Source: Macrostomum lignano (taxonomy: Eukaryota). Taken from it: a stretch of 64,000 nucleotides of DNA. Every line of letters begins with the position of its first letter. The first letter of the stretch is position 1. The notes beneath the pieces were generated by a model, which ran no database searches, was not told the DNA's origin, and saw nothing but the letters and a program-made list of their open reading frames with translations. The stretch lies in contig NIVC01000714.1 of NCBI GenBank assembly GCA_002269645.1, forward strand, positions 124,001 through 188,000. The letters are read 5' to 3'. The translations under genes were made by a program, and so were the position numbers. Below, piece by piece: positions 1 to 64,000 of this stretch.

Positions 1-292
1 GAAAGACAGTGGGATGTCAGGAAAGACAGTGGGATGTCAGATAAGACAGTGGGATTTTGGAAAAGACAGTGGGGTGTCAGATAAGACAGTGGGATGTCAG
101 ATAAGACAGTGGGATGTCAGCTAAGACAGTGGGATGTCAGGTATGACAGTGGGATGTCAGATAAGACAGTGGGATGTCAGATAAGACAGTGGGATGTCAG
201 ATAAGACAGTGGGATGTCAGATAAGACAGTGGGATGTCAGATAAGACAGTGGGTGTCAGATAAGAAAGTGGGATGTCGGGAAAGACAGCAGA
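1..292. repeat. 20-bp tandem repeat (GATAAGACAGTGGGATGTCA)n, intronic to PDS5
   Basis: About 14 near-identical 20-mers directly visible; lies just downstream of the exon donor at 325 on the minus strand. Confidence 0.95.
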
Positions 293-325
293 GCGTCAGA
301 GTCTCCCCATCATCATATGCTTCAC

Positions 326-679
326 CTGCTGCATGCGGGAGGCGGTCTTAAAGAGAAAGACGACCACAGTAACAATGAGTTGGTCCTCGTCGCACAAGCT
401 GACAAACGGGTTGCTGGGGCAGTAGATTTTGAACAGCTCAATTAAACAGCAGCCAACCAGCAAGCGGATATCTTTATCCGGGTGGTTTAGAAAATGGCTG
501 GCAGCCAGGTGCAAGCTCAGGCCCTGGAAGTCGTTGTTATTATTGCCTTGTTTGTCCAAACTCACTAGCATAGTGAGGGCGCCCCAAAGCTCTTTGAGAC
601 GCTTTTTCAGTTCATCCGGTTTGAGACTCTCGTGAATCTCTTTGCATCCGGGTGGATAGAGAATGGAGCAGCTAGACAT
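326..679 (-). CDS. PDS5: Sister chromatid cohesion protein PDS5, first coding exon (gene continues beyond the left edge)
   Basis: Translation MSSCSILYPPGCKEIHESLKPDELKKRLK...LSLHLAASHFLNHPDKDIRLLVGCCLIELFKIYCP matches the PDS5A/B N-terminus (YPPGVKEI...[32 protein letters not shown]). ATG at 679; CAG|GTGAAG donor at 326/325; an acceptor-like GGCAG just upstream of the ATG suggests a 5' UTR intron. Confidence 0.85.
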
Positions 680-3600
680 GGCTGTATTGGATGAGTTGAT
701 TAGGACTGCCAGATAGATACAGCAGTCATAAAAATACAATTATTAAAAAAACATATATAGATATCAATATTGCTTTGTACTTTATATTGATTTTTTAATT
801 GATAAAAAATGAATAATATGCTTGTACATTATATCTTTAGGAGCCTAAATTGCAGTGCTATCTGCATTCAAGTTCATCAGTAAAGCATTAAAAATAAAAT
901 AAAATATCAAACATCCCATACTTTCATAGCACAGTCTTTTGACCCTCAGAAGTTGCATAACGGTGGTAAGGTAGCATTTACCACTATCAAAGGCTAGATT
1001 GAAAAGGAAGGCTTCTCAAAAACCAACTGATGAGCAGGCTATCACTCTCACAGAAGATCTCATTAAGAATTGGAGATTTTATTACTCTAGAGATTAGTTA
1101 CTTTTACTTAGACAATACAAGAAAAATATTTGAGGGGACAGAAGGGAGAGATAAGAAAAGGGGAAGAAAAGAGAGGGGAAAGAGGAGAAAAGGAGGCAGA
1201 CTCAGAGAAGAAAAGAGGAGAGGGGAAAAGGGAGAGAAGAGAGATAAAAGTCAAAAAAGGCAATCAAGTTGATATGCATTGAGCACCAGATGCATTCTAC
1301 AAAATACTACTACATTCCTGCACCTATAATAGCCAGAAGGTTTCAATGCCTGATGCTGATGGCACACTAAAACCATTACAAGAAAGTTATAGGAAGTTAC
1401 ATAAATTTTACTAGCTTATGGATATGGATATAGATATAGGAAAAATGTTTATGGCAAAACTCTAGCGAATCTTCAATATAAAAAAGTGTATAGCCTATGC
1501 CTAAAAATTAGACAGTTAGGATCACTAAGTCTATTATTACTCAGTAACATATATTTTGATGTCCTAAATTATGCCTAGCTAGTGTTAATTCTGTGACACT
1601 TATAATAGGTTAGCTTCAATGTTGCTGCTAGTCCATAGTGGAAAGTGGCACAGGTGCACTGGAATTAATTTTAGGAGGGGCAATTTGTACACTTGCCACC
1701 TATGTGCTAGCTGTATACCATGTGTATAAGTTCTATGTCTTAACCCTAAATACTAACCTTATACAAAAAGCACCATACTATTAACCCTCAACGACATTTG
1801 TGTAAAACACAAAAATGATATTCAATTTTGCAGAATCCTTTTAAAATTGTAAAAAAAACTATAATTAGTCTTCAAATATACTGGTGTAACAAACCATATC
1901 AGATGCTATAACCCCAAGGTTTTTTGTAGATGCAGTGGATTCAGTTTAAATACTGTTTTATAACTAATTTTTGTTTTAAGCCTTATTTGCACTGCCTTAA
2001 AATAAGATCTGGAAAATGAGACTAGAGGGCAAGGCATTACCTTTGACACAAGAAAATATGTGTAAATATATCTATATTCCCAGTTTTCTAAAGTAAGAGA
2101 AATTGCACTTTGAGCCTTAAAGTCTTACCCTCAAATAGGGTACAATTTGTGATTTTGCACCTTGTCTCTTGTGAAAAAACCCAAAATAACCCCATATCTC
2201 ATATAGACCATACCAAACTATGCCAAACTTGAACTCAGTCATTTTTTATATGCTACCTGTGTACACCAAAGTTGGATCTTAAAATTGACATGTAGTAAAA
2301 ATGGCGAATCTGTAGTGGAATTAGAATGAATTTCAGATTTTATTAACTTGAAATAGAATGCAAAATATAGGAATAAAAATTGTAGTTTTTGGAATTAATA
2401 CTAATATATGTATCAATTTTAAATAAATCTTTAGAAAATACATGTAGCTATACCAATGTAACTATATAAAAAATATATAAAAAGAAATTTATAATATGCA
2501 TCTATATTGAAGCAAACTATACTAGAAATAGTAGCATTTATTAGGTCTACTTAAAATAGTAAATATAGGTTCTCTCATGAATAATATGGCTGATAGGTAT
2601 TAAAAATATTAATCATAATTTTCTCTCTAGCAGTTTTGACAAGTTTTTGAAAGATTTATTATTGTAAGATTTTATACATAGTTCATGGGACTTTTTCATG
2701 GTACTTAAAGTTAGTGGAATTCATAGTTTATTCTGCAATTTACCATTCTATTGATTGCAGATTTTGCATTTTACTTTATTATTCTATTCCAATTATATTA
2801 TGGATTCTACATTTTACTAGGTACCTTAAAAATTCTCTGTTAAATATATATCAAGATTATCAATAAAGACCAAAAATATACTACAAATTTAAAAAAAAGG
2901 CCACACCTTCTTGACAGGTGCTGATCACTTCAACAACTGGCATTTTGTCAAATGGTTGACAAAGTGACTATTTGGCAAAGGTAGCAATATTTGATATTGA
3001 TGAAATGATCAAGTTTAGAGGTTTTACTGATTGGTCAATTGACAAAATGCCCTAGGGAGCCCCCTGGTCAATTGAAACAAACAAATTTTGAATTACAGTT
3101 ACTCAATGCCAAATGTATATAGATCATTAGGCATTTGCTCCAAAGTCTTTATTTATAATTAAAATGTTAATCTTTTATTAATTAGTTATTTAATAGTTTA
3201 TCTTTGTTAATTGTTCTTTTTGTAATAGCCTTTCCATTGTTATAATTCAATGAGTTTTGTATTAACAAAATTTAAATATATGTATATACATATATTTAGA
3301 AACAGTATCTCAATGCAGTATGATACAATTTGAAATTAATTAACCTGTTTTACCTACTCAATTTATCTAAGAGTTTAATAAAACAATTCTTGGCATAGAT
3401 ATAGCCATAAACATATATGCACAATATTGTTTTACATAATATATATACAATGCACAGTTCAGGAAGTGACCATCATTTTAAAGTGCAAAATTGGCAATTG
3501 ACAAAGTGACTACATTTAGAGGTCCACTAATTAGCTAGTTAATAAAGTGAACTAAGAAAAATGGCTCTTCAACTGACAAAATGAAAGTTGATAATTAGAC

Positions 3601-3931
3601 TAGGATCCTGCTTGACTATGGCCCTAGTTAAAAACACTTAAAAATATGCTAAATTGTTTACTATATAAAGAAAAAACACTAGTTATTAGCAAAAATATTT
3701 TGTGATGCTAATATGCATTTAGCTAGGCCAAAGACTAATTTTTTAGGTAGGCATTTGTTATTTGCATGGTACCACATAAATATTGCTAATTTTATTTATA
3801 TGGTAACTGAAAAAAAATACCTTAAAAATAATTATCCTATAAAGCAGGGACCTATAGTTCAGAAGGTGACGTATACACCTGGATTTCCCAGGATATAACA
3901 AGTGTCCTACTATTTTTCAATATATAGTAGG

Positions 3932-4616
3932 TAGAGCTGTCAAAATTAGAGATTTTATTCGAGACGAGATTCGAGACGAGAAAGGCTTATAAGTCGAGAA
4001 TTTCGAGACGAGACAAGACAAAGTAAATCTAAAAAATATATTTCAGAATTGCATCTTGTCTTGCTTTTATCTTGCCTTATCTTGTCTTAAATTTCTTGAT
4101 AAAATACAATTCTAAAAAAATATTTTTTAGATTTTCTAGAATACTTTCTTAATTCTAGTTTTAATTCTTTGCTATTTATTCATAAGAATTTATGCTTGTA
4201 GCATATAGGCCCTTGGCCCTACTATGTCTATTACTAATTTGTCAAAATACCTGTGCAGATTATCTTCAAGTCTGCTATGATACACCTTGCTGCAGAACTG
4301 AAATGATAACTAAAAGAGCACATATGCAATGCAAACTCGTATATAACAACGTTCGTTAAATAACTGCTTAACATTGGCTAGATTTTACCATTTGAAAATT
4401 GCCCTATCAAGCATGTTACAACAAACAGTTGTATTTATATGAAAATTTGCTCCCCTTTTTATATTTTATCACTTAAAAGCTTTTGAAAAAAGGTATCGGA
4501 AAAATTCTTGAATCTCGTCTCGAATTTCTTGACAAAATTCGAGATTTCTCGAGACGAGAAAAAATGTCGAGATCTTGTCTCAAATCTTGTCTCGTCGAGA
4601 TCTCGTGACAGCTCTA
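3932..4616. mobile_element. Non-autonomous hAT-type DNA transposon (MITE)
   Basis: TIRs TAGAGCTGTCA (3932) / TGACAGCTCTA (ends 4616), subterminal CGAGACGAGA repeats in inverted orientation, perfect 8-bp TSD ATAGTAGG (3924-3931, 4617-4624). Confidence 0.9.
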
Positions 4617-5499
4617 ATAGTAGGGTATATCCTAGCATATATAACATAGTAGATACATTGTGTCAAATGACAATTTTTTATATTAGTGCATAAACCTAGC
4701 ATACAGACAAGGCATTAAACCCAGCGTACACTAATACATAATCCAGACTATGGGCAAGGACTACTCACTATTTGTCCCAATATCTTGTATTTTGATAATG
4801 AGTTTTAATTAAAGTCAATAAATGGAGTTTAAGCATGATTTATATATTTATAACTTAGCATTTTTTATTAGCTTATAGCTCTTGTATTATTAATAATGTA
4901 AAGTACAAAAGGGTGTTTCAAAAGAAAAGAATGATAGGCTTAATGTAACTTATTTGCTTTCAAAAAGATAGATTTGTAGTAAAATATAATTTGACCATAA
5001 TTATAAATACTACATAGTATATAAAACTAGTCTATATAATAGTCTTTATTTTAGTTACTATGTAAATACGAGCGTAACAATAGTACTATTTATATATACT
5101 ATGCAAATAACAAATATAACAAATATAACAAATATTTTTTGGGCTTTATTGCAAAAGTTTTGGCTAGCTAACAAATACATATTATTATTAATATAAAAAT
5201 ATTTAATAAAACAAACTCAAGGTCAAGCCTATATAAAATTGTTTGTAAAGAAACCTAATCATAGCTCGTATATAGTGCCTAATATTAATAGGCAAAATTT
5301 ATTGTAATATTGAATTTTTCAAGATAGTCTTAACTTTATATTGCTTGACCAATTTTTAAAAACAGGGACAGGGGTCTTCAGTCTTCTTGCTTAGACAAAT
5401 ATGATTTACTATTGTCTATATAAAATATAAAAAATACTAAAAAATAACTTTCAAAATCTTACAAGTCTTTAACTTTTACCTTAATTATAGGGGCTTAAT

Positions 5500-5985
5500 G
5501 ACAAATGTTAAAAGTCAGCATAATCCTAATTTCCACATTAATTATTTTGAGTTAAAAATTGACTTGATAAATTAAAACAAACTGTTAGTCTATAATCAAT
5601 AGCATTCAATAGTCCACTGAGCTCACTAAATAGCATAATAATGAGCAACCTAAAACTAGTTGGAAACTAAGAACTTTGCATATAAATGCCAATGAAAGGA
5701 CTTGGGCAAAGTTCAAGTATGTCAAGGCAAAGTTCAAGAACCAGCAATGACCTATTCAATTTGCACCTGAATGAGTATCTCTGGTGCCAACATTTACCTG
5801 GAGAAGTCCTTTGACCTTTAGCAACTTCTTGTTCTGGGTTGCCCATTATTATGCCATTTAGTGAGCTTAGTGGACCATTGACTGCTATGGACTAACTTGT
5901 TTTAACTAGTTATAGAGTCAATTTTTAACTTAAAATTATTTAATGTAAGAAACTAAACTAGGATTATGCCTTAAAGTCATGTTTT
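5500..5985. mobile_element. Degenerate inverted-repeat (foldback/MITE-like) element
   Basis: About 5510-5660 (..GAGCTCACTAAATAGCATAATAATGAGCAACC..) is an imperfect reverse complement of about 5835-5985 (..GGTTGCCCATTATTATGCCATTTAGTGAGCTT..); no TSD found. Confidence 0.5.
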
Positions 5986-6829
5986 AATTGCAGTTTTAAT
6001 TTAAAACAAACTAGGCCTTAGTCTAAAGTCTTTACATTTTACTATTTAGCCAGTACCCTGCTAACTAAAGTTTGCATCCTTATTTTAGACAAATTTGACA
6101 AATGGATAGTTTTTAACAGATTTTTTGAGAGTCAAATGTGAAATGTTTAACACTATTTTATTTGCTTGACAAAATGACATATTCGAAAAATATTTAATAA
6201 GTGCCTAGACAACATCAACTTCTCTTCTGTATGCCTAGACATACCCAACAAACATCACTAGCCATTGCCAGCAAAAGATCCACAATTGAATTTAGCTAAA
6301 AATTTTATGTGAAGAAACCAGCCAAAAATCATTATGTACCAAACCACACGAGCTTGAGTATATTTCTCAATACCCGTAATAGTTAAGTGCATGGTCAAGG
6401 ATAATGTATTTACTCTGGCCTGACTAAAGTAGTAAAGGACCTAAAGGTTGGGATTCATTATCATTACTGAATGAATGCATAGTAATTTTTTTAAATTAAT
6501 CGATTTTTGCATTTTAAAATGTATTTCGAATAAAAACGTGATAAAACACATTTATGTACGGTGTCGAGCAGAGAACTTTAACTTCTCTGTGTAATAACCA
6601 TAAAAACCATAAAATATATTTTTTAATTGTGCTTTTTTTCAACATTCAATTGCTGGTGCTTTCTATTTTTGGTTAATTATAACTGCTGTACATAGTTATG
6701 TACATTATTTGTACAGCAGCATAAGTACAGGATTATTACAGCTCAAGTTTAATTACTAGAAATTGAGTGAGCCATGAGCGATCGAGTGAGCAATGAATTT
6801 ATCATAATGTATTAATATTAAACATCATT

Positions 6830-7275
6830 CAGGGGCGTCGCCATGGATTTTATGATGGGGGGGGGCGGGGAACAAAGCATTGTTAGAATTTAAACATTTA
6901 CCTATACATGATTAAATTCCTACATTTCCGTTATTTTGAGAATAGTGTTGTCAGCGCTCAACCTTGGCGCCGCAGGTACTATACTGGCGCCGCAGGCACT
7001 CATTTTAGCCCCAAAGGCATATTATTCCTTTTGGCGCCGAAGGCATTCCTTTTGGTGCCGCAGGCATTCCTATTGGCACCGCAGGCACTCCTTTTAGCGC
7101 CGCAGGCACTCATTTTGGCGCCGAAGGCGCTATATTTTGGCGTCCTAAAGAATAATTATTGATTTACCACAACTTAACGGGTCACAAGTGGGGTGGGGGG
7201 GACAATTGCATTGGCATGTCCCCCAAAGCTTTTACTAAGTCCCCCCTGCCCCCCCCCCTGGTGGTGACGCGCCTG
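6830..7275. mobile_element. hAT-like MITE with internal 21-bp tandem repeats (copy 1)
   Basis: Termini CAGGGGCGTCGCCA / TGGTGACGCGCCTG; flanks ACATCATT / AAATCTTT (6/8 match, decayed 8-bp TSD); internal (GCGCCGCAGGCACTCATTTTA)n; same family at 42195-42702 in the opposite orientation. Confidence 0.7.
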
Positions 7276-8326
7276 AAATCTTTACAATTTGCATACATGT
7301 ACATGTATATGCGCTTCGAGATTTAATCAAGAAATGTACGTCGATCTCGTCCCCCTTGTTGAAAGTTCTATGAATAACAGCCTCGATCAGATCGAGGCCG
7401 GGCTGCTGATCATACATGCCATATGATCATGAGTCTGTCATATACATGTACATGTAGGTCATGCCCTTGCAGTCATTGCTGCATGTGGCAGGGTCAGCAG
7501 TTCAGCTTAGTGCGAGCCTATACTGAAAAATGTCAGAACGCAGTATACATGTAGCATGTAAATGAAGAAGAGAAATGTCCCTATCATTAAATCTGAACAA
7601 AAGAATGCTCAAAACGCCATCATTAGCCGATATAAATTTTTCTCTTTGAACAGAGAGAAGAATGATCAAAATGATGCACGGAGGCCGGCCTAAATGCGCG
7701 GTATTATTCAAGTCCACTGGCCGTGTGACCGTGACTGCAGATCAATTAGGGGATACACACACGCATAATCCCTTTCTATATTGCACTAATTTCATGGCAT
7801 TCTCTAGTATCTAAAAACAGCCTATAAGAGCTCTGAACGAATTATTTTTCTTTTCAAGTTCCGGCCCGCCGGTCTGCCTGCATGTCCTGCAATTCCGTCC
7901 CTAATCAGTTCCTCATCTTCCCCTTTAATTCCTTCGATCCTTGCGTATTATTTTGCAGGTTCGAGTTTGTTAGGCATTGAGTTAGGGATGGAGGGGTGAG
8001 GGATTTGCATTCTAGTGCTTAAGTGAAAACTTTGTTCGTATGCACACCGCTTAATTTGAGTTCACTCATGTTAGAATCCAACTTTGTCGTTTGCATTGAT
8101 TGCGACTGACTGATCGAGAGTTTTGTCCTATTTTTGGAGAAGATTTAATGAGGCGCAGTGATGCCAAAGTATCCATTCTATACACTGGGATGAGCAAGAA
8201 TCTGTGCGTTAGCTGGCTCCATCAGTTCAATTCTCTGCTCATTGCTTCTGCGTTTAAGCAGAAGAGAAAGCAAACAGTTTTTTGAGCGTTTTTTGTAACG
8301 ATCAGTTTCTTGTAAATTCTCAGTAA

Positions 8327-9380
8327 TTGATTCTCAATCAGCGATTCTCAATCGCGATTCTCAATCAGCGATTCTCAATCAGCGATTCTCAATCGCGATT
8401 CTCAATCAGCGATTCTCAATCAGCGATTCTCAATCAGCGATTCTCAATCAGCGATTCTCAATCAACGGTTCTCAATCAGCGATTCTCAATCAGCGATTCT
8501 CAATCAGCGATTCTCAATCAGCGATTCTCAATCAGCGATTCTCAATCAGCGATTCTCAATCAGCGATTCTCAATCAGCGATTCTCAATCAGCGATTCTCA
8601 ATCAGCGATTCTCAATCAGCGATTCTCAATCAGCAATTCTCAATCAGCGATTCTCAACCAGCGATTCTCAATCAGCGATTCTCAATCAGCGATTCTCAAT
8701 CAGCGATTCTCAATCAGCGATTCTCAATCGCGATTCTCAATCAGCGATTCTCAATCAGCAATTCTCAATCAGCGATTCTCAATCAGCGATTCTCAATCAG
8801 CGATTCTCAATCAGCGATTCTCAATCAGCAATTCTCAATCAGCGATTCTCAATCAGCGATTCTCAATCAGCGATTCTCAATCAGCGATTCTCAATCAGCG
8901 ATTCTCAATCAGCGATTCTCAATCAGCAATTGTCAGTAAGCGATTCTCAAACAGCGATTGTCAGTAAGCGACTCTCAATCAGCGATTCTCAATCAGCGAT
9001 TCTCAATCAGCGATTCTCAATCAGCGATTCTCAATCAGCGATTCTCAATCAGCGATTCTCAATCAGCGATTCTCAATCAGCGATTCTCAATCAGCGATTC
9101 TCAATCAGCGATTCTCAATCAGCGATTCTCAATCAGCGATTGTCAGTAAGCGATTCTCAAACAGCGATTGTCAGTAAGCGATTCTCAAACAGCGATTGTC
9201 AGTAAGCGATTCTCAATCAACGATTCTCAATCAGCGATTCTCAATCAGCAATTCTCAATCAGCGATTCTCAATCAGCGATTCTCAATCAGCGATTCTCAA
9301 TGAGCGATTTTCAATCAGCGATTCTCAATCAGCGATTCTCAATCAGCGATTCTCAATCAGCGATTCTCAATCAGCGATTC
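8327..9380. repeat. 14-bp minisatellite (CAGCGATTCTCAAT)n
   Basis: Directly visible; the 292-aa SDSQSAILNQRFSI ORF is a by-product of the repeat. Confidence 0.97.
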
Positions 9381-10038
9381 ACAAGCTCCGACTATGAATC
9401 AGTTCGTTGTGGCCTCGCTTCCACGCATTTCATCGGGGCCAGTTTCATCAAAACTTTCATCACAAAATATTTCATCGACCAACAGGCAGAATTATCTAAG
9501 ATTTCGAGATGAGCCTTCGATATGCCCTGACAGGGCTTGCGTTCCCGGGGCTGAATTTTCGTTCAGCATTAATTAGAGAATGTCTTCCGAACTGAGCATG
9601 TCGTCTGTTTCAATTAAGACAAATCTATGGAGATTTTCGGGGGTATTGGACGTGAGCAGTAATCCGCCTGAGCTGAGGCAGGACGCTAATCGCTGATGAG
9701 GCTCTGGCGGTGATGTTGAAAGCGAAATGAAAATCATTTTTCGCTACTCGGGCGGAGGGATTCCGGAGCTGCTTCATTTGAGATGAGGCTGATTGGGCTG
9801 CTGCTCGGGGAAGGGGAATGAAAGGGAGTGGAAAAAATGGCTTTTGCAAGGCCTTTATGAGCAGCTTTGCGGATTCAGCGGGGAGGCATCCGATGCCTCC
9901 ATTCCGCTAACCCCTGGCAACCACGGGCAGCTGGTGCTGCGGTGTGGCGCATGGAGATCCGGTGGTGCCGGTGTCCACAGCGCGGTCCCACTTCCGGAGA
10001 GTCCAGGGGTGGATGGTCGCTCGCCTGGTAGCCCTTAG

Positions 10039-10555
10039 TTAGCGGACGAGCTGGCAGAGGTTCTCGGGCCTGAAAACGTCGGAGAGGTCCGGGTTTGGGC
10101 CGAGGTAGGTGAGCCTGTCCTGAGTTAAGGCGGGGCACTCACAGATGAAGTGCTCCGCATTATCGACACCGGAGAGGCAGAAGGGGCATTCCTCACTGCG
10201 GATTTTTCCCTGGAGGTGACGATGCCTGGAATAACAACTGGGACCTTAAAGAGTCATGGACCCATGGTTACCGCTGATGTCCCTGCGGTTGAGTCCAAGC
10301 AGGGCCCTGCGGAGGGTGGGGGAAGGGCAGGGGACAGCGGCGCGGGATTGCCGGCAGTCGAGGGCGTTAACCCACCTCTCCCTGTGCTTTGAACCCACCC
10401 ACTGGCTGGGGTGGGGGCCACGGGCAGGGGACCAGTAAAAGAACCGGTCAAGCCAGCCTTGGCCAGGCGATCGGCCAACTCGTTGCCCGAGTGGCCCGAG
10501 TGCCCGGGGATCCACCTTAGTGACACCTTGTTAGAGGCGTCTAAGCGGTTGAGCT
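10039..10555 (-). mobile_element. 3' fragment of a non-LTR retrotransposon with RNase H and C-terminal zinc-finger-like motif (I/Loa/R1 group)
   Basis: [27 protein letters not shown] (RNase H C-terminus), then frameshifted CRQSR..P.P....LLGLNRRDI and ECPFCLSGVDNAEHFICECPAL...LG motif; stop at 10039. Confidence 0.8.
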
Positions 10556-10557
10556 TA

Positions 10558-10690
10558 GGTTGGTGAGGTTGGGGAGATTGTTAAGATTGGGGAGATTGTT
10601 AAGATTGGGGAGATTGGGAGATTGGGGAGATTGGGGAGATTGGGGAGATTGGGGAGATTGGGGAGATTGGGGGGGGATTGGGGAGATAGG
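10558..10690. repeat. 9-bp G-rich tandem repeat (GGGGAGATT)n
   Basis: Directly visible; truncates the LINE fragment at its 5' side. Confidence 0.9.
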
Positions 10691-11159
10691 GGATGTTAAG
10701 GAGCTGGGTAGGTATGAAGAAGTAGAGTGGGAGATCAAACAGGAATATGAAGGCAATGGCGGTGAGAACGAGATGCAAAGGAAGATGGTCTCAAGGCACA
10801 CAGAAAGGAGAGGCAATTAGGCAGCAGGATTACAGGGTAGACTCAGGACTAAGCGAGTAAGACGACAGCCAGCCCGCGGTTGAGCGCTAATGATAACCCA
10901 GAGCTGCCGCGCAGGCCAACAGGTAAAGCAGCTCATCCACAGGCAGTGGAATGGATTGCAAAACCTTATTAAACAGAAAGCATTCACGCTAAACGAAGGA
11001 AAGGAAAGACAGCCAAAAAACCTGTGCATCGGTCCCTATTTTTAGCAGCAGGTATCTAGAGATCTCTGTGCCTTTGTCTACTGATTAGTAAACTTCCATT
11101 TTTCATTTGTGGGAAAATTAGGCATCACAATCACGGAAGCTTTAGCTATCAGTGCTAGC

Positions 11160-11708
11160 CTGTTAGACACAATCTCTTAGACACGATCTGTTAGACAGGA
11201 TCTATCTGTTAGACACGATCTGTTAGACACGATCTGTTAGACACGATCTGTTAGACACAATCTGTTAGACACAATCTGTTTGACACGATCTGTTAGACAC
11301 GATCTGTTAGACACGATCTGTTAGACACAATCTGTTTGACACGATCTGTTAGACACTATCTGTTAGACAGGATCTATCTGTTAGACACGATCTGTTAGAG
11401 ACGATCTGTTAGACACGATCTGTTAGACACGATCTGTTAGACACAATCTGTTTGACACGATCTGTTAGACACGATCTGTTAGACACGATCTGTTACACAC
11501 AATCTGCTAGACACGATCTGTTAGACACGATCTGTTAGACACGATCTGTTAGACACGATCTGTTAGACACGATCTGTTAGACACGATCTGTTAGACACGA
11601 TCTGTTAGACACGATCTGTTAGACACGATCTGTTAGACACGATCTGTTAGACACGATCTGTTAGACACGATCTGTTAGACACGATCTGTTAGACACGATC
11701 TGTTAGAT
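11160..11708. repeat. 14-bp minisatellite (TGTTAGACACGATC)n
   Basis: Directly visible, highly homogeneous towards the right end. Confidence 0.95.
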
Positions 11709-13029
11709 ACACAGCTCAAAGCAGACCCAAGCAGGTATCTATACAGAAGCAGTACATAAGAAGCTCCCAGTTAAAACAAAACTAAGCAGCGTAGACAGTT
11801 CGTACCTTCGGCGTCGACTTACCTGCAGAAGGCTTAAGGAATTCCTTCTGGAGGCCGAGGTACAGGACTCGAAGCTCGGGAGTTCGGGAAGGGAAGGGTT
11901 CGTAGTGGGGGGGGGACTCGGAGCAAATTGGAAAGGAAGGCGAGAGGAGTCTTTGCAAAAGGAGGAAATTAGGCAGAAGCCTCGAGCCGGCTCGCCCCGT
12001 CCCCCTCTGCTCAAAAAGACGTCGAGAGCTTGCCGCAGGGGAGGAGAGAGCAGCCCTGCCTAGCAACTGAAGAAAAATATACATTTTAAAGAAAGAAATC
12101 CCAAGCAGACTCGTTTTCAGTTTTTGTCCCGCAGCCTTTTCATCCCATATGTAGCCGTAATACTTGGATACATCCTTTCAATCAGGCTGTCCCTGCCTCT
12201 CTAACCTACCGTGCATCCTCGAACCCAGACCTGTAACAATAACAAACTAGGCCTTGAAGATGGGCAAGTTTTGCTGAGATAAAAATTCAGGTGAGTTCAA
12301 TTTCGCACATCTACTAAGATTTTGTGCATACAACTGGGGGCCATAGCAACCGGGGTCAAATCTTTGCTGCAATCATTATCTCAACCCATTTGACTTCCGA
12401 ATCCCAAATGAAGCGAGCACGTGTTTTTTTCCGAGGTGCACTCAAGCTAAAGTCTTTATGAAATGCTTGATGAAGAGCTGCTCCTGTCTCCTAAGTGTGT
12501 CTTTCTCGACCGCGGATTCAGCTAAATGACGATATTCCCTTGCTTCATCCGGAATTCAAAAGTACAAACAGTCAGATACTAAAGTAGACATTAGGCTTTA
12601 GAGTAAGATTGGTGAGATGTCGGAGATTTAGCGCTCTGAAGAAAAACCGAAAAACCTGCATCCTTCTGCTCCAGCTGACCCAGTTGTCTCAGTACCGGTC
12701 GTGAGAAATCCGTGATATTTTATAATTACAGCCTGAGAACAAGGTTACTCATGATTAATAAAAGCTCCGCTTCTCAAGGTCTCGAGTTCCATTCGAGTGG
12801 GAATGCTCCAGTGGATTAGGAAAAGTTTAGTCAAGCGTAGAAGTGTGACTTCGGGATTAGGTAGAAAATCTCGAACACCAGCTGCGGTTGATGCGGAGGA
12901 GGCCATGGGGGCGCCAAAATCTTTGATTTTATAACATCACAAACGCTCTAAACTCATGAAATTCAATTTTCTGCAGGCATTCCAAAATAAAAAAATCAAA
13001 ACTCGAAACAGCAATCGAATTACGTTGCT

Positions 13030-21654
<8,625 letters not shown>

Positions 21655-21734
21655 TGAATTCCCGAGCTGGACCATCTGAGCTCCCATAATTTTGATCATT
21701 CGAAAAATACCAAGAAGCGTATCCACTTCTTTTC

Positions 21735-23047
21735 CTATAAGCCCATCCTCCGATAAGCCCATCCTCCGATAAGCCCATCCTCCGATAAGCCCATCCTCCG
21801 TTAAGCCCATCCTCCAATAAGCCCATCCTCCGATAAGCCCATCCTCCGATAAGCCCATCCTCCGATAAGCCCATCCTCCGATAAGCCCATCCTCCGATAA
21901 GCCCATCCTCCGATAAGCCCATCCTCCGATAAGCCCATCCTCCGATAAGCCCATCCTCCGATAAGCCCATCCTCCGATAAGCCCATCCTCCGATAAGCCC
22001 ATCCTCCGATAAGCCCATCCTCCGATAAGCCCTTCCTCCGATAAGCCCATCCTCCGATAAGCCCATCCTCCGATAAGCCCTTCCTCCGATAAGCCCATCC
22101 TCCGATAGCCCATCCTCCGATAATCCCATCCTCTGATAAGCCCATCCTCCGATAAGCCCATCCTCCGATAAGCCCATCCTCCGATAAGCCCATCCTCCGA
22201 TAATCCCATCCTCCGATAAGCCCATCCTCCGATAAGCCCATCCTCCGATAAGCCCTTCCTCCGATAAGCCCATCCTCCGATAATCCCATCCTCCGATAAT
22301 CCCATCCTCTGATAAGCCCATCCTCCAATGAGCCCATCCTCCAATGAGCCCATCCTCCGATAATCCCATCCTCCGATAATCCCATCCTCCGATAAGCCCA
22401 TCCTCCGATAGCCCATCCTCCGATAAGCCCATCCTCCGATAAGCCCATCCTCCGATAAGCCCATCCTCCAATAAGCCCATCCTCCGATAAGCCCATCCTC
22501 CAATAAGCCCATCCTCCGATAAGCCCATCCTCCGATAAGCCCATCCTCCGATAATCCCATCCTCCGATAAGCCCATCCTCCGATAGCCCATCCTCCGATA
22601 AGCCCATCCTCCGATAAGCCCATCCTCCGATAAGCCCATCCTCCAATAAGCCCATCCTCCGATAAGCCCATCCTCCGATAAGCCCATCCTCCGATAAGCC
22701 CATCCTCCGATAGCCCATCCTCCGATAAGCCCATCCTCCGATAAGCCCATCCTCCGATAAGCCCATCCTCCGATAAGCCCATCCTCCGATAAGCCCATCC
22801 TCCGATAAGCCCATCCTCCGATAAGCCCATCCTCCGATAATCCCATCCTCCGATAATCCCATCCTCCGATAAGCCCATCCTCCGATAGCCCATCCTCCGA
22901 TAAGCCCATCCTCCGATAAGCCCATCCTCCGATAAGCCCATCCTCCGATAAGCCCATCCTCCGATAAGCCCATCCTCCGATAATCCCATCCTCCGATAAT
23001 CCCATCCTCTGATAAGCCCATCCTCCAATGAGCCCATCCTCCAATGA
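21735..23047. repeat. 16-bp minisatellite (ATAAGCCCATCCTCCG)n downstream of the PDE1 stop
   Basis: Directly visible; three long minus-strand ORFs are artefacts. Confidence 0.97.
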
Positions 23048-23416
23048 GCTAACAAATTCAAGTTAAATTGGAAGTGGATTTAGTCATAGAAATCTCGTAA
23101 TTGTTGTTTTCTTCCATCAAAAAAACGTGGACAGCGCCGAATTGACTACTTTTGAGTAGTATATGCCATGCCTACACATATGTGCGTACAGCTAGCTATG
23201 AATGCAATTCACGCCTGTGTATCTCTGTATATACGAGTATTTACGTAATCGTAGAAATCGTAGAAATTGGTCTTTCTGATCAGCCCAAATGGACACCAAT
23301 ATTATAGTATAATTTACAACCTAAGCGGATCGAACCTCGGGGATTGGGGATTATAGTATTTGCTATCGTTAAAAATCCCGATTCCCAACACAAACTATTA
23401 AAGTACACATGCTCTA

Positions 23417-24093
23417 TTCAAGGACTACTAAAGTACAAGGACGCAACACTCGAAATCTATGAAAAAATGTTTTTGAGGGCCACAAAATACACCAGGGAGA
23501 TAGGAGGTTTTCATTTTTCAGCACAAAAATTGTTATTGCTTTCGATGGGAGGCGGATCCAGTGTTCATCTTTTGATATGTTGTGCCTTTCTTATTGCTCT
23601 ATCGATTATTCATAAAGCTTTTCGTTTAGAAAAGAAGGATTCTATGATAATTTCTTTTTCTACGTACAATTGTCCTGTGCTTAAGTGCTCGGCTCATTGG
23701 TTTTATGAATCGATTTTGTCATTCTTAGCCGACTGTAACAATAAGTGTAACAGAGATGATAAAATAGATTTATAAAACCAAGGATTCGAGCTGCACCATG
23801 CTGCACCAACATTTTTATGATTTTTAGGTAAAGGAAATGCACGTAAGATAAAAAACCCCAATTTTCTGAACAAAAAGCTTCATGAATATCGATAGAGCTG
23901 TCAGAAAGGCTCAACATATCAAAAGATGAACATTGGGTCTGCCTCCCATCAAAAGCAATAACAATTTTTGTGCTGAAGAGTGAAAACCTCCTATCTCCGT
24001 AGTGTACTTTTCGGCGAAAAGTGGTCTTCAAAACGTTTTCCATGAAACTTGAGTGTCGCGTCCTGTATATACGTTTCTTTAGTTGTCCTTGAT
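23417..24093. mobile_element. Non-autonomous long-TIR (foldback) DNA transposon
   Basis: About 200-bp imperfect inverted arms: TCAAGGACTACTAAAG...GCACAAAAATTGTTATTGCTTTCGATGGGAGGC (left) versus GCCTCCCATCAAAAGCAATAACAATTTTTGTGC...CTTTAGTTGTCCTTGA (right). Confidence 0.75.
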
Positions 24094-24764
24094 TCTATTG
24101 CGTTCGATTAATTTCGAGTAATACATGTAGCACCTAGACCTAGACTAAGACATTAGTATAGTTGACGCTGCACTTTATTAGCAACCAAAAAATATCTAAA
24201 TTTCATGTTAACGAGTTTTTTAGCAGCCGTTTCACCGCCAGAATTGCACTGCACTTCCCACCCATTTGGCACAGCGCTTGCGTATATAGTGTAAGAATAC
24301 CTTTTCTTGCTCAGAGTGTGGATAAAGTAGATCCCTGTAAACTGAGTGCACTATATAGTATCTGCACATACATGTACAACACTGAAGAAAAAATATTATA
24401 TTAACATTCCAAATAAATTTGACTTGTATTGAGAAACACAGCATATTTTCGAATTCTTAATCCCACAAGAAATATTATGATTTCAAATTGCAAAAATTTT
24501 CAATAGAACGCATGTTTTTATTATATTCCGCATTAAGACACTACATGCCTACGAGTACAGTAGTATGATACAGATATTAGCACACAAAAATACAAATACA
24601 ATACATGATGATACGCTTGTTTGGGTATTGAAGCTAATAGACAAACAAGCAGATATGGATGCTATGGATACAGGAGAATATGTGCTAACAGTCGCTGTCA
24701 GTTTCTAGATAAGAGATGATTGAGGCACAGATCAAAGATAGGGCCGGGCCGGGGAGAGAGGGTT

Positions 24765-25010
24765 AGAGGTTCAGAGGGAGGGTCAGAGAGTCGGAGGGTT
24801 TGTGGCTCAGTGGGAGGGTCAGAGGGTCGGAGGGTCGGAGGATCAGAGGGTCAGAGGGTCAGAGGGTCAGAGGTCAGAGGGTCAGTGGCTCAGTGGAAGG
24901 GTCAGAGGGTCGGAGGGTCAGAGGGTCAGAGGGTCAGAGGGTCAGAGGGTCAGAGGTCAGAGGGTCAGTGGCTCAGTGGAAGGGTCAGAGAGTCAGAGGG
25001 TCAGTGGGTC
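24765..25010. repeat. (GGTCAGAG)n-based degenerate array; paralogous array at ~46130-46665
   Basis: Directly visible; flanking unique sequence (ACGAGTACAGTA...CACAAAAATACAAATAC) is also shared between 24550 and 45920. Confidence 0.85.
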
Positions 25011-25963
25011 ACAAGGAGAGCCATAGCCCAGAAAGGGTCATAGTTTAAAGAGGAGAATAGCCAAAGCTTAGATGGGGCACACTGTTCGTTACCCAGAGAC
25101 GGACCAACATGTAGTAAATGATTGGCATTAAAATTGTGTTCTAGCAAATTTTAATCCTAGCAAAAGACAAGAGATAGCTTTAATGTCTAAATTTGAGCAA
25201 GAAAAACTGATTATGTTTCCAACAGATCTAATCAGTGCCAATTTCTTTAAGTGAAATGGCTTAGCAACCAATATATTTATATTTTAAAAATGTATTCATT
25301 CCGGTTAAGATTCTGACCTACAGACGTAAAGAGAGAAGGTAGATAGGGAGAGAGACAGAAAGTCAAGCGACACGACTCCTAAAAATGGGAGAATTATCAG
25401 AGCATCGCAGGATTTTGTCCTCAGGCTACCTAGATCTCCAAAACATTGGTGACATTCTTAGTAAAAAAGGCATTTACTAAAAGTGCGATAGGAAAAACTG
25501 AGAAGGTATCCATTAGGTCCTCAAGATTTTAGTCAGTGGGACAAACTCTGAAACTCACGTTCGGGTGGGTTGTGTTGATGAGGGTAAGAAAATCGTCGTG
25601 ATATTTAATCTTTAATCGGATAACCTCCATCACAGATCAATAGATCATGGTAGGAAAAGCGCAATTATTAAACGAATATCTGCTGACTGTTCATCTATAA
25701 AGTTTAAATAAATATTAATGTTATAATCAAGCCTAACGTCACTCTATGTAACGTACGTATCTATTTACCTGCTTAAGAAAAATTGATAGATCATGGCTGG
25801 ATAACAAATTTGTAGGAAATGTTAATAGCGTAATAATTATTATTTTGAATAAATAATTGAATAAAGGAATAAATTTTGCGTAACAAAAAAGCAAATATTG
25901 TGAACAAGTTTTTTCTCACATCACTGTTGAGTCAGATATCCGGTCACAGATCGTCACTTCACT

Positions 25964-26353
25964 TCATAGAAATCGACATTTGTCAGTACCAATTGTCAGT
26001 TCAGTACCATAGCTTTCCCGACGATAGATTTTGGTGCCTCTTGGGAGCTCGAATGAATCTTCTTTTACTTTTAGCAAGTAGATGTCCCGTCCATCAACTG
26101 TATCAATCTTCTTAGCTCCAGGAATTAGATTCATTGGAATTTCCACCACATACCCTAATCGTTCAGGAAGTACTCTCACTCCATCCCAATTGTTCCTCTC
26201 AATAGCAGAAGTCTTTTCGTTTGGTGGCATTGACGTGCAGTAAACACCTTTCCCATAGATTGCATCGGTGGTGGTGTCAGTTGATGCTCTCAAGACGCCT
26301 GATTCCGCAATTGCCTTCGCTCCTTTTTCATCGGTGTAATGATACAACGACAT
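25964..26353 (-). CDS. Tox-ART-HYD1-like ADP-ribosyltransferase, paralogue 1 (129 aa, intronless, full H-Y-D triad)
   Basis: MSLYHYTDEKGAKAIAESGVLRAS...YGKGVYCTS...NNWDG...YVVEIP...DGRDIY: HYT strand-1 His, GxGxY Tyr and a late acidic residue fit the HYD1 ART signature; three paralogues in the window. Confidence 0.75.
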   Translation of the reverse strand: MSLYHYTDEKGAKAIAESGVLRASTDTTTDAIYGKGVYCTSMPPNEKTSAIERNNWDGVRVLPERLGYVVEIPMNLIPGAKKIDTVDGRDIYLLKVKEDSFELPRGTKIYRRESYGTELTIGTDKCRFL

Positions 26354-26439
26354 TGTCCGACCTTCAGTTCAGCAGCAGTTAGCCTGGAAATCGTGTATTA
26401 AGAATATTTCTAAAGCAGAAATTCTAGATCGAGCCTTCG

Positions 26440-26447
26440 TACTTATA
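26440..26447 (-). promoter_or_regulatory. TATA-like box (TATAAGTA) ~90 nt upstream of ART paralogue 1 ATG
   Basis: Positionally conserved with TATAAATA upstream of paralogues 3 (37876-37883) and 4 (41991-41998). Confidence 0.55.
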
Positions 26448-27804
26448 TGCCGTTGATTAACTGAGGTGCAGCCATGTAAAAAGGGAACTTGCGTCTTGAG
26501 CACTAAAAAACTTTAGGAGACGGGGGAACACGCAAGAACACTGTACATTGCACTGTACCCATTGTACTGTAGTTGCTGACACTTGTTGCTATCCTGTAAA
26601 GAATGTACTCACTTATCTCTCATTCCTTTATCTACAGTACCGTGGCACCGCACCGACTGGCTCTGCCTGGTACTCGGCTGACGTTGATGTCATCTCGCTT
26701 CGTCCGGTATCTGGAATGGAGGGTGGCCCTTATACTCTTATCATACCCATGTCTCCACTGCTGCCTTCTATTCGTCCTTTTTAGGCGCTTTATCGCTTAC
26801 TTTTACCCTTTGCACTTCTAATTGAACCTCACCTCGCTTTGGCGATTTTTTTACCTTCGCTTCATTTTATGTGGCCCAACCTTACGGATTTCTATACTGT
26901 ATAATGGTAGGTGACAAGTATGAATCGCTGGGTCTCATGAATTATAAAACTTTATAATGCTAAAATGATTTGAAACGTGTACCAGAAGTCACCTGCACGC
27001 CTCTGCCGAAGGCCCACATGCAGCTGCTACTGTGGCTGAGGCTCGTAATTCAGCCAAATGGACCAATCTGGGCGACTGGCCCGACTTTCGCCCGATCGGG
27101 ATCGAGATCCTCGGCGCCTTGAACTCCCAAGTGTTGGAATTGGCGGATACACAGCATTACGCTCGTATGCACACATTTTCAAACAATCAATCAAGCAAAG
27201 TTTGAAACGACTTGATGTTCAGTCCGGTACAAACCCAGTACCGCTTTCAGCACTGAAAAGATCCAAAAACCTTAAATTTGGAAGCTGAACTGAGAACAAA
27301 ACAAAAGCATATTTTGCGAGAGGTCTATTTCTATATTTAAGAGGATGGCGTTAGAGAGTCTTCATTACGGATATCATTTTACTTGGTTTTTACAATTTCA
27401 CTATGTATTCATTTAAACAAAACTGAGGTTAATGAGTCTATATATGAAATGAAAATTGTGGCATTGACGAACTCTGTTTCAACGATATGTCAAGCTTTAA
27501 AAAGAAAGAATCTCACAATGTTCGAGGCAATTGAGGTAGTTTTTTATATTTTTTGGTAAAGCATAATACTTAAAATTTGATTTTGTCCATGGATGAGGGG
27601 AAACCGCCCTTTTAATCATTTTGACAAAAAGCACTACTAAATGTTTATAGCTGGTTTTAATAATAATTGATAGTTGTTAATTATTAACTAAATAATAATG
27701 TTCTGCAGAACTTCGGTATTGTTGTAACAGGTACGCTACAATCGTATGAGAAATAATGACACAAATATGTTAGCCAAGGCTGAAGTCTGGAAAGTTTAGA
27801 GAGC

Positions 27805-27930
27805 ACCATAGCCTAGAAGAGGGCATAGGCATAGCTTAGATGGACATAGCCCAGAAGAGAGACATAGGCATAGCTTAGATGGACATAGCCCAGAAGAGAG
27901 ACATAGGCATAGCTTAGATGGACATAGCCC
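27805..27930. repeat. ~40-bp direct repeat x3 (GCATAGCTTAGATGGACATAGCCCAGAAGAGAGACATAG)
   Basis: Directly visible. Confidence 0.85.
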
Positions 27931-28609
27931 AGAGGATATACTGTTCGTTACTGAGAAAGGGGCCGGCTCGGTCTGAAATACCACGCACCGTTTCAAGCTA
28001 TAGTTGCATGGTAGCTCGTATATTTAAAAAACCTCCCGCAAAGCAACAAGTGCAACCACACACGGAGAGACAGACTTCCGCCACAGGTAAAAATGCAGCC
28101 ATGAGATTAAAATTTATGCAAAATTTTCTTTTAGCGCACACTCTCTTGGCAAATAGAATTTGTCTTATCTGAAGCAAATTCTAGCAAAAGACAAGACATA
28201 GATTTAACGTCGATTCTAGCAAGAAAACTAAAACAAAAAATTTCCATGTTGCCAACACGTTTTGTCGTCACACAGATGTTATCAGGCCAATTCCTTTAAG
28301 ATTTTTGATAGCTGATACAAAGTCCAAAATCAGGTTCATTCATTCCGGTAAAGATTTTCAGACTGGAAGAAAAAGAGAGAAAGGTAAGAGCGTTAGGGAG
28401 AGACAATAGGTGCAGCTGACGCTACTCTGAGCTCACTTTTCACCAGCGCTCCAACCGCTTCTCGAGTTTTTTACTGAAGTCAAGCGACGCGCCACCTAAG
28501 AATTGGAGAATAATAGGAACATCGCAGTATTCCGTCTCAGACTGCTTAGATTTCGAACCATTGGTGTGTTTTAAAGAATAAAGGTTTTGTTTGTATCATT
28601 GCACGTCTG

Positions 28610-30414
28610 TACTTTACCTTTTAACAATTTTTGGACATAAGTGAAGTTTATTCAGTCTTGGCCAGCTCAGTCCTAGAAAAGTGAGGTTGATTTACCATAG
28701 AGGGGTTTACCATAGACTATAGTAAAGAAATGGAATCGAGTCAAGTTCTTCTAAATCCGTCTTTCGTAAAGTTTTTAAGTCAAAGTGAATTTTATATAGT
28801 CGTTATAGCTAAACAAATGTGTTTAAATGGTGCAGGGTTGCCAGTCCGGGAATAACACAATCAAGCGTGTCATTGAGCGTCGCAGTGGGCGTTTCATGAA
28901 TAATATCTTCTTATAGTGGGGATCTGCCTTACAGACACGGCCCTGCAATGTTCAACCGTTTGCATTGATGAAATATACGAACAATGATGTACTTCGAGCA
29001 GCACTCACGACTCAGCACCAAGATTTCGCAGAGAGCAGAGATTGACAGAACATCCGTCACTCACAACTGCTCTGATAACGGCACCAACATCATTTAGGCT
29101 TTAAATGCACTCGCGAAGTAGTCGACATTGCTAGCTTGGGGTCGATGCGGCGGAGTATATGTACGCGAGAAGGATCTTCCACGGGTCTTTATCTTCGTAA
29201 ATCTTCGAAGCAAAGAGTCTCAGCTCAGTAGAATACTCGCCGTGCTGCAGTCTGCCTGATTCAGTGAAAATTCGATGAAATTTCTCTGAAACTTTCGAAT
29301 TCAGTTGTCCACTTCTCTTCAGTTGTTTGATTGCCACTGCAGAGGCAAATGCCTTAGACTTGGCTTATAGAAATCTATTGTAGAACCTACCCACGGCATC
29401 GCTATCTGGATAGAATGAGGCTTCTTTTGCTTGAATCAGGTTTCAAGCTTCGTTTGATAATGCGAGCTCCGTGTTGGTTCAACTGGGTCTTCAGCATCAA
29501 AGCGCTGCAGGACTGGAGGATCGGGCCATTCGTATTTCGGAACCGCTGCCGGTCTCAATATTTTTCTACTCTTACTATAAGAGCTTGGCTAGCCTGTGCC
29601 AAAGTAAGACAATCTTCGTTCTTGAATGGAGCTCACATAGGTACTTGTTAGATGTCGGTGCGAATCCTCGATCTGTTTCAACGTTGTCGAGCCAAATAGC
29701 CAGCCTCTGTGCATCTTTGACCAGATATGCAAATAAAGACAGGCCATCGCAGTTGTTTAAAGTTTTCGAATTTGATGAGCACGATTTGGCCGAACAGCTT
29801 CTTTTAATCCTTGCAGCCATCTGCAGGCCACTGCTTGACTGAGGAAATACGGACTTGAGAATTTGATAGCTCTCAGGAAGGGTTTACATGTACTATGAAT
29901 CAGCACTGCATTTTACAACGTTTTTACCATAGACAACTAAGAAATCTTCAGTAGCCAATGGATAAATAATCAGCGGTCCCAGTGTGTGACAACGATTGTC
30001 TGGCGAGCGCCGGTAGGCGCGAGCCATAGACAAATCGTTGTCACGTGCTGCGACCGCTGATTCTTTGCATTGTTTTTTTGTTTGACGATCCTACAGACAA
30101 TGCATTGTTTGTAGTAATGTATTGTTCTGCATAAAAAATGCGAATAATGATCGTCAAATTGCTAAACAATGGGTGCGAACGGGGGCTTCAAGAGGCAGAA
30201 TTGCACTCCTAAATTTAAAGCAGACGAGCAATCCATGGTTTTATTCATCCATGGTTTAAATACGTGGCACTTGATTAAATCGATTTCATTTCTTTACTAT
30301 AGTCTATAGTAAACCCCGAGTGCTGACTAAATCAAACTCACTTTTCTAGGACTGAGCTGGCCAAAGACTGAATAAACTTCACTTGTGTCCAAAAAATTGT
30401 TAAAAGGTATAGTA
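28610..30414 (-). mobile_element. Degenerate P-superfamily (THAP9/Galileo-like) DNA transposon with ~135-bp inverted repeats
   Basis: Inverted arms ~28610-28745 and ~30278-30414. The minus strand from 29820 encodes a THAP finger (SCSAKSC...LSLFAYLVKD..RLAIWL...FAPTSNKYLCELH, then frameshifted LRPAAVPKY) and frameshifted transposase-like pieces (EYSTELRLFAS; GAVIRAVVSDGCSVNL). Confidence 0.7.
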
Positions 30415-30529
30415 TCACTCGATTTGATAGGGGGTTGTAGCCTAGTTATTATCACACTCTTTCTTTCATTATATTATCAAAAGAAATGCATTCATTGTCA
30501 AACGATTTGGACCATAGACAGAATCAAAA

Positions 30530-32600
30530 TCAGTAACAAAACAACAACAAAATACGCGACCCCGCATGCAAAGTCACAGTTAAAGCAGGGCGCGTCAGAT
30601 GGCGCACCGCAAAGCCTCCGTTGGCAGTGTCGGGCGCTCCAGCCTCGCACAGCAGGCAGTCCACGTATCGACGGGTTCAGGCCTGACCCCGCCTGAACAG
30701 GCCCTGCAAGGTGAGCAGCAGGACGTCCTGAACAGGTTGGGGGCAGTAGCCCTCGGTCCGGATCACGTGGCCCGCCAGCTGTAGTCGCCGCCGGCGCAGG
30801 ATGGTGGACGGGCGCTGCAGCTTGGTCCGATCGTACAGGGCCTCGATCCTGACGCTCTCGTCAGCTCGAAATGCCGCACGGAGCAGCCCTGAGTGCGCCG
30901 AGTCCAGCTGCCGCTCTAGCGTAGCCGTCAGCGTCCACGTCTCGGCGTTTAAGAGCAGGACGGTTTCGACCACCGCCTGCCACAGCCGACCCCTCTGGCG
31001 GTCGGACAGCGCTTCGGACTGGACGACGGCCCAGATCGAATGGAAGGCCGCTCAGGCAAGTCCTCTGCGCCGCCGGAGGTCTTCCTCCACGTGAGGCACC
31101 AGACCGCTGAGGTAGGTGAACCACTGGCAGCGTGTGAACCTGGTCGTCTGCCCGTATGCGCCGCGGCACGTCAGGTTCATTGGGATGTCGGCCGGCACAG
31201 TCAGCACCTCGGTCTCCAAGCGTGTTGATAACCAGACCGACGCTCGATGCCACCTCGACCAGCCTGTCGATCTGGCGCTAAGTGCCTTTAACGGACGAGA
31301 ACAGGAGGGCGAGGTCGTCGGCGTAGCCAAGCACGCTCAGGCGCTTTTCGCCGTGGCGGCGACCGATGCGTCTTCGCAGCAGGAAGCCGTCATTAGCCGA
31401 GGGGAGTGCGGTCCGAAGCACCCAGTCTAGCAGCAGCACGAAGAGGAACGGCGCCAGCGTGTCGCCCTGCAGAACTCCTGATGAAGTGTCGAACAGGTCA
31501 GACAGGCCGTCCAAAGTCACCACAGCAGCTCGAGTGTAGCAATACAGCGCCATGACAGCGTCGACTAGCTGCTGGGCTATCCGGTAGGCTCGTAGGACAA
31601 AGGGAAGCGCAGTTGGTGACGCGACGGCGCTCGCATCTGCGAACCAGCGCATGATCGAGTTGCGCCAGTCTCCTCGTGGTGTTCCGCCCGCGTGCGTTCC
31701 GCCGCCTTCTCTCGCAGCCCGCAAAGGTGACCAGGCGGGCAGGGGGCTTGCGGAACTGAGTGTTCGCGGACACCAGGTCCAGCCGGTCAAGCAGATTCTC
31801 CAGCGTATCGGTGTTGGCGTTCTCGCGTCCCGCGACAAAGGGCGAGCGCTCGGACCTCCGCGGGACTGCGTTCAGGTCTCCGAGCACCGCCAACGTGTCG
31901 CGGTTTGGAGCCTCTTCCAGCTGCCGAGCCAGGAAGTCGAAGAAGGCACGAGCCTCCTCGGGGTGAGCAGCGGTGGGTGCACACGGGCAGAACAGCCGGA
32001 TGCAGCGGGCGCGCAGTCGCAGGTCGACCGCATCAGTCGCGGGGACAGCGAGATGCAGTGCACGCTCTGCTGGAGGCGCGGTCCGATCAGCACGCCGACA
32101 CCGCCCCGGCCGCGGTTGTCTGCCGACGTGTACAGGAGACTCCAGCCGGCTCCGAGGTCCTCAGAGTGGAGCCCCGGCTCAGCCACGATAGAGACCTTTT
32201 GCAGCGAGACGAGGTCCAGCTGTAGGTCGTGGGCCAGCTGGACAAGGATGGTGCGACGCCAGGGGGCCTTCAGAGTTCGGCATTTCATCGTGGCGAGTCT
32301 GAGGCGGTCACCTGGTACAGCTGCGGCCAGATTGAGGTTGACCTCATGGTCCCCGGCGCCACCCGGCGGATCCATAGTTGAAATAACAAGCGACTGGGGA
32401 CAACAGGCGCCTAGCCGCGCCACGGAGTCGCCCTCGCTGGTTGCGCTCGCGCTGCCGCTCAGTGCGACGTTGTGCGCTGCGCCGACCTCTGCGAGTCCCT
32501 TCTGTGTGGAACTTTTTGCTGCCGCAGCCGAAGCGCGGCCGTCCGAGCCAACCGAGGTCATCCGCGCGGCCTGATGATCTGGCCGCGATGCCAGGAGGTG
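30530..32600 (-). mobile_element. RTE-type non-LTR retrotransposon, internally deleted and frameshifted
   Basis: APE endonuclease (RLATMKCRTL...LDLVSLQK...GRGGVGVLI...VLGDLNA), RT (SGVLQGDTLAPFLFVLLLDWVL...LGYADDLAL) and RTE C-terminal motif (VLLLNAETWTLT...RRRLQLAGHVIR); (TTG)n-like tail near 30535. Confidence 0.88.
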
Positions 32601-33120
32601 TCGGCATTTTTTGCACGGGTGTGCAAATATAATGGCTCATTAGACAGTGAAACAATTTAGAATACTTTTCCTGCTTCTTCCTACTGTTAGTAGAACTTGG
32701 TTGCTGCATCCAAGCCTTCCAAAATTTTTTCTTCGAATCAACAGTTACTGCCTGTCTGCGTGCTGCCTTTGCTGTGTTGCTTTCTCTACAATGCTTTTTG
32801 CTGCTTTCAGTTCTGATAGTTGAAAATAGAGACAAACAAATAGACCATGACATTTTTTGTGATTCTATATTTTATTTTTGCATGAATATTTAGTCCAGTT
32901 TGTAAAACACTTTAACTATAAGCATCTCAGACGCGAATGTGGAGGTAGGAGGTAGGATATTGTTATAGTTACATCCACGAGTTATGAATATGAAGGTGTT
33001 TCAGATTCTTAAGTACGCATATATTCAAGTTAAAAATATTATTGCATATCAATTTATGTAAACGGAAAAATTCCACTGCAGACAATGGTCAGCATCATTG
33101 GGTAAGAAAATTATTATTTA

Positions 33121-34026
33121 TGTAGTGACTGGCTGCCAACTGGTTATTCAGCAGCATTCACTAGCTTCCCCTAAGAGTGCTGTGATCCGCTGCACAGTAG
33201 CTCAGTCCACCTGATCTAGTGAGAGAGATACCCTGTGCTGGGCCTAAGTGTTTACTGCCCGATGACTCATCGCCTGAGCGGGCGCGGCAGCCACACTCAA
33301 TGTTTTCCCCTCCCGCGCCGAGGAGGCGTAGCAGGATGACTCATCACCTGCGCGGAGTGTAAGGGCTGCCTAGAGGGAGTAAACAGGATGACTCATCCGC
33401 CCAAGTTCTATTTTTAGCACAGAATAAGCACGTGACTGTGCACGCACGCGGTGCGTGGCCACTGACCTTGAGTCACGCCACAGCTGCGCGACAGGCTTGC
33501 CTTATTTGGAAGTCGGCCTTGAATCACGCGTCGCTCGCATGATTTTAGGGACCAAATAAGGAAGTTTCACGCGTTCACCGCATGAAACTCACGCGACTTT
33601 TGGGGGTCCGCTCGGCTATAAATACGGAGCATCTGCGAGCCATTTTTCTCCAGACTGCGTCGTCTCGCGGAGCATCGTGGCTGACTCGTGAAGCCTTCTC
33701 CGAGCTCTCCTCTCTCATTTCAGGTTTTTCAGGTTTTCAGGTTCGAGCAGCATTCTACTAAGACGATCGACTGTCGAGACATTTTCAGATTTGCCTTTGC
33801 TCCGAGCGTTTTCGTTATTTTATTTCAGGTGACGGATAGACAACTCTACCGACGCGTCGAGTCCGCACACCAAGGTGGCAGCAACCCTACCAAGTCAAGG
33901 CTAACGTTTTAGGTTCATTTTCAGGCAAATCGATAGGTAGTACAACGGTGCTATCTAGCTACTTCAGGAGCAGTGGGTTCTATTTCTAGGAACATCTTCA
34001 AGAACCCGAGAAGGAGTAGCGTAACA
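33121..34026 (+). mobile_element. Solo LTR (Gypsy-type, 906 bp)
   Basis: Starts TGTAG, ends TAACA, 4-bp TSD TTTA on both sides (33117-33120, 34027-34030); TATAAATA at 33617; several TGACTCA/TGAGTCA AP-1-type motifs upstream of the TATA. Confidence 0.75.
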
Positions 34027-34230
34027 TTTAGCTATTTAAGAACATATCTGCTGACAGTTCGAAATGCAGAGCAGCAGGATTCTTTTTGAAACTGGCTCTG
34101 AAATAGTTTATTAATAGTTAAAACATTAATATACGGCTCGTATTAATATATAAAAGTGTAAACACACGGATAGGCGCTATAAAAGAAAGAGTTTTTCTCA
34201 CACCCTCATTCCACTCAGTCAAATGTCGAG

Positions 34231-34581
34231 TCATTTGCCGTAGCTTTCGCGAGGGTAAATTTTGCTGCCTTCTGGGAGCGGGACCGGATCTTCTCCTTTT
34301 GCCATATAGATGTTCCGTCCATCACGCGTGTCAATCTTCTCAGCTGGAAACGACTCCTTTGGAATTTCCACCACATACTCTAATCGTTCAGCAGGTACTC
34401 GCATTCCATCGTAATTGTTCTTCTCGATGACAGCAGTAGCTTCGTCTGGTGAAATCGACGTGCAGTAAACACCTTTTCCATATAGTACATCGTTGGTGGT
34501 GTCAGTAGATGCTTTCAAGACGCCGGATTCCTCAATTGCCTTTGCTCCTTCTTCATCGGTGTAGTGATACAACAACGACAT
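34231..34581 (-). CDS. Tox-ART-HYD1-like ADP-ribosyltransferase, paralogue 2 (116 aa, third triad position D>N)
   Basis: MSLLYHYTDEEGAKAIEESGVLKAS...YGKGVYCTS...NNYDG...YVVEIP...DGRNIY; collinear with paralogue 1. Confidence 0.75.
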   Translation of the reverse strand: MSLLYHYTDEEGAKAIEESGVLKASTDTTNDVLYGKGVYCTSISPDEATAVIEKNNYDGMRVPAERLEYVVEIPKESFPAEKIDTRDGRNIYMAKGEDPVPLPEGSKIYPRESYGK

Positions 34582-36169
34582 GGTGAAACCTTCAGTTCAG
34601 CAGCAGCTAGCCTGGAAATCGTGTGTTTAATAAAATACGAGTATTGCTAAAGTTGAAATTCTAGCTAGAGCCTTGAAATTTATCTACTGCTGATTAGCTG
34701 AGGTGAAGCCATGTACGCTCGTAAAAGGGAACTTGCGTCTTGGCCATGCTAAAAAAGTGAAGAAGACGTGGAAACATACGAGTACTCTGCGCACAAATAT
34801 AGTATCCTGTACTCATTGTACTGTAGTTGCTGGCGCTCTTCTGGCTATACCCAGAAAGAACGTACACTCAGTCTCGTCTGACTCATATTTGTCTAGTGTA
34901 CAGAGTTCCGTGTTCGGGTCTGAACCAAAAATGTATCACGGCCCTAAATATGTTGCCTCAAAAAGTAAAATATTATTTTCGGCTAAAAATAGGTTTGACA
35001 GCTGATTTTGGTGCGTGCCAAGTATGAATCGCTGGGTTGTAGTTATAAATTTTAAATCTTACAAACTGTATTTAGCAATCGTCTGCATTTTCTGCCGTGT
35101 TTGGGGTACACGAATACTATCATTGTTACTATCTATAAATGACAGTAGTTATAATTGTTATAATTGACCGCCCCAGGTACCCCCTTCCCCCCTTGATGGC
35201 CAAACGGCAGGGCGGCCTGCGGGCGGCCACTGAGCGGCTCGTCAGCATCGACCGGCCCGACGGCGTCCCCCTGCCCTGCTGCGGGTCTCGTTGAGCCACC
35301 ACCGGCCCCTACGCATCGGCATCTGGGCGCCCTCCTGGTTTCCGCTGCACCCATGGCTCCCTTTGCGGACGAGCTCTGCGATGGTGCACCGGACCGCTCG
35401 GGCAGCGCCAAATCTGCAGACCCTCCCAGCAGCCAGCAAGCGCCGACTGCGAGCCTCATGGAGCCCAGAGGTGTGGAACGCCTGCACCCTGCCTCCAGGC
35501 CTGAATCCGTGAACTTGTGACTCCGAGACATGTTAATTGACGGAGGCAGGTTTTCCCCTCCCCATGCTGCTCCTCCCCTCCATCGCTTCGATAGCGTCAC
35601 GTACGTAGCCTGCTAAAACGCGACCGTCGTGCACAACTGCGCCTGCCGTAATAATAAGCCGAAACGTACCTGAACGCCTCTGCCGTCTCCTCACCTGCAG
35701 CAAGCAGACGATAAAACTGCTGCACGGTCATTATACTCGTACATAGCTGGTATTAAAGAAATACGCTCATATGCATAAATTGTCTTTATAAGTACATTTT
35801 AAAACGAATCAAGGTTTCAGCCTACCATTTTTCAGCCTACTTTTAGCAGCACTGAAAAGCACAAAACCTTTAATTTAGAAACAGAACAGAAAACAAAGCA
35901 AAAACAGATTTTACAAGAGGTAAATTGTCACATCAAAGTTTGGAGATAATTCGGCCAGCTAAATCGTTGGTTGGTATTGGTCGCAAATCAGTGATGATTC
36001 TAAGTAACTGTCGGTTCCAAAGAAAGTAACCTCCGGCACCTGTTCCGGTGTAACTTCCTGTAGTTCCGGTACCGACTCTTTCTAATTATAAAAAACCGTG
36101 AGATTGAAATTGCTTAAACGTGCCTTTGTCTTTGGTCTGAAGGTCACGGGGTCAAAAGGTCTACCAAGA

Positions 36170-36795
36170 GGAGTGGAAAAATTCCCCAACGGACAATTTT
36201 TTTGCTTCGCCGTATTAGAGCGACGCAGGCATACGAAATTCAAGAACACGGGCTAACTTTTTGTTTCGCACCTTCTCAAACAAGAATCAAGTCGCCAAAG
36301 TGGTCCGTGTGATGACTGAATGCTCGAGAGAGACCAGCTGAGGATGCCTGGCAGTTGAGGCTTTCCCACTGTCGAGGCTTGATCGGGCGAAACTCGAGAA
36401 ATTTGCAACAGAGTGTCCATAGTGACCTGGTGCCACCTGTTGAAGCTCCAGAAGCTCCGTCTGGGCGAAGGTCAGTGACCAACGAAGTCAGAGCTGATGC
36501 AGACACATGTAGCCGACGTGCTACTGAAATTTGGAGGCTTGGCAAGGCTGCACTGAGGCAGCCTTGTGGTGCTGATTGGCGCACAGGGGTGTACTGAATG
36601 CACTGGCGCTTATGGGAAAAATCCGATCTTCGGGCAGAATCGTTAAATATCTCGACGGTCTTGAGGACTGGCGACTTGATTCTTGTTTGAGAAGGTGCGC
36701 AACAAAAAGTTAGCCCGTGTTCTGGAATTTCGTATGCCTGCGTTGCTACAATACGGCGCAGCTAGCAAAAATTGTCATGGGGGAATCCCCCTTTT
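36170..36795. mobile_element. Non-autonomous long-TIR DNA transposon (~120-bp arms)
   Basis: 36181-36297 (..GGGCTAACTTTTTGTTTCGCACCTTCTCAAACAAGAATCAAGTCGCCA) is the near-exact reverse complement of 36669-36787. Confidence 0.8.
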
Positions 36796-37456
36796 GGCAC
36801 ATGTAATTCTACTTTAATCTGAACATGTGCTTGTATATAAACCTAGTATTTTTATAGGGGCTCGTATTTTTATAGTGGGACGATTATTTTTCTTTGTTTG
36901 GTAATGGTCTAACTAATGATAACTTGTGGATAACGAGTAACGGTAACGGGAAAAATGTCCAAAGGTATCGATCGAAATAACGAAAAAACCAATAACACTG
37001 ACAATAACCAATGTATACGATACTCGTATATTTTAATTTATAAACAATATTGATAGAAAGTACAAAGTCCTAAAGTCCGGTTCATTAATATAGGTAAAGA
37101 TTCAGAGTTACAAAAGGAAAGAGAGGAAGGTAGAAAGGGAGAGAGATGGGCATATCTGCTGACGGTCCGATATTCAGTACAGCAGGATCCATCTAAACTG
37201 GGCTCTCATTGCAGTGCTGGTCTATAAATTTTCAATTGATATTAAACTATTACTATATGACTACAAGGACTACTTTAGTAGATTTTCATGCTACTTTAGT
37301 CTGTAAAAATCTGTTCTGCTCTTCAGAATTTCGCTTTTCAGACTGCCGAGACAGTAAAGTGGTGAGGAAAGTGCAGTGTACGAGGCTAAAGGGATGCGAG
37401 TGACGCACGTACCTGTTACCTGCTTAAGGAAATTGATGAAATAACTGGATGAAAAA

Positions 37457-37789
37457 CTAAAAATGAAGTACGTGACAGTAAACTTTGGTGCCCGGAGGGA
37501 GCGGGAGTGGATATTCTTCCTTTTCCATGTAGTCGTCCGGTCCATCCGGCGTGTCAATCTTCGAAGCTGGCAACGAACCCTTTGGAATTTCCACCACACG
37601 GCTTACTCGTTCAGCAGGTACTTTCATTCCATCCCAATTGTTCCTGATAGTTTTGTCTGGTGAAATCGACGTCATCTTTGCTGCATATTCAACTGCTGCA
37701 TCGCTGGTGGTGTCAGTAGATGCTTTCAAGACGCCGGATTCCTCAATTGCCTTTGCTCCTTTTTCATCGGTGTAATGATACAACGACAT
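37457..37789 (-). CDS. Tox-ART-HYD1-like paralogue 3 (110 aa), GxGxY motif replaced, probably catalytically dead
   Basis: Same N-terminus and downstream motifs (NNWDG, VVEIP, KIDT.DG), but YGKGVYC is replaced by VEYAAKM in frame, plus a ~6-codon in-frame deletion. Confidence 0.7.
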   Translation of the reverse strand: MSLYHYTDEKGAKAIEESGVLKASTDTTSDAAVEYAAKMTSISPDKTIRNNWDGMKVPAERVSRVVEIPKGSLPASKIDTPDGPDDYMEKEEYPLPLPPGTKVYCHVLHF

Positions 37790-38494
37790 GATCCGGCCTT
37801 CAGTTCAGCAGCAGTTAGACTTAGAATTGTGTATCGAGAATGTTGCTACAGCTCAAATTCTAAATCGCGCCCTCTTATTTATATGCCGTTGATTTGCTGA
37901 GGCGTACCAGCTATAGTTATACGAGCGCCATAATAGGGAACTTGCGCCTTGCACACGAAAGATTGTAGACGGGGAAATACACAAGTACACTGTACTGTAC
38001 TCATTATACTGTAGTTGCTGACACCGCCTCCTGATATTTCGTAAAGAATGTACTCACTCTCCTCTCACTCATTTCTGTAGTATCGCGTTCTTTAGTACCG
38101 CGCTTTTGTTTGAGTCCTACTTATAAGGTACCAAAATTCATCACGGACATAAATAAATGTAAAATTTTCAAAAATAGGTCTGACGTTACAACACGGTGTC
38201 GGCTAAGTCCAGCGGAGTCGGAACCTTTTTCAAAATGGGGGGCTGCCTCCTTCTGTTCCTCTTGGCGCTGTCTCTTTATTCTTCTTAAGTGATTTTGGTT
38301 GCAGCGTTAGCAGCGGTTTAAGTCTAGGGATTGCGGCGGACTTGGAATTTCGATCAGAGACGCCCATGTAAAACGGTAAACACTAAAACAGGGGTCGGCA
38401 AACTTCGGCCTGCAAAGCTTCTCTATTCTGCCCTTGGGACCTTTGAATCTTCACAATTGCAATCCGGGTCCGCTCGATGTTTGTCTCTTCTCAG

Positions 38495-39200
38495 CTCTCT
38501 TCTCTCACCTCTCCTATCCTGTCCTCTCCTATCCTGTCCTCTCCTATCCTGTCCTCTCCTCCCCTCTCCTCTCCTATCCTCTCCTCTTCACCTCTCCTCT
38601 CCTCTCCTCTCTTCTCCTCTCCTCTCCTCTCCTCTCCTCTTCACCTCTCCTCTCCTCTCCTTCCTCCTCTCATCTCATCTCCTCACCTATCTTCTCTCCT
38701 CTTTTCTTTTCCGCTCCTCACCTCTCTCCTCTCTCCTCTCTCCTCTCCTCTCCTCTCCTCTCCTCTCTCCTTCTCTTTCCTCTCCTCTCCTCTCCTCTCC
38801 TCTCCCCTCCTCTCCTCTCCTCTCCTCTCCTCTCCTCTCCTCTCCTCTCCTCTCCCCTCCTCTCCTCTCCTCTCCTCTCTCCTCTTCTCTCTCCTTTTTC
38901 TCTTATCTCCTCACCTATCTCCTCTCCTCTCTCCTTCTCTTTCCTCTCCTCTCCTCTCCTCTCCTCTCCCCTCCTCTCCTCTCCTCTCCTCTCCCTTTTC
39001 CTCTAGATTCTCTTCTCCCTTCTCACCTCTCTCCTCTCCTTCTCTCCTCTTTTATATTTCGTCTCTCCCCTCCTTATTCATCTCCCCCTCTCCTCTCCTA
39101 TTTTATCCCTCCTCTCACCTACTCTCTTTTCCTTTATTCTTTCGCCTGATCTCTTTTCTCATGCGCTCGTAATTCTCTTCTCTATTCCTTACCTCTCTCC
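38495..39200. repeat. (CTCTC/CCTCT)n pyrimidine-rich low-complexity tract
   Basis: Directly visible. Confidence 0.95.
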
Positions 39201-40620
39201 CTCCTCTGGCCCGCAGTCATCAGGACTCTTGGGCGAGCTTCGCTTAGGGCCCATCGAAGCGGACCCGAAGGGCAATCATTGCGCTAGGTTCTCAATCTTG
39301 CCCTTGAGGTAAAAAGTTTGCTAACCCCTGTACTAAAATCACTAGGCTTAGGCACATTAGATAAAAAGTTTGTCTTATAAAAATTGTAAATACAAATTGT
39401 TTTTAGCATTTGGCTACATATTCTGTCCAACAAAAATCAGCTTTCGTATTGTAGTAATAGTAATAAAAAATGATAATGGTAATAATATTTTCAGTAGTAT
39501 AAAAAAATTCCAAACACACACACACACACACACACACCTCATTTTGCATGTAAAAATCAATAGATTCTTCACCGCGGATCCCTCAACTGTACTTCACACA
39601 TTTCGTTCATTTCTAACAGGTCGAAATGAACAGACGTCCAACCCCAATCCGCTCAAGCTTGCGTCTTATAATAAGGTACGAATCGATCGCCCCTCCTTAT
39701 CTCATACGACATACGTAGTACGTACGCTACGGCGTTTCTTCAAAGAAATATAGAATCCAAAGTCCAGTTTCTCTTTAATCATGTCCATTTATTTGCGAAA
39801 GTAGAATAGTTAATCCGTGGCAGCTCCGCACACATCAATAACGAAGTAAGCAAATTTTCCGGAATTTAAAATTGCAGATAATTAATCGCTAAAGAACGCA
39901 AATGCCCATAACAAGAATTAAACAAATTATCATTGCTACCGCCAAAAATCATTCTCTCTAAAAAATCCCGCAAACCACCACCACGACTCAGCTCAAAGTA
40001 TACAAAAGTAATACTCATATACCACCCACAGTATACATGCTTTTTGGCTCTTAAACAGTGAAACGCAAATATTCCCAAATTTCATCCAAAATTCCGTATA
40101 CACTGTTTTGCTTGTTGAAATATGTGGTAATTGGAGCTAATGTGCAGACGCGCAATTTATATTTCTTAATTGAACACAAATTACATATACAATAGAAATC
40201 GAGAGAGTTGTTGATCGGCCATTAAACGCTCTGCCATATCGGAGTGCTTCTCGTAAGCCAGGTCGGGTAAAAGACAATTTATCACGCCAATTTATCCCAG
40301 TTTCACTTCATGCCAAACGCTCCCCTATAGCCTGGTCCCGGGACAGAAGAATTGGTTTGAAGCTCCCACGGGATTAAGCACCCAATTAACAATATCAAAC
40401 CTGTCTGACTTCGACGAGATTTCCTAGCTCGAGTCGACTTTGCTGCTGCCGAACGCACTCGTTTCCTCTTCCCATCTCACTTGATTCTACTAAAAGAGAC
40501 TTGCATGTGCAAATTCACGAGCAGTTTATATTTTAAAAAGCAAAGTGAACCCGCCACCAATGCACAATTCCCACCACCACCAGATGCTGGTGCTGCCCGG
40601 CCAATCAGCTCGGCCAACTT

Positions 40621-40929
40621 CTACAGGGGCGTGGCACAACGCTCCAGAACCAGCTGGACCACTTGGGTCGCACACGGCAGATGAATCTTCTCATCTGTTG
40701 TGTTATACAGGATGACGCGGAGCTAGTTCCCCGGCAAAGTTAAGCCGATTGGCCCAACTTAAGCGGCTCGCGATTCGGCCATAGGTGCCGGGTGGCAGGA
40801 TGACGCGAAGGCCTGTGCGTATGATGGCTGTGTCACAGGCCTCCACGACCCGGTCTTCATAGGTAGCTAAATCATAGCCGATTGATCCTGCCGTGCCCCC
40901 GCCGCGGCATCACAGCGCCGTGATCCATC
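40621..40929 (-). pseudogene. dut: Intronless dUTPase pseudogene
   Basis: Minus-strand pieces MDHGAVMPRR/GTAGSIGYDLATYEDRVVEACDTAIIRTGLRVILPPGTYGRIASRLSWA...FAGEL/RVILYNTTDEKIHLPCATQVVQLVLERCATP match trimeric dUTPase motifs 1 (GYDL), 2 (GRIA.R) and 4 (..QLVLER); two frameshifts, motif 3 partly deleted, motif 5 absent. Confidence 0.75.
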
Positions 40930-41789
40930 TAGTACTCCATCGTAGCTGAGGGTTCACAGTTAATCGGATGCTTAGCTAACATCTAAAATAAGTCAATTTT
41001 AGCTTCATCACACACACAATAGTAAATTCGCGGTAAAATAGTTATTAGTTACGTAAATTCTTACAATCAAACTCTTGCCAACTCTGCTGAGCGCGTGTGT
41101 TCGCGGGCCACTGAATCGAAAAACGAAGCTCGCGATGGCAGTTCAATCACGCTGTCCAACTTCTCTTCAGAGTCCAAGTAGCAATACGGAAACTTTAGGG
41201 ACAGGTTATAAATATGGAGGCCGGAGAGTTTGATTAGGACGCATTTATATAAGCAGAATATAGCATTGCTGGATTGAAAATTTGGGAGGTTTGCAGCCTG
41301 AGTTTAGAACACGGGTGGTGTTTTCCCGTGGAGGAGCATATGTAGGTCAGTTGGTAGAAAGATACGAGTATCGGAAGGAAGTTGTGTTGTCTTATCTCTA
41401 TGCTAATATAATGAGGATAAAAGAAGGTAAGCAGCCGTGCCATATAGCTAGTGTGAATTTTCGTATTAAGGGGAGAAGCCATTGAGTTCGAGGGAAAAAT
41501 GCGAGCTTCAAGCTAGCTAAGGAGTTGTGCCTTAGTTATTCTAAATGGGAAGTAAATGATCGCGCGGTAGCAGAAGAATTGGTCTTTGAGTTGAATATTT
41601 ATTTACTGGAATAGATTAGACACATACTTAAGTAAAGCTGTACTTAAGCTTTACAAACGTACGCAGGTTGTTTAAAATTCTTTGGACGCTACTTTAAGCA
41701 TCGTGAGAGTACGAGATCATTTAATTAACAATATTATAGATTGGCACTGCATGCTAAAACGGCCCTTGACGGGGCTACCTAAGCTGACG

Positions 41790-41904
41790 TCACACACCTT
41801 TACCAAATGCTGCATCTCTTTTTGGTGTCAGTAGATGGGTTCAAGACGCCGGATTCCTCCATTGCCTTCGCTCCTTTTTTATCGGTGTAATGATACAACG
41901 ACAT
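41790..41904 (-). pseudogene. Tox-ART-HYD1-like paralogue 4, frameshifted and truncated
   Basis: MSLYHYTDKKGAKAMEESGVLNPSTDTK, then a frameshift in an A-run; the alternate frame reads RDAAFGKGV* and homology ends; upstream leader and TATA retained. Confidence 0.8.
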
Positions 41905-42194
41905 GGTGCGGCCTTCAGTTCAGCAGCAGCTAGCCTGGAAATTGTGTGATTAAACGATTTCTTAAGCAGAAATTCTAGATCGAGCCTTCGTATTTATATT
42001 CCGTAGATTAGATGAGGTGAAGCCATGTACTCGTACTCTCGTAAAAGGAACTACATGTAGATGGAGGAAATACACAAGTACACTGTACAATGTACTACGA
42101 GCTATACTCATAGTACTGTATACATGTACATGTACAGTCCATGTACGTCGTAGTTGCTCGCACTTCCCCGCTCTCTCGTAAAGAATGTACATAT

Positions 42195-42702
42195 CAGGGG
42201 CGTCGCCAACGGGGGGGGGCAGGGGGGACATGTCCACTCTAGTAAAATATCTGGGGGGGACATGCCAATTAATGCTTTGTCCCCCCCCACCCCAACTAGC
42301 TTGTGACCAGTTATGGAAATCAATAATTTTGCTGCAGGGCGACGAAACATAGCGCCTGTGGCACGAAAATGATGCCTGCGACGCTAAAATGAGTGCCTGC
42401 GGCGCTAAAATGAGTGCCTGCGGCGCTAAAATGAGTGCCTGCGGCGCTAAAATGAGTGCCTGCGGCGCTAAAAAGAGTGCCTGCAGCGCTAAAATGAGTG
42501 TCTGCGGCGCTAAAGAGAGTGCCTGCGGCGCTAAAATGAGTGCCTGCGGTGCTAAAATGAGTGCCTGCGGCGCTAAAATGAGTGCCTGCGGCGCTAAAAT
42601 GAGTGCCTCCGGCGCTAAAACGACAATTAAGTAGTCCGTGCACCGATTCTGAAAATAATGTACAAGTAGGTATTTAGTTATGTACACTAGGGCGACACCC
42701 TG
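42195..42702. mobile_element. hAT-like MITE with internal 21-bp tandem repeats (copy 2)
   Basis: CAGGGGCGTCGCC ... GGCGACACCCTG termini; internal (GCCTGCGGCGCTAAAATGAGT)n is the reverse complement of the array in copy 1; inserted in the upstream region of ART paralogue 4. Confidence 0.7.
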
Positions 42703-42916
42703 CATGTACTCATTCCTGTATAGTACCGTTCTTCCTTGCATCGTACGTATAAGGTACCAAAATTCTTCGCGGGCCCAAATATATTTTGCCTCAAAATCTA
42801 TAAAAATTTATTTTTTGGCCAAAAAATAGAATTGATGTTACACGTACAATTACAACATAGCAACGACACGAAAAACAGGAGATTTCGGTTTGTGCCAAGT
42901 TTGAAGGGCTAGGTCT

Positions 42917-44469
42917 TGAAGTGAAACGAAGGCGCCGTTAGCAAGAGGATAGGAGAAATCAGCCGACACGCGCGTGATGCGTGAACAAGCATCCAGCCTT
43001 GGCAGCAACTCCCCAGATGCACAAGATCTGCATGCCTAAAAATAGTCCTGATGATCGGCGAGCAAGAAGCCCAGCCATGCGACCCTCGCGTGATGCATGC
43101 ACAACCTCTGACCGACACTGCCTATTGGGCCTCGAAATCCCACTCTCTCTCCCTACTGCTCCTATTCCTCGTTGCTCGCGTACAGTGTGCTAGCTTATAA
43201 AATATACTGATTGAAGAGGAAAGATCCTCGCCTGAAGTTTGAGAATGTGACTCTAGAGATCACACAGAGAAAGTTACCATCGAGTCCATTGTTCGTTGTC
43301 TTCCTGAACTGTTGGCAGAAGGAAACGATAATATGGGAAAAACCCATATAAATTTTTCGTTTCAATTGGTTCCACTGACCGCGTGAGTCACCGCTAGACA
43401 GAAGTCTCAGACACCGTGCAGTTATCGCTCTGCTGCATGTCTTCCACAGCCATCCGAGTAAATCGAGAACTGAGACTTTCCTGCCTTCAGTAAAGGAAAA
43501 CTTCGAACTAGACAAGACCAATGGACGAAGATCAAGAAGCGACGCAGTTTACCCTTCCAAGAAGAAACTTTCGTTGAGAGATCTACACAATCAATTTGGT
43601 CAAGACGGTATTTTTCCGACGTCATATTTAACTGCAATGTACCTTCAGCCAGCATCCCGATCTGACTGTCTACCAGACGCTGTTTCAATTTGTCGAGTCT
43701 CCGTGTCCAGTCCTATTTGCGTCACTGTTTAGGGCATCGAAAAGCCCATTCAATTTGTCGAGTTTCCGAGCTCACGTCAATCCCCCTCTCAGATCTGATT
43801 AAATAGTCAAGAGGATATGCTGGTACAATTCATCCACTGTTGTCACAAGTTCACTTTGCCCCTTGACCAAGTTTCGTGTTTCAACAACATCAACTCAACT
43901 GCAAGTTACCAAGTGGGACTGCGTATCGCAAGCAAATGCACAACTGTACGCCATGTCATCATTGCTCCAAGCTTATTTTCAACAGAGCTCGGAGGGCCTC
44001 GCTTCCCTGAAAAAAGAGCGACTGAAGTGAAACGAAGGCGCCGTTAGCAAGAGGATGGGAGAAATCAGCCGACACGCGCGTGATGCGTGAACAAGCATCC
44101 AGCCTTGGCAGCAACTCCCCAGATGCACAAGATCTGCATGCCTAAAAATAGTCCTGATGATCGGCGAGCAAGAAGCCCAGCCATGCGACCCTCGCGTGAT
44201 GCATGCACAACCTCTGACCGACACTGCCTATCGGGCCTCGAAATCCCACTCTCTCCCCCTACTGCTCCTATTCCTCGTAGCTCGCGTACAGTGTGCTAGC
44301 TTATAAAATATACTGATTGAAGAGGAAAGATCCTCGCCTGAAGTTTGAGAATGTGACTCTAGAGATCACACAGAGAAAGTTACCATCGAGGTCCATTGTT
44401 CGTTGTCTTCCTGAACTGTTGGCAGAAGGAAACGATAATATGGGAAAACCCATATAAATTGTCGTTTCA
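42917..44469 (+). mobile_element. Miniature non-autonomous LTR retroelement (TRIM-like)
   Basis: Two ~448-bp direct repeats (42917-43364, 44023-44469), TG...CA, about 7 differences by eye; 4-bp TSD GTCT; PBS-like TGGTTCCACTGACCG right after the 5' LTR; purine tract GAAAAAAGAG before the 3' LTR; ~660-bp interior without a long ORF. Confidence 0.85.
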
Positions 44470-45174
44470 GTCTCATGTATTGTGTAATAATTATGAATTT
44501 TAATTCTTATAAGCTGTATTTATAGTAATTTCCGTTGCCTCCGCTTGCCTTCCGCTCGATCCCGCTGCAGACGAGCTCCGCCACGGTGCACCGGACGCTC
44601 TCAACGAGCCTGCAACTATAAAGTCTTAGTGGCCGGGACCGCTTGGTCAGTGCCGAATCTGTAGACCCTCCCAGCATGCAGCATCCCTGGCATCCACCAC
44701 TCTTTTAGGGCGAGCCTCATGGAGCCCAAGGATGCGGCCCGTCTGCACTCTGCCTCTATACGTGCCCTGACTCAGCTGCTCATAGCCCTGCTATAACTGT
44801 GACGCCCAGAGTCGGCCAGTCAATCGACGCACTGGTTGATCGCACCTTCAGCTGCACCAAACATAAGTGACTCATTGCCCGACCGTCATGGAGAACCTTC
44901 GGACCCCAAGCACTGCAATTTGAGAAGGCGCTCGCAGCCTGCAGCCTGCTTCTGCCAAGACAGAAGCGCGGGGGCAACTTATTTGAGGCCGCTGTTTAGA
45001 CGGGCAACGCCTGCATCATTATTGCCGCCCACAAAACTAAACCGGCGGCCTGCATACAGCCAACAGAACAACAGATTCTGAATGCCCTATTACGGATATC
45101 ATTTCCCTCGTATTTTCACTATTTCAACCTTGCATTCACACACCACTCTAAGGCACTTGGCTACAACCTCTTAA

Positions 45175-45417
45175 AGCGACTCGCGACTGGAAGGTTTGTG
45201 TCCTTGAGCAAGAATATTGGCAGACACTTAACCCTGCATTGCTTCAGTTCACTCAGCCGTAAAATGGGGCTGGGATAATTGAGGGTGTGTGTGGAGACCC
45301 CCAGTCCTTCGACTGAACAGCCGTACGCAGCCTTCAGATGCACCGCGCAATAGCTGCGGCTGAGCTGTCGGTTGCACATCTGCCTATTAGGGCAGGTGTA
45401 TTCAATTGTTATTATTG
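45175..45417 (+). mobile_element. tRNA-derived CORE-like SINE (copy 2, B box deleted)
   Basis: GTGTCCTTGAGCAAG...GACACTTAACCCTGCATTGCTTCAGTTCACTCAGCCGTAAAATGGG...GGGCAGGTGTA..TATTATT matches copy 1 at 16205-16425. Confidence 0.75.
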
Positions 45418-46129
45418 CTATTCACATATCACTATCACATAATTTACTAGTCAGTTAATAAATGTGGATTGCCGAACTTAAAGTCAAACGATTTCCAATT
45501 TCCAATTGGAAAAATTCAAGCTTATGAAGTACAAGTAAAGCAACACAAACGGTCGGTGGCCAAACTTTCTACATTCTATCTTGCCTCTGCATATACATGT
45601 GCAAAATTGAAAATAAATTGCTATAAAATGTCAAATAAATTTGACATGTAACAAGAAATTTAGCTTTCTTAGAATTCTTAAAACCCCCCGAAAGATGAAA
45701 ATTCATATTATAAACATTTTCAACGGAACACATTTGTATTATTTACTGCATAGAGACAATGACAAGAATAACAAAAAATCAATGATGGACAAGTGTAAGT
45801 AAAGTATAAATTAGCACAAAGACAATAAAAATGCAAACTTATTTCAACAGATTACTAGCAGTAGCAGCTGCGATCATAAAAGTAAATGAATTAATAGCAC
45901 GCTAATGCACACATGCACATACGAGTACAGTATTGTTATAGACTTTAGCCACAAAAATACAAATACATTTAAACATGATAAATCACCCTTTGAATTAAGA
46001 TAGCTAACTAAAAGACAAACAAGCGAAGATGAATGCTAAAAATACAGGAAAATATGCGCTAAGAATTGTTGTTTTGTTTCTAGATAGAGACAATTCAAGA
46101 ACAGATAGGGGAGAGATGGGGCAGAGAGA

Positions 46130-46665
46130 GTCAGAGAGAGGATCACAGGAGCAGAGGGCCAGAAGGTCAGAGAGGGTCAGAGTCAGGTCAGAGGGGGTCA
46201 GGGGGTCAGAGGATCAGAGGGGGTCAGAGGTTCAGAGGGAGGGTCAGAGGGTCAGATTGAGGGTCAGAGGGTCAGAGGGAGGGTCAGAGGGTCAAAGGGT
46301 CAGATGGAGGGTCAGAGGTTCAGAGGGAGGGTCAGAGGGTCAGAGGGTCAGAGGGAGGGTCAGAGGGTCAGAGGGTCAGAGAGAGGGTCAGAGGGTCATA
46401 GGGGGTCAGGGGGTCAGAGGATCAGAAGGGGTCAGAGGTTCAGAGGGAGGGTCAGAGGTTCAGTTCAGAGGGAGGGTCAGAGGGTCAGATGGAGGGTCAG
46501 AGAGTCAGAGGGAGGGTCAGAGGGTCAGAGGGGGTCAGGGGGTCAGAGGATCAGAGGGGGTCAGAGGTTCAGAGGGAGGGTCAGAGGGTCAGAGGATCAG
46601 AGGGTCAGAGCATCAGAGGGGATCAGAGGTTCAGAGGGAGGGTCAGAGGGTCAGGAGGGTCAGTG
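46130..46665. repeat. (GGTCAGAG/GGGTCAGA)n degenerate array
   Basis: Directly visible; paralogous to 24765-25010. Confidence 0.9.
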
Positions 46666-46691
46666 TCACAGCCAGGAGAGAGCTGTATTGC

Positions 46692-47612
46692 TTAGATTCG
46701 ATCAGTAGGTGCCATCTGGGCAAAGCGTTTAGCGTGAAAGTCGATAATTAGCTGGGGACATTTGACATTGGCCTGCCGGGCCGGCACCAGGTCCAGCTCG
46801 GGGCTGTCCTTCCTGTGAGAAAACGAGTTTGCGATATTTATAAATAAAATTATTCTGCTTGATATTTATTGCCCTGCAAATCAAGAATAGCACTTTTAAA
46901 GATGTCAGGGAGGGCGTAGCCATGTCAGGGAGGGTGTGGCCATGTCAGGGAGGGTGTGGCCATGTCAGGGAGGGTGTAGCCAAAAGGGAGTGTGTAATCT
47001 CCCTGATGGCTACACCCCTGGCACCAGCACAGAGGCGCCAGCACAGAGGCGCCAGCACCAGAGGCGCCAGCACCAGAGGCGCCAGCACCAGAGGCGCCAG
47101 CACCAGAGGCGCCAGCACCAGAGGCGCCAGCACCAGAGGCGCCAGCACCAGAGGCGCCAGCACCAGAGGCGCCAGCACCAGAGGCGCCAGCACCAGAGGC
47201 GCCAGCACCAGAGGCGCCAGACGCCAACATCAACACCAGCTCACCACTTCATGAGCAGCATGAGCTCCCCGCCTTGCCGATGGGTGGATCCCAGCACCCG
47301 TTCAGGCTGCAGGCCCCTCTCAAATCCGCGCTTCTGCTGCTGCTGCTGCCTCCTCGGGGCCGGCCGATTCTTGGCGACAGACTCTGCTTTGGCCCTGTTG
47401 GCCCTCCGCCTGGCCAGGAAGGCCTCAACAGCGGCTGGAGCCGATTTGAGCAGCTCGGCCTCCGACACCCAGTCGGAGCCAGCGGCGCTACCGCCGAGGC
47501 GAACGAGAAACTGCCGCTGACCGTCGGCTGCAGTTCGTCTGACTCGCTCGACGATGCAGTCGGCATCTTTGGCGGCATCGGGCTTTGAACTTTGAGGCTC
47601 GCTGGTGCTCAT
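46692..47612 (-). CDS. CBX: Divergent HP1/chromobox-family protein (degenerate chromodomain plus chromo shadow domain), 2 coding exons
   Basis: Exon 47245-47612 (MSTSEP...DCIVERV...RQFLVRLGG...DWVSEAEL...RGFERGLQPERVLGST...GELMLLMKW) joined by GT-AG phase 2 to exon 46692-46812 (KDSPELDLVPARQANVKCPQLIIDFHAKRF...*); the shadow domain matches HP1 GF.RGLEPE.I.GAT...GELMFLMKWK...DLV.A.EAN.KCPQ.VI.FY. Confidence 0.85.
46905..47220. repeat. 20-bp (CATGTCAGGGAGGGTGTGGC) and 15-bp (GCACCAGAGGCGCCA) arrays in the HP1-like intron
   Basis: Directly visible. Confidence 0.9.
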
Positions 47613-47659
47613 AGCTGGCAGGTGTAACTGGGTTGCAGCTGGAATTTGTGGTGTGTGCA

Positions 47660-48050
47660 GCAACTGAGGATCTGAGAGGCTGGCCCAGCAACTGAGGATC
47701 TCTGAGAGGCTGGCCCAGCAACTGAGGATCTGGGAGGCTGGCCCAGCAACTGAGGATCTCTGAGAGGCTGGCCCAGAAACTGAGGATCTGGGAGGCTGGC
47801 CCAGCAACTGAGGATCTGGGAGGCTGGCCCAGCAACTGAGGATCTGGGAGGCTGGCCCAGCAATTGAGGATCTGGGAGGCTGGCCCAGCAACTGAGGATC
47901 TGGGAGGCTGGCCCAGCAACTGAGGATCTGGGAGGCTGGCCCAGCAACTGAGGATCTCTGAGAGGCTGGCCCAGAAACTGAGGATCTGGGAGGCTGGCCC
48001 AGCAACTGAGGATCTGGGAGGCTGGCCCAGCAACTGAGGATCTGGGAGGC
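47660..48050. repeat. 28-bp tandem repeat (CAGCAACTGAGGATCTGGGAGGCTGGCC)n upstream of the HP1-like ATG
   Basis: Directly visible, with 30-bp variants. Confidence 0.9.
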
Positions 48051-48339
48051 TAGTCTATTAATGTTAACAGTAGGTGAAAAATGAGACTTGAACAAGTTTT
48101 TTTAATAATCAACAATAATCAAATTAAAATCCAAATCCAGTGACAGTACAACTAACTGTGTATATATCTCGTTAGCAGTATGATTTATAATTTATAAAAA
48201 CGGCTAAAATACGCAACAGAACAGAATCGCACTCACACGATATCAAATCGTTTAAAAATGATTAGATAAATTATTATAGTTCATAGTTATAGTTTGGCAA
48301 AGCTATTTGCTTAAAGTAATTGATCAAAGTTGGGGATGC

Positions 48340-51300
48340 TCAAAGCCGGGACGGCATGCCGCCGCTCACTATGACGGTCTCGCCGGTGATGTAGCGGGCC
48401 TCGTCGCTGCACAGGAACGACACCAACGGTGCGCAGTCTTCCGGCTGGCCGAACCGGCCAATGGGGATCTGGGACAGGGCCTGGCTGGATACCAGCTCGT
48501 TGGTGGTGAGCTGCGGATGACGGGGCGGGCTATTGCAGGTGAGCACTGGCTTACTGCTGGCTTACTCATTGCAGACAGACCCAGCCAGACACACAGGCAC
48601 TCACAGCAGTGCTAAACTTGGTATCAATGATGCCGGGCGCGATGCAGTTAACGCGGATGCTGGGCGCCAGCTCGCTAGCCAGAGCCTTGGTGAGGCCCAA
48701 CAGGGCTGTCTTAGTCACAGAATAGGCACCAATTAACTGAGGAAAATAAAATCGTAACATTTATGAAATTGATCAGTTCTACGTTACTTCTTGTACTATA
48801 TTAAACAGGCGCTAAGAATTTCCAGAAAAAAAACAGCAAAAGAAAAACTCTCTCTCACCGGAAGAGGATGAAATCCTGCAATTGAGGATACAAAGCAGAT
48901 GGCGCCTCCACTGGAATGTACAAAAATTAAGTTGTTGTGAACCCAGGACCATATAATATCAGAATTTGGCTTAAATCCTATGATATTAGGTACTATTTTA
49001 CAATTACAATATGTAGAATTATTATATTCAATATTTAATAGCAGTACCTGGGATTTACATGGGATTAAAAGTTTTTAAAAATAATTATAAATGACAATTT
49101 TTATAATATCAATAAATTAGTTAAAAGCATTCACTCAATAATAACTTTGTACTTACTTGTTCATATGCGGAAACACCTCTTTGACAAGCATGAAAGCACT
49201 TTTTATGTTGATGTCTAGCATCTTCTCAAAGGAATTCTCATCTGTCTACAAATTAAGTGATTTTTAGATATTTTATATGGATAACAAAACTTATTAATAA
49301 TAGACTAGATTAATACATAATTGCATAATTAATAACTTACATTTAGCAGAGGACCAAATGTTGGATTAACTGCAGCATTAGACACTAAAATGTCAATTTT
49401 GCCAAACTGTTGCACAGTCTAAAATATCAAAAAGGTGCAAATTCAATTAAGATAATGCCAGCAACAGGTTGTGCTACTACTAGTATTGTTCATCACTAGT
49501 GTTGGCTCATTGAATTTTTAGATGCTTTGCAATATTAATTTTAGAAAGTGATTATGCAATATTATTACCTTCCTCAGTTGTTCCAGCCTAAATCTGCCAT
49601 GTACATTTCAGTGGCTAATTTACATCATGGCTAAACCAATTAGCAAGCTGTTTACGACTGCAAGCTTGGGCTTCTCAACTTATCAAAGTCTTTTCAGCTG
49701 CCTTTTTCTAATAAAATAGCTTATATTCTTCATTGCTACTGAACTGAAAGTAGAAAGCTATTTTGCTAAGTATATATGCCTGAAAGGCCTATCTAGTTAT
49801 TCTAGAATCTATGGTTTAAACTAAGTTACACAAATGCATGGCCAATGAATTTCAAAGGTTGCATTTATATGATATTGTTTAATTACTTAGACAATTTTAC
49901 TTATTAAATTTTGCTTAGGCTATTTTGACTTTCACATATCAATCATGCCTAATCATATATTTTATAAATGTCAGACTGTTTTCTTGTTGAATAATATTTA
50001 CATTTTTATAGAAAATTTACCTCAATTCACCATGTAAATAGATATTTTTGCATTGCTAGTATTCAGTATACAGTATTTGTTCCCTCCATCCCTACCCAAG
50101 TTATAGCCATAAAACAAAACATGAAGGTTTTAATCCTTTGCATTAGTTTAGTAGTTGCAACATGGAAATATTTTGAGCCTTCACCTTTGTTGTGATTACT
50201 GAAGCCCATAGGAGAGAAGGGTGATAGGCTAGTGAGGTATATAGCCCTTGTAAGAAGGAATTTTAGCAAAAGGATATAAAATAAAATAAAAACATATTTC
50301 TTAAATTAGAAAAATGAAGCAACACTTGCAAAATATTGGTTTAAGCAATTTGCTACTTAAGAACATTTGCTTAAAATTCAATTTCTTTGTTACATTGGAT
50401 ACATATTCTGTTTCTTAGAAATGCTTTTGTAAAACAATGAGTAAAGCTTTTTTCAATATATACATGGAGTTATTTTAGTAGAGGTTAACTAACTAGTCTA
50501 TTTTTTTCAATTTAACTAGGCCTATAAAAACAACTTATGTACCTATTTTTTCTGTCATTCCCAAATCTTAGGAATACATGTATGCTAGAAAATTCTAGCA
50601 TAGGCCTACAATGGACCTGAAAATATGCTTGGTGTATAATAATTGGTGTACCACTATAGCATGTGTTGGTATATGGTATGGCATAATAATAAATACTTTA
50701 AAATTTTTTTGTAAAAAATGTTAAAACAAAGTAAAAATGAAAACAATATCTACAATGATAACTATTTATTTATTTAAAGATTCTTCTATCTAAAAAAGCT
50801 TTAAAATAAGACCAAAAATCTGAATTAAAATTTGGCATAGTGACATAATTTTGTTCCAACATATATATCATGTACAATTTTTGGCATAATCTTAAATTTA
50901 TGGAACACAATAAGGGTTCATTTTTTCTAGCATACTTTGCAATAGATTTGAAAATCTTCATTTTACCATTTGATGAAATGACTAGACTATTTGACAAAAT
51001 GGATTTGATGAAAAGATTTTTAATGAAATGACCTAGAACTAGAACCAGATATATAGAAGGGGAAGGCATGATTTACCTAGTGAGCACTACACTTTGGATC
51101 ATGAAGTATATGCTCTAAAAATTAAGCTATGGAGTAAGCAAAAAGCTTGTTTCAAAAGTGTTTCAAAACTAAGAATAGGCTTTTTATGCTACTACTAGGC
51201 CTTTAGTAATGTAATATGAAAGTGACAATGACAAAAATTAAAAATTAACATATTTTAAAATTGAACTTTTAATCAATTAATTAATAGTTAAGTTGATCAT

Positions 51301-54300
51301 ATAGTTTAGAAAGCAACATGTATACCAAGAAATCCCAGCATACAATAAGGATACCTACCATTTTTAGCATACATTAGCATACATCCTCCTAATACTAAAA
51401 CCAACGCAATGTTTGTCTGTCTGTATGTTGTAAGTGAATGCCTACTATACTGCCAAGTCAGCGTTGAAACTTATATGGGAAAACTGCAAATTTTCCAGAT
51501 CAGGCTTTAGGCTATTTTAATTGTTAATTTTCACATTCTAACATCCCTAAAAAAGCAGAAAACTGCTTTTTTTAACCCCCAATAACCTTCTTTGCCACTC
51601 TGCCTGGGGCTGCAGCCAGTTTGTAAAAAAATCAGCCTAACCTCTGCCCGCGAATTGCTGTGTACTAGGGGGGGGGGGGGGGTTCTGCGTTCAATGCAAA
51701 TAAACCCCCCCCCCCGCATATTGGGGGTTGAGTTAAATTTAATGATTTCCCTGGAACGGGGGGGGGGGTTGGGCTTGGGCTGAGTGTACATAGCAGTTGT
51801 ACAGTGTAAACAGATAGATAGGACTGTGCTGAGATTCAATTGGTTGAATCTCAATTGGTGAAATAATTACAGTAGCCAGAGTTAAATAGCTGGGCATTGG
51901 CAGTGAAATTCAATGAACAAATTTGCGAAGTTGCGAGCCTCTTAGGCAAGCAGTCAAGAAATTGGGAAATTTCAAATGCTAATTGTTCCTTGAGTTTTAA
52001 GCTTTCAGAGGAGAGAGAGACTTATATTGCTGGAAAGAGCTTGCAACACTGAGTTTAGGGATATAAGTTTCTTGCTTTAAACATGTAAACTAAAAGCACA
52101 GGATTCGAAAAAAACATCATTCTTTAAATTTTCTGACACATGTTCTGCATACAATTCAATTAAAACCCCCATGTTGGGGTGGCAACGATAGGGTTCAGTG
52201 AATGCAGTGAAGATAGCAAATGAAAGAAGTATGAAATAATGGTAACCCTAACCCTAACCCTAACTTTAACCCTAACCACTGACGCCTAAATGTAGAGGCG
52301 TAGAGGCGCAGAGGCGCCTCTAACTTGAATATTTTTAAGTATGGAAAGCATCTTTTGGATCCCTATATAGCAGTCTTGATGGACTGCAATTTCATGGAGA
52401 TGTCGGGTATTATTTGATGAAGTTCTGTTTCACGAAGACGATTTTGATGGCTTTCAGTTTCTCAAAGAAAATTTTGATAGATTTCTGTTTCACAGAGAGA
52501 ATTTTGATGGATTTCTGTTTGACAGAGAGGATTTCAATGGATTTGGCACCTTGAGTCAATCAGAGAAAAGAGAAAAGAGATGATAGAAAAGAGAGTAGAT
52601 ATGAGAGAGGAGAGATTAGAGATGACATATAGGAGAGAATAGGAGAGTAAGGCAAGAATGAAGAGGGAGAGAGAAGAGAAGAGGAGAGAGGAGATAAGAG
52701 GGGAGATATGAGATAGCAGAGAGAGACGGGAGAGATTTGAGGAGAAAAGAGAGGAGGGATAAGAGTGTATAGAGGAAATAGAAGAGAGTAGAGAGTAGAG
52801 GAGAAAGAAAAGTGAGATGAAGGATGAGAGATGAGAGGAGAGGAGAAAGGAGAGAGAAGATATGAGAAAAGAGGGGAGAAAAGATACAGGAGAGAGTAGA
52901 GATGAAAGACCAGGGAAAAGAGATAAATGAGGGAGTAGAGATGAGAGGAGAGAGAGGAGACGACGGATAAAAGCATACAGAGGAAATACAAGAGAGAGGG
53001 GAGAGTAGAGGAGAAAGAAAGAGTGAGATGAGGGATGAGAGATGAGAGAGGAGGGGAGAGAGAAGAGAGGAGAAAAGAGGGGAGAAATGAGACAGGAGAG
53101 AGTAGAGATGAAAGACCAGGGAGAAGATATAAATAAGGTAGTAGAGATGAGAGGAGAGAGAGAAGAGAGATGAAGATCAGACATGGGAGAAATGAAAGAG
53201 TAGAAAGGAGAAATTATTGAGGAGAAGGAAGAGGGTAAAGATAAGAGTGCAGAGAGGAGAGATAAGAGATGCAATGAGAAAAGAGATGAGTGAGAAAATA
53301 AGAGAGAGAGATTTGAGAAGATAGGGGAGAAGATAAGAGGAGAAAGGAAAGGAGAGAAGAGAGAATGGAGAGGAGAGAAAAGAGAGGAAACAGGAGACAT
53401 TAGAAAGGAGGGCAGAAAGATGGGAGATAAGAAAGGAGAGGGTGATATGAGTTATGAGAGATATGAGATATGAGAGCAGAGACATGAGAGTCCAAGTCTA
53501 GACAATGCCAGTGAGTTTTTGCAAACAGGGAAAACAAGAAATCTGGTATTTAAAATGCATTGTAGAGGATTTGGAGATGATTTGGAAGATGGGATTCAAG
53601 TTATGGAATTTTAGCTGATGGGAGTTCTTCCCCTTTCTCCTCCAAAGGAGAAGTTCCACTTGTAGCATATATAACCTTTAAGTCTATGAGATAGTAGAAC
53701 ATTTTTGGCTTAGATCTATAATATATCTATATACATATTTATTAGAATCAAATAAAGTAACTTTACATAAAATACACTATATGCAATACTATCAAAATCA
53801 TCAACATGGATTCATAGAACAAGGAATAAAAAAAATTGAACTTTGTGCCCTAAAAACTTTTAATTTTTATCCTAATTTTTAGCAAATAAAAGTATTTAGA
53901 ATATTTCTTTTATAATTGTCTTTTTTTAAAGTTAGTGCATATTGAAAAGTGCATATTTTTAAGTTTGTTACTGTGCATGAATAATAAATTCAAAAATAAA
54001 AAGTGTACAACTTTGGTATACAAAGTTGAAAACATTTTTCTGTCCTAGCATATGGAATTTACAAATATGATCCAGTACTTTTGCTCCCACTGGACCCACT
54101 ATACACTAATACACAATTTAAACTATACAAAATCTATTGTATTATGTAATAGGCTTTGTTTTTAATAAACACATTTTTATATTTCTTAGAAACTTATCAA
54201 ATTCGAAAAGTATTACTTTGTTGTGTTGAACGAATATTAGAAATATTTTGTTTATTTTGTATATTTTGTATATTTTTTGTATGATGATTTATTTAAAACA

Positions 54301-55594
54301 GTAATGAAATTTTTACGGGGCCATCTGAGGGCCTGACCAAAATAAAGGTTTTGCATTGGCTTCTTCCTTTCTCACCTTTGAGCTCAAAGCTTCGATTGTG
54401 CAGATAAAATTCGATCAACCATTGGGCTTGCAATCACTTGTGTTACTTATTTCAAGTAGTAGATAGTGACTTAGGAATCACCCCAAGAGTGGGAGTTCAG
54501 TCTGTTCTCAGAGAATAAGAAATCCTAGACTTATGAGTCTAGTAACCTGCCTTTAGAAGGCAGAAATCCTACCACAGAGTAGAGAAATCCAGGCTTAGAG
54601 TCTGAGAAACCCACCTCAGGGCAGAAACCCAGCAAAGTGTGCTGACCCTTTGTCCCTATGATCCTGGGAATGCCCAGGACTGAGAGAAACCCTCTTAGAG
54701 GAGAGAACTGGGGGATATATATAGAATTAAAGATATAGTGCCATTAGATTGCTCAGGCCAGAAAGTACAATAGAAGTACAGACGCTACCAATAAAAGTAC
54801 ATACACTATCAATAGTAACATAGAAGTACATGTGCTACTAGTAAAAGGCAAGTAATAACCAGTAAGATTAATAAGAAGAAGTAACCCCTAAGACAACTTT
54901 GGTGGCAGCTTTAAGACATTAGGAGTTAGAAAAGTAGCTTTACAACAGCTGGTGACTTAGCAGTAGGATTCATTAGAGAGAGAACAACAACCCCTGTTAT
55001 AGCTTTTGGTCCCAGCAGTGGGATAGCCAGAGAAGGAAGCATACCCCCTGTTACAGCTTTTGGTGGCTAATCGGTAGGATTTTGTATCGTACAGAAACAC
55101 CCCTGTTACAATTGCATACCTACCTACAAACAACTCATTTTTAGAAGCTATATAGGATGAATTGATACTAATAAGGCCTAGTGATACTAATAAGTGATAT
55201 TAACTAATGATAAGCCTTGTCTTGGCCTACTTAAAGTTAATGATTAAGAATAAAGGCTATAAACAATAGGCCTAGTCTAGACTAGGCGTATTATATCCAG
55301 ACAGTTAGATATTACTATAGGATAGCATAGAGATAGGTTTAGGCCCATGCCCAAGCCTACCTTGTCAATGAGTGCAACTCTGTCACTTGTTTTACCAACA
55401 TGGCAAGGGACACCAATGCAGGTTCCGCCATCAACAAACTTTTCTAGTTTCTTCAGTGCATTGTTAACATTTGATTCTTTTCTACTGCTAACTGCTACTT
55501 TAGCTCCATCCTCGCATAGCTGTTTCGCTATAGCAAATCCAATTCCTTCAGTGGACGCAGTGACAACAGCTACTTTATTTAATAGCCGCGACAT
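48340..55594 (-). CDS. DHRS4: Dehydrogenase/reductase SDR family member 4 (peroxisomal), 6 exons
   Basis: Phase-consistent exons 55361-55594, 49341-49418, 49157-49245, 48859-48910, 48605-48736, 48340-48510. Motifs [29 protein letters not shown], catalytic [23 protein letters not shown]-like RYITGET, C-terminal PTS1 -SRL. Confidence 0.93.
52243..52278. repeat. Short interstitial telomere-like (CCCTAA)n
   Basis: AACCCTAACCCTAACCCTAACTTTAACCCTAACC visible. Confidence 0.7.
52530..53480. repeat. Purine-rich (GA-type) low-complexity tract in DHRS4 intron 1
   Basis: Directly visible. Confidence 0.9.
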
Positions 55595-56029
55595 AATTAA
55601 TTATATGAGTAAAAAACAACAGTATGCTTCTCAATCGAAACTAAAAAAGCTTATTTTTGTGTCGATCTTGGCCTATTTAATTATCGCATCGATGCATCGA
55701 TGTAGTACTCTCAAAAGTCACAAAAACATTACTTAGTAAGTTTTTCTACCATACTTTTAAACGTAACCTAGTTTCTTAGAATTAATCATTTAAGCAAATT
55801 TAGTGTAAAAATATAAAAACACTCGTTCTAGCTTTTCTGATTTGCTAGAATAAAGTTTTAATTACAGCCAAGTACTCGAAGTTATTGTTGTAGCACATAA
55901 ATAATTCCTTACCAACGAATCTATTTTTTGTTAGAGTAGATATTTCATCGAGCCATAGTTATCAGTTCTGGAGTTTTTGCTCTGTCTCTCGGGGTGCTGG
56001 GATTTTAGCAGTGTTGAAGTCAAATGATC

Positions 56030-56640
56030 AAATCGGAGGCCCCTTGCGCGCACGCGCTCGCAAAACAGGCGGGAGGAGCAGGCAGCAGCAGCCTGAGGGG
56101 TCAGGTCAAGCGTCTGCACGTCAGCGATGAGGCAGTCCGTTAGAGTGGCAGTGCGGGCCTGGCCGCGGCGCAATTGCTCGGTGGTCGGCCGGTGCAGCAT
56201 GGCCAGGGCCAGAGGGACGGGCGCAACGCGACCCAGGGTCCGTAAGGCAGTGGCCCAGCAGCATCTGGCGGCCCCGGCGCAGACTAGCGCTCAGGGGCGG
56301 AGTTCAGCGCGGGCCATCAGAGCGTTGGTCGGCAGGCGATCCGGGTAGTGCACGCCCAGCGCGTAGCACAGCAGCGATCGGTAAAGCGCGTCCAAGGCTC
56401 GCTCTCGAGTTTCGGTCAGCGGCACAGCCTCCATGCCGTACAGCAGGATCGGCTCGATGGCCGCGCGGAACAGGCGCACCTTCAGGTCGTCTCTGGCAGC
56501 TGAATTAAAAACGTTTCTGAGGAGGTGCTCGGCGCGCCAGGCCAGCTGGTTCCTCCTGTCGGAGACAATCGCATCGGGGCTCATCACCAGGGCGCCGAGG
56601 TAGTACCGGAAGTCCTCGCACACCGCGATGCAGTCTCCAC
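56030..56640 (-). mobile_element. RTE-type LINE, 3' RT/C-terminal fragment
   Basis: VCEDFRYYLGA...LKVRLFRAAIEPILLYGMEAVPLT...ALDALYRSLL...RRGQARTATL, the same clade signature as 30530-32600. Confidence 0.8.
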
Positions 56641-57062
56641 TCGCCACTGACAACTGCCGCCATAGTGCTGCCTGGAGGGCCATCAACCAGCTGACTGGCA
56701 GGAAGCCCAGGCCCAAAACCATCGTCGGCACTGATTCCACCGAGCACCGCAAGGCCCGCAAAGCATTTCGTGGGAAATTCGTTGGAGGCCGATTTTCGTA
56801 ATGCAATGCATAGCCGAAATAGAAGTATAGTTTACATGCTTTATAATCGTTGCAAGATATTATCGACCAGTGTAGATTTTGAACTGTTGAATTCCGAGTT
56901 AGTTAACTAATTGATGTCTTAAATGAAAGGGCATATGTTACTGCTTATTCTGCGCAAAAACAAGCATTTTACGATCAATAGCGTACACAGGAGATACTCG
57001 TACATTGAAAAATCGGCCTTCAATGAAATTTTCATCAATTCTGAGTCTTGCGTCCTGGGTCC

Positions 57063-57620
57063 ATGAGAATTGCCCGCAGACAAATTGCCCGCCGAGATTT
57101 GCCCGCAGGAGATTTGCCCGTGGAGATTTGCCCGCCGAGCTTTTCCCGCGGAGATTTGCCCGCAATGCATTTTGCCCGTGAGCGAATTGCCCGCCGAGAA
57201 TTGCCCGCCGAGATTTGCCCGCCGAGATTTTCCCGCCGAGATTTGCCCGCAGTGCAATTTGCCCGCGAGCGAGTTGCCCGCCGAGTTTTTTTCCCGCCGA
57301 GGTTTGCCCGCAATGCTTTCTTCCTGCAGCGCATTTAGCGACGCGGCAGATTTTGTCTGCATTGCCTTCCCAATGCTTAGTACGTGTTAATCTCAATAAA
57401 GAGATTTACACGATCAAAACGTTTTGATAGTAACTGCATATCAAATGCATATTTTTTTTGGGGGGGGGGGCAATGCAGACAGAATCTAGCTGCCAAATGC
57501 ACTGCAGGAAAAAAGCATTGCGGGCAAACCTCGGCGGGAAAAAACTCGGCGGGCAACTCGCTCGCGGGCAAATTGCACTGCGGGCAAATCTCCACGGGCA
57601 ATTCGCTCACGGGCATTTCT
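57063..57620. mobile_element. Foldback-like element built of inverted arrays of (TT)GCCCGC repeats
   Basis: 57170-57340 is the reverse complement of 57490-57615; abuts the truncated 5' LTR of the Gypsy element. Confidence 0.65.
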
Positions 57621-57628
57621 CGTGCTCC

Positions 57629-60600
57629 CACTGCCGCCTTCACTATCGCAGTCTTTACAGTGGCGTCGCAAGCAGAGCCTACCCCTTCGGTTAGCCACAA
57701 TGGCGCATTTCATCTCCCTGCCACCGCCTGAGCAATTCAGCACAAATACTGATCAAACAAAACATCTTTAAACGGTGGACCGTGTGGGCCGATCGCTTCC
57801 GCGACTTTATCGATGCATCCGGAATTACGGCCGAAACCCAGAAGTGCAAACTGCTATCCTACACGGCAGGCAGGGAGATCGCCCAAATCGTCAAGGACCT
57901 GCCGGACGACAAGAAAGACAGCCTCAGCAACTTGCTGGCCGCTCTTACAGCACACTTTGACGAACGCAAGCGTATCGTCTTTGCCTGCTACCAGTTAAGA
58001 CTTTGCGTGCAGCAGACTGGAGAGCCAGTGGACGCCTGGTAAGCTAGACTAAAGGCAGCTGCTGAAGCCTGCGAGTTCTCCACCCAGAAGGATTCTCTCA
58101 TTAGAGACCAGATCGTCGCAACTTGCTGCTCCGACAAGCTCAGACGGCGACTGCTCCAGGAGAGCAAAATCGCATTGAACGATGCTCTCAGACAGGCTCG
58201 CGCACTAAAAGCCGCAGAAGAGCAGGCCACAGCCATGGAGAGCAGCAGCAGCAGCATCGCAGCCATTCACAAGTCGGCATCAAACCAGCGCAAAGACCAG
58301 CCACAGCCAAACAACCAGAGGCCGGCATTCGCCTTCAACACCACCTGCTACCGCTGTGGAGAGCGCGGCCACAGCAGTTGCGGCGCCGCGAAAGGGAAGA
58401 CCTGCTCGTCATGCGGCAAGCCCAACCACCTCGCAAAGGCCTGCAGGCAACGCCGGCAGCAGAACTCTTCCAGCATCAACGTGGTTGCGAATAACACGGA
58501 CGGCAGCTCAATCTATGTCTCGCCCGACAACCTCACCGAAGAAGCATTCTCGATCCAGACGCCGACTGCGTCGTCAGGGCAGAGATCGGCCAACATGCGC
58601 CTGCAGATCGAAGGGAAAGAATTTAACGTACTGGTCGACAGCGGCGCGAGCTGCAATGTCATGAGCGAGCAGAACTTCCAACACCTGCAGCACGTTCCCC
58701 TGCGTGGCGCCACCCAGCAGATCTTCAGCTATGGCTCATCAAAACCGCTGCAAGTGCTTGGCCTTGCCGATCTAACTCTCCGCACCGACTCAGAGAAGCT
58801 ACAAGCCCCGTTCTTTATCACAAAGGGCAGTGGCATCACTCTGCTTGGGCGCAACACCGCCTTCGACATGGGAATCCTACACATCCAGCAGCCGGCCCGA
58901 CAGATCAACGCTGTGAAACCTCGTGACAGCGCTGAATCCTCGACATTGAAGAAGCTACTCGCCAAACACGACCAAAATCTGGACAACAACCTACAACCAG
59001 ACTTACGGTTAGGCAACATACTTCGCAAGTTCCAGCCAGTTTTTGAAGGCCTTGGCCGGGTCAAGGACGTTGAAGTCAACGTTCGGCTGCGCCCGGAAGC
59101 CGTGCCAGTGTGCCATCCACCATCCAGGATACCCGTCCACCAGCGACAGGCCGTCATCGACGAGCTACAACTCCTGCTAGATGAAGGCATCATCGAGCGC
59201 GTGCATGGGCCTTCACCGTGGGTCTCCCGGATGGTTGTCGTGCCAAAGGAGTCTGGCGGCATTCGCATTTGCCAGGATCTTCGCAATGTCAACTCTTTTG
59301 ACGTGCCGGAAAAGCAGCCGATCCCGACCTTCGAAGAAATCACTGACGACATGGCGGGCTCGACCGTATTTAGCGAGTTAGACATCACGAAAGCCTTTTA
59401 CCAGATCCCCGTGAGCCCGGAGTCCCGCCACCTCTTCACCTTCAGCACCCCGCTAGGCCTCATGCGACTCACCAGGCTCAGCATGGGTTTCACCAACGCG
59501 TCGGAATTGCTGCAGAGAGTCATGACAGGAGTCCTCAGCGGCCTAAATGGTGTCAGGTGGGCCCACGACGACATCAGGATCTTCACGCGCAACATGGCCG
59601 AACACAACAGCCGTTTGAAGGCGTGCCTCCAGCGCCTCAGAGACCACAGGATCACCCTTAACCCCGATAAGTGCCGTCTCGCCCAACCTTCCATCGAATT
59701 CCTCGGAATGCGCACAGCGCCGGCGGCGTTCAGCCAACAGAGGAGAAAATAAAGGCGCTCAAGGCCTTCAAGGAGCCGACGAACACATCGGAGCTACACT
59801 CATTCCTTGGGCTGGCAACCTACCTGCCAAGGTTCATCCCTAACTTCTCCGACCTGGCTCAACCGATGCGAGAGCTGCTCAAGAAGGGCCACGTCTGGAG
59901 CTGGACGGACAAGCAGCAAGAAGCCTTCAAACAAACTAGGGCCGCCATTTGTTCAGAAAACATTCTGGCCTTCTTCGACGTCAACATGGAGACGGAGGTG
60001 CAAGTGGACGCCTCGCCGGTCGGCCTCGGCGCCATCCTAAGCCAGACGGACAAGAGAGGAGTCCGCAGACCTATCGCCTTCGCCAGCAGATCGCTGACGG
60101 CCGTCGAGCAACGGTATGCTCAGATAGAGTGGGAGGCACTTGCTGTGAAGTTTGGCTGCCTCCGATTCGAGCACTACCTGAGCGGCTGCCCAAGGTTCAC
60201 CATCGTGACAGACCACCGCCCACTGGTACCACTCTTCCAGCCGGGGTCTCGGCCGCCGCCCAGAATCGAGCGTATGGCACTGAGAGTGCAGCACCTCAGC
60301 TTCAACATCATCTACCAGCCTGGGCCGCAGAAACCAGCCGACGTGCTCAGCAGCCAGCCGCAAATGCAGACAACCGACAACCCCGGCGAAGTGCTCGACC
60401 GGCAGTTCATCAACGCCATCGCCCTCGGATCGACGCCACAAGGTCTCAGCTTCGAGTCAATCAAGCAGGCGGCCAGGCTCGACAGTGTCACTCAGGCAGC
60501 CATCTCGGCACTTCAGACCAACCAGTGGACCAGCAACGACCATGAGCTCCGTGCGCTTGCCTGCATCCGGCAAGAACTGTCGGCCCACGACGGCGTTCTG

Positions 60601-62032
60601 CTTCGTGGTTCTTCGATCATCGTGCCAGCGATTCTTCGGCGAGTAGTACTCCAGCTGGCGCACAAAGGCCATCAGTGCTGGCGGAAAACTCTAGATCGGC
60701 TTCAAACGAAGGTGTGGTGGCCAGGCATGAGGGGCGACTGCCAGGTCTTCGTGCAAAGCTGCCTCGCCTGCCAAGCAAAGTCGCCTAAAACTACCAATCC
60801 GCCGCCTCTTCAGCCCTCGCAGCTCCCCGCCCCGACGGAGCCTGGCTCGTCCTCGGCATGGACTTATACGGTCCGGTGCAGGACAAAATGCTGCTAGTGA
60901 TAACAGACCTTTACTCAAAGTTTCCAGAGATCAACATCGTCAGTTCGACCTCCGCAGAGGCTGTGCTTCCACACCTGAAAACTCTCTTCAGCAGGTACGG
61001 CATCCCACAAGAAATCATCAGCGACAACGTCCCACCCTTCAACTCTGCAGAGTTCCACAACTTTCTCGCTGAGCACGGCGTCAAGCACCGCCGCATCTGC
61101 CCGCTGCACCCGGAGGCCAACGGAGCGACCGAGCGCGTCAACCGATGCGTCAACAAGGTCGTCAGGGCGGCCATCGCCGAAGGCCGCAGCTGGCGCAGTG
61201 CCCTAGACGACTGGCTCCTCGCATACCGCGTCACTCCTCATTCGGCAACACGAGTCGCGCCGGCCGAATTGCTATTGGGCCGGACCTTCAACGACACCGT
61301 CCCGTCGGCGCGACCCTCGCAGCCCGTGTGCTATCATCGCACACAGCTGACCCAGCGACACTTGGCCAACACCAGAGCGATGGCCAGGGACTTCAACCGT
61401 TCCCAGAGGGCCAAGGCCTGCAGCGTGAGGCCGGGTACTGCGGTGCTACGGAGGCGGAATCAGCGAACAAAGACTCAGACACCCTTCGAGGTCGAGCCCT
61501 GGACCGTCGTGGACAGGCGGGGTGACTCCTACGTGCTACAACAGGGCGACCGCATCTGCACTCGACACCTGACGCACATCCGCCCGCTGGTGGCGGCAGA
61601 GAGCGCTGCGGCGAACGCAGAGCCGACGCCGCCAGAATGCGGCATTGCCCAGCGGCCGCATCCCCGCGCGGCCAAAGACAAGCCAATCTGCTACAAGGAC
61701 TGATTAGGGGTTGGGGCTGAGTAAGGATTGGAACTGCTTCGATTACTGTCGTTCGGGCTTTTATCCCCGTCTTTATTTCTTTCTGCTTTGGGAGAAGTGT
61801 TATTGCCACCTGGTTGAATTAGCCTAGCGGGGTGGTGCCTGTTCCTAGCGCTCTCTCTCTCTCTCGCCCGCTCTGTCCTAATCAATATCGTAGCAATGTA
61901 CATGTTCAGGAATTTACGCATCGGTCACTGTCGCCTAACAAATATATATATATGTTGGGCCCACGGCCATATGGGGCCTTAAGCTTTTCGTTTCGCGCTC
62001 ACACTGCCGCCTTCACTATCGCAGTATTTACA
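57629..62032 (+). mobile_element. Ty3/Gypsy (Mag-like) LTR retrotransposon, near complete, several frameshifts
   Basis: gag with two CCHC-type knuckles (CYRCGERGH; CSSCGKPNHLAKAC), protease VLVDSGAS, RT (FSELDITKAFYQI...RLSMGF...HDDI), RNase H (VQVDASPVGLGAIL), integrase (HKGH...WWPGM..C..C; DLYGP; SDNVPPF; ANGATER). 3' LTR 61798-62032 (TGT...ACA) after PPT GGGAGAAG; only the last ~31 bp of the 5' LTR remain (57629-57659), followed by PBS-like TGGCG. Confidence 0.92.
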
Positions 62033-62039
62033 GTGTCGA

Positions 62040-62960
62040 TTCGATGCACTGTGTCGAGTTTGACCACATCGGCAGGCGGCAGTCGGCCTCCCTCCACGTA
62101 GGTGAAGGTATCCTGGAAGCGGTCGATCAACTGCCTGATTCATGTGTCGCAGTCTGTCGGATAGACTGGTGTGACGGTAAACGATAAGATGCTGAAGGTG
62201 GTCACTGGAAATTCTAGCGTATGGAGTCTCGTCGTAGGGTCTGCCAGCCGTCTTGCCTTGCAGTCTACCAACAGTTCGAAATGTGAGAGGAAATCGTAGC
62301 CTAGTATTGGACGGACGACGGAGGCCACGAGGAAGGTAAAACGGAAGGAACGTCGAAGGCCACGAATCGCTATTTCAAGTGGAGTTTCGCCTGCGACGGG
62401 AACAGGGTCACCTGTGGCGGTGGTAAGCTGGTATCCCGTTGCGCGGACGTTGTTGCTGAGATACTGAGGTGGGATGATGAAAACTGCTGCACCGGTGTCG
62501 ACTAAGAATGACAAACGACGCGCATCGAAAACGAGGTCTACAACGAGGCAGGACTTGCTCGCCGCTAGATCGGTGGCACTGCTCACTGCGGCATCATGGG
62601 TAGTGCCCTGCCGTTTCCCGTGGCGGGGCGTTCTGGCGAGTTCGTATGTGACTGAGCTGGAGTCCGCTCGTTGGGACCCAGAATCCTTGGCTGCGGTCCG
62701 TTGTGCTTGCGTGGGAACTGACACCAGCGGCGGCAGGTGCGCGACCGGGTGCCGTAGTAGAGGTGTCCGCAGCAGACGACTGGGCGCAAGCCTGGATGGA
62801 ATGGTGCCACGGCGACGTCTGTGCAGTATCCTGAGGCGTGCTGGACGCGGGCTGCCGGGCCTGTTCACGGGGTTGAGCTGGTGTAGTTTGAAGGCGGGCC
62901 GGTTGATACGAGAACGGATGCGATGTCCTCCGGCAGTTCGCAGATGAGATGGCTGAAACG
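62040..62960 (-). mobile_element. Second Ty3/Gypsy fragment (gag end/protease, CsRn1-like)
   Basis: FLVDTGAAVFIIP...LRRSFRFTFLVASVVRPILGYDFLSHFELLVDCKARRL is a typical Gypsy aspartic protease; truncated by the neighbouring LTR. Confidence 0.8.
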
Positions 62961-64000
62961 TCTCTTTTCGGACTTAATGCCGAAGAACAGTAATAGTTTC
63001 CAGTCCCTTCTTTCTATGGTAAATTTATATCACAGAAGTCTTCTCTGGGTAAACTAACGGTTTTTCTAACTCTAGATAATACACGTAGTCCCTTGATTGC
63101 CAACATTTGTAGGACATTGTCGATCTAATTTCGCCAATGATAATTATGTCTCTGTTGTACTTACTGCAGTAAATATTATGCAAGCTCTTTGCCTATCGTT
63201 TATGGTGTATCTTTAAGGTCAACTTATGTGGGACAAAGTGTTATTCTGATACAATTGTTTTTATTGATAAAAAGTAAAACTCGAAAGTCGATGTTTAAAA
63301 GACTGCATGAACTTCTGTAGGTGACGCTGTTTGAATTTCATTAAAAATGATGGTTATATCTTTATTTTTCACTGCTTTGATTTTGCATCATAAAAAGTAC
63401 AAAAAAGTGGTAGGCTTTTTGAGTGGTGGAGGGACTACTTAAGTTTTATGAAAAGCATGAAAGCAGGTAGTTTTTTTCGGCGCAGACTTAGGTTAAGATA
63501 TAACAAACGCGGGACAGTTTAGATTTCAAAAAATACACATGTTTTATGTTTTCGCGAAAAAATAGAAGGCAGAAATACCTACAAGAAAATATCTCAGTTG
63601 GGCAGAAGGTACTTACTTACTCGTTGTAAAGGGATTGGGAATTTAAGCGAAAAAAACTGAAAATGTGCGGCTAGTGCCCAGTATGCGTCACACGCAAAAG
63701 GGCGCGAATTTAAACGTGGCGCTGCCGATCATAAAAGGTTTTGGACATAGAGGCAAAAAAGCGACACGAAATTTTTTTACTTGCTTCTACCGGAGGGAGC
63801 TTTCTGCAGGAGAGTTAAACAAAATAATTAATGAATAAAGAAGATGAGGAACTACCGGTTCAATCAGAGGCAATAATAACGAAAAAAGTTATTCTGTAAT
63901 CAGGAATGCTACAATTTAGCAAAGCAAGGCCACAGGACAATAGAAGAAATTAAAACAAAGTGCCATTCAGATCACGCATTGAAAATTTCGTACAGTACTT

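Follow-up and report, generated by a model that had tools for sequence, protein, structure and literature searches.

The only biochemically characterized member of Pfam family PF15633 (Tox-ART-HYD1) is Tre23, the C-terminal toxin of a Photorhabdus laumondii Rhs protein, which ADP-ribosylates helix 44 of 23S rRNA, leaves rabbit reticulocyte translation unaffected, and has as putative catalytic residues H8 and Y33, both tested in toxicity assays (PMC8661411). NADase activity of Tre23 was not measurable (PMC13285283). A second member of the HYD1 clade, YarT, is toxic in E. coli and is neutralized by a guanine-ADP-ribose hydrolase, its substrate not having been assayed directly (PMC11125620). The genes described here share with Tre23 the Pfam family, the xYHYT motif that carries the His, a Tyr in the second strand, and a minimal ADP-ribosyltransferase (ART) domain of about 100 residues. 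Tre23, however, is cleaved off as the C-terminus of a PAAR-Rhs protein that the T6SS delivers, and it is accompanied by a cognate immunity protein, Tri23, whereas the present genes are stand-alone and eukaryote-encoded, with no immunity gene found nearby. The His and Tyr are 33 residues apart in these genes and 25 apart in Tre23, and the animal-type proteins differ from Tre23 by an insertion of about eight residues, within which lie Ser24 and Asp30, both invariant in the subfamily. YarT is the closer parallel in being a small, stand-alone, globular HYD1-clade ART of simplified fold, but it comes from myxobacteria, where a NADAR/YbiA antitoxin accompanies it, and its triad is H-Y-E (PMC11125620); no NADAR/YbiA hydrolase occurs among the open reading frames scanned here.

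Bacterial-type toxin domains encoded and used by animals have precedents in pierisin, CARP-1, and Dae2. Pierisin and CARP-1 are animal-encoded toxins that ADP-ribosylate DNA, the pierisins being ARTs of the R-S-E clade with ricin-type lectin domains, while tick Dae2, a secreted amidase, is a domesticated bacterial effector. We know of no family-level homology between any of these and HYD1.

In the window, by which we mean the whole 64 kb stretch of DNA analysed, the list of open reading frames together with tblastn and blastn self-searches places four paralogs on the minus strand, c1 (25964-26353), c2 (34231-34581), c3 (37457-37789), and c4 (41794-41904), collinear as an earlier note made from the letters had reported; the self-searches found no fifth copy elsewhere in the window. 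The self-search matches c1 to c2 with 67% amino acid identity (E 6e-47) and c2 to c3 at E 1e-38, while homology of c4 to the other copies is limited to its first 27-33 codons (E 1e-9 to 6e-11). The product length of 110-129 residues given in that note for all copies applies to c1 (129), c2 (116), and c3 (110) but not to c4, and the full set of common motifs that it listed, LYHYT, GKGVYCT, NN[WY]DG, VVEIP, and DGR[DN]IY, is present in c1 and c2 but not in c3 or c4. The intact copies are c1 and c2 only; c3 and c4 are decayed.

Assignment to Tox-ART-HYD1, proposed in the note from motifs, is upheld by profile and structure searches alike. Against a gathering threshold of 25 bits, PF15633 scores c1 at 44.1 bits (E 3.3e-11), c2 at 50.1 bits (E 4.6e-13), and even the degenerate c3 at 34.5 bits; the alignment spans profile positions 1-74 of 97 and so leaves the region of the acidic residue outside the match. 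Comparison of the family with the C-termini of bacterial RHS toxins by hhalign gives 97.1% probability (E 5e-11). An AF2 model of c1 (pLDDT 87.8, pTM 0.82), searched against the PDB with Foldseek, finds leading matches that all have the ART fold, among them Agrobacterium 6b, Tpt1/KptA, exotoxin A, diphtheria toxin, PARP14, and TreTu. Match probabilities reach 1.00 and TMq is 0.40-0.53; since every Foldseek E-value exceeds 1e-3, the fold call rests on agreement among the matches rather than on one strong match. Profile and model together support describing these as stand-alone ADP-ribosyltransferase-like genes of the Tox-ART-HYD1 (H-Y-[D/E]) clade.

Conservation was assessed in an alignment of 172 sequences, comprising c1, c2, and 170 relatives of 90-200 residues. 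The putative catalytic His, residue 5 or 6, is present in all 169 non-gap rows, Tyr38 in 170 of 172, and Gly34, Gly36, Ser24, Asp30, and Asn54/55 each in at least 158. Position 90 is more variable (Asp in 104, Asn in 24, Ser in 10, Gln in 4); Asp90 of c1 directly precedes a predicted strand at 91-94. The RDIY of the window genes was paired by eye with bacterial NELIF, the hhalign and Pfam alignments ending before both. All fifteen family-invariant residues are kept in c1, including H5, S24, D30, G34, G36, Y38, T40, P44, N54, N55, R89, and D90. Fourteen are kept in c2, the exception being Asn for Asp90 (GRNIY), the predicted position of the catalytic acid. The C-terminal tail of c1, 13 residues beyond the position of the c2 stop, is predicted to be disordered, with residues 120-129 below pLDDT 50 in the AF2 model. 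An AATAAA lies 119 nt downstream of the c2 stop.

The coding sequences of the intact copies are uninterrupted, in agreement with the earlier description as intronless, a statement that concerns the coding part and leaves room for introns in the UTRs. Each ATG stands 3-4 codons ahead of the HYT motif and is preceded by an in-frame TGA six codons 5', an arrangement showing that the window genes lack any fused N-terminal trafficking or RHS module. With the His so near the start and a longest hydrophobic run of 2-3 within the first 30 residues, the sequences are also consistent with the reported lack of a signal peptide.

LYHYT is common to c1-c3 and the part of c4 that is still in frame, but the GxGxY motif, GKGVY (with Tyr38) in c1 and c2, reads EYAAK in c3 and is out of frame in c4. 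In c3, whose frame stays open, DAAVEYAAKMTS replaces the DAxYGKGVYCTS of the other copies; the substitutions G34E, G36A, Y38K, and R89P remove both GxGxY and the invariant Arg, four codons are deleted, DGPDDY stands where others read DGRDIY, and the 3' end differs, with loss of the C-terminus and native stop. This copy is probably a pseudogene or pseudoenzyme. The pseudogene fragment c4 has 27 in-frame codons (MSLYHYTDKKGAKAMEESGVLNPSTDT) followed by a 1-nt insertion and stops, and its homology ends near 41794. The dN/dS ratio is 1.28 for c2 versus c3 and 0.52 for c1 versus c2 (115 codons, dS about 0.36), the latter indicating weak constraint only.

A conserved leader was also correctly noted for each copy. 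Some 270-300 nt 5' of each ATG align at 69-80% identity among the copies, and beyond this alignment and blastn find the flanks unalignable. On the minus strand these leaders occupy 26354-26640 for c1, where alignment, blastn, and segment identities point to a putative promoter and 5'UTR, 34582-34901 for c2, 37790-38079 for c3, and 41905-42120 for c4. Every copy has a TATA-like box at -94 and an A at -3; the box is TATAAATA in c3 and c4, and is weaker in the two intact copies, reading TATAAG about 94 nt upstream of the ATG in c1 and degraded to GATAAAT in c2. The weaker boxes, the clear decay of two of the four copies, and a c1-c2 dN/dS mildly below 1 are what one might expect if the whole array were a dead relic, with c1 and c2 unexpressed frames left open by chance. 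We regard this as rather improbable, because both frames have stayed open despite their synonymous divergence, family-invariant residues are kept almost without exception in them, the leader is 80% conserved next to flanks that cannot be aligned, and intact relatives persist in several animal phyla.

Homology between units is patchy and extends beyond the leaders, about 1 kb upstream and 0.6 kb downstream of the coding sequences; the whole array spans 25294-42914 on the minus strand. Segments at 25294-25355 match 37084-37146, 34043-34099 match 37151-37206, 27153-27329 match 35757-35926, and both 34924-34998 and 38093-38175 match 42721-42835. Such patchiness indicates segmental duplications in tandem that are old, at least 2 kb long, and since worn down by indels, by minisatellites, and by a LINE fragment (about 30.5-32.9 kb) and a THAP fragment. 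The earlier note had allowed that the frames might prove to be internal parts of a transposon, and intronless coding sequences in a region rich in LINE RT, THAP, and Gypsy elements could indeed suggest transposable-element cargo, or retrocopies, multiplied by transposition. That origin is very unlikely. Every copy in the window lies in tandem on one strand. The units are not flanked by terminal inverted repeats or long terminal repeats and contain neither transposase nor RT, and the tandem pattern recurs among homologs in other animals. Nor is the unit a transcript retrocopy, because the copies also have in common about 175 nt that lie 5' of the TATA-like box.

The neighborhood is that of a eukaryotic genome, probably an invertebrate one; the note had called it an animal genome. 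Exons of PDS5 and SDR genes lie in the window along with the LINE, THAP, and Gypsy elements, and exons at 17.4-19.3 kb have 42-67% identity (58-67% in ungapped segments) to a query segment that we take to be human PDE1A, by which they are named PDE1. The GC content of the HYD1 genes equals that of their flanks. Residence in eukaryotic DNA is thus confirmed. Since bacterial toxins are where the domain is best known, bacterial contamination or a chimeric assembly might come to mind, but the chance of this is negligible given copies interleaved over 17 kb with eukaryotic repeats, eukaryotic exons on their flanks, matching GC, nearest relatives that are eukaryote-context rather than bacterial, and a window in which no RHS or immunity genes were found. 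For immunity genes, a tblastn search of the window, its three queries being immunity proteins encoded at the closest bacterial loci, gave a best E of 0.085. Pfam scanning of 20 selected open reading frames of at least 90 residues, 13 of them at 23-45 kb, brought up nothing but RT and THAP fragments within this interval and no ADP-ribose hydrolase (NADAR/YbiA or macrodomain) in any of the 20. Within the frames scanned and the three-query search, then, the observation that no immunity or hydrolase gene lies nearby holds good. No partner gene of either kind was found nearby to account for tolerance of an active toxin-type enzyme.

The window genes have their nearest relatives among genes in eukaryotic rather than bacterial contexts. 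Stand-alone relatives of about 110-145 residues number several hundred, and most relatives begin no more than about 12 residues from the HYT motif. Annotated homologs occur in the scallop Mizuhopecten yessoensis (LOC110441257), the sea anemone Exaiptasia diaphana (LOC110239668), the cockroach Periplaneta americana (ANN_16565), and the springtail Allacma fusca, where databases label them "Tox-ART-HYD1 domain-containing" or "uncharacterized" proteins. Like the window genes, the annotated animal proteins are stand-alone (112-145 residues) and have the same invariant residues, but their identity to the window proteins is no more than 33-38%. The scallop gene also has a single-exon coding sequence in a tandem array containing a fragment, and each of the three longer loci re-scanned (scallop plus two eukaryote-like contigs) shows a tandem array that includes fragments. 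The family, described in the note as lineage-specific, is so only in its local duplications; with cnidarian, mollusc, insect, and collembolan members, it is widespread in invertebrates and already in databases, auto-annotated and without study. The literature searched contained no mention of eukaryotic HYD1 proteins.

RHS toxins with HYD1-like C-termini from Paenibacillus ferrarius, Lachnospiraceae MAGs, and Pseudobacteriovorax sp. (loci L005-L009) share LYHYTDxxGAxxI, the NN motif, and, as paired by eye, an acidic residue with a hydrophobic strand, but they are proteins of 1756-1779 residues with RHS (and HINT) delivery modules, followed by a small downstream immunity ORF. The Paenibacillus toxin domain, the only bacterial one scanned, scores 23.1 bits, under the Pfam cut-off, while the animal genes score 34-50 bits. 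A bacterial origin of the family is plausible. It would be old: the genes have the GC content of their flanks, and identity to the closest bacterial match is 38-49% over part of the domain.

We consider it probable that these genes specify cytosolic, NAD+-dependent mono-ADP-ribosyltransferases, in a tandem birth-and-death array belonging to a eukaryote-encoded, stand-alone Tox-ART-HYD1 subfamily. Each unit consists of one coding exon, about 115-130 codons long, together with a conserved proximal promoter and leader of its own, and was copied at the DNA level by segmental duplication. The products of c1 and c2 would be minimal ART catalytic domains of about 13-14 kDa and, lacking a signal peptide as well as any delivery or regulatory domain, would act inside the producing cell, in the cytosol or nucleus. 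There, His5 and Tyr38 would bind NAD+, and Asp90, at the start of strand beta5, would aid transfer of ADP-ribose to a macromolecular acceptor, resulting in mono-ADP-ribosylation. The proteins might instead be NAD+ glycohydrolases (NADases) or NAD+-binding signalling proteins, acting for example through NAD+ depletion in cell suicide. ART-like folds of RHS toxins have been repurposed as NADases, as in Tne5 (PMC13285283), the modeled domain is minimal and without an obvious substrate-recognition extension, and c2 is acidic overall with Asn at the acid position. This we nevertheless think improbable, since the H-Y-[DE] set is intact in c1 and the one assayed PF15633 member, Tre23, is an RNA transferase (PMC8661411) without measurable NADase activity (PMC13285283).

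The weakest step is the acceptor, which appears more likely to be nucleic acid, RNA or DNA, than protein. That preference is drawn from the rRNA target of Tre23, the guanine-ADP-ribose hydrolase that neutralizes YarT, and the likeness of the model to Tpt1/KptA. The calculated pI, 6.6 for c1 and 4.65 for c2 against a family median of 8.0, makes c1 and especially c2 atypical for nucleic-acid-modifying enzymes, and proteins so neutral to acidic could be active mono-ARTs with a protein target, such as the translation factors modified by diphtheria toxin, exotoxin A, and TreTu, all three of which, with PARP14, are among the structural matches. A protein target is rather unlikely, in that TM-scores to these four are no better than to Tpt1/KptA and what is known of Tre23 and YarT, the two HYD1-clade members studied, favors RNA or guanine bases. 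Whichever acceptor serves the predicted transferases, the turnover of copies here and the recurrent tandem arrays in other animals fit better with a role in conflict or immunity than with housekeeping.

An earlier note described four minus-strand paralogues encoding ADP-ribosyltransferase (ART) proteins of the HYD1 type, and the ORF list and a self-search of the window recover them: c1 (25964-26353, 129 aa), c2 (34231-34581, 116 aa) and c3 (37457-37789, 110 aa) by both means, and c4 (about 41794-41904) by the self-search, which found no further HYD1 copy in the whole 64 kb. The picture of a four-gene family holds for c1 and c2, which are intact and carry the noted motif list in full, and fails for c3, a motif-dead ORF, and c4, a fragment, in both of which the list is incomplete. 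By tblastn, c1 matches c2 at E 6e-47 with 67% identity, and c2 matches c3 at E 1e-38. In c3, EYAAK stands where the others have GKGVY and DGPDDY where they have DGRDIY, four codons are deleted, and the 3' end is altered; c4 matches the first 27-33 codons of the other copies and no more, reading in frame for 27 codons before a 1-nt insertion and stop codons. At about 37670-37700 in c3, some 24 nt exactly over the GxGxY codons are almost unrelated to the other copies, with flanking codons conserved, and ATGCAGCA is present twice. The GxGxY loss suggests a small templated repair or replacement event, not drift by point mutation; a micro-inversion, considered as its origin, was unsupported on inspection by eye.

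Against the 25-bit cut-off of Pfam model PF15633 (Tox-ART-HYD1), c1, c2 and c3 score 44.1, 50.1 and 34.5 bits, the next-best match being a sub-threshold PARP. An AlphaFold2 model of c1, computed from a 60-sequence alignment, has pLDDT 87.8 and pTM 0.82, with disorder confined to a 10-residue tail. When this model was compared to the PDB by Foldseek, the top matches were all ART-fold (probability to 1.00, TMq 0.53, no E-value below 1e-3): Agrobacterium 6b, Tpt1/KptA, exotoxin A, diphtheria toxin, PARP14, and the Rhs toxin TreTu. The PF15633 scores above cut-off and the ART-fold matches, all with E above 1e-3, bear out the HYD1 ART call and place the proteins in both that family and that fold. 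PDB sequence searches, with a single sequence and with the family profile, found no homologue, so no solved structure is detectable for the family. The BFVD viral fold search gave weak matches only, mostly to unannotated phage proteins plus Tpt1, DarT and PARP-like entries, and PADLOC and NCBIfam gave no match.

HMMER, run exhaustively over 1.84 billion representative proteins, returned 366 relatives at E < 1e-3, the closest 48% identical; among the best 150 of these, 136 are no longer than 200 aa and just two exceed 400 aa. The exact proteins are absent from a 15-billion-protein collection. Named homologues occur in the scallop Mizuhopecten yessoensis, the sea anemone Exaiptasia diaphana, the cockroach Periplaneta americana and the springtail Allacma fusca, some already labelled "Tox-ART-HYD1 domain-containing protein", and the surroundings of four metagenome-derived members are gene-poor and eukaryote-like. 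In an alignment of c1 and c2 with 170 relatives of 90-200 aa, near-invariant positions (c1 numbering) are His5, Ser24, Asp30, Gly34, Gly36, Tyr38, Thr40, Pro44 and Asn54/55; Arg89 is found in 145 of the 172 sequences, and 104 carry Asp at position 90, against 24 with Asn, 10 with Ser and 4 with Gln. The family-conserved set is complete in c1, Asp90 included; the sole departure in c2 is Asn at position 90, and c3 has lost Gly34, Gly36, Tyr38 and Arg89. Within one array this amounts to a compact natural experiment: intact genes with Asp and with Asn sit beside a motif-dead copy and a fragment.

Tandem arrays recur in the wider family. In the scallop, a second copy and a fragment accompany a single-exon coding sequence, and two long contigs carry two full copies each, about 4 kb and 9 kb apart, one contig with fragments too. 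Logan contigs of homologues lack poly(A) tails, which is uninformative as to transcription. Other architectures are a 193-aa protein with HYD1 followed by EF-hands (P0122), a 636-aa protein with four HYD1 domains (P0023), and HYD1 with a C-terminal transmembrane segment (P0019); these are a hint of control by calcium, and of anchoring in membranes, in some lineages. Another database relative, P0003, is a predicted protein of 1019 aa. It is built of tandem repeats of about 56 aa, 16 of them with a weak match to c2 residues 27-56, and might be satellite sequence that arose in another genome from a piece of a HYD1 gene.

A conserved leader, also claimed for each copy, is evident in multiple alignment and by blastn: about 270-300 nt upstream align at 69-80% identity, and sequence distal to the leaders is essentially unalignable. 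In each of the four copies the base at -3 is A and a TATA-like box lies 94 nt 5' of the ATG (TATAAAT in c3 and c4, TATAAGT in c1, GATAAAT in c2); an in-frame TGA is found six codons before each ATG, and AATAAA follows the c2 stop by 119 nt. Patchy homology between units extends about 1 kb upstream and 0.6 kb downstream, so the duplicated segments were originally at least 2 kb and have since eroded. Could the copies instead be parts of a transposon? What they share reaches beyond the promoter on its upstream side, and they all lie in tandem on one strand, which indicates segmental duplication and not retroposition or transposition. Between c1 and c2 lie a degraded, GC-rich LINE fragment (about 30500-32870, minus strand, with a weak RVT_1 match at 31281-31871) and a THAP-domain fragment (29578-29883, minus strand); minisatellites are also interspersed between the copies, and a 21-mer array of 12.8 copies sits directly upstream of the c4 leader. 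The paralogues are 57-70% identical to one another and at most 50% to anything else known. Their duplications are thus lineage-specific, and that much of the earlier proposal of a lineage-specific family stands; the family itself, shared with scallop, sea anemone, cockroach and springtail, is not. Nei-Gojobori estimates (c1 vs c2, dS 0.36 and dN/dS 0.52; dN/dS 0.72 for c1 vs c3 and 1.28 for c2 vs c3) fit weak purifying selection on c1 and c2 with neutral decay of c3, in a small sample.

The window is eukaryotic and most likely metazoan. A PDE1-type catalytic domain is encoded on the plus strand at 17413-19252 (Pfam PDEase_I, E 9e-29) in five tblastn-aligned coding blocks separated by short gaps, 42-67% identical (58-67% in ungapped segments) to a human PDE1A segment used as the probe. 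Its catalytic exons end by about 19.25 kb and the array lies downstream, so a location of the array inside an intron of PDE1 was rejected. Minus-strand exons encode the N-terminal part of the cohesin-associated protein PDS5 (299-739, E 2e-13) and a short-chain dehydrogenase (55280-55600, adh_short, E 2e-11). The HYD1 genes, at 0.43-0.47, have the GC content of their flanks. Stand-alone HYD1 ART genes in a eukaryotic genome, the core of the interpretation, are thus supported by PF15633, by the ART fold, and by eukaryotic exons around the array. A plus-strand Gypsy-type LTR retrotransposon (58043-61700, related ORFs continuing to about 62.9 kb; GC 0.56-0.60) has its protease/RT, RNase H and integrase ORFs in three overlapping frames and is therefore frameshifted; its best pol matches are just 54-63% identical. 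Many minisatellite and low-complexity arrays (8327-9205, 17612-23061, 24757-25011, 38331-39172, 42354-42620, 46029-48095 and 52534-53400) produce long spurious ORFs in several frames and strong local GC and AT skews; the PDE1 exons are overlapped and followed by minisatellites. An ORF at 47244-48101, considered as HP1/chromodomain, was dropped for lack of Pfam support, and Rfam returned no match.

Profile scanning of bacterial and archaeal genomes, one for each species, turned up relatives at the C-termini of RHS or RHS plus HINT toxins of 1756-1779 aa, each followed by a small immunity ORF. Profile-profile comparison links the animal-type family to three of these toxin domains at 97.1% probability (E 5e-11), the animal-type proteins differing by an insertion of about eight residues between strands 1 and 2. 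At the loci with the nearest toxins, the immunity ORFs lie 3' of the toxin at 5299-6171 (L005), 5303-5710 (L006) and 3967-4350 (L008); they share an N-terminal motif, LxLHxALLEAKF...SP, one also bears a SUKH/SMI1_KNR4 domain, and none matches the myosin-VI CBD Pfam model. For the Macrostomum array, in line with the earlier claim, a tblastn search of the window found no homologue of these neighbouring immunity proteins, and Pfam scans of chosen ORFs 90 aa or longer found no hydrolase domain. With delivery module and bacterial context absent and no immunity gene found in these searches, c1-c4 constitute neither a polymorphic toxin system nor a toxin-antitoxin pair. Zhang et al. 2012 listed HYD1 in bacteria only, noting HYD2 in eukaryotes, and gave the HYD1 immunity domain, Imm-My6CBD, a metazoan homologue in the myosin VI cargo-binding domain.

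Probably c1 and c2 encode functional intracellular enzymes of the ADP-ribosyltransferase family, in an array evolving by birth and death; our confidence in any one substrate or biological role is much lower. By homology, c1 and probably c2 would be NAD+-dependent mono-ADP-ribosyltransferases acting inside the producing cell. The sole characterised PF15633 member, Tre23, ADP-ribosylates 23S rRNA helix 44, mutants of its putative catalytic residues H8 and Y33 have been examined in toxicity assays, and it leaves translation in rabbit reticulocyte, a eukaryotic system, uninhibited (PMC8661411). The toxin YarT likewise belongs to the HYD1 clade and stands alone; a guanine-ADP-ribose hydrolase neutralises it, but direct assay of the YarT substrate was not possible (PMC11125620). 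Nucleic acid is, by analogy, the leading guess for the c1/c2 acceptor; c1 is neutral (pI 6.6) and c2 acidic (pI 4.65), which counsels caution, and a protein acceptor is a live rival. So is NADase activity, which Tre23 did not show (PMC13285283). A further proposal, which we regard as unlikely, is that animal stand-alone HYD1 proteins are domesticated nucleic-acid ADP-ribosyltransferases serving as cell-autonomous immune effectors against non-self RNA or DNA. Patterned on Tre23, which modifies bacterial 23S rRNA helix 44 and spares rabbit reticulocyte translation, such effectors would target RNA or DNA of intracellular bacteria, organelle-like symbionts, viruses or transposons; this would account for their doing without an immunity or hydrolase gene, and for fast-turnover tandem arrays across invertebrate phyla. 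More speculatively still, given the myosin VI homologue of the immunity domain, modules descended from toxins and from immunity proteins might go on interacting in animals.

An invertebrate stand-alone HYD1 family is absent from the literature searched, where all 14 ART-HYD1 papers are bacterial in subject. Animal ADP-ribosylation biology centres on PARPs, ecto-ARTs, sirtuins and Tpt1. Because databases already label animal homologues with the HYD1 domain, the locus adds to a kind already known, if unstudied; what is offered here is a correct annotation within a family that is visible in databases and so far uncharacterised, and it demonstrates no new mechanism. Its c1 and c2 belong to a widespread invertebrate family of minimal stand-alone HYD1 proteins related to an rRNA-modifying bacterial toxin; if its members are active, that family would extend by a new class the enzymes with which animals ADP-ribosylate nucleic acids or proteins, and would be one more bacterial weapon domesticated by animals.
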